A stretch of DNA of 64,000 bases from Raja brachyura (Eukaryota). Made by a program: the position numbers and the translations under genes. The first letter of the stretch is position 1; the number at the start of each line of letters is the position of its first letter. Location: assembly GCA_963514005.1 (NCBI GenBank), contig OY740807.1, positions 29,140,001-29,204,000 of the forward strand, read 5' to 3'. The notes beneath the pieces were generated by a model. That model ran no database searches. It worked only from the letters and a program-made list of their open reading frames with translations, and had not been told where the DNA came from. Shown in pieces: positions 1 through 64,000 of this stretch.

Positions 1-696
1 CTGGGGTTATGGGTGAAAATCCATCAAAATGGATAATTGTGAAGTAATGCAGATTCATAGCCGAGTGATGAGGAATGATCTTAAACAGGACGTAGAGTCG
101 AAACCCCTTGAAACTAATACTTGTTCACTGTTCAATTACAGATGAAATAATGATTGAGGCTGGAAGTTCTCTGGATGCAGAAAGCAACTGAAATAACTTG
201 TATCCTTATCAACATTAAATCGCCACTAGCATGTTGAGTTGATGTCTGTATTATTCATAACATGGGCACATCTGAAAATACATTCTTTTTCCATGCACAT
301 TGATGGGTTATTATCCACTCTTCCCCATATTTCTGTTCCCCATTGTGTAGTAACGTAGCAAAACAAAGGTGACAATGAAATGTATTCAGATTTCAGTGGG
401 CCAAATAAAGATTAAGCCAAGACCGTTTCCACTGAACAGAAGGTTAATTTCAGCAGGAAATGTTTGCAGACAATACAGATATTTCTAAAGACCATTACAC
501 TTTTAGCTTTTATGACAATTTTCAATGCAACCAACGGAATGGGGACTTGTATCTCATTAATTATCTGTCTATGGCTTGTAACGCATAGTCAGTTGTTTCT
601 TAATCTAACCAGGATGGTCTGGACTGGTTAGCCATCTGCTAAAAATATCAGTTTCATTATTTAAAAAATTTGGAAAACTGATCTGCATCATTGCAT

Positions 697-702
697 TTTA
701 TT
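697..702 (-). terminator. Candidate polyadenylation signal of gene A
   Basis: AATAAA on the - strand about 195 nt after the stop codon; AT-rich context lowers specificity. Confidence 0.45.
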
Positions 703-896
703 TTATGAATAAATTTAGGTAAAAGAGAAACATTTCCCAGAGGTGTAAGTTTAAATAAGAATCACAAAAAAGATTTTTAGAATTAGATACACAAAAAGTG
801 AAAGGCTAGGTTTTCTGAACAACGTTTTTTTAATCCATGGAAACACCACTGGCATTAAAAACAAAGCACATGAAAAATCTAGGCAGCATCACAAAG

Positions 897-1645
897 TTAC
901 TTTATACGACATGGACTAATCAAATGTCCTAGGAAAGTAGATGCCTTAGTAATGCCATTGCAGTCATCTTTTATCTCCAACCAGACTTTGTCGCCATGAT
1001 TCAAGCCTATAATTAAGCTGGCAGATGCAACTTCATAGTAGGAATTAAAAGACTGGAAGGTGCTCCACACAATAGCACCGTTTACTTTGAAAACTACATA
1101 TGCATTCATCGTGTAGATTTGGAAGATGTATGTAAAGCGATACACACCAGATATCCTACAAAGGAAAATGCCTGAGCTAGCCTGGAAATCCCCATCTCCA
1201 TTGTAGATTAATCTCTGCCAAGCAATTGGTACACCAACTGAGGTATCACTCGTGCCAAGTGCAACTGAAAATGCAGATGTTAGTGCAACAGCATTAGCCC
1301 CAGCCATTCCCATTGCTCCAGTATCACCTTTTGGACCCCTGAGTCCCTGAGGCCCCATTGGTCCCATACGTCCCCTTTGCCCTGTTTCGCCACGAACTCC
1401 TTTGCGGCCTGGTTGCCCATTGTGTCCGTTCATACCTCTCCGACCCGGAAAACCCATTGCACCCCGTGAACCAGTCCATCCGGGCATGCCAGCTGCTCCA
1501 GGAGCACCCCTTGCGCCTGTCTTTCCCGGCATTCCATTGGAACCTCTCCAGCCCATTGGTCCAGGTTGCCCATCGTCACCTTTAGCACCGCGTGCTCCGG
1601 TTGCGCCTTGTGGACCTTTAGGACCTCGTGGTCCAATATAAATAG
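897..1645 (-). CDS. Gene A last coding exon: 38 Gly-X-Y collagen triplets plus C1q globular domain
   Basis: ORF 897..1556 extends in frame to the acceptor (t)9acag at 1646. Reads (A)IYIGPRGPKGPQ...GAN, then C1q motifs SAFSV, YNGDGDF, FLCRISGVYRF, LNHGDKVWL, STFLGHLI; TAA at 897-899. Confidence 0.93.
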
Positions 1646-2097
1646 CTGTAAAAAAAAATTGTGTCTAGTTACAAATTGCTGAGATTCATAGATGTCACTT
1701 GACTATTTGCAAAAGGTGAAGTTCACAATAATATATATCATAGCCACTTTAATTCTCCATAGATGTGGTACAAAGTTTTAATTGAGAGATTTCACATCAC
1801 TTTTCTCACTCTAATCATAGATGACACATACTTGTTCCAAATGACCCTCTTAGGTGTTGAAAGAAAGCCGACAGAACTTTGAAAGTATTCACAAAGAATC
1901 TTCCAAATATTCCTCCTATCTATGCATGGAGACTCCTCTCTCCAACAACATTCCCCCATCATACATTGCCCATCTTCTATCCATGTTACATCCTCTCCTA
2001 CAGCAAATCTTAACTGTTGATGATGTGCACTAGTCCACCAGCTCCCTGAAAGTAGCAACACAAATAGATAGAATGGGATATATACATATACATCAAA

Positions 2098-3170
2098 TAT
2101 ACATCAATGATCTAGATGATGGGGTGGAAAATTGGATAAGTAAGTATGCAGATGATACTAAGATTGGTGGTGTTGTGGATAATGAAGTAGATTTTCAAAG
2201 CCTACAGAGAGATTTGGGCCATTTGGAAGAGTGGGCTGAAAGATGGCAGATGGAGTTTAATGCTGATAAGTGTGAGGTGCTACATCTTGGCAGGACAAAT
2301 CAAAATAGGACGTACATGGTAAATGGTAGGGAATTGAGGAATGCTGTGGAACAGAGGGATCTAGGAATAACTGTGCATAGTTCCCTGAAGGTGGAATCGC
2401 ATGTAGAATGGGTGGTATAGAAAGCTTTTGGTGTGCTGGCCTTTATAAATCAGAGCATTGAATATAGGAGTAGGGAAGTAATGTTAAAATTGTTCAAGGC
2501 ATTGGTGAGACCAATTCTGGAGTACAATTTTGGTCGCCTAATTATAGGAAGGATGTCAACAAAATAACCATATAACCTTCTCGGCCCTTCCAGTCCGTGC
2601 CGACCATTTATTTTCCCCTAATCCCATCTACCTGCACTCAGACCATACCCCTCCATTCCCTTCCCATCCATATCTATCCACTTTACTTTTAAATGTTAAA
2701 ATCGATCCTGCCTCCACCACTTCTGCAGGAAGATCATTCCACACAGCCACCACTCTCTGAGTAAAGAAGTTCCCCCTCATGTTACCCCTAAACTTCTGTC
2801 CCTTAATTCTCAAGTCATGCCCTCTTGTTTGAATCTTCCCTACCCTCAATGGGAAAAGCTTATCCACGTCAACTCTGATTATCTGTTTCATCATTTTAAA
2901 GACTTCAATCAAGTTCCCCCTTAACCTTCTGCGCTCCAAAGAATAAAGACCTAACTTGTTCAACCTTTCTCTGTAACTTAGTTGCTGGAACCCAGGCAAC
3001 ATTCTAGTAAATCTCCTCTATTTTCTCTCCAAGACTGGATGGGAAGGGAATGGAGGGGTATGGTCTGAGTGCAGGTAGATGGGACTAGGGGAAAATAAAT
3101 GGCCGTTAAGGACTGGAAGGGCTGAGAAGGCCTGTTTCCGTGCTGTAATTGTTATATGGTTATATGACTA
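2098..3170. mobile_element. Young 5'-truncated CR1 LINE with an inverted 3' part, nested in an older CR1
   Basis: + strand RT fragment (KYADDTK) 2098-2564, - strand 3' end 2565-3030, second + strand tail 3036-3170; nearly identical to 27683-28660. Confidence 0.85.
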
Positions 3171-3660
3171 TATGATATAACTTGCTTGTAAAGATGGAAT
3201 ATAAAGATGGGATATAACTTGCTTGTCTTCAACAGTTAGGATTGGTATAAAAGTCAGAAAGTCATGTTACAGGTGGATAAAACTAGGGTCAGGCTGCATT
3301 TGAAGTATTGCGGAGCTCTGGTTGTTGCATTACAGAAAGGATGTGCAGGCTTTGGCAAAGATGTAGAAGAGGCTTATCAGCATGTTGCCTGGATTGGAGT
3401 GTGTTCCGTATACGGAGAGGATGGATAAACCTGGATTGGTTTCTCAGGAGCAAGGGTGTCCGAAGGGTGACCTTGCATAACATTATGAGTGGCATAGATA
3501 GAGTAGACAGAGTCTTATTCCCAGCATGGAATGTCAAATACTAGACGGGATAGGGGGAATGGGGGAACGTTTTTTTACACAGGGAATGTAAGTGCCAGGA
3601 ACACACTGACAGGGAAGTGGCAGTCACATATATGATAACAACATTTAAAAAGCATTTCAA
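3171..3660 (+). mobile_element. Old decayed CR1 LINE fragment (continues from about 2040-2080)
   Basis: Degenerate CR1 ORF2 C-terminal sequence; close match to 9380-9900. Confidence 0.75.
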
Positions 3661-4887
3661 ACAGAACAAGAAGTGAAAATGTGTAACTGATGGGCTTTAG
3701 CTATACCAGAATACCTGCTGTATCATTCAAATAAAGGACCAGATTTTGTTGAACTAATCACCCACTTGAAATCATTACAATGAAAACATTGAAATCATCT
3801 TCTGCACATACTTCCCTGGATGTGGAGGGTCAGCCTTGCAGACCCAACGTTTCACAGACTCCAGCACCATGTTCTGAATGGTATCAATGCCAGCTAAGGC
3901 GCTGGTACGTCACAAAGGTCATCCCCAGTTTTCATTGTCAAACTGAGTGTCATTCAATAGATTTCATGTCTCTTATATTGAAGGACATTTAGAGATATCA
4001 AAAGTGAAATATATATTTAAAACATTGAAAATAATAGTTAAATATAAACCACAGAAACAAGTAAATAATTAAATATGTTAAACCAAAACAAAGTAATTGA
4101 AAAGTAAGGTACTTACATTCCCCTTGCTTCATATCTGCAGCGCTATATCTCTATTGCATTTAATGCATTGTGGATCGTGTGTGTGATCAGAAAGGCTGTT
4201 CCCAGCCTAAACGCTCAGGAATCTCAGCAGGTTCAGGCTGTGCCACTGGACTTCACTCAGAGTCCATCAGCAGAACGCACTGCACCAATTGCCATTCAAA
4301 GTCTGTCAGCAATTCTGTGACTGACAGCCTAGTTTGCATCTTGCTTCCAATTACGAGCAAGATCAAGTTTATTTGCTGGGGAATTCTCCTAGCCTCTCAA
4401 CCATAGGATGGTTTGAGTGATCCAAACCAATTGAAAAGAGGGGGTGATATCAGTGGCATATTGATTGTGCTCTTGCATATCCACTGATATATGAGCATGC
4501 TTTCAAAGAAATGTACTTGGAAGTGGTGATGGTACTTGGGCTTCAACAAACCCATTTTTCATTTGTTTTCATGTTTGTCACTGTCTCCTTGAGGAATGAA
4601 AGATGCATCCCTGTTCCTTCATTGCAGTGCAAGGAGTTTTACTAATATCCACTCACTGGCTGCAAGTGAGATGGTTGTTGTTCCCAGTGAGCCAAAATGC
4701 AAAGTTAGCATCGGCTCAATCAAACCTGCAAATGATTTAGCGGGAAACCAGTTCGAATATTTTACCCGTTTGAAAAGACGTTTCATTCTCCTTCATTGAT
4801 TTAAAATAGGAAAGGTTGTTGGACTAAGATATAATAATTCATTTCCTGGAGCACTCAGAGGTCAGCCCTTATATTAAAAGATCTTAC

Positions 4888-5049
4888 CAATACAATAGGG
4901 TGCTGGAAATTGCCAGCGACAGTTTGGCATGCAGACTGATCTTCTATTGCCGACCATTGCATATCCGCGATTACAGGAATAGTAGGCGACCCTTCCAATT
5001 ATCTTGCTTGATCCATGTTTTGGAGTTGCCGGTTGGCCACAAGGGGTGC
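4888..5049 (-). CDS. Gene A sushi/CCP exon (162 nt, phase 1-1), missed by the ORF track
   Basis: Acceptor ttttcccag, donor gtaagat. Translates (S)TPCGQPATPKHGSSKIIGRVAYYSCNRGYAMVGNRRSVCMPNCRWQFPAPYCI, the CCP pattern C..P..HG..Y.C..GY...G....C.....W....P.C, in frame with both neighbouring exons. Confidence 0.9.
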
Positions 5050-5169
5050 CTGGGAAAATATGAAAACAAAACGTTGAGTATTAAAAGTATCAGATTATGG
5101 AAGTGTATATTGTGATTCCATCATTAAAGTCATATCCTGAATAGATTGATTATTTAAAGTAAAGTATAA

Positions 5170-6105
5170 TACTTTAGTCAGAGGGTGGTGAACCTGTGGA
5201 ATTATTTGCCACAGAAGGCTGCAGAGGCCAAGTCAGTGGATATTTTTAAGGCAGAGATAGATAGACTATTGATTAGTACAGTTGTCAGAGGTTATGGGGA
5301 GAAGGCAGGAGAATGGGGTTGTAGACAATAGACAATAGGTGCAAGAGTAGGCCATTCTGCCATTCGAGCCAGCACCGCCATTCAATGTGATCATGGTTGA
5401 TCATCCCTAATCCGTACCCTGTTCCTGCCTTCTCTCCATATCCCCTGACTCTGCTATCTTGAAGAGCCCTATTTTACTCTCTCTTGAAAGCATCCAGAGA
5501 ACCTGCCTCCACCGCCCTCTGAGGCAGATAATTCCACAGACTCACCACTCTCTGTGAGAAAAAGTGTTTCCTTGTCTCCGTTCTAAATGACTTACTCCTT
5601 ATTCTTAAACTGTGGCCCCTGGTTCTGGACCCCCAACACCGGGAACATGTTTCCTGCCTCTAGCTTGTCCAAACCCTTAACAATGTTATATGTTTCAATG
5701 AGATGCCCTCTCATCCTTCTAAACTCCAGAGTGTACAAGCCCAGCTGCTCCATTCTCTCAGCATATGACAGTCCCGCCATCCCGGGAATTAACCTTGTAA
5801 ACCTACACTGCACTCCCTCAATAGGAAGAATGTCCTTCCTCAAATTAGGGGACCAAAACTGTACACAATACTCCAGGTGTGCTCTCACTAGGCTCTGTAC
5901 AACTGCAGAAGGACGTCTTTGCTCCTATATTCGATTCCTGTTGTTATAAAGGCTAACATGCTATTCGCTTTCTTCACTGCCTGCTGTACTTTCACAGACT
6001 GCATTAGGAGGGAGAGATACAGTAGATCAGCCATGATTGAATGGCGGAGTAGACTTGATGGGCCAAATAGCCTAATTCTACTCCTATACCTTCTGAACTT
6101 ATGAC
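5170..6105. mobile_element. Nested CR1/HER1 3' fragments: + copy split by a - copy at about 5321-6000
   Basis: HLEYCVQFWSP...[12 protein letters not shown] on the - strand with its (agacaat)n tail; + strand 3' UTR resumes near 6004. Confidence 0.8.
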
Positions 6106-6516
6106 CTTTGGCAAGACGAGAATGATTTTGTTAATACCTCTCAAACATTCACATATCAGCAGGGAATAACATCACCACCTCTAAGTCATGCCTTATCTTT
6201 ACTGAGACAAAAATTGCAGCTCGTCCTTTATCACTGGATCAATGTGGGGAAACCTCCTTCCTGATGGCACTCAATGAGCTTTGAGCAATAACTGAACATT
6301 GTATTCTGTCAAAAAAAAGCTACCAAAAATCAGTCCTTTGGGACAAAAAAACACGTTCCCTAAAAATGCAGCCCCAGCTTTCCAAGGAGCAAAATTACAT
6401 TTTAATTCAACAAGCATTTTTCTCGGGTATGAAATTTATTCTCCGACCTCTTCTTCCAGGGTCCAGTCAAAAACTGGATGAAAACTTACACTCTAAGGAA
6501 TTGTAATTTTATCGCC

Positions 6517-6566
6517 ATGTTTCCAGATCGTAGAAAATACGATGTTTCCAGATCGTAGAAAATATG
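6517..6566 (+). repeat. 25-bp tandem duplication
   Basis: atgtttccagatcgtagaaaata(c/t)g twice. Confidence 0.9.
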
Positions 6567-7049
6567 ATCTTGAAACTCTAATGCAGTGAGTAGGCAAGAG
6601 AGATGAAATCCCAATGTTGTAATCTTGGCTCTTGTCAGTTTGACCTACTCTCTGCCTTGTGGTGGCTATGCATATCCTGTGGAATTATGGGTCTGTGCAA
6701 CCGCATAATTATTCACTTGCAAAGGATAAAGCTCAGCTCAAAGGGGAAATAAGAAACATAGATTGGAAAAAAGCTTTATTCAATTATGTAAAATGTGAGA
6801 TGTATAGAATAAAATGTGGCATGTATTCAAATGAAGGATGGTCACAAAGAAGCTTGGTTCTATGAATCCCTTTCATTACACACGTGTGTTCATTGTATGG
6901 GACAGGAAACTATGTTTAAAATAATTGAACCATTCCTGGAGCATGCCGTACAAGGGTTTTATAATGTCAATTTTTTTAACATTTAATCCAAGCATTTAGT
7001 AACACATTCTTCTCATAGTTAATTGTAGTAAAATTGTTTCTGAACTCAC

Positions 7050-7105
7050 TGTAATCTCTTTTTTGAAGTCCCTGTTGGTTGGCACCAGACTCGAGTAGAG
7101 CGGAG
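7050..7105 (-). CDS. Gene A pro-region exon ending LQKRDY (56 nt, phase 2-1)
   Basis: Acceptor cttttattttatcag, donor gtgagt. Reads SALLESGANQQGLQKRDY; same length, phases and LQKRD motif as gene B exon 35219-35274. Confidence 0.85.
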
Positions 7106-7925
7106 CTGATAAAATAAAAGATGGAAATAAACGACATAGTTCTGAAAATATTTTTGATCATATTTAGTAGACCGATAGTTCAGGTTTGGAGGAACAGAAA
7201 GAATGCAGCCTCAGGTTTTGGGACGAAGTGGGCTTGCTGCCATTGCAGGCAACCAAAGCGAGATGGATGAAATGAAACAAAAAAGGTAGAACCCACAGAA
7301 AAAGGGAAACTTAATTGCAGGAAACATTGTTTCTTCTGGTACACAAACAGTCACAGAAAAAGGGAAGTATGAACATTGATTATCTTATATTGAATTAATA
7401 ATTCAATTAATCCCCCTTAATTTAAAATCATTTAGAATAAACTATGTTATTTAGAAGTGCCATCACAGACCATTAGGAAAGCATTAATAAGATTGGACTA
7501 AATGGGTTTTTGATAGGCCAATTGTCTTTAATAAACCTATTGGAGTTTTTAACGAGTACGTAACAAGGAAAATAGTTGACATAGAACCCTCAGATGTACC
7601 ATAATAAACTTTCAGAATGCGTTAATAAGAGGATTGTGTGCAATATTCTTTCATTCTTCAGTACCTCAGTAAATATTATATGTTTATCCAGCCCAAATTC
7701 TCCTTGTCTCAATTGTGCGTTGTTATCATGAAACTAATTTGTTTTTAAATTGTTCATGGAATATGGATGTCGCTGGCAAGATTGCCCATAACATTTTATC
7801 TAAAATTGCCCATGGACAGGATGGCTTGTTAGGCCACTTCAAAGAGCAGCTAAACAAATGGTGAATGTACTCATTTACAGACAGCTCTGTGTGGCAGCAG
7901 TTTATTCAAGGAAGTGCCTACTAGT

Positions 7926-8139
7926 TGAAGGTATACACAAAATGCTGGAATAACTCAGTGGGACAGGTAACATCTCTGGAGAGAAGGAATGGGAGACTTC
8001 TTCAGACCTTTCTTTGGGTCTCGACCCAAAACGTCACCCATTCCTTTTCTCCAGCGGTGCTGCCTAACCCGCTGAGTTACTCCAGCATTTTGTGTCTACC
8101 TTCAATTTAGACCAGCATCTGCAATTCATTCCTACACAT
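7926..8139. mobile_element. Penelope-derived foldback element with 13-bp target-site duplication
   Basis: Inverted arms ttgaaggtatacacaaaatgctgga / tccagcattttgtgtctaccttcaa; same sequence as the Penelope 3' end at 31268-31363; flanked by agt(g/a)cctactagt at 7913-7925 and 8140-8152. Confidence 0.75.
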
Positions 8140-8148
8140 AGTACCTAC

Positions 8149-8197
8149 TAGTCATTGTCTTGCAGGAGTGACCTCCCCACCAATTCAACACCAGAAC
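8149..8197 (-). CDS. Gene A candidate pro-region exon (49 nt, phase 1-2)
   Basis: Acceptor tttttggactctctttag, donor gtaggt. Reads (G)SGVELVGRSLLQDND(Y) and supplies the phase change needed between the 10447 and 7105 junctions; only weak similarity to gene B exon 33906-33978. Confidence 0.6.
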
Positions 8198-9029
8198 CTA
8201 AAGAGAGTCCAAAAATGTAGTGTGTCAGACAAGAATTATTCATGCATGGTAAGACATTATGCTTCTATGTCAATATGGAACAGCCTCATCAGTGGAAGGT
8301 GGATTACATTTAGTATTTCATTCAATTAAAATGGATTAGATTGCAAGATATAAAGCAATATATAGAATCAGGAAAATTAATTGAAGAGACAAAACACTCA
8401 GCTCTATCGTTCCTTCCTATTAATTCCTAAAACTTAAGCTAACATTATTTTCTGAAAGATGAATTGCCATGGTGACTACACCAGAAAGCTGTTGGAACCC
8501 TCAATTATTAATTTGCAATTAACTTTCTCAGCAAATACAATTACGCACAGAAGGTAAATATCCTCTTTGTTTTGTGGGAGAAAACGTTTAAAATCCATAA
8601 TAGGAGTGTACAAAATTAAAAATGTTTTATAACATCAAAATATTTCTTGATAGCACAGAATGTTACAGGGTCTAATCAAGTAGAGTTTTATATGTACTTT
8701 AGGCAATGTTGTAATATTAAAAACAAATAAATATCATTCCTTGTTCAATATCCTTTTTTAAATAATTACACCTACTTTGCGTACATTTGATTTCTGTACC
8801 AATATGAAATGTGGTGCTGTGTAAGTAGCAAACATAACACGTACAGACATTAAGATTAATGATCACATGCAGGGTTTTACTTGGAAATCTGCCAGTTAAA
8901 GTCAATGAGATCACCAGTAAGGTTTCTGATTCATTAATTAGTATCAAGCGAAGACATCCTCCCATCAGATCCCAAAGAATGAGCTAACGAAGGTTTCGGG
9001 CTCATTGGTGCACAACAGTGCTAGTCTAT

Positions 9030-10020
9030 AACTGACTCAGAGTCTTGGCCATAGACAGAGGGTTGTTAATCTGACTGGACATCTGGGACCGATGGTGTTC
9101 TTCAGGGATCACTCTGTTCTTTGTGATGTATATGAATGATTTGGTTGAAAATATATGTGGTTTAAATTACTAAATTTGCAGATAAGAATTAAAACAAATG
9201 CCCGAGTTGTGGATAGTGAGGAAGGTTGTCAAAGGATTTAGCATTACAAGGGAATAATGACGTTTAATCTAAATGTATGCGAGATGTTGCATTTTGAGTG
9301 GTCAAATGTAAGAGTAAAGTATACAGTAAATGACAGGACCCTTAGGAGCACTGATGTACAGAGGGATCTTGGGGTTCAAGTCCATGGCTCCCTGAAAGTG
9401 GCAACGCAAATAGATAGGATGGTAAAGATGGGATATAACATGCTTAGGATTGATATAAAAGTCAGAAAGCCATGTTACAGATGGATAAAACTGCGGTCAG
9501 GCTGCATTTGAAGTATTGCTGAGCTCTGGTTGTCTCTTTACAGAAAGGATTTGGCAAGGATGTAGAAGAGGCTTATCAACATGTTGCCTGGATTGGAGTG
9601 TGTTAGGTATATGGAGAGGGTGGATAAACCTGGATTGGTTTATCAGGAGCAAGGGAGTCTGAAGGGTGACCTTGCATAAAATTATGAGTGGCATAGATAG
9701 GGTAGACAGAGTCTTCGTCCCAGCATGGAATGTGCAATACAAGACGGAATAGGTTTAAGGTGAAAGTGGGAAAGTTTAAAGGAGATGTGCAGGGCATATT
9801 TCCTTTACACGGGAAATGTAAGTGCCAGGAACACATTATCAGGGAAGTGACAGCCACATATATGATTACAACCTTTAAGAAGCATTTTGAACCGGCAGGG
9901 AATTGAGGGATATAGATCACGTGCAGGCAGTTGTGCAGTTTAGGCTGGCATCATGGTTAGCACAGACTTTAAAGACCAGACGGCCTGTTCCTGCATTGTA
10001 CGGTGCTATGCTCTATGATA
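9030..10020 (+). mobile_element. Old CR1 LINE 3' fragment
   Basis: Decayed RT C-terminus (QRDLGVQVHGSLKV) and ctatgctctatg tail. Confidence 0.8.
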
Positions 10021-10446
10021 AAATGCTCTAACGTGCCTGAGTAACATGCTGGCACATTTAATTTATTGGCTAGGTAATACATGAAACCAATGGCTAAAAT
10101 AAATTAGAAAAGTATCACTGTCCTCAGCTGTTCCACCTTACGTCTGGTGCATCAGGTACTGTTAACACAGGCACGCTCAGCAGCAACAAGCTACAAGGGC
10201 CCTTTCAGACACACACCTTACATAGCCACAACTAACCCAGAGTGACTGAGCTGATAATCAAGGATACAGTCTGAAAGGTCCCTCACGCATGCTGTATGTA
10301 CAGGAATCTCCAGCACTGATATTTAATTAGTCATTTATATTTGTGGGAAACCTTCATTACGGTGTAAATTACTGAAAGATAACCCCATCTCCTTACTCCC
10401 CAAAACAGAATGAGGCAGTGCAGAAGAGTTGGCCTCAGAGTCTTAC

Positions 10447-10519
10447 CTGCCAGAGATCCATGAAATTGACACAGGAAAAATCCTGTGAGGACTACACCCA
10501 GCACCCAAATAGGCGGCAT
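10447..10519 (-). CDS. Gene A first coding exon: signal peptide
   Basis: ttgtttctttcag|aATG, then MPPIWVLGVVLTGFFLCQFHGSLA-G|gtaaga; 73 coding nt, same layout as gene B 32508-32580. Confidence 0.88.
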
Positions 10520-10735
10520 TCTGAAAGAAACAAATGCATTTAGTACATGAGTCGGGCTGACAGTTTGGAAAATGGAGCTGAAAATAAAGGGAATTTAGCT
10601 GATTTGGGAATTAAGTAAACTTCAGACTATTTTAGACTCTACAGTTGCGGTTATGCATCCTACGCTACCGCTGCAACCAATTCCAAGTGAAAATTGACAA
10701 GTTCTTCAAGTTCTCAGCACAATTGGTTGCTGGCA

Positions 10736-10998
10736 CCCTGATTTTCAGTGTTGATATATGAAGGGCCTGACGTTTTTCAGAGAGTGATCTGGACATCCCC
10801 CAGACTGGGAGACAGACTGTCACTCACCTCAGGCTTTCAGAATCTCTCTGAACATGTTTCAGAAGCTCAGCCTTTTAAATAGACTAGCCCCTCCTTCAAT
10901 TTGCATAGCAGGTCCCTTTCTGGCTTGTCACTTCACGCAGTGAATTATATGGGTCCATACAATGCCAGGCACTGAACAGTATTAATCACTCTCTGTCA
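10736..10998 (-). promoter_or_regulatory. Gene A promoter, short non-coding exon 1 and start of intron 1
   Basis: On the - strand: octamer ATGCAAAT (10899-10906), TATTTAAAA (10873-10881), donor gag|gtgagt at 10828/10827. About 92% identical, inverted, to 31968-32228. Confidence 0.75.
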
Positions 10999-12269
10999 AC
11001 CTGCCTTAGACTGATCGTCCTTCTAATTCAAACCCCAGATTCTTTTATGACAAGAAATTTGTTTTGCGAGGAATCTTTTATAAGCAAAATGGTACATTTT
11101 GGACTGCTAACTAGCACCTTGGTAGTTCTTGCAGGAGGACTTGGATTCTTGGATGTTTTTTGTGAATTGGCTCATCTTTGACAAGGGAATTGGTGGTTGT
11201 GGAGTGTAGTGGAGTTATTACATAGCTGCTCATAAATTGGATGATGCAAGTATGTAGTTTGCTTGAAAATAATTAGATGGATTGGATCTCTGAATATGGA
11301 ACTGAAGTGAGTGCTGAAGTTAAAGACATTGTTATAATTTGCTCATCGTGTATGGATTTGTTGCACAAATTGTTTAACTTTAATCATAGTATAATAAAAT
11401 GCATCATAACAAGAACAATCTGCAATGCATAATTAGTTAGTACTTAAGCTTTTCTTAACACAAACTACTGAATCTAATCTCACACTCCTGATTAATCCTC
11501 ACTACATGATAAAACTTTCACCCAACTAAATATTAGGACTTCCAAAGCCATTGAGCACAGTCTTGCCATGTTCCATTCCTAGTAATCTCTATCTATCCCC
11601 CTGGCGTTTGTCTGACGCTGAACCAAATCATTCAGAACCTGTGTCTTAAGGTTGCTCTAAAATGCGCTGGCAACCAGATTATATGCCTTCATCAAGATTG
11701 CCAATTTCCTCCAGAACCTGACACCACTCTTGCCTCAATTCATCTGATGCTGATTCCTCCGATATTATGTTGGCCCATTGGGTTTGTCCATTGCTCTGCA
11801 CCACATTTGGTTGCCCACTTCCATGACCTTCCTCACACCAAACCACCAAATTCCTACAGCACTTTTTCTTTTTGTCCCACGCCAACCTGTTTTGCTAACA
11901 GCCCAGTTGGGCTTGCCCCCAGTTAAATAGCCCCTTGAATCTAGTATAATCTCTCTTAGTCTTAAATACTTATGTCACTTCATCCTCCTCCTTTTGTTCT
12001 AAAACTCCCAACTCTAAGATATCTGCACATGTCAAATTCTGTCCTCTTAAGCAACTCAATCTTAATCATGCCACCATTAAGGATTGTGACTTCCAATACC
12101 AGCACTGGAAAATCTAAAAGATTTTCTCTGAGTGACTTTACTTTTGTATCTATTTTTCTTCCTTTAGGATGATCCTGAAAAAAAATAATTTGTCCAGGTA
12201 TCTACTTGTATTGAGTACATGGTGTGTAAGTAATTCTGTTCTCTGATGTTCTTTCAACTCTTCTTGACT

Positions 12270-14270
12270 CTAGAACTGTATAGCACAGGAACAGTCCCAT
12301 TGTCCCACCATGTGTCCCTGACCATTAAGTTGTTCTAAAAAATCCCATCTACCTTTATTTGGTCCATGGTTCTTCCATTCCTTGCCAGTTTATGTCCATC
12401 TAAATGCCTCTTAGCCATGGGCATCCAATCTGCTTCCACCACCTACCCTACAGCGTATTTCGGGTACCAACCATTCTCTGTGTAAAAACAACTTGTTTTT
12501 TCCCATTCCCCTTAAAGGTTTCCCCTTTCACCTTAAAGTTGCTCTCTGAATTTGATATTTCCATGCTCGGAAAAAAATCTTGACTATCTGCCCTGATTAT
12601 GCCGCTCGTAGTTTTATATATTTCTATCAGGTCATCCCTCGGTCTCTAACATTCCAGAAACAAACAATGCAAGTTCATCCAACATCTCCTTAGGCTCTAC
12701 TTTCTAATCCAATAAACATCCTGGTGAATCTCTTCTGCGCCTTTTTCAAAGCCTCCACATTCTTCCTGGAATGCGCTCGTCAGAACTGCACACAAATGTG
12801 GTCTAACTGAAGCTTTATACATCTGGAATGTGAATGATCAAGTTTTATACTCAATACACTGACTGACATGGGAAAATATGCTGCATGTCTCCTTTACTGC
12901 CCCATCTATTGTGTTGCCACTTTATGGGACTTGCATCCTGAGATCTCTCTGTCTATCAGTGCTACAAGGATCCAGCCATTTATTGTGGACTCCCCTCTTA
13001 CATTTGATCTCCCAAAATTCATCACCTTACATGCGCCCACACTAAATTCCATCTGCTATTTCCCTACCCAAATTTCCAACTGATTTATATCCTGCTGCAT
13101 CCTTTGACCACTTTCTCACTATCTGCAAATCCACACATTTTCATATCATCTGCAAATCAGATCACCTTTTTTATCAAAATCATTAATCTATATTATAAAC
13201 CGCAGAGGTCCCAGCACTGATCCTTCTGGATCACCACTAGTCACAGACATACAGTCAGAATAACAACTTTCCACTACAACCCTCTGTATTCTAAAGCCAA
13301 GCCAATTTTGTATCCAATTTACCAACTCGCCTTGGATCCCGTGTCTTCTGGACCAGACTACCATTTTTGAACTTGTCAAGGATTTTACTAAAGTCCATGT
13401 AGACAGCATTCATTGCCCTACCTTCACCAATCATCTTCAACACCTTCTCCAAAAAAATCAATCAAATTTGTGAGACAGGACTTTCCACACACTGCTGACG
13501 TTCCCTCTAATTCCATACTTTAACAAAAGCGATAAAATCCTGTAATCCAATAATTTCCCCCCCATAACCCTTGGGTGGCATGGTGGTGCAATGGTAGAGT
13601 TGCTGCCTTACAGCACTTACAGCGCCAGAGACCCAGGTTCAATCCTGACTATGGGCACTGTCTGTACAGAGTTTGTACGTTTCCGCGTGACCCCGTGGGT
13701 TTTCTCCAAGACCTTTGGTTTCCTCCCATACTCCAAAGACGTACAGATTCGTAGATTAATTGGCTTGGTTATAAATATAAATTGTCCCTGGTATGTGTAG
13801 GATAGTGTTACTGTGCGGGGATAGCTGGTCGCTGCGGACTTGGTGGGCCGAAGGGCCCGTTTCCGCGCTGTATCTCTAAACTAAATAAAACACTGATATA
13901 AGGCTCTGCAATTTATAGTTTCCTGGATTATCCCTGTCGCCTTTTTTAAACAAAGGAACAACAATGGCTATTCTCCAGTCTTCAGGAACCTTGCCCATGG
14001 CTAAAGAGGATACAAAGATCTTTGTCAAAGCCCAAACAATCTCATCCTGTGCCTCCCTCAGTATCCTGGGAAATAATTAATTAGACTCTGGGGATTTATG
14101 TTTTTCAAGACACCAAACTTTCAAACTCATGCAAACTGTGTGGTGATGCAAAGTTTGCATGAATAATGATATTGTACACACCTTCTTAATAGTAATATGC
14201 CCTAGAATATCAATATTCTCCTCCCTAATCTCTCCATCATCTGTGACCCTCTCCATCGTGAATACCATCC
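12270..14270 (-). mobile_element. Old CR1 LINE interrupted by a SINE
   Basis: WIQNWL..R.QRVVV..SVTSG.P.GSVLGP in ORF 13188..13409 plus further decayed ORF2 sequence. Confidence 0.8.
13573..13890 (+). mobile_element. HE1-type tRNA-derived SINE
   Basis: A-box-like tggtgcaatggtagag, B-box-like ggttcaatcc, CR1-like 3' end gggccgaagggcc..ctaaactaaa. Confidence 0.85.
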
Positions 14271-14469
14271 ATATGAAAAAGGTTTTCTATGCTGATTGTG
14301 AGTGATATTCATACATCAACTGCCAGTCATATAACAAACTAACATGTCCCTTCCTGTACAATTTCCTCACATCATTTCTGTTTTCTAAAGTTTTCTTAAT
14401 TTTTTTGGTCCATGTTATTGAAGAAATGCAACAAATTTGCGATTTGAGTATATCACAATAAAAAAAAGT

Positions 14470-15112
14470 AGATATCGCTCAAAATTCAAACTGATGGTGG
14501 TGAAAAGATAGAATGACATTCCCAGTTCTTCCTGTGCACATTCTCAGACAACCAACTCCTTGAGGGGACTTGCGATTGAGTCCAAAGTGGGTTACAGTAT
14601 ACATAATTTGATGGTGGAAAATAGTTAGCTTTGATGAAGTGTAATTTTTTTTATTAAGAAATGTCGCTGAGTTTGAAACTCCTTTTACTGGGATTGAGGA
14701 ATACTTCCATATCATTAGGTCAGGAGAAGATCATATCGCAGCGGTCAAAGCTCATTGGAGATTGTTGTGCTTGAATATCCCAAAGCCCATGTCCTTCATC
14801 TGCACACTTGCATATACATATCCATACTTTGCCAGCCTCTGTAGGTAAGGTTGGGAAATTACGACAGACACCACCAGTGTAACAGTTGGAAGTGTTGCAT
14901 TATCGGAAGGCTGACAGCAGGCAACCTTCCTGCACATTGTCATTGCTGGTCAAGAGTTTGGTATACAGGCAATAATGATAGAACACATCTTTAAAGGTCA
15001 GATATTGCATAAAGATATACCGGGCTTCACTTTTTATGTCTTCTCCAGCATTCCACCACTAAGGAACACTAAAGGCAGCAAAATGAATGGAAAACCTAAT
15101 ATCTTCTCATCA
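14470..15112 (-). pseudogene. Possible highly decayed single-exon class A GPCR (GPR148 / fish odorant-receptor-like)
   Basis: Frameshifted fragments in plausible transmembrane order: KILGFPFILLPLVFL; DIKSEARYIFMQYLTFKDVFY; NATLPTVTLVVSVVISQPYLQR; LTIFHHQIMY..RTGNVILSFHHHQF. Many stops; recognised by eye only. Confidence 0.3.
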
Positions 15113-16709
15113 TCTGAAGATAAGGTCTACCTTTTGGGGAGAGATGCAAAGTTTGCATGAATAATGACATTGACTACAATGCACAAAGGATCAAATAACT
15201 GAGAGCGCGCAATGTTGTAATAAATGTCAAACTGTCAGCATGCACTGCTCGATGCACACGTAACTTCCACAGGGCAACATGACTTTGCTTCTAATGCACG
15301 AACTACCTCTGTGGAGGCTCGGTTGATCGTGTTTACAGGTGACGAGAAACCACGAGATTACACATTAATCCGAGCAGTGAGAAATAATCTGCTCCTGATC
15401 TAATCGATCAATCACTGCATCAGATTATGAATTCAGATGGTGAATTTGTGGGAGGAAAAGTTTGCATTTTACGCCCCACCTGTTCACTGTGTTCCCAGCC
15501 ATGGTGACCTGCAGCTGGCTATCAAGCCTTTAATCAGACAGAGATGTAGCAGATTACGTTCTGAATGCCCCAGAATTATTGTGCCGAATCTTCCATCCGC
15601 AACTGATTCTCCAGGTTCCACTGATGGGACAGTTTGTGACTTGGAGAGATATTTCTCACCAAAATAAACTCTTTGATGCCAGTGCCTTTGGCATTATGCT
15701 GTGTTTGACTCATTCAGGCAATGCTGTGAGAGTTTAGATTAAAATCTACCTGCGACATTACCTGCTGATTTATTAAATTCACAATTTTTTTAAAAACTCG
15801 GGGCAAATAAATTACCCACAGGATTCAGCCACTCTCCCAGGATGTGTAATTTGCCTTCTCTGCCACAGGAGGAGAACATGACTTACAGTCTTCTGCGGGT
15901 TTTGGAAGATTTACTTTTCTGCAGGAGTGTAGCCTTCTCTTGATTGGAGGTGATGGAGCCCACAAATTAACTTCTTGATCTTCATGATGGAGTATTTTAC
16001 CACTTTATCAAACCCTCTTTAAATAAACATTAGCTTGGCCCAGAATACTCAAAAATGCCTCAGATATTAATGTTCTTACTAAGGAGACTGGGAAAGAGAC
16101 TCACTGCAACATTTATTAGGACATGGTAGTATTTATCAACGCTTTTAGAATAAGACCTTCTACTTTCGAGAAAGCCGCTGGATGGTCAAGGCATTTCTGC
16201 CTCTGCTCACGCACCTACTTTTCCTTGGCTTACTGGATTCCCAATGATTTACCAGAACGGAGCACAGACTCACCTCTGCCTGGAAGTTTGTCTTACTCAG
16301 CCATCCCATCTCATAAGTCAGTTTTTGTGCTTTGTTAAATGCATTTGAAGATGTTAGGCTAGATTGGGAACCAACCACAATTTCTCGTAAAGGAATAGCA
16401 GAAAATGTGGCATCACTTTTCACCACAAAGCTGGGAGGGACTTATGGTGATAAGTCTCAATTTTTAAAGCCATGGAATCATAGCTACAGCAAGCATTTTG
16501 GCCCAACGTATCCACACCAATCATCAAGCACCTATTCTAACTCTAATCCAAGCACATTTTATTCTCCCCCAGATTCGAGTCACCTATATACTAGGAGTGC
16601 TTTACAGTGGCCAAGTAATCTATTAACCTACAGAATCCTGGGCTGTGAGAGGAAACCAGATTACCTGGAGGAAATGCAATGACGGGGAAAATGTGCAAAC
16701 TCTACCCCC

Positions 16710-16897
16710 TTTAACCAGGGCTAGTTTTGGCTTTTTTGAAATAATCGCAAGAACTTTGAAGAAGCCTCGACGAAGCGGGAACCACTTTCCACCATTAGGG
16801 AGAGTGACCGGAACCTCCAGGAACCTCACGGAAACCTTGGGTGGGGCGCAAGGTCTCCAGAGGTTTCTGTTCAGGTTTTCGAAGTGGGACAGGGGCT
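16710..16897. mobile_element. Truncated Harbinger-type MITE end next to a - strand SINE fragment (about 16470-16700)
   Basis: Ends gaagtgggacaggggct|taa, matching the TIRs at 19291-19653 and 21108-21649. Confidence 0.6.
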
Positions 16898-17275
16898 TAA
16901 CTCTCTTTTAAATTCATACTGTGAGCTCTATCTAACTCTCTTTCAAATTCATCCTGTAAATTGGCCTCTACTGCCTTGTGACAAAGTAGGGCAGTGATTG
17001 ACCGGATTACAGTTATTGCCTTCTGCAACAATGTTAACAAAAGAAAGAAAGACGGTATTTTGTTTCAGCTTTCTTCCATTGTCTCAACTTCTCTGAAAGC
17101 ATTTTTAGCTAATCAGATTGAGGGACCAGAGGACTGAAACACTGGAAGACAGAAATTAAAAATCAGGAACACAATGAACTGTAGTGTTTTACTCAGGATT
17201 CGTTCTGAACCCATACTTCTATTTGTTTTCTCGTGAATTGGTTATGAAGGGACATTGTAATTTGTCTGTTCACTG

Positions 17276-17582
17276 TTTAGTTTAGTTTAGTTTAGAGATG
17301 CAGCTCAGAAACAGGCCATTTGGCCCACCAAGTCTGTGTCGGCCAGCGATCTCCGCACATTTATACTAACCTACACACACTTTAACCAAGCCAATCAACC
17401 AACAAACCTGTACCTCTTTGGAGTGTGGGAGGAAACCAAACATTTCGGAGCAAACCCATGCAGTCACGGGGAGAACATACAAATTCCATACTGACAGCAC
17501 CCGTAGTCAGGATCAAACACGGGTCTCTGGTACTGCAAGCACTGTAAGGAAGCAACTCTACCAGTGCACCGCCATGCCACCC
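17276..17582 (-). mobile_element. HE1-type SINE
   Basis: Reverse complement of the 13573 family with (tttag)n tail. Confidence 0.85.
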
Positions 17583-19290
17583 GACAAATACGAGTGAAAA
17601 TGTTACGGATTAAGTCCTATCTGCTGGTTGCAACAACTTCTTACTATCTCTCATGGAATTTCCAATCTAAAAAAATTAACATGTTCAAGCAGTAAAAATT
17701 GGCATCACCTTGCTATTACAGCATTTTATTCTTTGAACCCGGACAACAGTTTAGAGAGTTTCCTCCAAGTAAATTAAGTGGTAATGAGGATGAGGATCTG
17801 TGATTCATGGATAATGTAGAAAATAGTAGGAAGTGCCCTCAACCAGTGACATTGAAGCAGGAATCTGGCAATGAATTTGGAGATTAGGATCCGGAGCTCC
17901 CAAGAAATTAAGTTTTTGGAGAATAATTAAACTTGCACACAGAAGTGGGAGTGTGATCCTTGAGCCTTCAACAGTCATAATGTGGCTCCATAGTGAATTT
18001 GCCTTCCTTGCAGGTGGTGAAGGAGAGAGTTTTCACTCCATCCCTTGAAAGGGTTACGTATAAAAGAAAGGATCAGCCAGAGAGGCAGGAGATGACAGAC
18101 ACAGTGATCATGAATGGGTCAAATGGTTGATCTCTCATTATCTAGCTGTGGTGAGGAGTAGGAATTATGGATGAATGAGATCCACTGGATAAAGTACTGA
18201 GAATAGCTAAACTATTGTGCTGTTTTAGATAGGGGCTTTTAGATAGTGGAAGTGCAGGGAATTAAATGATATGGATCATGCACAGACAGATTAGATCAGT
18301 TTAACTTGGCTACATGTTCAGCACAAACACTCCAGGCCAAGGGGCCTGTTCCTGTGCTGTACTCTTCTATGTTCTATGTTAACTTACATGGGTGATGGAA
18401 GCTGAAAAGTTGAAACTTGTTGACTAGAAATCTAGACTCTTGTAAAGAACTTGTATTCAAAGAATCTTTCCCCAGAAGCATTCCAGACCTGAAATGGTAC
18501 CTGTTTCTCTTTCCACAGATGTTGCCTCGTCCAATATTTCCTGTTTACATCTGCAGTTTATTTGATCTTCAAGCATAATAGAAGGTATAGCAGCCCGTTA
18601 GAGCTGAAGGCTAATCACAGAAACTCCTTTGGACAGTAGAATTGCACATGGTTGCTTCAAAGTTCGAAGATTCAAAGTTCATGATAAGTCTGGCACAACT
18701 CCAGGTAACTTGAATTGAATCCCAATCTCTAAGGAAGGAGTGTGCTGGAGGGTTTGCCATCCTGTTGTATGCCTCTGTCTCTAAATTTAGTTCTAGAAGG
18801 TGGGGGGTCAAAATACTTGTCAGTACTGCAATGCTGTATTGCAATACATGGAGTTTTTGGGATACATTGTTCATTTGAAGCCCTGACTAATTTCCCTAGG
18901 GTGAATACAAAGGTCCCATCAGACTATTCTGAAGACAAGTTGAGTGATTATCTATCAATGAAATCAATATTCAACTTATCCTTGACATGGGAAAAGGCAT
19001 CATGTTCACTGCTGAAGATATTGGTGATGCAGCAATTAGAACTGCTGCCCCACAGCTGCAGGGACCTAGATTCAGTCTTGAAATTGCGTGCTGTCTGCAT
19101 GGAGTTTGCATAGTGCCTATGTGACCATATAGCCTTGGGTGCTCCAGTTTTCCAGGACATCCCATAACATATGCCAGAGAGTTAATTTGCTGTAGTAAGT
19201 GACCCCTTAGTGTAGGTAAGTAGCAAAGGAATTAAAGAGGAGTAGCTGAGCATGGAAAAGAGAAGGATAAGTAGGCTATAGGGAAAATAA

Positions 19291-19653
19291 AGGGCCTGTC
19301 TCACTTTCCAGAGCTGCTCACAAATTCTCCTGAGTTTTCCCCTTGATTCAAACTCGGAGAATATTCGTAACGGGTCCGTAGGAGCCCGTAGGAGTCCGTA
19401 GATATATCGTAGCGGCTCGTTATGTCAGCCGTAGGTACTCTGGGCATTAAATGTTGCAATTTTTCTCCTCCCAACTATCTTTTTACTCGTGGACATTTTT
19501 TGTCATGCTGGAAAAAAATGTCCCGACTTACCTCATGCCCCGAATACCTACGTCTGCAGTAGATACGAACCCGTTACGAACATTCTCCGAGTTTGAATCA
19601 AGGGGAAAACTCGTGAGAATTCGTGAGCAGCTCAGGAAAGTGGGACAGGCCCT
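19291..19653. mobile_element. PIF/Harbinger MITE inserted in an old SINE (about 19023-19740)
   Basis: TIRs agggcctgtctcactttcc / ggaaagtgggacaggccct, TAA TSD at 19288-19290 and 19654-19656, internal inverted arms. Confidence 0.85.
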
Positions 19654-21041
19654 TAAGAAGGGTATAATAGGATTAACGGGACCCTAGGTTGGGACCTGGC
19701 ATCGGCCTAATAGACTGAACGACCTCATCTTCTGTTGTACAGGTCACCCAAACAGCTTGCAAGGTGGAAATACTGGGATCCCACATTACAGAAAATGCCT
19801 TCAGTCCCATAGCAACCGGGCTAATCCATACCAGCCTCTCAAATGCTTGCACTTATTACACAGGCTGTATGTAAGTTGGCCATTTGTATGGTGATGAGGA
19901 TTTGTGCTATGTGAATCATAAACTGGCATGAGAGAAGGCACTTGGGTTAAAACAATAAATTATAAATTACCAAAAAAAATTAATTGAAACATTAAATATT
20001 CAAGGAATGGTGCAGAATAAAGTTTTAGTATTTAAAATGAGTGGAATTTAAGCCTGTTGAGTTAATGCCCACGTTGAATAAGATACAAGGGGCCATTGCA
20101 TTGCACACAAAGAAAAGGAAATTTTGGCAGGTACCTAATGAACAAGTTCCAAAGGACATTTGGTACTCAGAAGGGTTAATTTGCCCTGTTTCATTTCTAC
20201 AATTATGGAGTTTGGAGAAGACTGTTAATGATTTGGGAGAATTAGTCCGTAAGGACTTGCTATGTGGTGTTATCGACACGTAAAATCAGATAATTTAATC
20301 TGGCTCCTTCCTTTAATTTTATTTAGATCCTAGCAGTTACAGTATGTGTTTGCTCTGCCATTCAATAAGGTCGTGAGTGATCATGAACATTTACCACTTT
20401 CCTGGATGATTTTGATAACTTTCCTTTCTCTTAGAGTAAAAAATCTCAGCATTGAATGTATTGAGAAACCATATACTTGCAGTGCTGCTGTAGTGAACTC
20501 CAAAGATTTACAGAAAATAATGTTCTCATCTTAACCCTCAATAGGCGATCATTTAATCTGAGATTTTCCCTAATTCTAGATTCTCCTAAGCAAGCAGCAA
20601 CTTAACATCTAGGGAAAATGAACTGCTAATGCTGCTTTACCAAGGAAAGACACAAAAAGCTGGTGTAAATGAGCAGGTCAGGCAGCATCCCTGGAGAATA
20701 TGGTGTGTCAGGTCCCTTCTTCCAGGTCAGGCTTTATATTCGTCTGGGGGGTCTTCTATTAATAAATAGTAATGGGTGCATGTTTAACATCCATCCTTAA
20801 TCCCTGTCAGAATGTTGCCTCAAACCCCACATTCTTCTGAACTCTAGAAAGTGTAGGTAGGTCTTACTCGGGTTCTTCTCACAGGTCAAGTCTCTCATCC
20901 CAGGATTCGATCTAGTCAATCCACATTCACTCCAAGGCAATGATATTTTCCCTACGGAGCACAGAGAACAAAACATTAAAACTATATACCACGCTCCAAA
21001 TGCAGAATTGGAGCCTGGACAACCAACTTGAATCTGAATCT

Positions 21042-21079
21042 TGAGTCTGAAGAAGGGTCTCGACCCGAAACGTCACCCA
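21042..21079 (+). ncRNA. Minimal type-I hammerhead ribozyme-like motif of a Penelope terminal repeat
   Basis: CUGAAGA-A-GGGUC(UC)GACCC-GAAA-CGUC: core boxes, stem II and palindromic ACGU stem III typical of Penelope hammerheads; stem I is weak. Confidence 0.55.
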
Positions 21080-21107
21080 TTCCTTCTTTCCAAAGGTGCT
21101 GCTTTTA

Positions 21108-21649
21108 GGGGCTGTCCCATTTGGACGACCTAATCCACGAGTCTAGAAGACCCGAGACGAGTTAAAAAAAATGTCAAGGTCGCCAAAGTAAAAGACCTCC
21201 TATGTTTCTATGTTTCTATGACTATGTCTATGACCTCCTACGACCCCCCTCGACCTCAGTCTTTCACACCTAAGACCAGCTACAACTAGCTACGAGTGGA
21301 AATGATAACATGATAAAATGATGTCATGTTTGCATTTTTTTTCCTCGGGCCAGTTACCGACCTATGACTTCCTATGACCACCATCACGACCTACTATGAA
21401 CTACCTACGAGTAAAAAGTATCATTTTTTTCCATGCCGACCTTTTTTTTACTCGTGGACATTTTTGGACATCGTGGCAGGAGAAAACGCCGCGACCTACT
21501 TCAGGCCACGAGTACGCGGAGACCACTCACGGGCATGAGGAAGAATGACCTACGACTTCCTACGACCTCGTGGCGACCACGCTGCGAGTATGAGTCAAGG
21601 GCAAACCCGGCAGGAGTCGCCCATTAGGTCGTGAAAGTGGCACAGGGGC
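21108..21649. mobile_element. Harbinger-type MITE with (ct)acgac subterminal repeats
   Basis: Imperfect TIRs ggggctgtcccatttggacgacctaat / attaggtcgtgaaagtggcacaggggct. Confidence 0.7.
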
Positions 21650-21673
21650 TTTTGTGTCCTGGTGGAGCCCCAA

Positions 21674-22103
21674 ACATAGAAACATAGAAACATAAAAACA
21701 TAGAAAATAGGTGCAGGAGGAGGCCATTTTCCCCTTTGAGCCAGCACCGCCATTCATTATGATCATGGCTGATTATCCACAATCAGTAACCTGTGCCTGC
21801 CTTCTCCCCGTATCCCTTGATTCTACTAGCCCCCTGGAGCTCTATCTAACTGTCTTTTAAATTGATTTTGTGAATTGGCCTCTACTGACTTCTGTGGCAG
21901 AGAATTCCACAAATTCACAACTCTCTGGGCGAAAACATTTTTTCAGTTTTAAATGGGCTCCCCTTTATTCTTAGATTGTGGTCCCTAGTTCTGGTCTCCC
22001 CCAACATTAGGAACATTATTCCTGCATCTAGCTTGTCCAGTCCTTTGAAAATGTTATATGTTTCTATAAGATCCCCTCTAATCCTTCTAAATTCCAGTGA
22101 ATT
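21674..22103 (-). mobile_element. HER1/CR1 3' fragment
   Basis: (acatagaa)n tail and reverse complement of the 34340-34857 type sequence. Confidence 0.85.
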
Positions 22104-22479
22104 CCAACCTTGAGGGCACGAGAGGTAAGACGCCGGTTCGCGCTCTTACCAGCCTTTTGCTCTCATGGCCACTGTTGCCAGCTCCCTCCATCCTCCTTTC
22201 CGGTTCTCCAGTCTTCAGGAAATGAGCAGGGGCCGGCTCCGCGGCTCACACGTGGCAGTGTGGTCGGAATCTGAGCTTAAATCAGTGCGTTTGAGACTTA
22301 GAGTCCATGCACTTTCATCTTCTTGCTCTATAAATCAGTCCAAAGAGGAACAAATGGATGTGTTTTATTTATTTATGTCATTGTTATCTGTTTATTTGTG
22401 TATTTATTTATTGGGAAGTTGCTAGGCATCTTGGACACTTTGTAGTTTACCTTTGAACTTTGCAGTTCAAAGATGATTG

Positions 22480-24034
22480 CATTCAGTCTTGTGAGCAGCC
22501 TGGCAAAACATGTTGCCCCACAATTTTGCTGGCGTAAATGTAGCTGGTTATGCAAATGATCATTTTTTTTGCCTCCACCACGACTGCTGCTGCTGCACTT
22601 CTGGTACGGATCAGATTGTGGAGGACACATGCTGCGTAGACAATGGTCTCCACATTCTTGGGCTCCTGCTCCATCGTAGTCAGCATGCATCTGAATCTGT
22701 TGGCGAGGATGCCAAAGGCTTTTTCCACCACCCTCCTAGTCCTGGGCAGCCTGTAGTTGAAGATCCTCTGCTCCTTTGACATCCGCCTGTGAGGGTATGG
22801 CTTCATAATCCATGACCTGAGTGGGAAGGCGTCATCACCAACCAGTGTGTAGGGGGTGTCAGGGTTGTCTTCTCCCGGCAGAGGTTCTGGTTCAGGAAGG
22901 CCTGCTCTTCCTTCTTCCAGTGCTTGCCCAAGGGAAGTCTTTCTCTAGCTCCCACCATCTGGACCACTGCCACGTGTGCCCACATCCACAAACAGGATGT
23001 TGTAGTTTGTATCCACCACAGCTATGAGTACGATGGAATGGAAATACGATGTAGTTAAAGAACATAGAATCTCCCTTGGGTGGACACCTGATGGCCACAT
23101 GTTTGCCGTTCACTACCGCACATGTGTTCCAGATAGTATCATAGCCTTGCGCCACTCTCTTCCACTCATCTGGTGTACTAGGGCAGTTCATGACTTCATC
23201 TTCATAAGCTTTTATGATGGCCTCACAGGTCTCTTGGACAACCTTGCTGATGGTGTTGTGGGCCACAAGAAAGTTGTAGGAGAGACTCTTGTAGGAGTCT
23301 CCTGATGCCAGGTAGCGGAGGGTAATGGCTAGGCATAGGCCTGGTTCCCGTGGCTTCCTCATGGAGGTCTCCTTTTTCTCTTGGAGAGGGCCTACCTGTG
23401 TCTTCAGCTCAGGGGGGAGCCTAGTGAAGTTTCTGAAGGCAGCCTCATCTTTTTGCTGGAGCTCAGTCATCAGGTTTTCATGCTGGCCCAACCTGTGTCT
23501 CTTCACGGGCAAGGCCTTCAACCACACAGACTTCTTGGGCTTCTTTTTCACCATTCTTCTTGTCCTTCTGTCTTGCAAATGTTTAAGCAAGAGGGCTGCT
23601 GCAAGTAGCAGGGCTTCTTCTTCTTGTAATAAGAGTAATCTGATGTTGCTCCATGGTGGTCATGATGCAGAATGATTCGAATCCGCACCCTACAACCCGT
23701 TTTATAGGAAAACTGGCTGATTCCATTGTTTTAGAGGCCAAAATGATGTCACATGTCTTCAGTTGTCCTCGCTTGTCGCCGCAGCTTGTCGTAGCTTCTC
23801 GCAGGTGTAGGTGTCGGCGAAGGTTGTCACAGGTGTGGTCGTAGGTGGACGTCCTAAGTCATGACGATTGGGTCACCGGTTGTCGATAGCTTGCCGTAGC
23901 TTGACGTCGATTAGATGGTAAGTTGCTTACTTGTCATAGACATTTTCGTAGGGGGTCGAGTCGCTGGTTTTTCGGCGACCTGCTACAACAATGACAGTCG
24001 CTGGCAGTCGCCAGAAAAATCGCCTAAATGGCCC
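22480..24034 (-). mobile_element. Decayed PIF/Harbinger transposon: frameshifted transposase (about 22480-23654) and right end
   Basis: LAITLRYLASGDSY, NGKHV (first catalytic D changed to N), VGDDAF, FNYRL..RRVVEKAFGILANRFR, ACVLHN; gtcgtag subterminal repeats and degenerate TIR aaaaatcgcctaaatggccc before ttaa. Confidence 0.85.
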
Positions 24035-24039
24035 TTAAC

Positions 24040-24187
24040 TTAGCGGGACAGGCAGCATCTTTGGAAAGAACGAATGGGTGACGTTTCAGGTCTGAAGAAG
24101 GATCTCGGCCCAAAACCTTACCCTTTCCTTCTTTCCAGAGATGCTCCATGTCCCGCTCAGTTACTCCAGCATTTTGTGTTTACCTTC
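24040..24187. mobile_element. Penelope-derived inverted terminal-repeat relic
   Basis: Tail-to-tail copies around ctgaagaaggatctcggcccaaaac. Confidence 0.7.
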
Positions 24188-25917
24188 TAATCTGTTACAT
24201 CTCTGTGTGATTGAGGGCAAGATAACCATCAGGCAACCAACATGACATATTGTTGTGTAAATTGGCAGGACATACAATTCTGCCAGAAATATCTATGTAA
24301 GCTATGACTGAATGATTTATTATGAATGGGTTAGGTCACTTTGTCACTGTTTGTGTTGTTATATCTAGACTGTGGGACACAAAACATCTTGTGCTTGATT
24401 TCCACCAGCATGAACCTCATTAGCTCAGCCTTTGTAAAAAAGTTTATTGGAAAAAAAGTGAATTATTGTTGCCAGGTGCTTGCGCCATGTAGCTTACAGC
24501 ATTGGACATTGTTCGATCCAGATGTGTCGTATCACTAGAGTTGCGTGTTACATGTTTCTAGTATCATTGATTTTGCCATTCCTGTTGTATTATACCAATG
24601 GATACACTTAGATCCACTTATTTTTCACCATTGGATGCTGTTAGTGTCAAGTCTGGTAAAGCATTGGACTCTCCAATAAAAAAACATCACTGGTGCTGCC
24701 ATTTCATTGCACTATGCAACCTTGCATTGAATACTCTCACATCCATGTTTTTGCCTTCTAGATTTGTTGGTGCATTTGTTGATCTTGTAGTATTTTATAA
24801 ATGATTTTTGGCCACCTACTCTGGTCTTTGTATGTTTAAAACTGTTGGATTAAAGAAGTAATTTTAATCGCAGGCAGTAAACTGGCAAAGTGGTTTTGAT
24901 GCCCCTTGTAGAAACCAGCCATATGCAACTCAATGCACCATTAGCAAAGTTGAAATTGATCCCCTTTATATTTGGTCCCTTTACTCATTTATATCTGATC
25001 CCTTTACTCATTGCCTATGGCAATAAGACATTGACATAAGCTGCAAACCATTGCACAGCTTATGATTTGTGATTATAATTCAATGTCTGGCCTGCCTTTT
25101 CTAGATTTTTTCCACCCAATTTTGGTGGATAAAATCTTGTTAGATGTGCATAACAGTTCCACCGACACCATCAATCATAAACAACATATGATCGATTCCA
25201 AAGTAATGAATAGCTGAGGAATTAAGTCATGGAGAGAATTATTTATGCATGATATTGAATGTTGACCAATGTTTAGTCATTTGTTTAGACTTTCACACCT
25301 GCAATAATTAGTAAGCCATCGCTGACACTAGCTCAAAATTCATGGGAAGTATCCTTCAATTATTGTTCAATATCCATTTAGTAGACCGAATAGAATTGAA
25401 CTCGTGTGACTATTGAAGAACCAGATGGCCTGAGTTTATCTCTTGGATGAATGTATTATCTGGAGGATGAAATTATCAAAACCATTATTCCTCAACTTTC
25501 CAAAAATGTTGCTGTGGTTTCCACCATTATATTTGCCAAAATCTGAGTTTCCGTAATTTTATTTTGATGATTGGAAAAGTGCTGCCTGATGAACACAGGG
25601 GTGAAAGCCTGGCTCACTAAGACTGCGAGTCAACAATCCTCCAAAACCCATCACATTGATACAACATCAGGTCAAAGGTATACAAAGATTGAAGCTATTG
25701 AGCAAATCTAATGTTTCAAATCCTCCATTCCATATCCTCAAGCAGCCTTAATCATGCGCTACGGATACTTCAAATCTAACAAGGTTAATTCAATTACTTC
25801 CTTCATGAAGCTATGTGAACAAATGCAGACGTGGTAACAAATGCAGATAGGCTGCGCCAACTATAGTAACCTCCTGAACACTTTTGTCAAATCATTCTGA
25901 TGCAGTATAAGCGTAAA

Positions 25918-26050
25918 AGTCTGAAGAAGGGTCTCAACCTGAAACATCACCCATTCCTTCTCTCCAGAGTTGCTGCCTAACCCGTTGAATTACACCAGCA
26001 TTTTGTGTCTATCTTTGGTTAAAACCAGCATCTGCAGTTCCTTCCTACAC
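25918..26050 (+). mobile_element. Penelope terminal-repeat relic
   Basis: agtctgaagaagggtctcaacctgaaacatcacc...cagcatctgcagttccttcctacac. Confidence 0.75.
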
Positions 26051-26714
26051 ATTAAATCCTTACTCACTCTCTTTTGCAGCCAACTTGGCACTTTTGATAC
26101 ATTAGCCAATGTATCGTGTTTATTTCCACTTTAGTTTTCTGTCTGAAACCAATTGTCAATCCCCAACTCCGCGTGCTTGAATTTTGTTGACCAATTTCTT
26201 TAATGGGACTTTATTAAATGCTTTCCGAAAATCCCAAATCACCTCAGCCTTTGGTTCCTCAATTATTTTACTCATCAAATCCTCAAACAATTGTGGAGGA
26301 TAAAGTAAACATATTTTCCTTTCACAAGCCTATGTTGACATGGCTCAATCCAGTCTAGAGGAAGGATGAAATTCAAGCACGTGGAGTTGGGGATTGACAA
26401 TTGCAGATAGCACTGGTAGCCAGGATTTTACTCAAGTTGTTGGAGCTGTGAGCTGCAGGTCCACCAGTTACACCATTTATCACATTTCATATTGCGTTGA
26501 TGATCATTTCTGTTGACAAAAGTGCCCCGCTGCTACCTGCCTGCATTTGGCTGATATACCTCTAAACCTTATCCATATATCCAAATGCTGTTTAGATGTT
26601 GTTATTGTATCTGCCTCAACTGCAACATTCGTTCCACAGATGCACCATCCTCTGTTTGAAAAAATTGCCCCCCAGGTACCTATTAAATCTTTTCCCTCTC
26701 TCATTAAACTTATG

Positions 26715-28662
26715 AGGTGCGAGAGGGGTATAAAGAGTGTAAAAAGAATCTTAAGAAAGAAATTAGAAAAAGCTAAAAGAAGATATGAGGTTGCTTTGGC
26801 AAGAAAGGTGAAAGTAAACCCAAAGGGTTTCTACAGCTATATTAATAGCAAAAGGATAACGAGGGTTAAAATTGGACCATTAGAGAGCCAGAATGGACAG
26901 CTATCTGCAGAGCCAAAAGAGATGCGGGAGATATTGAACAATTTATTTTCTTCGGTATTCACCAAGGAGAAGGATACTGAACTCTATGAGGTAAGGGAAA
27001 AAAGTAGAGTAGCTATGGAAACTATGAGATTCAAAGAGGTGGAAATACTAACACTTTTGAAAAATATAAAAGTGGATAAGTCTCCAGGTCCTGACAGGAT
27101 CTTCCCTAGGACATTGAGGGAAGTTAGTGTAGAAATAGCAGGGGCTATGATGGAAATATTTCAAATGTCATTAGAAACGGGAATAGTGCCGGAGGATTGG
27201 CGTACTGCGCTTGTTGTTCCATTGTTTAAAAAGGTTTCAAAGAATAAACCTAGAAATTATAGATCTGTTAGTTTGACGTCAGTGGTGGGCAAATTAATGG
27301 AAAGGATACTTAGAGATAATATATATAAGCATCTGGATAAACAGGGTCTGATCAGGAACAGTCAACATGGATTTGTGCCTGGAAGGTCATGTTTGACAAA
27401 ACTTCTTGAATTTTTTGAAGAGGTTACTAGGGAAATTGATGAGGGTAAAGCAGTGGATGTTGTCTACATGGATTTCAGCAAGGCCATTGAAAAGGTTCCC
27501 CATGGAAGGTTGGTTAAGAAGGTTCAATCTTTGGGTGTTAATGGCGGAGTAGCAAGATGGATTCAACAGTGGCTGAATGGGAGATGACAGAGAGTAATGG
27601 TGGGTGGCTGTTTGTCAGGTTGGAAGCCGGTGACCAGTGGGGTGCCTCAGGAATCTGTGTTGGGTCCACTGTTGTTTGTCATGTACATCAATGATCTGGA
27701 TGATGGGGTGGAAAATTGGATAAGTAAGTATGCAGATGACACTAAGATAGGTGGTGTTGTGGATAATGAAGTCGATTTTCAAAGTCTACAGAGAGATTTG
27801 GGCTATTTGGAAGAGTGGGCTGAAAGATGGCAGATGGAGTTTAATGCTGATAAGTGTGAGGTGCTACATCTTGGCAGGACAAATCAAAATAGGACGTACA
27901 TGGTAAATGATAGGGAATTGAGGAATGCTGTGGAACAGAGGGATCTAGGAATAACTGTGCATAGTTCCCTGAAGGTGGAATCGCATGTAGATAGGGTAGT
28001 AAAGAAAGCTTTTGGTGTGCTGGCCTTTATAAATCAGAGCATTGAATATAGGAGTAGGGAAGTAATGTTAAAATTGTACAAGGCATCGGTAAGACCAATT
28101 CTGGAGTATGGTGTACAATTTTGGTCGCCTAATTATAGGAAGGATGTCAACAAAATAGAGAGAGTACAGAGGAGATTTATTAGAATGTTGCCTGTGTTCC
28201 AGCAACTAAGTTACAGAGAAAGGTTGAACAAGTTAGGTCTTTATTCTTTGGAGCGCAGAAGGTTAAGGGGGGACTTGATTAAGGGGGGACTTGATTGAGG
28301 TCTTTAAAATGATGAAAGGGATAGACAGAGTTGACGTGGATAAGCTTTTCCCATTGAGGGTAGGGAAGATTCAAACAAGAGGGCATTACATGAGAATTAA
28401 GGGACAGAAGTTTAGGGGTAACATGAGGGGGAACTTCTTTACTCAGAGAGTGGTGGCTGTGTGGAATGAGCTTCCAGCAGGAGGATCGATTTTAACATTT
28501 AAAAGTGGATAGGTATATGGACGGGAAGGGAATGGAGGGGTATGGTCTGAGTGCAGGTAGATGGGACTAGGGGAAAATAAAATGTTCGGCTCAGACTGGA
28601 AGGGCCGAGAAGGCCTGTTTCCGTGCTGTATTGTTATATGGTTATATGGTTTTATGGTTATG
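26715..28662 (+). mobile_element. Young 5'-truncated CR1 LINE (RT region) nested in an older - strand CR1 (about 26530-28770)
   Basis: ORFs 26547..27587, 27597..28298 and 28291..28512 carry KSPGPD, SQHGF, YMDFSKA, VPQESVLGP, YADD; one stop, a 16-bp tandem duplication frameshift near 28264-28295, (ttatatgg)n tail, ttatg at both junctions. Confidence 0.92.
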
Positions 28663-28916
28663 TCCTCTGATTCTGGATTCCCCTACTCTGCATAAAAGAC
28701 TCTTGGTGCATTCACCTTATCAATTCCCCATTGAGGTTTAATACATCTCTTTGAGATTACTCCTCAGCCCTGTGTCAGATAACCCATCCCCATTTTCCCT
28801 CATGTCCATTGTACCATAATCCTTTAAGATCTGATGAATTTTGCAGTCGTCATCATGAATATGAACGCAACGCAGCAGCTGCAAATCTGCTGGCATCTAC
28901 CATTGGGAATGACATA

Positions 28917-30527
28917 GAGTGGCTTGCAGAAGTTTTCATACCCCTTGAACGTTTCCACATTTTGTCACGTTACAATCACAAACGTAAACATATTTTATTG
29001 GGATTTTATGTGATAGACCAACACAAAGTGGTGCATAATTGTGAAGTGGAAGGAAAATGATACATGGTTTTCAGATTTTATTACAAATAAAAAACTGAAA
29101 AGTGTTGCGTGCAAAAGTATTCAGCCCCCCTGAGACAATACTTTGTAGAACCACCTTTCGCTGCAATTACAGCTGCAAGTCTTTTGGTGTATGTCTCTAC
29201 CAGCTTTGCACATCTAGAGACTGAACTTTTTGTCCATTCTTCTTTGCAAAATAGGTCAAGCTCAGTCAGATTGGATGGAGAGCATCTGTGAACAGCAATT
29301 TTAAAGTCTTGCCAGAGATTCTCAACTGGATTTAGCTCTGGACTTTGACTGGGCCATTCTAACACATGAATGTGCTTTGATCTAAACCATTCCATTGTAG
29401 CTCTGGCTGTATGTTTAGGGTCGTTGTCCTGCTGGAAGGTGAACCTCCGCCCCAGTCTCAAGTCTTTTGCAGACTCTAACAGGTTTTCTTCCAAGATTGC
29501 CCCGTATTTGGCTCCATCCTTCTTCCCATCAACTCTGTCCAGCTTCCCTGTCCCTGCTGAAGAAAAGCATCCCCACAGCATGATGCTGTCACCACCATGT
29601 TTCACAGTGTGGATGGTGTGTTCAGGGTGATGTGCAGTGTTAGTTTTCCGCCACTCATAGCGTTTTGCATTTAGGCCAAAAACTTCAATTTTGGTCTCAA
29701 CAGACCAGAGCACCTTCCTCCACATGTTTGCTCTGTCCCCCACATGGCTTGTGGCAAACTGCAATGAGACTTCTTATGGCTTTGTTTCAACAATGGCTTT
29801 TTTCTTGCCACTCTTCCATAAAGGCCCAATTTGTGGAGTGCGCAACTAATAGTTGTCCTGTAGACAGATTCTCCCACCTGAGCTGTGGATCTCTGCAGCT
29901 CCTCCAGAGTTACCATGAGCCTCTTGGCTGCTTCTCTGATCAATGCTCTCCTTGCCCGGCCTGTCAGTTTAGGTGGACGGCCATGTCTTGGTAGGTTTGC
30001 AGTTGTGTCATACTCTTTCCATTTTCAGATGATGGATTGAACAGTGCTCTGTGAGATGTTCAAAGCTTGGGATATTATTTTATAACTTAACCCTGCTTTA
30101 AACTTCACCACAACTTTATCACCTGTCTGGTGTGTTCCTTGGGCTTCATGATGCTGTTTGTTCACTAATGTTCTCTAACAAACCTCTGAGGCCTTCACAG
30201 AACAGCTGTATTTATACTGAGATTAGATTACACACAAGTGGACTCTATTTACTAATTACATGACTTCTGAAGACAATTAGTTGCACTGGATTGTATTTAG
30301 GGGTATCAGAGTAAAGGGGGCTGAATATTTTTGAACGCCACACTTTTCATTTTTTTATTTGTAAAAAAATTTGAAAACCATGTATCATTTTCCTTCCACT
30401 TCACAATTATGTGCCACTTTGTGTTGGTCTATCACATAAAATCCCAATAAAATACATTTACGTTTGTGGTTGTAACGTGACAAAATGTGGAAAAGTTCAG
30501 GGGTATGAAAACTTTTGCAAGCCACTG
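28917..30527 (-). mobile_element. Full-length inactive Tc1 (long IR/DR-type TIRs)
   Basis: About 210-bp TIRs (g/c)agtggcttgca.aagt flanked by TA; transposase from ATG 30149 with frameshifts, WSVETK (catalytic D to V), QQDNDPKH, SPELNPVE, lost stop after GGSTKY. Confidence 0.93.
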
Positions 30528-30590
30528 TAGATAGAACTTACCTGTATGATTCAGAAAGCAAACCCTCCCAGTGAATGTTATGGAATGTTA

Positions 30591-31363
30591 CAGCATATAA
30601 TCCTCCAACATTTTCGTCATCTCCAATGGGATCCCACTACTAGCCACATCTTCCCATCTCCACCCCTTTCTGCTTTCTGCAGAGACCATTCCCTCCGCAA
30701 CTCCCTGGTCAACCCGTCCCGTCCAACCCAAACCATCACCTCCCCAGGTACTTTCCCCTGCAACTGCAGGACATGCAATCTGTCCCTTTACCTCCCCCCT
30801 CGACTCCATCCAAGGACCCCAACAGTTTTTTAATGTGAGGCAGAGGTTCATGTGCACCTACTCCAACCTCAACCACTGTATCCGCTGTTCCAGGTGTCAA
30901 CTTCTGTACATCGACGAGACCAAGTGCAGACTCGGCAATCGTTTTGCTAAACACCTCTGCTCAGTCCGCCCTTGATCTACCTGATCTCCTGGTTGCCCAG
31001 CACTTTAACTTCTCCTCCCATTCTCAATCTGACCTTTCTGTCCTGGGCCTTCTTCATTGTCAGAGTGAGGCCCAGCGCAAATTGGAGGAACAGCACCTCA
31101 TATCTCTCTTGGGTAACTTACACTCCAGCGGCATGTACATTGACTTCTCTAACTTCAAATAACCCTTGTTTTCCTTCTCTCTCCATCCCCTCCCCTTCCC
31201 AGTTCTCCCACCAGTCTTACTGTCTCCGACTATGTTCTATCTCTGCCCCGCCCACTCACCTGACATCAGTCTGAAGAAGGGTCTCGACCCGATACATCAC
31301 CCATTCCTTCTCTGCAGAGGTGCTGCCTGTCCCCCTGAGTTACTCCACTATTTTGTGTCTACC
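30591..31363 (+). mobile_element. 5'-truncated Penelope-like element (GIY-YIG endonuclease region plus terminal repeat)
   Basis: PGTFPCNCRTC and CIRCSRCQLLYIDETKCRLGNRFAKHL; terminal repeat at 31268 has the hammerhead GAAA changed to GATA. Confidence 0.85.
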
Positions 31364-31429
31364 AGTGAACGTTTTGCCTGGTTCTCATCAATTTCCCAAT
31401 TTCATGCAACTCAATGCACAAAAAAAGGT

Positions 31430-31850
31430 ACGGGAAGGATTTGGAGGCTTTGGACAGCGTGGAATAGTGGTTTACCAGAATGATGCCTGAGTTAGAGAGT
31501 ATTAGCTGTAAGGAGAGATTGGACAAACCTGGATTATTTTCTCTGGAACGTCAAAGGCTGAAGGGAGATAAAATGACAAGACACATAGACATGGTGGACA
31601 GTCAGAACCTTTTTATACCAGGTCAAAAAAGCCTAACAAGGTATGGATTTGTCAGATGGGCAAAGTTGAAAGGAGATGTGCGTGGCAAGTTTTATGCAGA
31701 GAGAGGTCGGTGCCTAAAACATAATGCTAGGTGTGTTGGAAGCAGATACAATAATCACATTTAAGAGCCTTTTCATATAGACATATGGATATGTAGGGAA
31801 TTGAGGGATTTAAATCATGTGCAGGCAGAGGAGATTAATTTCCAGGCATA
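31430..31850 (+). mobile_element. Old CR1 3' fragment just upstream of the gene B promoter
   Basis: ERLDKPGLFSLERQRLKGD. Confidence 0.75.
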
Positions 31851-31967
31851 CATTATTATATTTATTATTAATCTCTTGACACTATTATTATTTTCGATTT
31901 GAATGATCTCCAACTGCAGTTGTTATATGGTGTTTTACTTTAGAAGTGAACAATTCTTTAAAGCGAA

Positions 31968-32228
31968 TGACAGAGAGTGATTGATTGTGGTCATTGCCTG
32001 GCATTGTGTAGACCCATATAACTCACTGCATGGTGACATGCCAGAAAGGGACCTGCTGTGCAAATTGAAGGAGGGGCTAATCTATTTAAAAGGCTGAGCT
32101 TCTGCAACATGTTCAGAGAGATTCTGAAAGCCTGAGGTGAGTGACAGTCTGTCTCCCAGTCTGGGGGATGTCCAGATCACTATCTGACAAACTTCAGGCC
32201 CTTCATTTATCGACACTAAAAATCAGGG
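31968..32228 (+). promoter_or_regulatory. Gene B promoter, short non-coding exon 1 and start of intron 1
   Basis: Octamer variant GTGCAAAT (32058-32065), TATTTAAAA (32083-32091), donor gag|gtgagt after 32136; inverted near-copy of 10736-10998. Confidence 0.75.
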
Positions 32229-32507
32229 AGAAAGCTGGGATCATGGCAAAGGAAGCAAGAGTTGTGATATTTTAAAAGTAATATTGGATTGGGTTAGGGG
32301 AAAGACAACCTGAAAATCACAGAACTGAGATTAATGATTTGGAGTAAGGAAATAACGTAACATAAAATTGCTGGTCTATGAAAGTGGTCAGAGTATGGTC
32401 TGAGCGCATATTAATTTCCATTATACAGCATAGGTGAATGATTGGTAATTCCAAATCTGTTGTACAATTATCAGCCTAAAGCATGTACTGAACTTGTTTC
32501 TTTCAGA

Positions 32508-32580
32508 ATGGTGCCCATGTGGTGGTTGGGCTTGTGCCTTGCTGGACTTTTCCTCCCTCAGACTTATGGAGTTCCGGCAG
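32508..32580 (+). CDS. Gene B first coding exon: signal peptide
   Basis: ttgtttctttcag|aATG, then MVPMWWLGLCLAGLFLPQTYGVPA-G|gtaaga; hydrophobic core. Confidence 0.88.
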
Positions 32581-32886
32581 GTAAGAGACTATTCAAAATT
32601 CCCCAGTTCCAGTTAAGTCTCATGGAGTAGAAACATCCGCATACAACTTACCACAAGCAGAATTGCTTGGAGTTGAATAGATCCATGAGATCCCATGTAG
32701 ACTTCCTAGCAATCAGAATTAAAAACAATATGTAGCAACCATAATCTGAATACAGTGGCAATAACAAATTTATAGTATTTGGACTATAGTACGTAAATTT
32801 ACAATCATGCATGCATGCATTAAGTATTTATACATATTGAGCTTGTTCATATTTCTGAGTTTTTATCCATGATCAATTAAGCATAT

Positions 32887-33205
32887 GGCAGCACAATGGG
32901 GCTTTTGTAGAGCTGCTGCCTCACAGCGCCACAGACCTCGGATTAATCCTGACCTCAGGTGCAATCTGTGTGGACTTTGCACCTTCTCCCTGCGACCATG
33001 TGGGTTTCCTCTGGGTGCTCCGGTTTCCTCCCACATCCAAAAGACGTTCGGTTTTGTACGTTCAATGGCCTCTGTTAATTGGCTCTAGTGCGTAGGGAGT
33101 GGGTGTGAAAGTTGCATAACAGAACTTGTGTAAATGGGTGATCAGTGGTTGACGCGGTCTCAATGGACTGAATGGCCTGTTTCCATGTTGTATCTTTCAT
33201 TCAAT
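32887..33205 (+). mobile_element. tRNA-derived SINE in a gene B intron
   Basis: ggcagcaca..gtagagctgctgcctcacagcgcc..tgggtttcc..ggtgctccggtttcctcccaca; CR1-like tail. Confidence 0.8.
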
Positions 33206-33905
33206 CAATATGTAGGTTTTAAAAATATGCACTGAATTCCTCCACTGAAGTTTTTAAATTTCCTCAACAGCAAATAAATAGACTAACTTAGTGGAAGTTA
33301 AAGAAGGAAATTATTTTCAGAACATTCTTTTGGAGCAATACAAATCTGTTTCTTTTCAATGGCAATTGAACAATACTCATATATACTATAATAAATTTGA
33401 AGATTATTTGAAAGCTATATTCATGAAACCTCCAACTTCTTACCTGTTGGGAAATCAGTGAAATCTGGGGAGGGTTTCTGCAATGAAACTGAGTCGCAAT
33501 GATATGTTGTGTCCTAGGATTCACTTGGAGTCAGTGCATGTTCACTGCCCGAACAAGCCATCCCACTGATGATGTGTGGTAGTGCAGTTTAGGCGTCTGT
33601 TCTTCTGTGTTATTGTTGATTTTTTTGCCAATGTTGAATAGTACAAGCAAAGGGGAGCCACATAATGTTATCGACTACTTGTTTTTTGCTAAAAAAAAAA
33701 AAGAACAACCACTGTCAAATTCATGAAGTCTACGCAACCAGTGATAAATAGTCTGGGTGAAATGTGCTTTTGAGATTGGGACTGAACATGTGCTTTATAG
33801 TCGAATTCTATATTCAGTCATTTAAGTCCTGACTAGCCAGTAAATTATTGATCAGAAGTACAAATGAAGACACCAGTATAAGATACGTCTCTGTTGTATT
33901 TGTAG

Positions 33906-33978
33906 ATTCTGAAAATGCCATGGCAGATATACAGGATTCCATTTTTCTAGGGCAAAGAGACTACCTCTATGGTGACAA
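33906..33978 (+). CDS. Gene B acidic pro-region exon (73 nt, phase 1-2)
   Basis: Acceptor ctgttgtatttgtag, donor gtaagt. Reads (D)SENAMADIQDSIFLGQRDYLYGD(N) and keeps frame between flanking exons. Confidence 0.8.
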
Positions 33979-34339
33979 GTAAGTCTTTCCCTCCGTTACC
34001 TTGTATTCACATTCACCTGTTTGGAAATGGAAACACTCCGAGTAACAAATTGAGACTTCACTAAATTTAGTCAGTCACTTTGGAGCTGCAGGCAAATCAT
34101 CTTTGGATGCAATTAAACAGAGACCGTGTATGAAGGAGATAATGGCCTGATTTTGCAATGAATAGACTTAATTTTAGTTTATATCATGGTTTAGATCAAC
34201 TCTTGGTACAATACCATATCTGACTATAGACAGCCTCCACAAACAGACATGCCTTTCAAGGTACCATCACTGGTTTGAGTCCATTGCAACAATCCTCACC
34301 TGTTTGATAAAGCAATAATGAATTGCTTTAAAGCAATAA

Positions 34340-34857
34340 TGCCATAGAGGGGGTTCAGAGAAGGTTCACCAGACTGATTCTTGGGATGTCGGGACTTTCA
34401 TATGAAGAAAGAATGGATAGACTCGGCTTGTACTCACTGGAATTTAGAAGATTGAGGGGGGACCTTTTAGAAACTTACAAAATTCTTAAGGGGTTGGACA
34501 AGCTAGATGCAGGAAGATTGTTTCTGATGTTGGGGGAGTCCAGAACAAGGGGTCACAGTCTAAGGATAAGGGGGAATTCCTTTAGGACCGAGATGAGGAA
34601 AACATTCTTTACACAGAGAGTGGTGAGTCTCTGGAATTCTCTGCCACAGAAGGTAGTTGAGGCCAGTTCATTGGCTATATTCAAGAGGGAGTTGGATGTG
34701 GCTCTTGTGGCTAAAGGGATCAGGGGGTATGGAGAGAAGGCAGGTACGGGATACTGAGTTGGATGATCGGCCATGATCATATTGAATGGAGGTGCAGGCA
34801 CGAAGGGCCGAATGGCCTACTCCTGCATCTATTTTTCTATGTTTCTATGTTTCTATG
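34340..34857 (+). mobile_element. HER1/CR1 3' fragment in a gene B intron
   Basis: ORF 34386..34757 GLYSLEFRRLRGDL...FFTQRVVSLWNSLP; (ttctatgt)n tail. Confidence 0.9.
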
Positions 34858-35218
34858 AATTAGCATGAGTTTGGCCTAATTAGTAACCAGTTATTCTAAA
34901 CATTTCTCTTTTTGACTCCTTTAAAAAATGATTAAATTAATTTAGCATTTTGTCCAACTTATGTTTTTAAGCTAATAATGATATTGATTTTTTTGAAGAA
35001 TGCAATAAATCTGTATTATTGCTCTTATGTACATTTGTGCTTGAATCATCTGATGACAGCAGTTTAAATCCAGCTATAAATAAATTGAAATGTTTTGCCT
35101 CATTTAGAAAATAAATTGAATTGTCAAAAGATCAGTAATAAAAAACATGCTTGTCAAGAGTTCCTCTACAATAATATTATTGTCGTTCCTTCATCCAATT
35201 CCTTCTTTATTTGTCTAG

Positions 35219-35274
35219 CTCTGGAGTCCAAAATTCAGAGAATCTCGATGCCAATGATCTCCAAAAGCGTGATT
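35219..35274 (+). CDS. Gene B pro-region exon ending LQKRD (56 nt, phase 2-1)
   Basis: Acceptor ccttctttatttgtctag, donor gtgagt; reads SGVQNSENLDANDLQKRD(Y). Confidence 0.85.
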
Positions 35275-35873
35275 GTGAGTTTAAAATGAACATTACTTAC
35301 AATCCAGGATCTGTGGGGGTTGGAGAGGGATGGGAAAAGGAATAATGTGCGAGGGATGCCTAAACCCATTACTGAGATGCTGACTGCGTGAATACAATGT
35401 CCAAACCATGTATTTTAAATAACTGATCCTATCTCCAATGGTGTACGCTGCTCATTCCACCTAAAGCATTAGAACAGGTGGCAGTATGGTCCCTTAAATC
35501 AGAGGTTAACATCTTTATTCTACTATAATTATTGGAATAATATGCTTCCAGATATCTAAATACCTGCATGACAATTAATTCTGCAAAACACCACAGTGCA
35601 CAATATAAACCCAGTATCATTAGTGTTTTACAAATCCCAGCACCATTTTATTTCCTCATTCTATGCCCACCTGCACAGGCAAAAATATTTTTGCATTAAT
35701 TCTTATGTAAGCTTCAGGGAAGATAAATAATATTCATAAGGGCATGGGATACAAAGTGTTCAATATTTATAGCTGCGTGGATTTGGAGTTTAATACTCAT
35801 AAGAAGTGGGATACCGGGAATTTAGGATTATTTAAGTATATTTGTTTAAATCTAATTTTACTTTTAATCTCAG

Positions 35874-36032
35874 ATAAAATGTGCGGCACTGTTCCCATGG
35901 TTGCACATGGATCCTGCAAGGTTGTGCAGAGAAAAGCCTACTACACTTGTAAAAAAGGATATGCAGTACTAGGAGGGGATTCTATCTACTGTGATTCACA
36001 AGGTCGATGGAGCCAAGCACCACTCTGTCTGC
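35874..36032 (+). CDS. Gene B sushi/CCP exon (159 nt, phase 1-1)
   Basis: Acceptor cttttaatctcag, donor gtaagt. Reads KMCGTVPMVAHGSCKVVQRKAYYTCKKGYAVLGGDSIYCDSQGRWSQAPLCL, CCP consensus. Confidence 0.9.
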
Positions 36033-36702
36033 GTAAGTCCATTAATGTTAAAGTTTCAAGAACCTGGTACTTAACTTTCCCATTGAATATAATCCATTTC
36101 TTATTGCAGCTTTACAGTATCTCTGGTAGGCTTCATCAAATATTCCAGTATCAAACAAACCAACTGCTAAGCCTGTCAGCAATATATGTCCATGTTAATT
36201 GTGGTAGCAGTTCCTGACAAAAAGTCAAATGGGTTTAGGTTTATATTGTCACCTGTACTGAGGTACAGTGAAAACCTTAACAGTTCCAGAGGCAAAGTCC
36301 AATGTCTGCAATGATGTCGGCTAAAGGTTAAAAGTATATATATTTAACAGAAATGTTGTGCAATTTGAAAAAATACATATACTTTTAACCTTGAGTCTTT
36401 CTGAGTCAAGTTGTCATCTATTTGTTAAGAATCAATTCTTGACAGGCAATTCAGGACAGATTTTCTGATGGGGGACTTCTTGATCTAAAGTACCCTTTTT
36501 GTTAGCTCAATAACACCACACAGTGGCTAAAGTATTGCTATATACACATCTTATCATAATACATGCCAGTTAATGCAGTAATACATTAACTGCTTCACCT
36601 TACAAGAATCTTAATGTTGTACTCATTTTTTAGAAGAAAATATATTGGTTTATTAAATTAAAATGTCAGTAATTTTAATCAAACTTTGAATGTTGTTTCT
36701 AG

Positions 36703-37454
36703 CAACACCAAGGTTCTTCCCAGGACCAAAGGGTGCAACAGGCGATCCTGGTCTCATGGGAGCTAAAGGTGAAATGGGTAATGCTGGAGCTACAGGACCA
36801 ATGGGCCCTGCTGGTATGCCTGGAAGAAATGGAGCGAGAGGTGCGAGAGGGCCCAACGGTAGCCCAGGAGCAGCCGGATCTCCAGGCGCTGCTGGAATGC
36901 CAGGGCCAGGAGGAGCAAATGGCAGGAATGGTATCAATGGTGCAAAAGGTGCTGATGGTGATCCTGGTGCAACTGGAGCAACTGGTCCTCAAGGCAGCCA
37001 AGGGGAACCAGGATACAAGGGAGAGCGAGGAGATCCTGGGATGCCAGGTGCTCCAGGGATCTCCATTGCATGGAGAAGGTCTGCGTTCTGTGTCAAACTT
37101 GGCACTGGCAGTGTTACTTCTAACCAACCGATAGCTTTCCAGGAAATTCTGTATAATGAAGATGGTGACTATAACATTGCGACCAGCACATTTATTTGTC
37201 GCCTTGCAGGTGTCTATGCATTCCATGCTTATAATGAAGTGAATACTAGAAATGCACACACTGCAATAATAGTAAATGGGCGACGTGTTTACTCTAATTT
37301 CCAGTCATATTCTTCATATCCTGAAATGTCAACACTTGGTACAATTGTAAAACTGAAAGTAGGTGACAAAGTTTGGGTACAAGCTATTGATTCAGATACT
37401 GGCATTTGCCGTAACAGTTATTTCATGGGATACTTGATTTACGAGTGCAAGTAG
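36703..37454 (+). CDS. Gene B last coding exon: 38 Gly-X-Y triplets plus C1q globular domain
   Basis: Acceptor tgttgtttctag at 36702 inside ORF 36690..37454; GPK...GIS, then SAFCV, YNEDGDY, FICRLAGVYAF, LKVGDKVWV, SYFMGYLI; TAG stop. Confidence 0.93.
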
Positions 37455-37961
37455 AAATCCAATATTTGACTACATAACTTCATATTTCACGTGTATCTAA
37501 TTCCAATATCGATCTTAACTACCATCTAAATTTGACATTTTCATTGATCCATGTCTTATGTTGTCATGTTACACCCATGAAACTATCTCAAAACAACAAA
37601 ATGTGCTAACTCAATTTTATAGATGCATGAGTCTGAAATACCTTACTATTTTGGGGCTGAGGGGTCATTTTGTTCTTGTCTGCATGCAAAGAAGACCCAA
37701 TTTTGCTTCAAGGCTGCCCTTTATCTTACATAGACTCCACTGATAAATCGGCCCCAGCCTTATTGCAGGACAATTCACACCTCAGAGCCTAAGCTTAGAT
37801 CAGCAATTTCATCTGTACATTATAAAACCATACAGTGCAAGCTGGCAGGACAGAAACCAAAATGACCCCTTCAAAAAATAAGATTACATTTGGTTATTTT
37901 AAAACATTCATCACTGAATTAATCAAGAAATCATAGTTTCAGTGAAAGCAATTGAGAAAGC

Positions 37962-37967
37962 AATAAA
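37962..37967 (+). terminator. Candidate polyadenylation signal of gene B
   Basis: AATAAA about 510 nt after the stop codon. Confidence 0.4.
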
Positions 37968-39759
37968 TGAGACAATATTGTGCCTTTTGGCAGTGATTTT
38001 GATTGGAGCAATTTAGATGTGTCCCGTCATGAAATGTGCATGTAAGGAAAATCAGCAGCAGATAACTTAAGATGATCCGAGACCTTAATGTTGATAATGA
38101 TGCAATAGTCAGTTATTGTACCTGATATAATTGAATATTCTGTTACCACTGAACCTGGCCATAACAATACATTATCAAACATTCTGAGCAAATAATGAAT
38201 CTGATAGACACCTGCATTTATTCAGAATTTGAACTATATTGCATTTGTTACTCAGTATATCCATGTATTTTCTCACATGAGCTGTAATTGTAACTGGCAG
38301 AGGTTGTCTTAAACCAAGTCACACTCCTCAGCCTATGTGAACCTGGTTATTAATTGGACAGAACCTAGTTAAAGATTGGCAAATATGTTGTCAATATTTA
38401 ACAGAATGTACCATCTAAATCAATGTCTAGAGTGGGCAATGGGTTCTGACCATCTTTGACTGGGAGCCCGATATCTGAAAGTTGCTGCTTAACACTACTG
38501 GCACCAAATCCTGGAGCAAAGACAAAATACTGAAGATAGTGTCTTTGCGTTGCATTAATTTCTGTCTGGATTTATCTGAAATTGGATTTCTTTTATTGTT
38601 CTTTCAGAATTCACTGCTCTATGAAATCTTAATTGTATGGATATTTTCAAAGATACACAATAAAATAAATCCTGCTTTCACATGCATGGTGGTTTCAAAT
38701 GGAATTTTCATATTTCTCATTGCTGCAAGTTTATTTGTATATTTAATAATCATATGAGTAAAATAATATATGTGCTCCTGTTAGCACTCTGAACTTTAGG
38801 ATATGGCCTCAGTGCCCATCACCGTATTATGACTGCACAATACACCCTCTCCCATTCTGTACTGAACCATACCTCAACTTGAACTGCATCAAGTCCCTGA
38901 CTCCCAATCCTCATTCTCCACTCCAGGCCAACACTGGCACTGCACTGGCTGAGTTTGAGGCTTAGAACCTTCCACATGGAGCAGCTAAGTCCATGATCTA
39001 CTTCCTTACCTCACCCCCACTCCCACTAAAACTGACAGACATGATTGAAACAGTTGTTCTCCTGACTTTCCACATACTCTACCCAAACATTATCAACATG
39101 CAACAAAAGCTTTTCATTGTACCTCATTGTGCATGACAATAAATTAAACTCAAACTCAAACTGCTCACATACAAACTGATCCCCTATGTTTCACCTGCCT
39201 GGTATGATCCATTCCCCCATCATCCAAACCTCTCCACCATCTGAATTGAAATAGTACAAGAAAATAAGTGGTCTTTGGCCCAACAATTGTCCCAATATAG
39301 CACACCCTACAGGATGCTAAAATTCCTTCTTTAAACATTTCAGGATACGTTTGGTGAGACGTGGTCTGCTGTTGGGAAATTGAATGTAAAGAGCAGGTTA
39401 TGATTAGATTTACCTACAACCATCAAAGCAAGTTGACTGTGTAAAAGCGTCATAGAGCATGGAAATAGGCCCTTCGGCTCAATATGCCCATGCCAACCAA
39501 ATTGCCCCATCTACACTAGTCCATCTATCTGCATTTGGCTCATATAGTCTCTAAACCTTTCCTGTCCATATACGTAATACTTTATGTGAGCACTGTACAT
39601 TACCCCAACTGAAATGTGCCGATAACGGCAACCATTATTTTTGAAATGTACATTCAAACATTAATACTGAAACTGCACATGTAGACCAGAAACTAAAGTG
39701 GTCATCTATGTGTGGAACTGCAGGAGATGGGTGAACTCAATGAACATTTCTGGAGAAAG

Positions 39760-40880
39760 ACATGGAGTTATAGAGTCATACAGCATGGAAACAGACCTTT
39801 CGGCCCAAAATGCCCAAACCGGTCAACATGTCCCATCTACACTAGTCCCATTTGCTTGCGTTTGACCCATATCCCTCTAAACCTGTCCTATACATGTACC
39901 TGTCTAATTGGTTCTTAAACATTGCGATAGTCCCTTCCTAAACTATCACTTTCAGCAGCTTGTTCCGCACCATCACCATCCTTTGTATTATAAAGTTACC
40001 CCTTAGATTCCTATAAAATCTGTCCCGCTTCACTTTAAACCTTTGGCCTCTGCTTCTCGATTCACCTACTCTGGGCAAGAGACTGTGCCGATCTATTCCT
40101 CTCATAATTTTATACCTTTAGAAGAGCACCCCTCGTCTTCCTGCGCTCCAGGGAATAGAGTCCTGGCCTGCTCAACCTCTCCCTATAGCTCAGACCCTCC
40201 AGCCCTGGCAACATCCTGGCAAATCTTCTCTGCACCATTTCCAACTTAACAACATTTTTTTCTATAATATAGTGCCCAGAACAGAACGCAATACGCTAAA
40301 TATAGCCTCACCAACGTCTTATATATGGTAACTACAGGTACAATATGACCTCCTAACTTCCATCTGAATTTTGTAGCCGCCACATTGGACAATTTAACAT
40401 TTTTTTTATCAAGCCAAACCTGTAAGTCTTTGGAGTGTGGGAGGAAACCGAAGATCTTGGAGAAAACCCACGCAGATCACAGGGAGAACGTACAAACACC
40501 ATACAGACAGCACCCGTAGTCAGGATCGAACCCGGGTCTCTGGCGCTGCATTTTGCTGTAAGCCAGCAACTCTTTCGCTGTGCCACCGTGACTTCTGTAC
40601 TGAATACTCTGGCTGAAGAAGGCCAATGTGCCAAAAGCCTTTTTGGCCACCCCGTCCAACTGTGGCACCATCTACAAATAACTATGTACTTACATACCTA
40701 GATCCCTCTGTGTTACAACACTTCCCAGAGCCCACACCATTTACTGTGTAAGTCCTGCCCATGTTAGACTTTCCAAAATGCAACACCTCACATTTCTCTG
40801 TATGAAATTCCATCAACCATTCCTCAGCCCACCTGGTCAAGTGATCAAGAACCTGCTGCAATTTTTGACAACCATCTTCA
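39760..40880 (-). mobile_element. CR1 fragment with a nested - strand SINE (about 40385-40590)
   Basis: Reverse-complement CR1 ORF2 C-terminus; SINE matches 17276-17582. Confidence 0.8.
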
Positions 40881-40889
40881 CTATAAAAT

Positions 40890-41800
40890 AAGAAATACTA
40901 GGAATAAAGGTGTAGACTATTTTCTAAATGGGGAGAGAATCCAGAAATCTGAGGTACAAGATTCCCAAAAAGTTAATCTGCAAGTTGATTCAAGAGAGAG
41001 TTAGATAGAGCTCTTAAAGATAGTCAAGGGATATGGGGAGAAGGCAGGTACAGGGTACTGATTGTGGATGATCAGCCATGATCACAACGAAGGGCTGAAT
41101 GGCCTACTCTTAAACCTATTGCCTATTGTCTATTAAAGAAAGCAAACTCAATGCAAGCATTTATTTCAAGAGGGCTTGTATACGAAAACAGGGAAGTAAT
41201 GCTGAGGCTCTATGAGGCGCTGGTAAGGACGCATTTGGAATACCGTGAGCAATTTTGGACACCAAATCTGAGGAAAGATGTGCTGGCTCTGGAGAGGGTC
41301 CAGAGGAGGTTTACAAAAATTATCCCAGGAATGAGGAAGGTTAAGCTCTGATGAGCATTTGGCAGCGCAGGGCCTGTACTCGCTGGAGTTTAGAAGAATG
41401 AGGGGGGACCTCTTTGAAATATACAGAATTGTGAAAGGCTTGAATAGGGTGGATGTGGAGAGGATGGTTCCACTGGTGGGAGAGTCTAGGACTAGAGGTC
41501 ATTGCCTCAAAATTAAACGACATTCTTTTAGAAAGGAGATGAGGAGAAATTTATTTAGTCAGAGGGTGGTGAATCTGTGGAATTCTTTGCCACAGAAGGC
41601 TTTGGAGGCCGTCAGTGGATATTTTTAAGGCAGACACAGATACATTTTTGATTAGTACTGGTGTCAGATGATAGGGGGAGAAGGCAGGAGAATGGCATTA
41701 GGAGGGAGAGATAGATCAGCCATGATTGAATGGGGGATTTGACTTGATGGGCCGAATGGCCTAATTCTATTCCTATCACTTATGACCTTGTGATCTTATG
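40890..41800 (+). mobile_element. CR1 3' fragments
   Basis: ORFs 41151..41351 and 41359..41628 ([22 protein letters not shown]). Confidence 0.85.
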
Positions 41801-43634
41801 ACTATCTGCAATATTACCCATATTTGCAGATTGTGATACTTGGTTCAAAACAGTCTCACTGTGAGAAGCGCAACTCTCCATTTTCTCTGCAAGCTTTATA
41901 AGAATTATTATGTTTCGATGAGGTCACCTCATTCGTTTACACTCTGAGAAGCTGTAATTACTGGGGTGCCTCAGTGATTGCTGCCGGGACCCCAGTTGCT
42001 CACAATATATATTACGAGACTATGGGCACAGTCTGCTAAAGCTTTTACACGACAAACCAACCATCCTAGAAATCCAGACTTCAGACCCTACTGGCAGAGT
42101 CTCAGGAAGAGTCCCAACATGCTCTCCAGATATACCGCCTGACCCATTGACTATCTCCAGCACTTTGTTCACAAATGCTTCAATTTTTTGGACAGACAGC
42201 CGCTGAGCCATTCATTCTTGACGTTGTCAGGGAAGGGAAGGGAAAGAAAGGGGTGATCCACAGAAATCAGTGATGGTGTGGGAATACTGGGAGTCAAGTA
42301 ACAGTTCCTTTAGCCAGAATATTATCACATCTAATGACATAACATATTTAAAAATTGCTAAACCTTTCCCAAAATACTTACTAATTGTCAATGTTTAACA
42401 TCGGTGACAAAAGTGATGGATAAGTATACTTCAGTATAATGCTCCTCACTTCTTAAGGAAACAACGTTGATAGTTGTAGTTATTAAACCTTGTGGTGTCA
42501 AGTCCCTTCTGGACTTTTGAGATCCACTTCCATGAGACAATAGACAATAGACAATAAACAATAGGTGCAGGAGTAGGCCATTCGGCCCTTTGAGCCAGCA
42601 CCGCCACTCACTGTGATCATGGCTGATCATCCACAATCAGTACTCCGTCCCTGCCTTTTTCCCATATCCCTTGACTCCACTATCTTTAAGAGATCTATCG
42701 AACTCTCTTGAATGCATCCAAAGAATTAGCCTCCACTGCCTTCTGGGGGCAGAGAATTCCACAGATTCACAACTCTCTGGGTGAAAAGTTTTTCCTCAAC
42801 TCCATTCTAAATTGCCTACCCCTTAATCTTAAACTGTGGCCCCTGGTTCTGGACTCCAAGATCGGGAACATGTTTCCTGCCTCCAGCGTGTCTAATCCCT
42901 TAATGCTCTTTTATGTTTCAATAAGATCCCCTCGCATCCTTCTAAATTCCAGTGTATACAAGCCCAGTCGCTCCATTCTTTCAACATATGGCAGTCCCGC
43001 TGTTAACGTTGTGAACCTACGCTGCACTCCCTCAATAGCTAGGATGTCCTTCCTTAACTTTATAGACCAAAATTGCACTCGATACTCTAGTTGTGGTCTA
43101 ACTAGGGCCCTCTACAACTGTAGAAGGATCTCTTTGCTCCGTACTGAACTCCACTTGTTATGAAGGCCAACATGCCAGTCGCTTTCTTCACTGCCTGTTA
43201 TACTTGCATGCTTACTTTCAGTGACCGATGAACAAGGACACCCAGATCACATTGTACTTTCCCTTTTCATAACATGACACCATTCAGACCATTCCTCTTT
43301 TTGCCACCAAAGTGGATATCCTCACATTTATCCACATTAAACTGCATCAGCCATGCATCTGCCCACTCGCCCAACCTGTCCAAGTCACCTTGCATCTTCA
43401 TAGTATCCTCCTCACAGTTCACACTGCCACCCAGCTTTGTGTCATCTGCAAATTTGATAATGTTACTCTTAATCCCATCATCTCAATCATTAATGTATAT
43501 TGTAAATAGCTGCGGTCCCAGCACCGAGCCTTGCGGTAACCCCACTAGTCACTGCCTTCCATTCTGAAAGGGACCCGTTAATCCCGCCTCTTTGTTTTCC
43601 TGTCTGCCAACCAATTTTCTATCCATGTCAGTAC

Positions 43635-43970
43635 GAAGGCCCCTCTCGGTCATGACTGACCATGGGTGATGCATCCTGGTCGGGTGCAAGCCTGGGCGAT
43701 GTCATATGGGGGACAGGCTGTTGCCCATGCAGCACGTCCCCCCTCTCCACGTTGCTGATCGATTCAAAGCTGATCCATTACAGTTTGGCACCAGCGCCGT
43801 CGCAGGAGCTGCCAGAGCGAGGTTGTAGACAACAACGAACTGCCTTAGGATTTTCTTGAGGTTTACTCCAGGGAGTCTTTTCCATGACTGAATATGGCCA
43901 CAAGGCAGTGGAGGTTTTAAATCAGAGCTTTCCCTCTACTAGATGGACTGCCTTCCCAGGCTGACGAGCC
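43635..43970 (-). mobile_element. About 335-bp insertion resembling an RTE-clade 5' UTR or RTE-related SINE
   Basis: Interrupts CR1 between gtcagtac and cccaataccat; - strand motifs gggctcgtcagcctgggaaggcagtccatctag and gacggcgctggtgccaaactg resemble RTE leaders from memory. Confidence 0.45.
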
Positions 43971-44192
43971 CCAATACCATGTGCTCTACTTTTGCCCACT
44001 AATCTCCTATGTGGGACTATCAAATGCTTTCTGAAAGTCCAGGTACACTACATCCACTGGCTCTCCCTTGTCCATTTTCCTAGCTACATCCTCAAAAAAA
44101 TTCCAGAAGAGTAGTCAAGCATGATTTCCCCTTCGTAAATCCATGCTGACTCAGACCGATCCTGTTACTGCAATCCAAATGTGCCGCTATTT

Positions 44193-45447
44193 CAGGCACG
44201 TGCCGTGAGTAATTACTCAGGGTAGGCACTCAATCCGCTTTAAAAAATTACACCGCGCATGCGCAGATTGTTCTCTCCGTTAAATAAATAAATAAATAAA
44301 AAGCAGTGACATTTCAATTTGCCCTTTCCTAGGCTTCCTAGTCCTAGACCAATTGGGGGAACAGTTCCTTTCACAGCATGTGGAGAGTCAGGGGCAAAGT
44401 TGTGGGGAGGGCACGAGTGCTGAGAAGGAGGGTGTCGGGGATACTGCCAGTAATTCACTCACTCACCGCTGCCGCAGCTCGCCAGGCGCCAAGCCACGGG
44501 AGCAGCCACCGGGACCCGACAGCAGAACTGGCCGCCACTTCAGCGCCTTCTGCCGGCCCGCTCACCTTTGGCAGAGCTCGCCGTCAGAACACCTGTCACC
44601 ATCCTTTCGCTGACTTCGCTCATGTCAGCGGCTTCCTGCAAATCCTTAAATTCCCACAGCCGAGTAACCTCAATCGCGCTATCGTAATTTAAGGACATGA
44701 GTGAGACCAGCGAGCGGCAGGAGAGAGGTTTTTAGACGGAGAGCTGCCAGAGGTGAGCGGGGACCGGCAGAAGGAGCTAAGGTGGCGGCTGGTTCCGCTG
44801 TCCGGCCCGGCGGCTGCTCAGCCACCGAGCTACTTCTCTTCCTCCCCCCCCCACCCCCCCCATCGGCCTCAATGCGGTGGCATTCCATGTCTCCATGCAA
44901 GGAGCGTCACAAGTGGCATTATCCCAATCCCCTCATTCATAACATTCCTCCCCGTAAACTTAACCTCGGGCCAGACTCGCCAAATGCTTGGAAAGGAGCT
45001 CTACCCCCACCCCCACACCCCGGGAAATACAGTATTTAAAAACATAAACACAAAATGTACTTACCACATTATTGGTACACAAACTCCATTCTTCTCTCTT
45101 TGTTACCTAAGATACACTTAAAATATTGACAAACCATATTTGAAAACCCCGCCAAGAAACTGAAAACCATATTTGAAAACCCCGCAAAGGCAGAGTTTCT
45201 GCTGCCTTCAGTCCCGCTTGAAACTGACGGCTTCAGGCCGTGCTGACGGCACGTGGGCTGCACAGATCTTCCGTTGTTACAAGTGCTGCGGATGAAAGGC
45301 ACGGAGAATTATGCCTACCTAAGAGATCGATCTCTTACATAGGCATATTCTCCCATGCCTTTACTATTTATATTTAGTTATTACTATGTTATAATTTTAG
45401 TCAGGGTAGGCAGTGCCTACCTTGCCTGCCCTGACGGCACGGGCCTG
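44193..45447. mobile_element. Non-autonomous hAT-like element with an internal foldback
   Basis: TIRs caggcacgtgccgt / acggcacgggcctg; exact 8-bp TSD cgctattt at 44185-44192 and 45448-45455. Confidence 0.88.
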
Positions 45448-46322
45448 CGCTATTTCATCTTTTATAATTGACTCCAGCATCTTCCCCACATGAGGCTAAC
45501 TGGTCTATAATACCCTGTTTTCTCTCCCCCTCCTTTCTTAAAAAGTGGGATAACATTAGCTACCCTCCAAACAACAGGAACTGATCCTGAATCTATAATG
45601 GCACTGGAAATAGTGTAGGGGAGATTCACCAAGATGTTGCTTGAATCAGATAACATTAATTATGGGGAGAATATTGATAAGTTGGGCTTGTCTTTCCTGA
45701 AGCAAAGGAGGTTAAGGGTTGCCCCAGTGGGTATATAAGATTATGAATGGTATAGATAACATATTTTTCCTAGGTAGAGGGATGATTTGTTTTACACACG
45801 GAGTGGTTGATATTTGGAACATGTTACCAGAGTAGGTGGTGGAATAGTAAGATTGAACGAGAACTTACCAGTTCGAAGGTTGATCGTTATTTCATGAGGA
45901 GTCGCGGTGAGGGATTTCGTGAAGAGCCCGCCGGCGCGCATGCTCGACATTCTTCAAAGTAGCGGTGTGGAATCACAGAAACCAATAACAGAAATGACTT
46001 AGCATAGTAAGATGAAAGAGACTCAAATTACCAGGTGAAGGCGATTGAGGGTTGGGCGTGGAGGGCACGAAATCCCTCACCGCGACTCCTCATGAAATAA
46101 CGATCAACCTTCGAACTGGTAAGTTCTCGTTCAATCTTACTATTTCATTTCGGAGTCACGTGAGTGACTTCGTGAAGACTTCAAAAGCTTCTGTGATTAC
46201 ACGCCCTGGACCACGTCCATGCTGACACACCACTAGCAGGGATGGATGGGAGGAACAAACTTGCTCAAATAGTTCATACTGCAAAACAAGAGCATATTTA
46301 TTAACAACAAATCAAAAACCCC

Positions 46323-47402
46323 TCATGCGGGGACACCTCCACGTTCTCGACCTGCATTCAACACGGCTTCCGCGAACTGTAGAGGAGCAGCAACAGGCTT
46401 GTTATAAAATCGCTGAAACACAGCTTCATTAGCCCATCCGGCTGTGGCGAGAATATGGTCCATGGGCACCTCCATGACCCTCGTCGCCGACGTCGATGCA
46501 GCCCTGGTGGAATGAGACGTGAACACATTAGTGTCGATACCTGACTTACCCAAGATGACCCGGAGCCACCTGGATATCGTCTGGACTGTCACTCGATGAT
46601 GAGGTCTTTTATGAGTGACAAGCAGGTATCTCTCCATTCCTCTGATGCCTGCCGTCACCTTGACGTAGTGACGGATATGGGAGGCTAAACACAGCCTAGC
46701 ATCTGCGGGGTATGCCGGGAACTTCAGCTGCAGCCCTGTGCACCCAGGTCTATGCTGCTTTAGTAGCTCATCAACGAAGAAGACTACTTCTGTAGGGGTA
46801 GACATCATTCTGTCGACACGTAGTTTATGGAGTGTCTGTACCCTCTGTGCTGAAGTCAGCGCTAGCAACATCACCAGCTTCATGGTGAGTTTGTCCAGCT
46901 GGAGCCCTTCCATGGGGGACCACGTCCTGAGCAGGGTTAAAACGTCCCTGACATCCCAGGTGATATTGTAGCGTGGTGTAGGCGGATTCATATTGAATAT
47001 ACCCCGCATGAGCCTGGACACTAGCCTGTTGGATCCCACCTCAATCTTGAGGTAGAATGATAGCGCGCTCCTGGCGCTGTTGATGGCACTGTAACTTAAG
47101 TGTTCATCATGGTGCAACCCCGCGAGGAATTCCAGGACGTCGGTTATAGTCACGGCATCGTACGTGATGCGAGAGCGGCTGCAGAAGGCTTCCCACTTCT
47201 TGATATGTGAGCGGTATCTTCGCCTTGTTGACTCTCGACACGACGCCGCAATGGTATCCATGGTCCGAGTTGAGAGGCCGTATTGGGCTAACGGCCTGTT
47301 CAAAACCTGCAAGCCAACAAATTCAAATAGCCATGGCAGGGATGTGGCTCCCCTGAGACATGGTGAGTAACTAATTCTGGGCAACCCTTCAAAAGGACCC
47401 AA
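46323..47402 (-). CDS. DIRS tyrosine recombinase, open reading frame
   Basis: SAQR, HSTRAASTS, ATAGW, FQRFY catalytic motifs; true start uncertain. Confidence 0.9.
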   Translation of the reverse strand: MGPFEGLPRISYSPCLRGATSLPWLFEFVGLQVLNRPLAQYGLSTRTMDTIAASCRESTRRRYRSHIKKWEAFCSRSRITYDAVTITDVLEFLAGLHHDEHLSYSAINSARSALSFYLKIEVGSNRLVSRLMRGIFNMNPPTPRYNITWDVRDVLTLLRTWSPMEGLQLDKLTMKLVMLLALTSAQRVQTLHKLRVDRMMSTPTEVVFFVDELLKQHRPGCTGLQLKFPAYPADARLCLASHIRHYVKVTAGIRGMERYLLVTHKRPHHRVTVQTISRWLRVILGKSGIDTNVFTSHSTRAASTSATRVMEVPMDHILATAGWANEAVFQRFYNKPVAAPLQFAEAVLNAGRERGGVPA

Positions 47403-49308
47403 GGCTCACTGAGCATGTCAAAGACCACTGGATACCACGGCTGTGTAGGCCAGTCGGGTATAATAAGGATGCCCTTAGCTGCATCCATCTGAATCTTTCA
47501 TAATACCCGACTGATGAGGCAAAACGGGGGGAATGCATAGAAAAACCAATTCCCCCAGTCCAGCGAGAATGCATCTAGCGCCATAGCCCCAGGATCTGGT
47601 TCCCACGAAACGTAGGTTGGTACCTGATGGTTCAACCGGGACGCAAAAAGGTCAATATCCGGTTTCCCAACTTTGGCTGTGATTTTGGCAAAAATTTCAG
47701 GATGCAACATCCATTCAATATTGTCATTGAACTTGCGTGACCTGGTGTCCGCCACAGTATTAAGCTCACCTGGCAAATAGGTAGCTGAAATCCAAATGTC
47801 TCTCTGAACACACCAGAGCCAAATTGAGTTAGCCAATTTATCACACGAAACTGACCTGGTACCGCCCATATGGTTTAAATATGCCACCGCTGTGGTGTTG
47901 TCTATTTGGAGACGGACATGTGCCCCAAAATACTTGGAACAATAAGCACGAAGTCCGTGGAATGCTGCAAGTAGCTCCAAATAGTTGATCCCGTGTGACA
48001 ACAACATAGTAGCCTCAAGGGTATCCCATCTGCCTCCGCAACTAGAGGAATGATCCGTAGCTCCCCAGCCATAAGAGCTTGCATCAGTTTGCAAGTATAC
48101 CACCGGATTAGCCTCAATAATAGGCTTAAACGAGTTACTAATGTGGCGCACCCACCATCGTAACTCATCCGTCGCTTCAGGCGGCAGCTGCATTGGTCGA
48201 TCATAATGACCAGCGTGCTGTCTTAACGCAGCGATCTTGGCCCTTTGCAAATTCTGATAATGCAAAGGCCCATATCGGGCTGCCGGAAACAAAGCTACAA
48301 GTTTGCCAATTACTGTAGCTGTATGACGAATCGATGGTATACCAGCGGTGATTAAACCTTGACACACCTGGGTGACCTCCTCAACCTTATTAGGTGGTAT
48401 GGTGACCCTCATGCGAATAGAGTCCACCGTAAACCCCAGATAATGAATTACCTGGGAGGGGCAGAACTTTGATTTGGCTGGATGGACAATGAACCCCAGC
48501 TGCTGAAATAATTGACTGCAGCTGCAACACCCTGTTGAGCCAATTCCAGGGTGTGGCCCACAATTAAGATATCATCTAAATAGGCCATTACTATATGATG
48601 TCGTTGTCGTAAATAGGCCATAATTGGCTTCACCAATTTAGTGAATAATCGAAGGGCTGTGGTAAGCCCATTGGGCAAAGCCCTATATTGCCAGAGTTGA
48701 CCCATCCAGATAAATTTCAGAAACCTCCTATAATATTTTTGAATGGATACAGTATAGTACGCATCTTGTAAATCAATGCATGCCATAAAGCAACCATGTG
48801 AAATCAATGATTTGGCTGTTTCAAAAGTGTCCATTTTGAAATGAGTATATGTTACAAAAGTATTTAAACTAGTCAGGTCAATGATGACTCGACAGCCTCC
48901 ATCCTTCTTTGGTCGAGTGAATATATTGGAAACAAATTCCACGGGCTCATGAACCGTTTTCTCTATCACTCCCTTCTGTTCTAGCCTCAAAATTTCCTTA
49001 TAGCCTGCTGCCTGTTCTGCAGCAGACAATTTAAATGTTCGACCAGGCCTGTGCTGGGATGGAGGAATGTCCCCATTAAGAAACTCAATGCTATGACCCT
49101 GAACATTTCGTAACACATACTCATCACCAGTAATATCACCCCATGCACCCAAAAAGAACAGAAGGCGCCCACCAACATGTGAGGTTAGACAAAGAGAAAA
49201 GAGAGAACCAGACCGCCTCACCTCCGTGGTTACCGGCGGTCCTTGACACGTGTGGGTGGACGTGGAGGTGCTGGGTTGGCTTGAGGGCACGGCGTCCTCA
49301 TCTTCCAC
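47300..49308 (-). pseudogene. DIRS pol (RT, RNaseH, methyltransferase-like), disrupted
   Basis: IDLQDAYY, LPNGL, YLDD; 1-nt frameshift near 48510; QTDASSYGWG, INYLELLA, DNTTAVAYLN, DLFASRLN, YAFPPF; premature TGA at 47498-47500. Confidence 0.9.
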
Positions 49309-50516
49309 CAGGGTTTCTGCCGACTTTGTCCTAAAAAAGCCCCCTGGTGCTGGGGTGGTTGGTAACGGGGTGGAGCTGGAGGGTAGGTCCTCGTAGAGGT
49401 GCTGGCAGACCCTCGTGGTCGAACAAGCGGAGCTTTCGAGCCCGACGGCGTGGGGGCACCGTGAGGGCGCATGAGTCTCACCGTTTTGGCTTGTTCGTCA
49501 AGCTCTTTGACCCTCTTAGAGAGATCCTCGCCAAAGAGCTGACGGGGCAGCGGCGGCGGCGGTTTGCACAACCCTGCAAACTTAGGGTTGAGCGCCGGGC
49601 GGATGCTGCTTTTGCGGAACCCATTGATTTCATGTTGAGTTGCGCACAATAGAGCCAGAACATCCTCCTGGTCCAAATTTAAGTCATCCCCATCAACCGA
49701 CCGCACAAAGGCGGTAATACCGGCCGTGAGGAGCTTCAGGATCCGCTGAATTTTCAGCTCCTGTTGACGGATAGCCGCACTGATGTTGCCCCATATCGGC
49801 GTATTGACCACAGGCACGTTGAGGGAGTTGCAGTTGGATGGAGCCTTGTGACGGCTCATGGCCTGAATGAGAACCTCCTCCTGGAGCTGATGGTTGTTGA
49901 GGAAGTCCACTGTGGCTGCCAATTTCGAGTTGAGGGGAAGCCCAGACGAGTGTGGGGCCGCGAACTTAGTGGCCACATCGAGAAGGCCCTCCGCTGGTAA
50001 ATCGGACGGAGGTGGGATGGGATCGACCAAAACCTCCTCTTCCTGCTGCTCCAGGCTGATGGTGGAAGTTGGTGAAACAGCCCTGTGCCTGTCGCTGCTG
50101 GACGCTTGCTGCTGTTGACCGTGAAGCAGGAGCTCCAGCAGCCGCTCCATCCGGTCAATACGCCCTTCACCCTGAACACTCAGGTGGTCGGAGTCCTCCG
50201 GCTCTGAAAAATGGCCGGGGCCCCTATCATCGGCCCGCACCTCATCGAGGCCCACCCGGTGCCGGTAGTCGTCGCTAGCAGCCGCCGAAGCGAAACTGCG
50301 CGATTCCTGCGCGGGCGTGTTCAACTGCCTCCGTTTAGCAGGAGCGGACGCCACTGCCACTAAGGACACTTGCGGCGTGATGTCGGCACCAGCCGCAGCC
50401 TGGATACCCGATGCCCGCGCAGGCTTGCCGGCAGCCCACGTCGTGGACCTCGCCGACGCATGGTCTCGCCCACCCATCCATGGGGGGCTCAGCGACCGCG
50501 ACGAGACCCGACCCAA
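49230..50516 (-). CDS. DIRS gag-like ORF
   Basis: 428-aa ORF overlapping pol; PSNC..LNVPVVNTPIW, IRPALNPKFAGLCK, LFGEDLSKRVKEL, mirrored by LFGGDLAKRVKEL in copy 2; start uncertain. Confidence 0.8.
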   Translation of the reverse strand: MGRVSSRSLSPPWMGGRDHASARSTTWAAGKPARASGIQAAAGADITPQVSLVAVASAPAKRRQLNTPAQESRSFASAAASDDYRHRVGLDEVRADDRGPGHFSEPEDSDHLSVQGEGRIDRMERLLELLLHGQQQQASSSDRHRAVSPTSTISLEQQEEEVLVDPIPPPSDLPAEGLLDVATKFAAPHSSGLPLNSKLAATVDFLNNHQLQEEVLIQAMSRHKAPSNCNSLNVPVVNTPIWGNISAAIRQQELKIQRILKLLTAGITAFVRSVDGDDLNLDQEDVLALLCATQHEINGFRKSSIRPALNPKFAGLCKPPPPLPRQLFGEDLSKRVKELDEQAKTVRLMRPHGAPTPSGSKAPLVRPRGSASTSTRTYPPAPPRYQPPQHQGAFLGQSRQKPWWKMRTPCPQANPAPPRPPTRVKDRR

Positions 50517-51234
50517 CCAACCCGTCCCGGCGTCGAGAGTTGGGGGGGCGTCGACTGGACCTCACAGCCGCCCCGGGTCCCGCCCTGGAACCTGACCGCT
50601 CCTCGGCGGCAGGTAAAGCCTTAGCCCCAACAGGGTTAGACTTCCGGGTTCCTGCCCTTCCCCTTCTCGGAGGGCTGGGTGAAAAGGGCCGTGCAGCCAC
50701 ACGCACCCTTCTGCTCGAGGCCGCCAGCAAGCCTGCTGACGACCTGACTGCCATGGCAGGATCCTCCTGCTCTGGCGGCACACCACACTCCTCCTCGTCG
50801 AACTCCTCCGAGCTGTGGTGTGCTGGCGGATCCGGACCTGTAAACACAGGGCTCACCGACATTTCCGCCCCTGTCCCGGCCTGCGCTGCAGGTACCGCCG
50901 ATATCACTGGACTGTTGACCGGCGACCTCGTCCAGACGTTCTCCGGCCTTTAAAGCTCCCATCCATGTCCTTGCTGTGAAAACAAAACACAACAAGAACC
51001 ACCAACTTAAGGTAGGATACTTACCTCAGTGGTTCCCTTATGAAGGGCTGGCGAGGAGCGCGCTCCACCGCCAGCCGTCGCAGCAACGCGATACGACGAT
51101 ATGTCGAGCATGCGCGCCGGCGGACTCTTCACGAAGTCACTCACGTGACTCCGAAATGAAATCAGCTACAACTATGCATTTAGACAAACACTGAAATAGA
51201 CAAGACAATAGACAAGACGTGGAAGGATACAAGA

Positions 51235-51790
51235 TCATAAGGCCATAAGAAATAGTAGAATTTCGGCCAATCGGCCCAAGTCAACTCCGCCATTCAATCA
51301 TGGCTGATCTAGCTCTCCCTCCTAACCCCATTCTCCTGCCTTCTCCCCATAACCTCTGACACCTGTACTAATCAAGAATCTATCTATCTTTACCTTAAAA
51401 ATATCCAGTGACTTGACCTCTGCAGCATTCTGTGGCAAATAATTCCATAGATTCACCACCCTCTGACTAAATAAATTTCTCCTCATCTCTTTCCTGAAAG
51501 AATATCCTTTAATTCTGAGGCTATGACCTCTAGTTCTAGACTCTCTCACTAATGGAAACATCCTCTCCATGTCCATTCTGTTCAAACATTTCACTATTCA
51601 TGTACGTTTCAATGAGGTTCCTCCTCATTCTTCTAAACTCCAGCGCGTACAGGCCCAGGGCCAACAAACGCTCATCATAGGTTTACCTACTCATTCCTGG
51701 GACCATTCTGTAGTCCTCCTCTGGTCCATCTCCAGAACCAGCACATCCTTCCTTAGATATGGTGCCCAAAATTGCTCACGATGTAAGCAA
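51235..51790 (-). mobile_element. CR1 3' fragment
   Basis: ORF 51322..51594 RTRGHSLRIKG..FSQRVVNLWN. Confidence 0.85.
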
Positions 51791-52654
51791 TACTCACAAT
51801 ACAATATAATCCAATTGGGATTGGTGTAGATGGGCAAAACAGTTGGGATAACACTATCATTTAGCAATATTGGATGAATTCAAAACAGCTCTTGAAACTC
51901 AGACCTGGCATTGGGTGGCACAGTGGTACAGCGATAGAGTTGCTGCCTTACACACCAGAGACCTGGGTTCGATCCTGACTACAGGTGCTGTCTGATTCAC
52001 CTTCTGACACAACAAGATCTTTCCATCACCTACAAATTTACAATGTTTATATTTTTTCATATTTATCATTATTATAAATAAATATATCACAAATTACAAA
52101 TTTACAATGTCGTATCTTGCACTAAATATTGCTTAATTTATCCTTTATCTGTGCATTGAGTGAATTTAGGGCTGACTAGACTCAGAAAGTTTGACTTCTT
52201 CCAGAACAAATCATATTTTCCATCACCCATCCTAAATATTTAAGTTGCCGGCTATTATTAGACAAGACTTTCAATGTGCAACCTTTACAAAATGCACTGT
52301 GTTTTCTGTTCTAAATCACTTCTTTATCCCTTCTCAATCTTGTGATATTGTAATGATCTACACTGGGAACATTTTAATCACCCACGAGAACCTTGAGTTC
52401 ATGATCATATTGTTGCAAATACCCTCTAGTGGATGTGGTAAAAACAATTGCTCAGAGCTCTGCATATTAAAACCGCTGAAACTTGTGTTAATTTTACAAG
52501 ATGTTTGCATATCATAAAATTTGCCTTTACAATGGTTAGTATTGAGACTGAAAGTTGCTTCCAGAACTAACTGTTGCATGCCTCTTATAAGCATTGCGAT
52601 CCTTTTTTTTGAACCTAGATTACTGAGGCTGAATTGAACTTGGATAATTCTGTT

Positions 52655-52780
52655 TATGAAGAAGGGTCCCCACCCAAATCGTCACCTATCCATGTTCTTC
52701 ATGGATGCTGTTGGATCTACTGAGGTGCTCCAGCACTTAGAGTGTTTTCTGTAAACCAGCATCTGTAGTTCCTTGTTTCT
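52655..52780 (+). mobile_element. Old Penelope terminal-repeat relic
   Basis: tgaagaagggtccccacccaaatcgtcacctatccatgttc...aaaccagcatctgtagttccttgtttct. Confidence 0.65.
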
Positions 52781-53483
52781 TATAGCTCTAATTCTGCGGT
52801 GATGTGGTGTAACACAATTCAAGATCACCACTTTTGTGATTTCACATTTTTTCAAATGTTCTGTCAGCACATGGATTGAATAGAAAGGATGGGTTCATTT
52901 TTGCAGGGAGAGGAGATTAGCGTAACTGGGCATTATATGTGGCACGGATATCATGGGCTGAAATTTCTGTCCTGTTCTACTGTAGGTCCTACGTCCTTGT
53001 TCTCAATTGTAGATCGACATAAATGTATAATAACCTAATTGCAGCAAATCATTTGAAGTGTCATTCTAGCTGAGCAGCTGTTAAAGGTCTCGCCATTCAT
53101 TCTAAATTTATATATCAGTGCTGTGTGATGAGGAATTTAAGCGACATTGGCAAGATGATATAGAGTAGTTCAAGGAGTCAGCCGCTCTCCGTCCTATCTG
53201 CACTGGTGATAAGATCAATGTGGTGAGGATATGTTATTAGAATGAGAAATGGTGAAAGTGAAGCGAGGCTGCTGAAGGTTCCAGGTCAAGGATCCAATGT
53301 GATACGCTGGATTGGGCATCCAGAAATAAAGCTAGTTTAAACTGATATCAAGAGCGTGAGGAAACGGTCTGTTTCAGTTGGTCCTAGGAAAAGCTGCGAA
53401 AGCCAATTATTCACCAAAAGGAGGAATTTTGCTTCTTCAAAGAACTACTTGTTTGTTTGAAGATGCTTTACTTCTGTGGAGAA

Positions 53484-54790
53484 GACATAGATATAGACAT
53501 GGTAAATAGGTGCAGGAGTAGGCCATTTGGCCCTTCGTGCCAGCACCGCCATTCAATATGATCAAAGGTAATCATCTAAAATCAGTACCCCGTTCCTGCT
53601 TTTTCCCCATATACCTTGATTCCTTTAGACGTAAGAGCTAAATCTAACTCTCTCTTGAAAACATCCAATGAATTGGCCTCCACCACCTTCTGTGGATGAG
53701 AATTCCATAGATCCACAACTCTCTGGGTTAAAAGGTTTTTACTTATCTCAGTCCTAAATGGCCTACCCCTTATTCTTAAACTGTGACTCCTGGTTCTGGA
53801 CTCCCACAGCATCGGGAAATTTTTTCCTGCATCTAGCTTGACCAATCCTTTAAAATTTAATGTTTCTATAAGATTCCCTCTCATCCTCCTAAATTCCGAT
53901 GAATACAAGTACAGTTGACCAATTTGTTCATCATATATCAGTCCCACCATCCCGGGAATTAACCAATGAACTTACGCTGCACTCCCTCAATAGCAATAAT
54001 GTCCTTCCTCAAATTAGGAGAACAAAACTGCACAGAATACTCCAGGTGCGGTCTCACCAGGGCCCTGTACAATTGCAGTAGGACCTCCTTGCTCCTAAAC
54101 TCAAATCCTCTCGCAATGAAGGCCAACATGCCATTTGCTTTCTTCACTGTACCTGCATGCTGTACCTCCATGCTTACTTTCAGTGACTGATGTACAAGCA
54201 CACCCTAGTCTTGTTACACCTCCTCTTTTCCTAATCTGACATTATTCAGATAATAATCAACCTTCCTGTTCTTGCCACCAAAGTGGATAACCTCGCATTT
54301 ATCCACATTATACTGCATCTGCCATGCATCTGCCCATTCACCCAAACTATCCAAGTCACCCTGCGGCCTCATAGCACCCTCCTCACAGCAGACACTGACA
54401 CCCAGCTTTGTGTTATCCGCAAAATTGGAGATGCCACATTTAACTCCCTCATCTAAATCGTTAATATAGATCGTAAATAACTGGGGTGTCAGTACTGAGC
54501 CTTGCGACACCCCACTGGTCACCACTTGCATTCTGAAAAGGACCAATTAATTTCTACTCTTTGCTTCCAGTTCTCTATCCATATCAATATCCTACCAACA
54601 ATACCATTGTGTGGGACCTTGTCAAAGGCTTTTTGAAAGTCCAGATACACCACATCCACTGGCTCCCCCTTATCCATTCTACATGTTACATCCTCAGAAA
54701 TTCCAGAAGATTAGTCAAGAAATATTTTTTCCTTCATAAATCCATGCTGATTTTGACGATCCAGTTAAAGCTTTCCAAATGCCCGCCATG
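53484..54790 (-). mobile_element. HER1/CR1 LINE fragment
   Basis: ORFs 53582..53950, 53959..54201 and 54214..54546 are successive RT pieces. Confidence 0.88.
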
Positions 54791-54879
54791 ACAAACAAAA
54801 GATTGGGGAGGAGTCGAAGAGTTGAAGAGCCTGGAGGCAAGAATCATTACATTGGCCTGCACCAATTGTTGCTGCAGTG

Positions 54880-55928
54880 ACGGTAGATAGTGCATTATGG
54901 TTGTACAAGGCGTTGGAGCGGCTTAGTTTATTGTGTTCGGTTTTAGTTACCGTGCCTTAGAAAAGATGGCATTAAGCTGGAAAATATGCAAAGAAGATTT
55001 ATGATGTTGCCAGACTTGAGGGCCTGAGGTATTGGGAGAGACTGAACAGGTAGGACTTTATTCCTTGCAGTGCAGAGGTTTAATGGGTGATCTTATAGAG
55101 GTGTATAAAATCATGAGAGTAGAATATACAGTGAATGCACACCAATGGGAATCAAGGACAAGGGTATAGGTTTACGGAGAGAGTGGAAAGATTTAATGGG
55201 AACATGAGGGGCAATTTCTTCAAACAGAGGGTGGTGTGTTTATCGAATGAGCTGTCAGAGGACATACTTGAGTCAGAAACAATAATAGCATTTAAAAGAC
55301 ATTTGGACGGGTACATAGATCAGAAAGGTTTAGAGGGAAAAGGGCCAAATGCAGGTAAATAGGAATAGCTCAGATGATGCATTTTGGTCCACACGGATGA
55401 CTTGGGCTCTAGGCCCTATTTTTGTGCTGTATGACTCTCTGACTCTACTATCTCACGCATCTCATTATTTTATAGACTGCACTTCTATAAGATTGACCCT
55501 CAGAATCCAACATTCCAGAAAAAGCAATCCAAGCTGGCAAATCTCTTCTGCATCCTTGCCCAAGCACCAACATCCTTCCTGTAATGTGCCAACCAGAACT
55601 GCACATGGTAGTTCAAATGCAGCCTAACCAAAGTTTAATAAAACCACAACATTACTTCATGACTCTTATACTCCATGCCTTGACTGATGAGAGTAAACAT
55701 ACAATATGCCTTATTTACCACTCTATCTAATTGTGTTTCAGGGAGTTATGTACTTGGATTCCAAGATCCCTCTGCACTTCAATGCTGTAAAGGGTCCTGT
55801 CATTAACTATATACATGCCCCTTACATTCGTCCTTCCAAAATGCAACACCTCACGCTTGCTCAGATTAAACTCAATCTGTCATTTCTCCATCCACATCTG
55901 TAACTGATCTATATCCTGCTGTGTCCTT
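54880..55928. mobile_element. Old CR1 fragments (+ about 54880-55440; - about 55470-55928, resuming after 60627)
   Basis: FNGNMRGNFFKQRVV on the + strand; decayed - strand ORF2 split by DIRS copy 2. Confidence 0.7.
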
Positions 55929-58900
55929 TAAAATAGAAAGATTAAATGAGAACTTACCAGTTTGAAGTTTGATCTTTATTTTATGAAGAGTTACGATGAG
56001 GGATTACGTGAAGAACCCCGTACAGCCGTTGGTGCGTCAATCATCAAAGCAGCGGAGTGAAATCACAGGTAATAATGACTGAAGTATAATAGTAAGATAA
56101 CAGAGACTAGAACTACCAGATGATATTTATGAGGGTTGGGAGCGGTGGGCACGTAATCCCTCATCGTAACTCATAAAATAAAGATCAAACTTCAAACTGG
56201 TAAGTTCTCGTTTAATCTTACTGTTTTACTTCATGAAGATTTCAAAGCTCTGTGATTTCATGCCGCAGACCCTAATCCAGCGTTCACACTGCATTGATTG
56301 ACTCAAAAGTTGTTAATAATCAATAATGCATCAATCATAACATTGTCAAATGAATAACGGTTTATTTACAAACAAAACAATAACAACCCCTCCAACTCAG
56401 GGGGAAACTATAACAGAACTCAAAACAGAATCAGCAAACACACCCAGCCTTGTAATCGGCTTATGATAAAACATTTTGGAAGGTCAGCTCACTGGACCAT
56501 CCTGCGACCGCGAGGATATGGCCTATAGGCACGTCCATCGCCCTTGCCGTGGAAGTTGATGCCGCCCTGGTGGAATGAGATTTGAATTTATTAGTATCAA
56601 TCCCAGCACTTCCCAGAACCTGCTTTAGCCACCTTGAAATTGTTTACACCGACACCTCACTGTGTGTTTTTTTTTGTGGCTAATAAATAATGCAGAGCCT
56701 GTTCCTCGTAGGACTCTGGTGGCCTCAATGTAACAAGACAAATGTGATACTACACCAGGCGAGCATCTGTGGGGTATGCTGAAAACACAATCTTACATCC
56801 TGTCATGCCTATTCTACTATGTTTGAGCAAATCAGAGACATAAAAAGTAATGACATCTGCCGATACCTGCATTCTGTCTAGCCGTAGCGTTTGCAATGTT
56901 TGCATACGTTGGGCTGATACCAACGCCACAAGCATGACTACCTTCATGGTTAGTTTGGCTAGAATTAGGCTTGCAACAGGAGCCCACTGGCAAAGAAGCA
57001 TAAGAACTTCACTCACATTCCAAATACCGGCATATCTGGGTTTAGGAGGATTAGAATTGAAAACTCCCTTCATAAATTGAGAAACTAACGGATGTGTCCC
57101 TACTGAATGTAACTGTGAACTCATGGATAAATAAGAAGGCAGAGCACTTCTGGCTGTATTAATCGCACTACAGCTTAATTTTTGATCAAAATAAAGGGTG
57201 GACAAGAACTCCAGTACGTCTGGGATTCCTGCAGTTTGATATGAGATATTCTGCTGTAGACAGAATACCTACCACTTCCTTATTGAGGTGATGTACTGCT
57301 TCTGAGTACTATCCCTGCAGGCCGACATGAGAACATCCATGGTACGATCAGACAGTCCTCTCCCCAGGTATGGCCTCCTTAAAATCTGCAAATTAACAGA
57401 TCAATACGAATTATGTAAAGATGTTGATCGCCAGTTACTGGATTTACCAGTAGATGTTTATGTTTGGGAATAATCATGTGAGGCTGACTAGCCATTTGCA
57501 ATATGAGAGGGAACCATGGTTGTGTAGGCCAATCTGACACTACCAATACTCCTGAAGTGGAGTCCTGCTTGATCTTTTGCAAGCATCGACTGATGAGACA
57601 GAATGGAGGAAATGCATAAACAAACATTCCACCCCAATGCAGCGAGAATGCATCCACTGCTGCACCAGGATCTGCTTCCCATGAAACGTATCTGGACAAC
57701 TGATGGTTTAATCTAGATGCAAACAAGTCAATATCTGGCATTCCATACTGAGCAACCACTTTATTAAATATGGCCTGATTTAACATCCATTCTATGTTAT
57801 CATTGAATTGGCATGACCTAATGTCAGCTACTGTGTTGAATCTACCTGGTAAATATATTGCTGATAGCCAGATGTTTTGGTCAATGCACCTGCCCCAGAT
57901 CTGATTAGCCAGTCTATCACAAGACTGTGACTTGACTCCACCCATGTGGTTTACATATGCCACTGCTGTAGTGTTGTCAATCTGAACCTGCATATGCAAG
58001 TCACTCCTGGCATAGCAATAAGCTTTAAGCCCATACAAGGTTCCCAAACGCTCTAAATAATTGAGCCCTCTTAATTGAAGAAGGGATGTCTCACCAGTAT
58101 TCCATCTGCCTCCACAACTGGAAGACATATCTGTAGCACCCCAACCCAGCACACTAACATCCATCTGTAATATTATGGAAGGTGGTTCAACCAAAACCTC
58201 CCTGGAGTTTTTTGAGAAATTTATGATCCACCATTGAATGTCTGAAATTGCCCCAGCTGACAATTGCATAGGCCTATCAAAATGACCTGCATGTGTCCTC
58301 AGTGCCTGTTCTTTTGCTCATTGTAATTATTGATAATGCAGAGGTCCAAACTGCACAGCTGGAAAAGCAGCCACCAATTTACCAATTAAACTGGCTACTT
58401 ATCTGATTGAAGGTCGTTGTTCACTAAGGAGATCAACACAATCCTCAATTAACTGCTGCCATTTGTCCCTAGGCAAAGTCACTAACATGTGATCCGAATT
58501 AATAGTAAAGCCCAAATAATCAATGATTTGAACTGGTGATCATTTGGATTTATCTGGATGAATGACGAACCCTAATTGTTCAAAAGTGAGTTGAACAATT
58601 GAAACAGATGATTCAGCTACAGCCCAGTCTTCCCAACAATTAAAATATCATTTAAATAGGCCATTACAACATGCCCCTGAGCTCGGAGTAATCCTAGAAC
58701 AGGTTTTAACAATTTAGTAAATAATCTAGGAGCTGAAGTTAACCCATTAGGCAATGCTTTGAATTGCCACAACTAACTCATCCAGATACATTTTAAATAC
58801 CTCCTATCATCACCATGAATAGACACCGAGTAATATGCATCCTTTATATCAAAGCTGGCCATATAACACCCTTTGGAAACCAGATGTTTAGCCGTAGAAA

Positions 58901-60627
58901 AAGTTTCCATTTTGAAATGCCTATAGCAAACAAAGGAGTTCAAGCTCGTCAGGTCCAGAATGATTCTACATCCCCCAGTTTTTTTAGACCTAGGAAAAAT
59001 AATTGACACAAACTGACAGTTAAGTTCTGCTTGTATGAACACATTCTCTTCTTCTGAAAATACAAGTTTCCGACTTGGAACATGCTGATTAGGTGGACAC
59101 CCAGTAGAGTAAAATTCAATTTTTACCCCCTCTATTCTGCTAAGTATAAATGTATCTGATGTTATCTCCTGCCATTGTTTGAGAAACAAATGTAATCTGC
59201 ACCCAATTTGAACATCTATTCACTTGATTCATTCTCTTTAAGAGGAAAATCTCTCACCTGCATATGTCCTGCTGCCCTTGTTGTCCCCGGCCCTTTGCAG
59301 GGAAAGTCATCCTTCCCCTCACGCCTGTGGCAGGCTGCCAGCTCCGAGACTGCGAAGCTGAGTGGCTGGTCCCTTCCCCGGCATCTGAACTGGTACCCCA
59401 CCGGTAAGGAAAACCCCTCTTTCCTAGTTTGCCACCCGGCTTGATTAGGCCCATAGTTTTAGCGTCCTCGTGGAGCTCTTTAACTCGCTTGGCAAGATCC
59501 CCTCCAAATAAAAGATTAGCCGGTTGTACGCTGGGCGGTTTACACAATGATGCCAGATTAGGATTAATAACTGGTCGAATAGCACCGTCTTATATTGTTG
59601 ATTTCAAAATAAGCACTACACAGAAGTTCCAGTGCATCTTGATGAGCTTCCGACATATGTCCCTTGTCTACTGTAATAGCAAATGTCGTGAGCCCTGCTG
59701 AAAGTAATTTCAATACCTTTTGGAATTTTAATTCTGGGGCTCTTGATGAATCCCCAACTGTGTCCATGTGAGATGGTTTACCATAGGTACCTTTAGTAAA
59801 CCACAATTAATAGGGGCTTCATACTTTTTAGCCGCTTCATCCATGCCCAATTCTTGCAGCTGATGAGAGAGCATATATTGGATGGCTGATGCCAATTGTT
59901 CCCCTAATGGCTCTCCTGCCTCTCTCGGGACTGCAAATTTCTCTGCTATATTTGCGATAATTTCAAGTTCCACTCCCTTGTGGCTCTCCCCAGCCACAGA
60001 CTCGGCATCAGTAAAGTACCCTCCTCCTCAAAGGTAGGGAATTCTTGCAGCCCTATTATAGGCGCTGCTAGCACAGGCTCTCCACTAGCCTAGCATGGGC
60101 ACCACTCCTCCTCACCGAGTTCGTCCCTGTCGAGCATCTTCTGCAATAAGACCTCGACCTGGGAAAGCCGTGAGCAAACGGTCTCTCCTTTTGAGGATAA
60201 AACCTCCAGGCCCGACTCTGGGTCCACGGGCCTATTTGATTTTACGGTAGCCTTACGCCCTACCGGCATGGCTACGCTGCTCACAGGCAGCGGGTCCGGT
60301 GACGCTAGCTCCATTGCTGACGTTGGACTTGGTGTCCTAGGCGGGCGTCTGCTAACAATACTATCATGATCGTCGACCCTTTTCCCTGCGGATCGCCTCG
60401 CTGACACCTTCTTCACTTTCTGTAACATTTTAACGGTGCATACTCTACCGCTGAAACAGAAAATGAACGCTAGAGAAGTTTGAAACGTACCTTATGTTTT
60501 AAACTTACCGCTTGGAGGAGCTCTGCTGCTCCAACCGGCCAACTGCACCAATGCGTCAGACGTAATGACGCACCAACGGCTGTACGGGGTTCTTCACGTA
60601 GTCACTCACGTGACTACGAAGTAAAAT
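55929..60627 (-). mobile_element. Full-length decayed DIRS1-like retrotransposon, copy 2 (different family)
   Basis: ITRs acgtgaagaaccccgtacagccgttggtgcgtca (about 56006-56039) and its inverse (about 60566-60599); ICR about 56150-56240; fragmented YR (56750..57205), RNaseH-MT (57379..58269), RT (58773..59189) and gag (59254-60428). Confidence 0.93.
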
Positions 60628-62243
60628 CCCACAAAATGCACAACACCACATTTTTTGCATTGTCAGTAGACTCACTGATCAACCCATCTACGTGTTGATC
60701 CAAGTAACCACAGTATTTGTGTTGCAGGTCCCATTGAGATGCTGACCAATGGATATTGACAATGGAGAACTCGATGATAATAATCATTGAATATCAAGGA
60801 TGGATCATTAGATTCTGTCTTGTTGGAAAGAGTCATTGCATGGCACAATTGCAAAATGAATACTGATTGCCTCTTAACAATCCACGCTGCATGTCTCTAG
60901 GTCTTGCTGAACGCAGGTATGAACATTTGCTATGGATTTTTCATGGCATTTATTATTGTGCATTTATGAGAGAAAATCCCTATTTCTAATCTGATGACAA
61001 AAGGAAGGTGACTGATGAAGCAGTTGAAGATATTTGAGCAGATGAAACAAGACACAGACACTGTGTTGATATCCCTAAAACTCCAACTACCACTCCAAAC
61101 TTTCGATGCGCAATGTATAACTCCAACTGTTGGAATGTTTTGCCTTTGTTGCCCTTGGTTTCAGTTTTACCAGGAGGCATTCTGTCAAATGCTGCCTTGA
61201 TATCAAAAGCAGTCACTTTTACTTCACCTCTGAAATTAACCTCTTTGGTATATGCTCAGAATAAGGCTGCGGTGAGACCTGTATAAATGTGGTCCTTGGC
61301 ATAACCAAAACTGACCTTTAGGTGAGCACATTATTAGACATTAAATGGTTCTCAATATTAATGTCAATGGCACCTTCCATCACTTTTGCTGATGACTAAA
61401 TATAAATTCGGATGCAAGGTCACTGACCTGACCATTGACTCCGTTTCACTTTCTAAGGATGCCGCCTGATCTATTGACGGTTTCCATCATTAACTGTTTT
61501 GTCCCATAATTTGGTTCCTGATCATATCTACAATTTTCGCTTGTACACCATCACAATACTTCATCCCAACAATAGCTCACCTGCTGCTGAAATTAACATT
61601 TTAATGTGCTTCAATGGGCCTCTTGGTCTCACTGCCCTCATCTGCCCAACCAGCCCCCTCCACAAGATAATGATCATCTTGCCGCCTTCAAGCCATGAAG
61701 CATATACATTTATTGGTGGGTTCCTCTAATCTACGTTTTTTTTTTTTGCTTAAATTTGCTTACGTGATAGATTTGCTGATCCACTGGATTGTGTTTCTGG
61801 CCACCTGGGACAGGTAACCTTTGCTCATCTGCCAGTGCTTCCTTTCTATGGCAAAAATTATAAACATACAGTAATACCTCTAGCAAACAAGGTCTATGTC
61901 ACTGACTTGATACATTGCTCCAGAGAGGACTGGCTGCTTCGGCAAAAGTCTTTGAGGGTACATTGGAAGTAAAAACGTAATATTGCAGACACCTTTACTT
62001 CCATAGGCTGAACTGCCCAGCAGTAGAAAATACCTAGACAGCACACTTGACCGCACTGTGGTGACATATTTAAAAAAAATCATGAACAATTTAATTAATG
62101 ACCACCACACAATAAGAATGTCTTCTGACCTGATAGATAATAAATTAATACAAATATCTTTAAATCCATTAAAGCATATTTGAAGTCCAATTTCTTTTGC
62201 AATGAAGGAAACCGTAAATCTGTTAACATTAAATTGTTGGCTC

Positions 62244-62470
62244 TTAGTGGTCTGAGAAACGACTACTGGAGTTTTCAACAGATCTTTATTCAAAAGTTCG
62301 ATATTCAGTATACAGGTTCTTCAGACACATCTGCCCACAATGGTGGTCAGCGCTGAACTAACTTGCCCAAGTGAAAAACCGTGCGAAACAAGCAGCCCCT
62401 CCAGAGTCACGTGACCGCGGCTTCCGAACGCCGGGTTCGATCTCTGCGTGCACTAGCAGGAGCGGCTACA
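62244..62470 (-). mobile_element. Short solo LTR-like element
   Basis: 5-bp direct repeat ggctc at 62239-62243 and 62471-62475; TGTA start on the - strand; AATAAA on the - strand at 62285-62290; CpG-rich. The other terminus is imperfect. Confidence 0.6.
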
Positions 62471-64000
62471 GGCTCATCTTATTGGCAAAAGTAGAGTTGA
62501 GCAGATCTGTCTCTTAACATGGTAGTTGGAAATAGTGACTTTCACCTCAAACTACATTGTACAATAAGCATTGTTTCCTGATAATGCATATATTCCAGCC
62601 CGAAATGTCAACTATCCATGTTGCTCAGAGATGCTGCCTGAAATGAGTTACTCCAGCATTTCATGTCTTTCTTTTCTCAAATGTACTTGGCAGCTGATGC
62701 ACAGTCAACATGAACACATTTTAGTTTTTAAACAATGCAATGATATGCCAACAAAGGTTCTTGCCACCAATGATTGCAAATTTGAAAGATCTCAAGTCGA
62801 CAAAATGCAGAATCTGTTCATCTCTGCCACCACCTACTGTGGTGTTAATGTGGGTGGTCATCATTTCTGAGGTCAAATGGGTAAATCTCAGCCGGAGTTT
62901 CCTCTCCTGACAAGCTATTTTGATTGAAGCTTAAGTTTCATTGCAGTGCCCTTCCTGACCACGATGCAGTTAAACGAGTGTGTAGGATCTACTGAACCCC
63001 ACGACAGAAAGCAAAGAACAAACGACACTTCGCTGAGCCAGACACCTTTTGTCACGTTTATTCTAGAAGCCCCTTTTACCTACATTCTCACCAATCATAA
63101 CCCATGTGCAAATAAGGCCAATTAGTACACCTGACATTGGAGTTGTTATTAAGCTCTTGTGGCTGACCTTCTCATGAGGCTGCTGCCCAGTCGCCAGCAG
63201 TAACAGGCTGTATGCAAAACCAACGTGGGCGAGAAGGTGCCACAAGTGCATTATTGGAGGCAAAGTTGAGATAATAAAATCATGCAGAAGTGGACAGAAT
63301 GCAGGGTATATTGCATCAGATCATATGTTTCACTATCATTTTATGAGCCACAGAAATGAGAAAAAAATGGTTCCACCAGTTAAATATTCTATTGGGGTGT
63401 AGCCTTGGACAAACTCTCCTGGCTACAGCAGCAGAGAAAGAATCCAAGTGGGATTAATTCTTCATCATGGGAAAATACACCATTCTTTGACATTGTTGGC
63501 TCTCAGAGAGCTGAGCAGGCACAGTGTTGGCTCTTGTAAGATTTCAAGCAAGTTAATGTATTAGCGTTAACATCACAGGTCTCTCTGCAATCTATGCCAT
63601 CACAGCCCCATCTGATGGAGAACAAGATGACCAGTGTACAAACAATATATTCCGCACAAACTGCCCGCTATATCAGATAAACGCTCCATCCAAGTCACAC
63701 TCTGTACATGCAATGGTAACGGGACATGACTTTGGTTGGCTGACTCTGCACAATGTCTCAGTAGATTGAGATCTAATCTGTCACATCTCTGCCTGACTGA
63801 GGGCATCTTAACCAGTTGGAAGTCAGCACTGTGACTGGTGAAGCAAAAACAAAGGCAACGCTGCCAGAAAACAAGTAAGCAACAAACTGCAGGAGGAATT
63901 CAACGTGTCAGTCAGCATCCATGGGGGGGGGGAAATGGTTAGCCGACACCCCAAGTGGCAAAAAGAAGCTCGCTCTTCCAGCTTTCTGCGCTCTTCTTCA

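What the first reader, a model, noticed from the sequence alone, without database searches (positions are those of the whole stretch)
10736..32228. About 260-bp promoter/exon-1 block about 92% identical between paralogs whose C1q domains are only about 43% identical
Seen: 10736-10998 (reverse) aligns to 31968-32228 with about 21 differences, including 76 identical nt (32106-32181) of which 45 are intronic. Similarity stops abruptly on both sides, and the C1q domains match at 53/123 aa by hand count. Non-coding DNA being far more similar than coding DNA is the reverse of normal paralog decay. Inference: promoter-restricted gene conversion or strong selection keeps two subunits co-expressed.
Basis: partly seen in the sequence, partly recalled or inferred. 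Interest (0 to 1): 0.8.

Follow-up and report, generated by a model that had tools for sequence, protein, structure and literature searches.

The report
Skate collagen genes share copied promoter
Two very old sister genes for a secreted short collagen in a skate, probably egg-case proteins, keep nearly the same promoter although their coding DNA is only half identical, most likely because the front end of one gene is copied onto the other from time to time, as related genes in a chimaera and a bamboo shark also suggest.

Summary
10736-10998(-) and 31968-32228(+) differ at 21 of 263 columns, with a 76-nt identical run. The block occurs only twice in the window. It holds the TATA-like box, a short non-coding exon 1 and 92 nt of intron 1 of two head-to-head genes, 21 kb apart, in a skate. 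Each gene encodes signal peptide, propeptide, Sushi domain, 38 Gly-X-Y triplets and C1q. Their coding DNA is 50% identical and near saturation at fourfold sites, and the duplication predates the shark-ray split.

Cross-species clues came from protein models. Three divergent chimaera paralogs have identical signal peptides (24/24), and two bamboo-shark paralogs match at 20/22, while their C1q domains are 41-49% identical. That points to recurrent 5'-end gene conversion in this family. Two shark models also keep 18-39 nt of the block, so part of it is under real constraint.

Best reading: repeated 5' conversion plus selection on an ancestral promoter (0.72). Orthologous DNA, start sites and expression were not available. 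Co-expression for a heterotrimer is inferred; the egg-case identity is recalled. New variant of a known process.

The parts
10736..10998 (-). Shared 5' block, copy A: proximal promoter, non-coding exon 1, first 92 nt of intron 1
31968..32228 (+). Shared 5' block, copy B (inverted relative to A, 21 kb away)
32106..32181 (+). 76-nt run identical to A 10858-10783; spans most of exon 1, the donor and 45 intronic nt
   Evidence: P=0.015 for a run this long if differences were evenly spread
10783..10858 (-). Copy A of the identical run
32041..32058 (+). 18-nt promoter core also seen (1 forced mismatch) upstream of bamboo-shark paralog C, through a mis-predicted exon in P0278
   Evidence: the only two places in the window at <=1 mismatch are the two block copies; peptide chosen after the first alignment
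10886..10925 (-). Promoter stretch of A with octamer and GC-box-like motifs; best match in the window for the N-terminal extension of white-shark A model P0010
   Evidence: motif names recalled
10874..10881 (-). TATA-like box of A
   Evidence: label is inference
32083..32090 (+). TATA-like box of B
   Evidence: label is inference
32109..32136 (+). Inferred non-coding exon 1 of B (start about 32109-32115, not measured); only match to my strong-donor pattern within 2 kb upstream of exon 2
   Evidence: exon 2 has only one base before the ATG
10828..10855 (-). Inferred non-coding exon 1 of A (start about 10855-10849)
   Evidence: by alignment with B
10447..10520 (-). A exon 2, signal peptide
8149..8197 (-). 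A exon 3, propeptide
   Evidence: match to Leucoraja P0013
7050..7105 (-). A exon 4, propeptide ending in a KR site
4888..5049 (-). A exon 5, Sushi domain
   Evidence: PF00084, E 2e-8
897..1645 (-). A exon 6, 38 Gly-X-Y triplets plus C1q; protein 362 aa
32507..32580 (+). B exon 2, signal peptide
33906..33978 (+). B exon 3, propeptide
35219..35274 (+). B exon 4, propeptide ending in a KR site
35874..36032 (+). B exon 5, Sushi domain
   Evidence: PF00084, E 2e-8
36703..37454 (+). B exon 6, 38 Gly-X-Y triplets plus C1q; protein 370 aa
10999..31967 (.). Spacer between the divergent promoters; transposon debris where identified, no further family member by tblastn

Best explanation
The block is the ancestral proximal promoter, first exon and first donor of a chondrichthyan family of Sushi-collagen-C1q genes. 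After an old duplication the coding exons and most introns drifted too far apart to recombine. The 5' end stayed similar enough to pair, and has been re-copied between neighbouring paralogs by non-allelic gene conversion, here between two inverted copies 21 kb apart. Selection on promoter elements keeps a seed of identity, conversion refreshes the sequence around it, and tracts that reach diverged coding exons do not survive. SHOWN: the block, its place in both genes, the age of the duplication, and species-wise grouping of signal peptides in two other species. INFERRED: conversion as the cause of the skate block; the start sites; that a shared promoter equalises expression; that the chains co-assemble. 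RECALLED: that these are egg-case collagens of the oviducal gland.
For: (1) Block divergence is 0.077, against JC 1.58 at fourfold sites of the same gene pair (31/91 identical); 0 of 8 tested flanks of introns 2-5, the 3' UTR and three upstream spans beat shuffles. (2) The tract runs 92 nt into the intron with 6 differences, none in the first 45 nt, then ends abruptly. (3) A and B clades each hold sharks and batoids (bootstrap 98 and 97; 100 and 100). (4) Three Callorhinchus milii paralogs (both halves of fused model P0132, plus P0164) have 24/24 identical signal peptides, with identity stopping at residue 24, where the skate exon 2 ends; their C1q domains are 46-49% identical, and they match skate A or B signal peptides at only 12-13/24. 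(5) Chiloscyllium plagiosum B and C (fused model P0278) share 20/22 signal-peptide residues with C1q at 41%; C is closer to its own species' B (91%) than to any other B examined (73-86%). (6) In a 39-nt stretch, white-shark A needs at least 8 edits to reach skate A, whereas skate A and B differ at 2 of 40. (7) All 16 chains that were complete enough to count in the A and B clades have 38 triplets; C and one chimaera gene have 37, which fits co-assembly.
Against: No orthologous DNA was seen; all cross-species data come from computer-predicted protein models. Part of the block is clearly constrained: 18 nt survive with 1 forced mismatch in a shark paralog C, about as well as A and B match each other there (5 differences in 57 columns). 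Identity peaks where constraint should peak (1/62 from TATA to donor+8, against 20/201 elsewhere, p=0.03). Signal peptides are slow in this family even among orthologues (skate A vs catshark A 18/24). Point 6 is weak: p=0.011 at 8% and 0.059 at 11% divergence; the white-shark model has an aberrant C-terminus, so the gene may be decaying; and at the one A/B difference inside it the shark sides with A. With the epaulette-shark pedigree rate (7e-10 per generation, abstract) and assumed generations of 5-20 years, 7.7% would take 274-1096 Myr, so no absolute date is given. A crude charge-pair tally did not favour heterotrimers over homotrimers. Orthology of the chimaera genes is unresolved (bootstrap 42-75).
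Confidence: 0.72

Rival explanations
1. Constraint only: the 263 nt are a paralogous conserved non-coding element held at 92% since the duplication by purifying selection on promoter, start site and first donor.
For: Pieces of the block persist in shark A and shark C models. Identity is highest from TATA to donor. The 3' end of intron 1 is also conserved between A and B (p=0.003) and in shark C (9 of 2068 windows score as high). Sharks evolve slowly (PMC10587355 abstract).
Against: It needs about 95% suppression of substitutions over an unbroken tract with 92 intronic nt, far above the best coding window (52.9%). No unusual RNA fold (z -1.1, -1.6 and +0.5) and no Rfam family. It cannot explain signal peptides identical within the chimaera but only half identical to those of skates.
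Confidence: 0.17
2. One-off promoter replacement: a single old conversion or inversion-linked exchange in a skate ancestor, followed by ordinary decay, with no recurrence and no selection for shared regulation.
For: Substitution spectrum (9 transitions, 10 transversions) and divergence resemble those of repeat pairs in the window. The abrupt 3' edge fits one tract.
Against: Differences are uneven (76-nt run, P=0.015; weak 5' tail). The same kind of 5' homogenisation appears in two other lineages with other gene pairs.
Confidence: 0.07
3. The block is a low-copy transposon or LTR fragment, or an assembly artefact, unrelated to the genes' history.
For: The window is rich in transposons. The rest of the genome could not be searched.
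Against: Two copies only in 64 kb, each at the same place relative to exon 2. No target-site duplication (flanks). It holds the only strong-donor match upstream of each exon 2 and homologous pieces lie in shark paralog models. 19 scattered substitutions and a gap do not fit a collapsed or chimeric assembly.
Confidence: 0.04

Closest known systems
HBB-to-HBD promoter conversion in mammals (PMC4041002; abstract and 12 passages read)
   Same: Short conversion tracts (about 130 bp upstream) give one paralog the other's proximal promoter and change its expression; recurrent across lineages.
   Different: The duplication dates only to stem placentals, the genes are tandem, and tracts usually include 5' coding sequence. 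Here the coding DNA is 50% identical and the skate tract stops 215-278 nt before the first coding exon.
Mouse V1R promoter homogenisation (PMC1955453; 12 passages read)
   Same: Unbroken non-coding islands around the start site, more alike between paralogs than between orthologues; conversion proposed as a way to equalise promoters.
   Different: Paralogs within subfamilies at 15-25% non-coding divergence; promoter conservation only reaches coding levels. Here it far exceeds them, between genes near saturation at fourfold sites.
SIGLEC11/SIGLEC16 (PMC5701461; abstract and 7 passages read)
   Same: Head-to-head pair about 9 kb apart, repeated 5' conversion in each lineage, including upstream DNA.
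   Different: Tract of about 2 kb covering coding exons on a background of 88-93% identity; explained by shared ligand binding.
Silkmoth chorion A/B pairs (PMC4639761; 11 passages read)
   Same: Eggshell structural genes, divergently transcribed pairs, gene conversion in the cluster.
   Different: A and B share one bidirectional promoter region. Here each gene has its own copy, 21 kb apart.
Elasmobranch egg-case hybrid collagens (Goh and colleagues, Biomacromolecules 2022; recalled, not read)
   Same: Recalled architecture: collagen midblock flanked by domains known from innate immunity and network-forming collagens, with homologues in egg-case-producing cartilaginous fishes.
   Different: Sequences could not be compared; I recall nothing in that work on promoters or conversion, but could not check.

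Membership tests
Non-allelic gene conversion tract (concerted evolution) | Contiguous tract far more alike than the rest of the paralog pair | tested here: met
   242/263 against 139/263 in the best coding window, p=5e-25
Non-allelic gene conversion tract (concerted evolution) | Tract covers sites expected to be free of constraint | tested here: inconclusive
   92 intronic nt with 6 differences; their neutrality is assumed, not shown
Non-allelic gene conversion tract (concerted evolution) | Within the tract paralogs group by species; outside it by paralog (the skate block itself) | tested here: inconclusive
   Coding tree groups by paralog. For the block only 39 nt of one shark model: at least 8 edits against 2
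Non-allelic gene conversion tract (concerted evolution) | Same grouping for the signal-peptide exon in other family members | tested here: met
   Callorhinchus 24/24 in 3 of 3 pairs; Chiloscyllium B/C 20/22; not met for A/B in skates (12/24) or bamboo shark; protein level only
Non-allelic gene conversion tract (concerted evolution) | Donor direction, and variants shared between copies in a population | not testable with these tools
   no orthologous DNA or population data
Paralogous conserved non-coding element | Deep conservation between species | tested here: inconclusive
   met for an 18-39-nt core; unknown for the other ~200 nt
Transposon or LTR fragment | Dispersed copies and target-site duplication | tested here: not met
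   two copies in the window, no duplication in the flanks; rest of genome not searched
Structured non-coding RNA | Rfam match or unusually stable fold | tested here: not met
   0 matches at gathering score in the window; 4 weak matches (E 0.8-4.5) in 31700-32600; fold z-scores not significant
Bidirectional promoter pair (chorion type) | One shared promoter region between close divergent start sites | tested here: not met
   two separate copies 21 kb apart
Egg-case hybrid collagens (definition recalled) | Short collagen flanked by Sushi and C1q domains, in cartilaginous fishes | tested here: met
   full-architecture hits that I named were all chondrichthyan
Egg-case hybrid collagens (definition recalled) | Made in the oviducal gland and present in the egg case; identity to the published proteins | not testable with these tools
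   paper not held; searches gave no paper with these sequences

The most novel reading that the evidence does not exclude
For several hundred million years, cartilaginous fishes have kept the chains of a heterotrimeric egg-case collagen under matched control by repeatedly copying a 5' cassette between neighbouring paralogs whose coding DNA can no longer recombine. The gene pair and the tract end differ by lineage: promoter and exon 1 for A/B in this skate, the signal-peptide exon for B/C in bamboo shark and for all three genes in the chimaera. Conversion would act as a selected device for dosage matching, an alternative to a shared bidirectional promoter.
Probability: 0.35. Interest if true: 0.78.

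Novelty: new variant of a known kind. Interest (0 to 1): 0.6.

Why it matters
Conversion is normally expected to stop once paralogs diverge, and to homogenise coding DNA more than flanks (general knowledge). Here a 260-bp non-coding island stays at 92% inside a pair whose coding DNA is 50% identical, and related genes show the same 5' bias in two other lineages. If block trees confirm it, this is a compact natural test of whether selection for matched subunit dosage can keep a conversion tract alive. It also marks a short candidate promoter for a highly specialised secretory tissue, testable in reporter assays.

Tried and rejected
RNA gene or structure: no Rfam family, folds no better than shuffles. 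Repeat or LTR: no third copy, no target-site duplication. Homology beyond the block: none upstream over 100, 300 or 1000 nt by local alignment, none in mid intron 1, in 8 other intron flanks or in the 3' UTR. Paralog C in the window: not found by tblastn. Promoter traces in odd N-terminal parts of gene models: 2 of 6 proteins tested matched the block (P0010, P0278); P0017, P0009, P0137 and P0276 did not. Charge-pair tally for heterotrimer preference: no clear signal. Absolute dating: dropped, because the result spans 38-1096 Myr depending on the assumed rate. A promoter-centred recombination hotspot as driver: the one paper checked has no mention of sharks; left open. No structure or complex was predicted, since C1q trimers would tend to pass by likeness to solved structures (one search lists 23 such relatives). 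The papers on shark egg-case proteins could not be read; their text and supplements bear directly on gene identity.
Full report
Observation. A self-blastn of the window finds 10736-10998 against 32228-31968 at 92.0% over 263 columns. Global alignment gives 19 substitutions and one 2-nt gap, K2P 0.077, and a 76-nt identical run, B 32106-32181. A run that long has P=0.015 if the 20 events were evenly spread. By region, differences are 14/117 upstream of the TATA-like box, 1/54 from there to the donor, 0/45 and then 6/47 in the intron. No third copy exists in the window. The 3' edge is abrupt (p=0.25 for extension); the 5' edge has a weak 43-nt tail (p=0.01); the end of intron 1 is homologous beyond its last 15 nt (p=0.003). 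Upstream spans of 100, 300 and 1000 nt, mid intron 1, eight other intron flanks and the 3' UTR do not beat shuffles.

The genes. A (minus strand) and B (plus strand) point away from each other. Each has a non-coding exon 1 inside the block and five coding exons, giving 362 and 370 aa: signal peptide, two propeptide exons ending in a KR site, Sushi (PF00084), 38 Gly-X-Y triplets and C1q. Exon 2 has one base before the ATG, so an upstream exon is needed, and the block holds the only match to my strong-donor pattern within 2 kb in both genes. The start site is inferred from TATA spacing, not measured. A and B are 43.9% identical as proteins (156/355) and 50.3% as coding DNA (536/1065); fourfold sites are 31/91 identical, JC 1.58; the best 263-nt coding window is 52.9%. 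Third codon positions of exon 2 are more alike (16/24) than those of the Sushi, collagen and C1q parts (93/290; p=0.001).

Relatives. C1q searches gave 6 hits among 34 candidates for B and 4 among 40 for A, all chondrichthyan where named. The closest named are Leucoraja (B 87.6%, A 85.6%; adjacent accessions on a contig of the same length) and Amblyraja (87.5%), then Rhinoraja (81.9%). The window is therefore a skate near those genera. In C1q trees the A and B clades each contain sharks and batoids (98/97; 100/100; Logan proteins, two duplicate catshark models and, Hemitrygon and one Mobula were left out). The duplication thus predates the shark-ray split, recalled as roughly 270-300 Myr. The profile search (best 150 listed) added a third elasmobranch paralog C and three Callorhinchus milii genes. 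C is not in the window. I recall that Goh and colleagues (Biomacromolecules 2022) described shark egg-case collagens of this kind. I could not read it: two look-ups failed, I saw only the citation of their 2021 paper, and searches returned no paper on these proteins. That egg capsules are mainly collagen from the oviducal gland is stated in passages of PMC10230700.

Cross-species evidence for conversion. No tool held orthologous DNA, but gene models gave indirect tests. In C. milii one fused model carries the signal peptide twice, so at least two genomic copies exist, and a third model carries it too. All three are 24/24 identical, identity stops at residue 24, and C1q and collagen parts are 45-49% identical. 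The same peptide is only 12-13/24 identical to skate A or B. In Chiloscyllium plagiosum, tandem B and C share 20/22 residues, the first 19 without a break, with C1q at 41%. C is closer to its own B (91%) than to B of other species (73-86%). A/B signal peptides are not homogenised in skates (12/24) or bamboo shark. The family therefore shows 5' homogenisation in three lineages, between different partners and with different ends. Synonymous sites could not be seen, and the chimaera genes' orthology is unresolved.

Cross-species evidence for constraint. I back-translated odd N-terminal or linker parts of six models and scored them against the block; two matched, at the same place. The 53-aa extension of white-shark A (P0010) scores best in the whole window on block A: 0 of 3136 overlapping windows and 2 of 3000 peptide shuffles reach it at the first setting, 0-12 and 2-9 over four settings. 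The linker in P0278, upstream of C, is matched or beaten by 24 of 2068 windows (11 for its first 33 residues); six of its residues, picked afterwards, fit only the two block copies at <=1 mismatch. So the block is the old family promoter and an 18-39-nt core is conserved. The white-shark stretch needs at least 8 edits in 39 nt against 2 in 40 between skate A and B, which leans to conversion but weakly (p=0.011-0.059). The bamboo-shark stretch is about as close to A as B is, which leans to constraint for the upstream half. These models are computer predictions; that the peptides come from promoter DNA is inference.

Mechanism. Selection keeps promoter elements alike, which preserves a seed for pairing between neighbouring paralogs. 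Repair between the two inverted copies then copies 100-300 nt around it, including intron sequence. Tracts cannot extend into DNA that is 50% diverged. A shared promoter would match timing and level of chains that probably trimerise together: triplet number is 38 in all complete A and B chains counted and 37-38 in C and the chimaera genes. A charge-pair tally gave no support for heterotrimers, and expression was not testable. Crossing over between the copies would also invert the spacer; this is a prediction only. No date is offered: assumed rates give 38-1096 Myr.

What is known. Promoter conversion is described for HBB/HBD, proposed for mouse V1R promoters, and 5' conversion recurs in the head-to-head SIGLEC11/16 pair. 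Chorion pairs are co-regulated through a shared promoter instead. For each I read the abstract or matching passages, not the whole text. In those cases the paralogs are still similar. I found no report of this locus or of a promoter-only tract between paralogs this far apart in searches (listings and abstract starts), in a library that lacks most subscription papers.

Verdict. Real feature; conversion plus constraint 0.72, constraint alone 0.17, one-off event 0.07, repeat or artefact 0.04. New variant of a known kind, interest 0.6.

Noticed in passing
P0132, P0164 (Callorhinchus milii models): Three family members on one scaffold with identical 24-aa signal peptides and 46-49% identical C1q domains; P0164 has three Sushi domains by eye and tblastn.
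   Followed up: yes
P0278, P0193 (Chiloscyllium plagiosum, Hemiscyllium): A third paralog C with two Sushi domains and 37 triplets lies after B in bamboo sharks; it is absent from this window.
   Followed up: partly
P0003, P0004, P0014, P0015; P0009, P0010: Live-bearing rays (Hypanus, Hemitrygon, Mobula) gave only B hits, and the A models of whale shark and white shark have aberrant C-termini. Possible decay where egg cases are reduced; search sensitivity is limited and the life histories are recalled.
   Followed up: no
window 10899-10906 (-) and 32058-32065 (+): A has a perfect octamer motif just upstream of a GC-box-like element; B differs at its first base. The white-shark trace sides with A.
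   Followed up: partly
window 10447-10585 (-) and 32440-32580 (+): End of intron 1 and exon 2 stay about 65-70% alike between A and B, more than any other coding part: an older conversion layer or a constrained splice region.
   Followed up: partly
window 900-1643 (-): The collagen part of A is strongly basic (net +13) while that of B is near neutral (+2); the same contrast holds in Leucoraja (+11, 0).
   Followed up: partly
window 2097-3174 and 27681-28656: A young CR1-like LINE copy in intron 5 of A is 88-95% identical to a copy in the spacer and has an internal inversion; family label recalled, RVT_1 match.
   Followed up: no
window 28915-30529: Tc1-like element (DDE_3) with about 215-bp inverted terminal repeats at 93% identity.
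   Followed up: no
window 22373-23675: Harbinger-like transposase remains (DDE_Tnp_4).
   Followed up: no
window 44000-51000 and 55900-60600: Two related DIRS-like retrotransposons with reverse transcriptase and tyrosine recombinase frames, about 70% identical; the first is GC- and CpG-rich.
   Followed up: no
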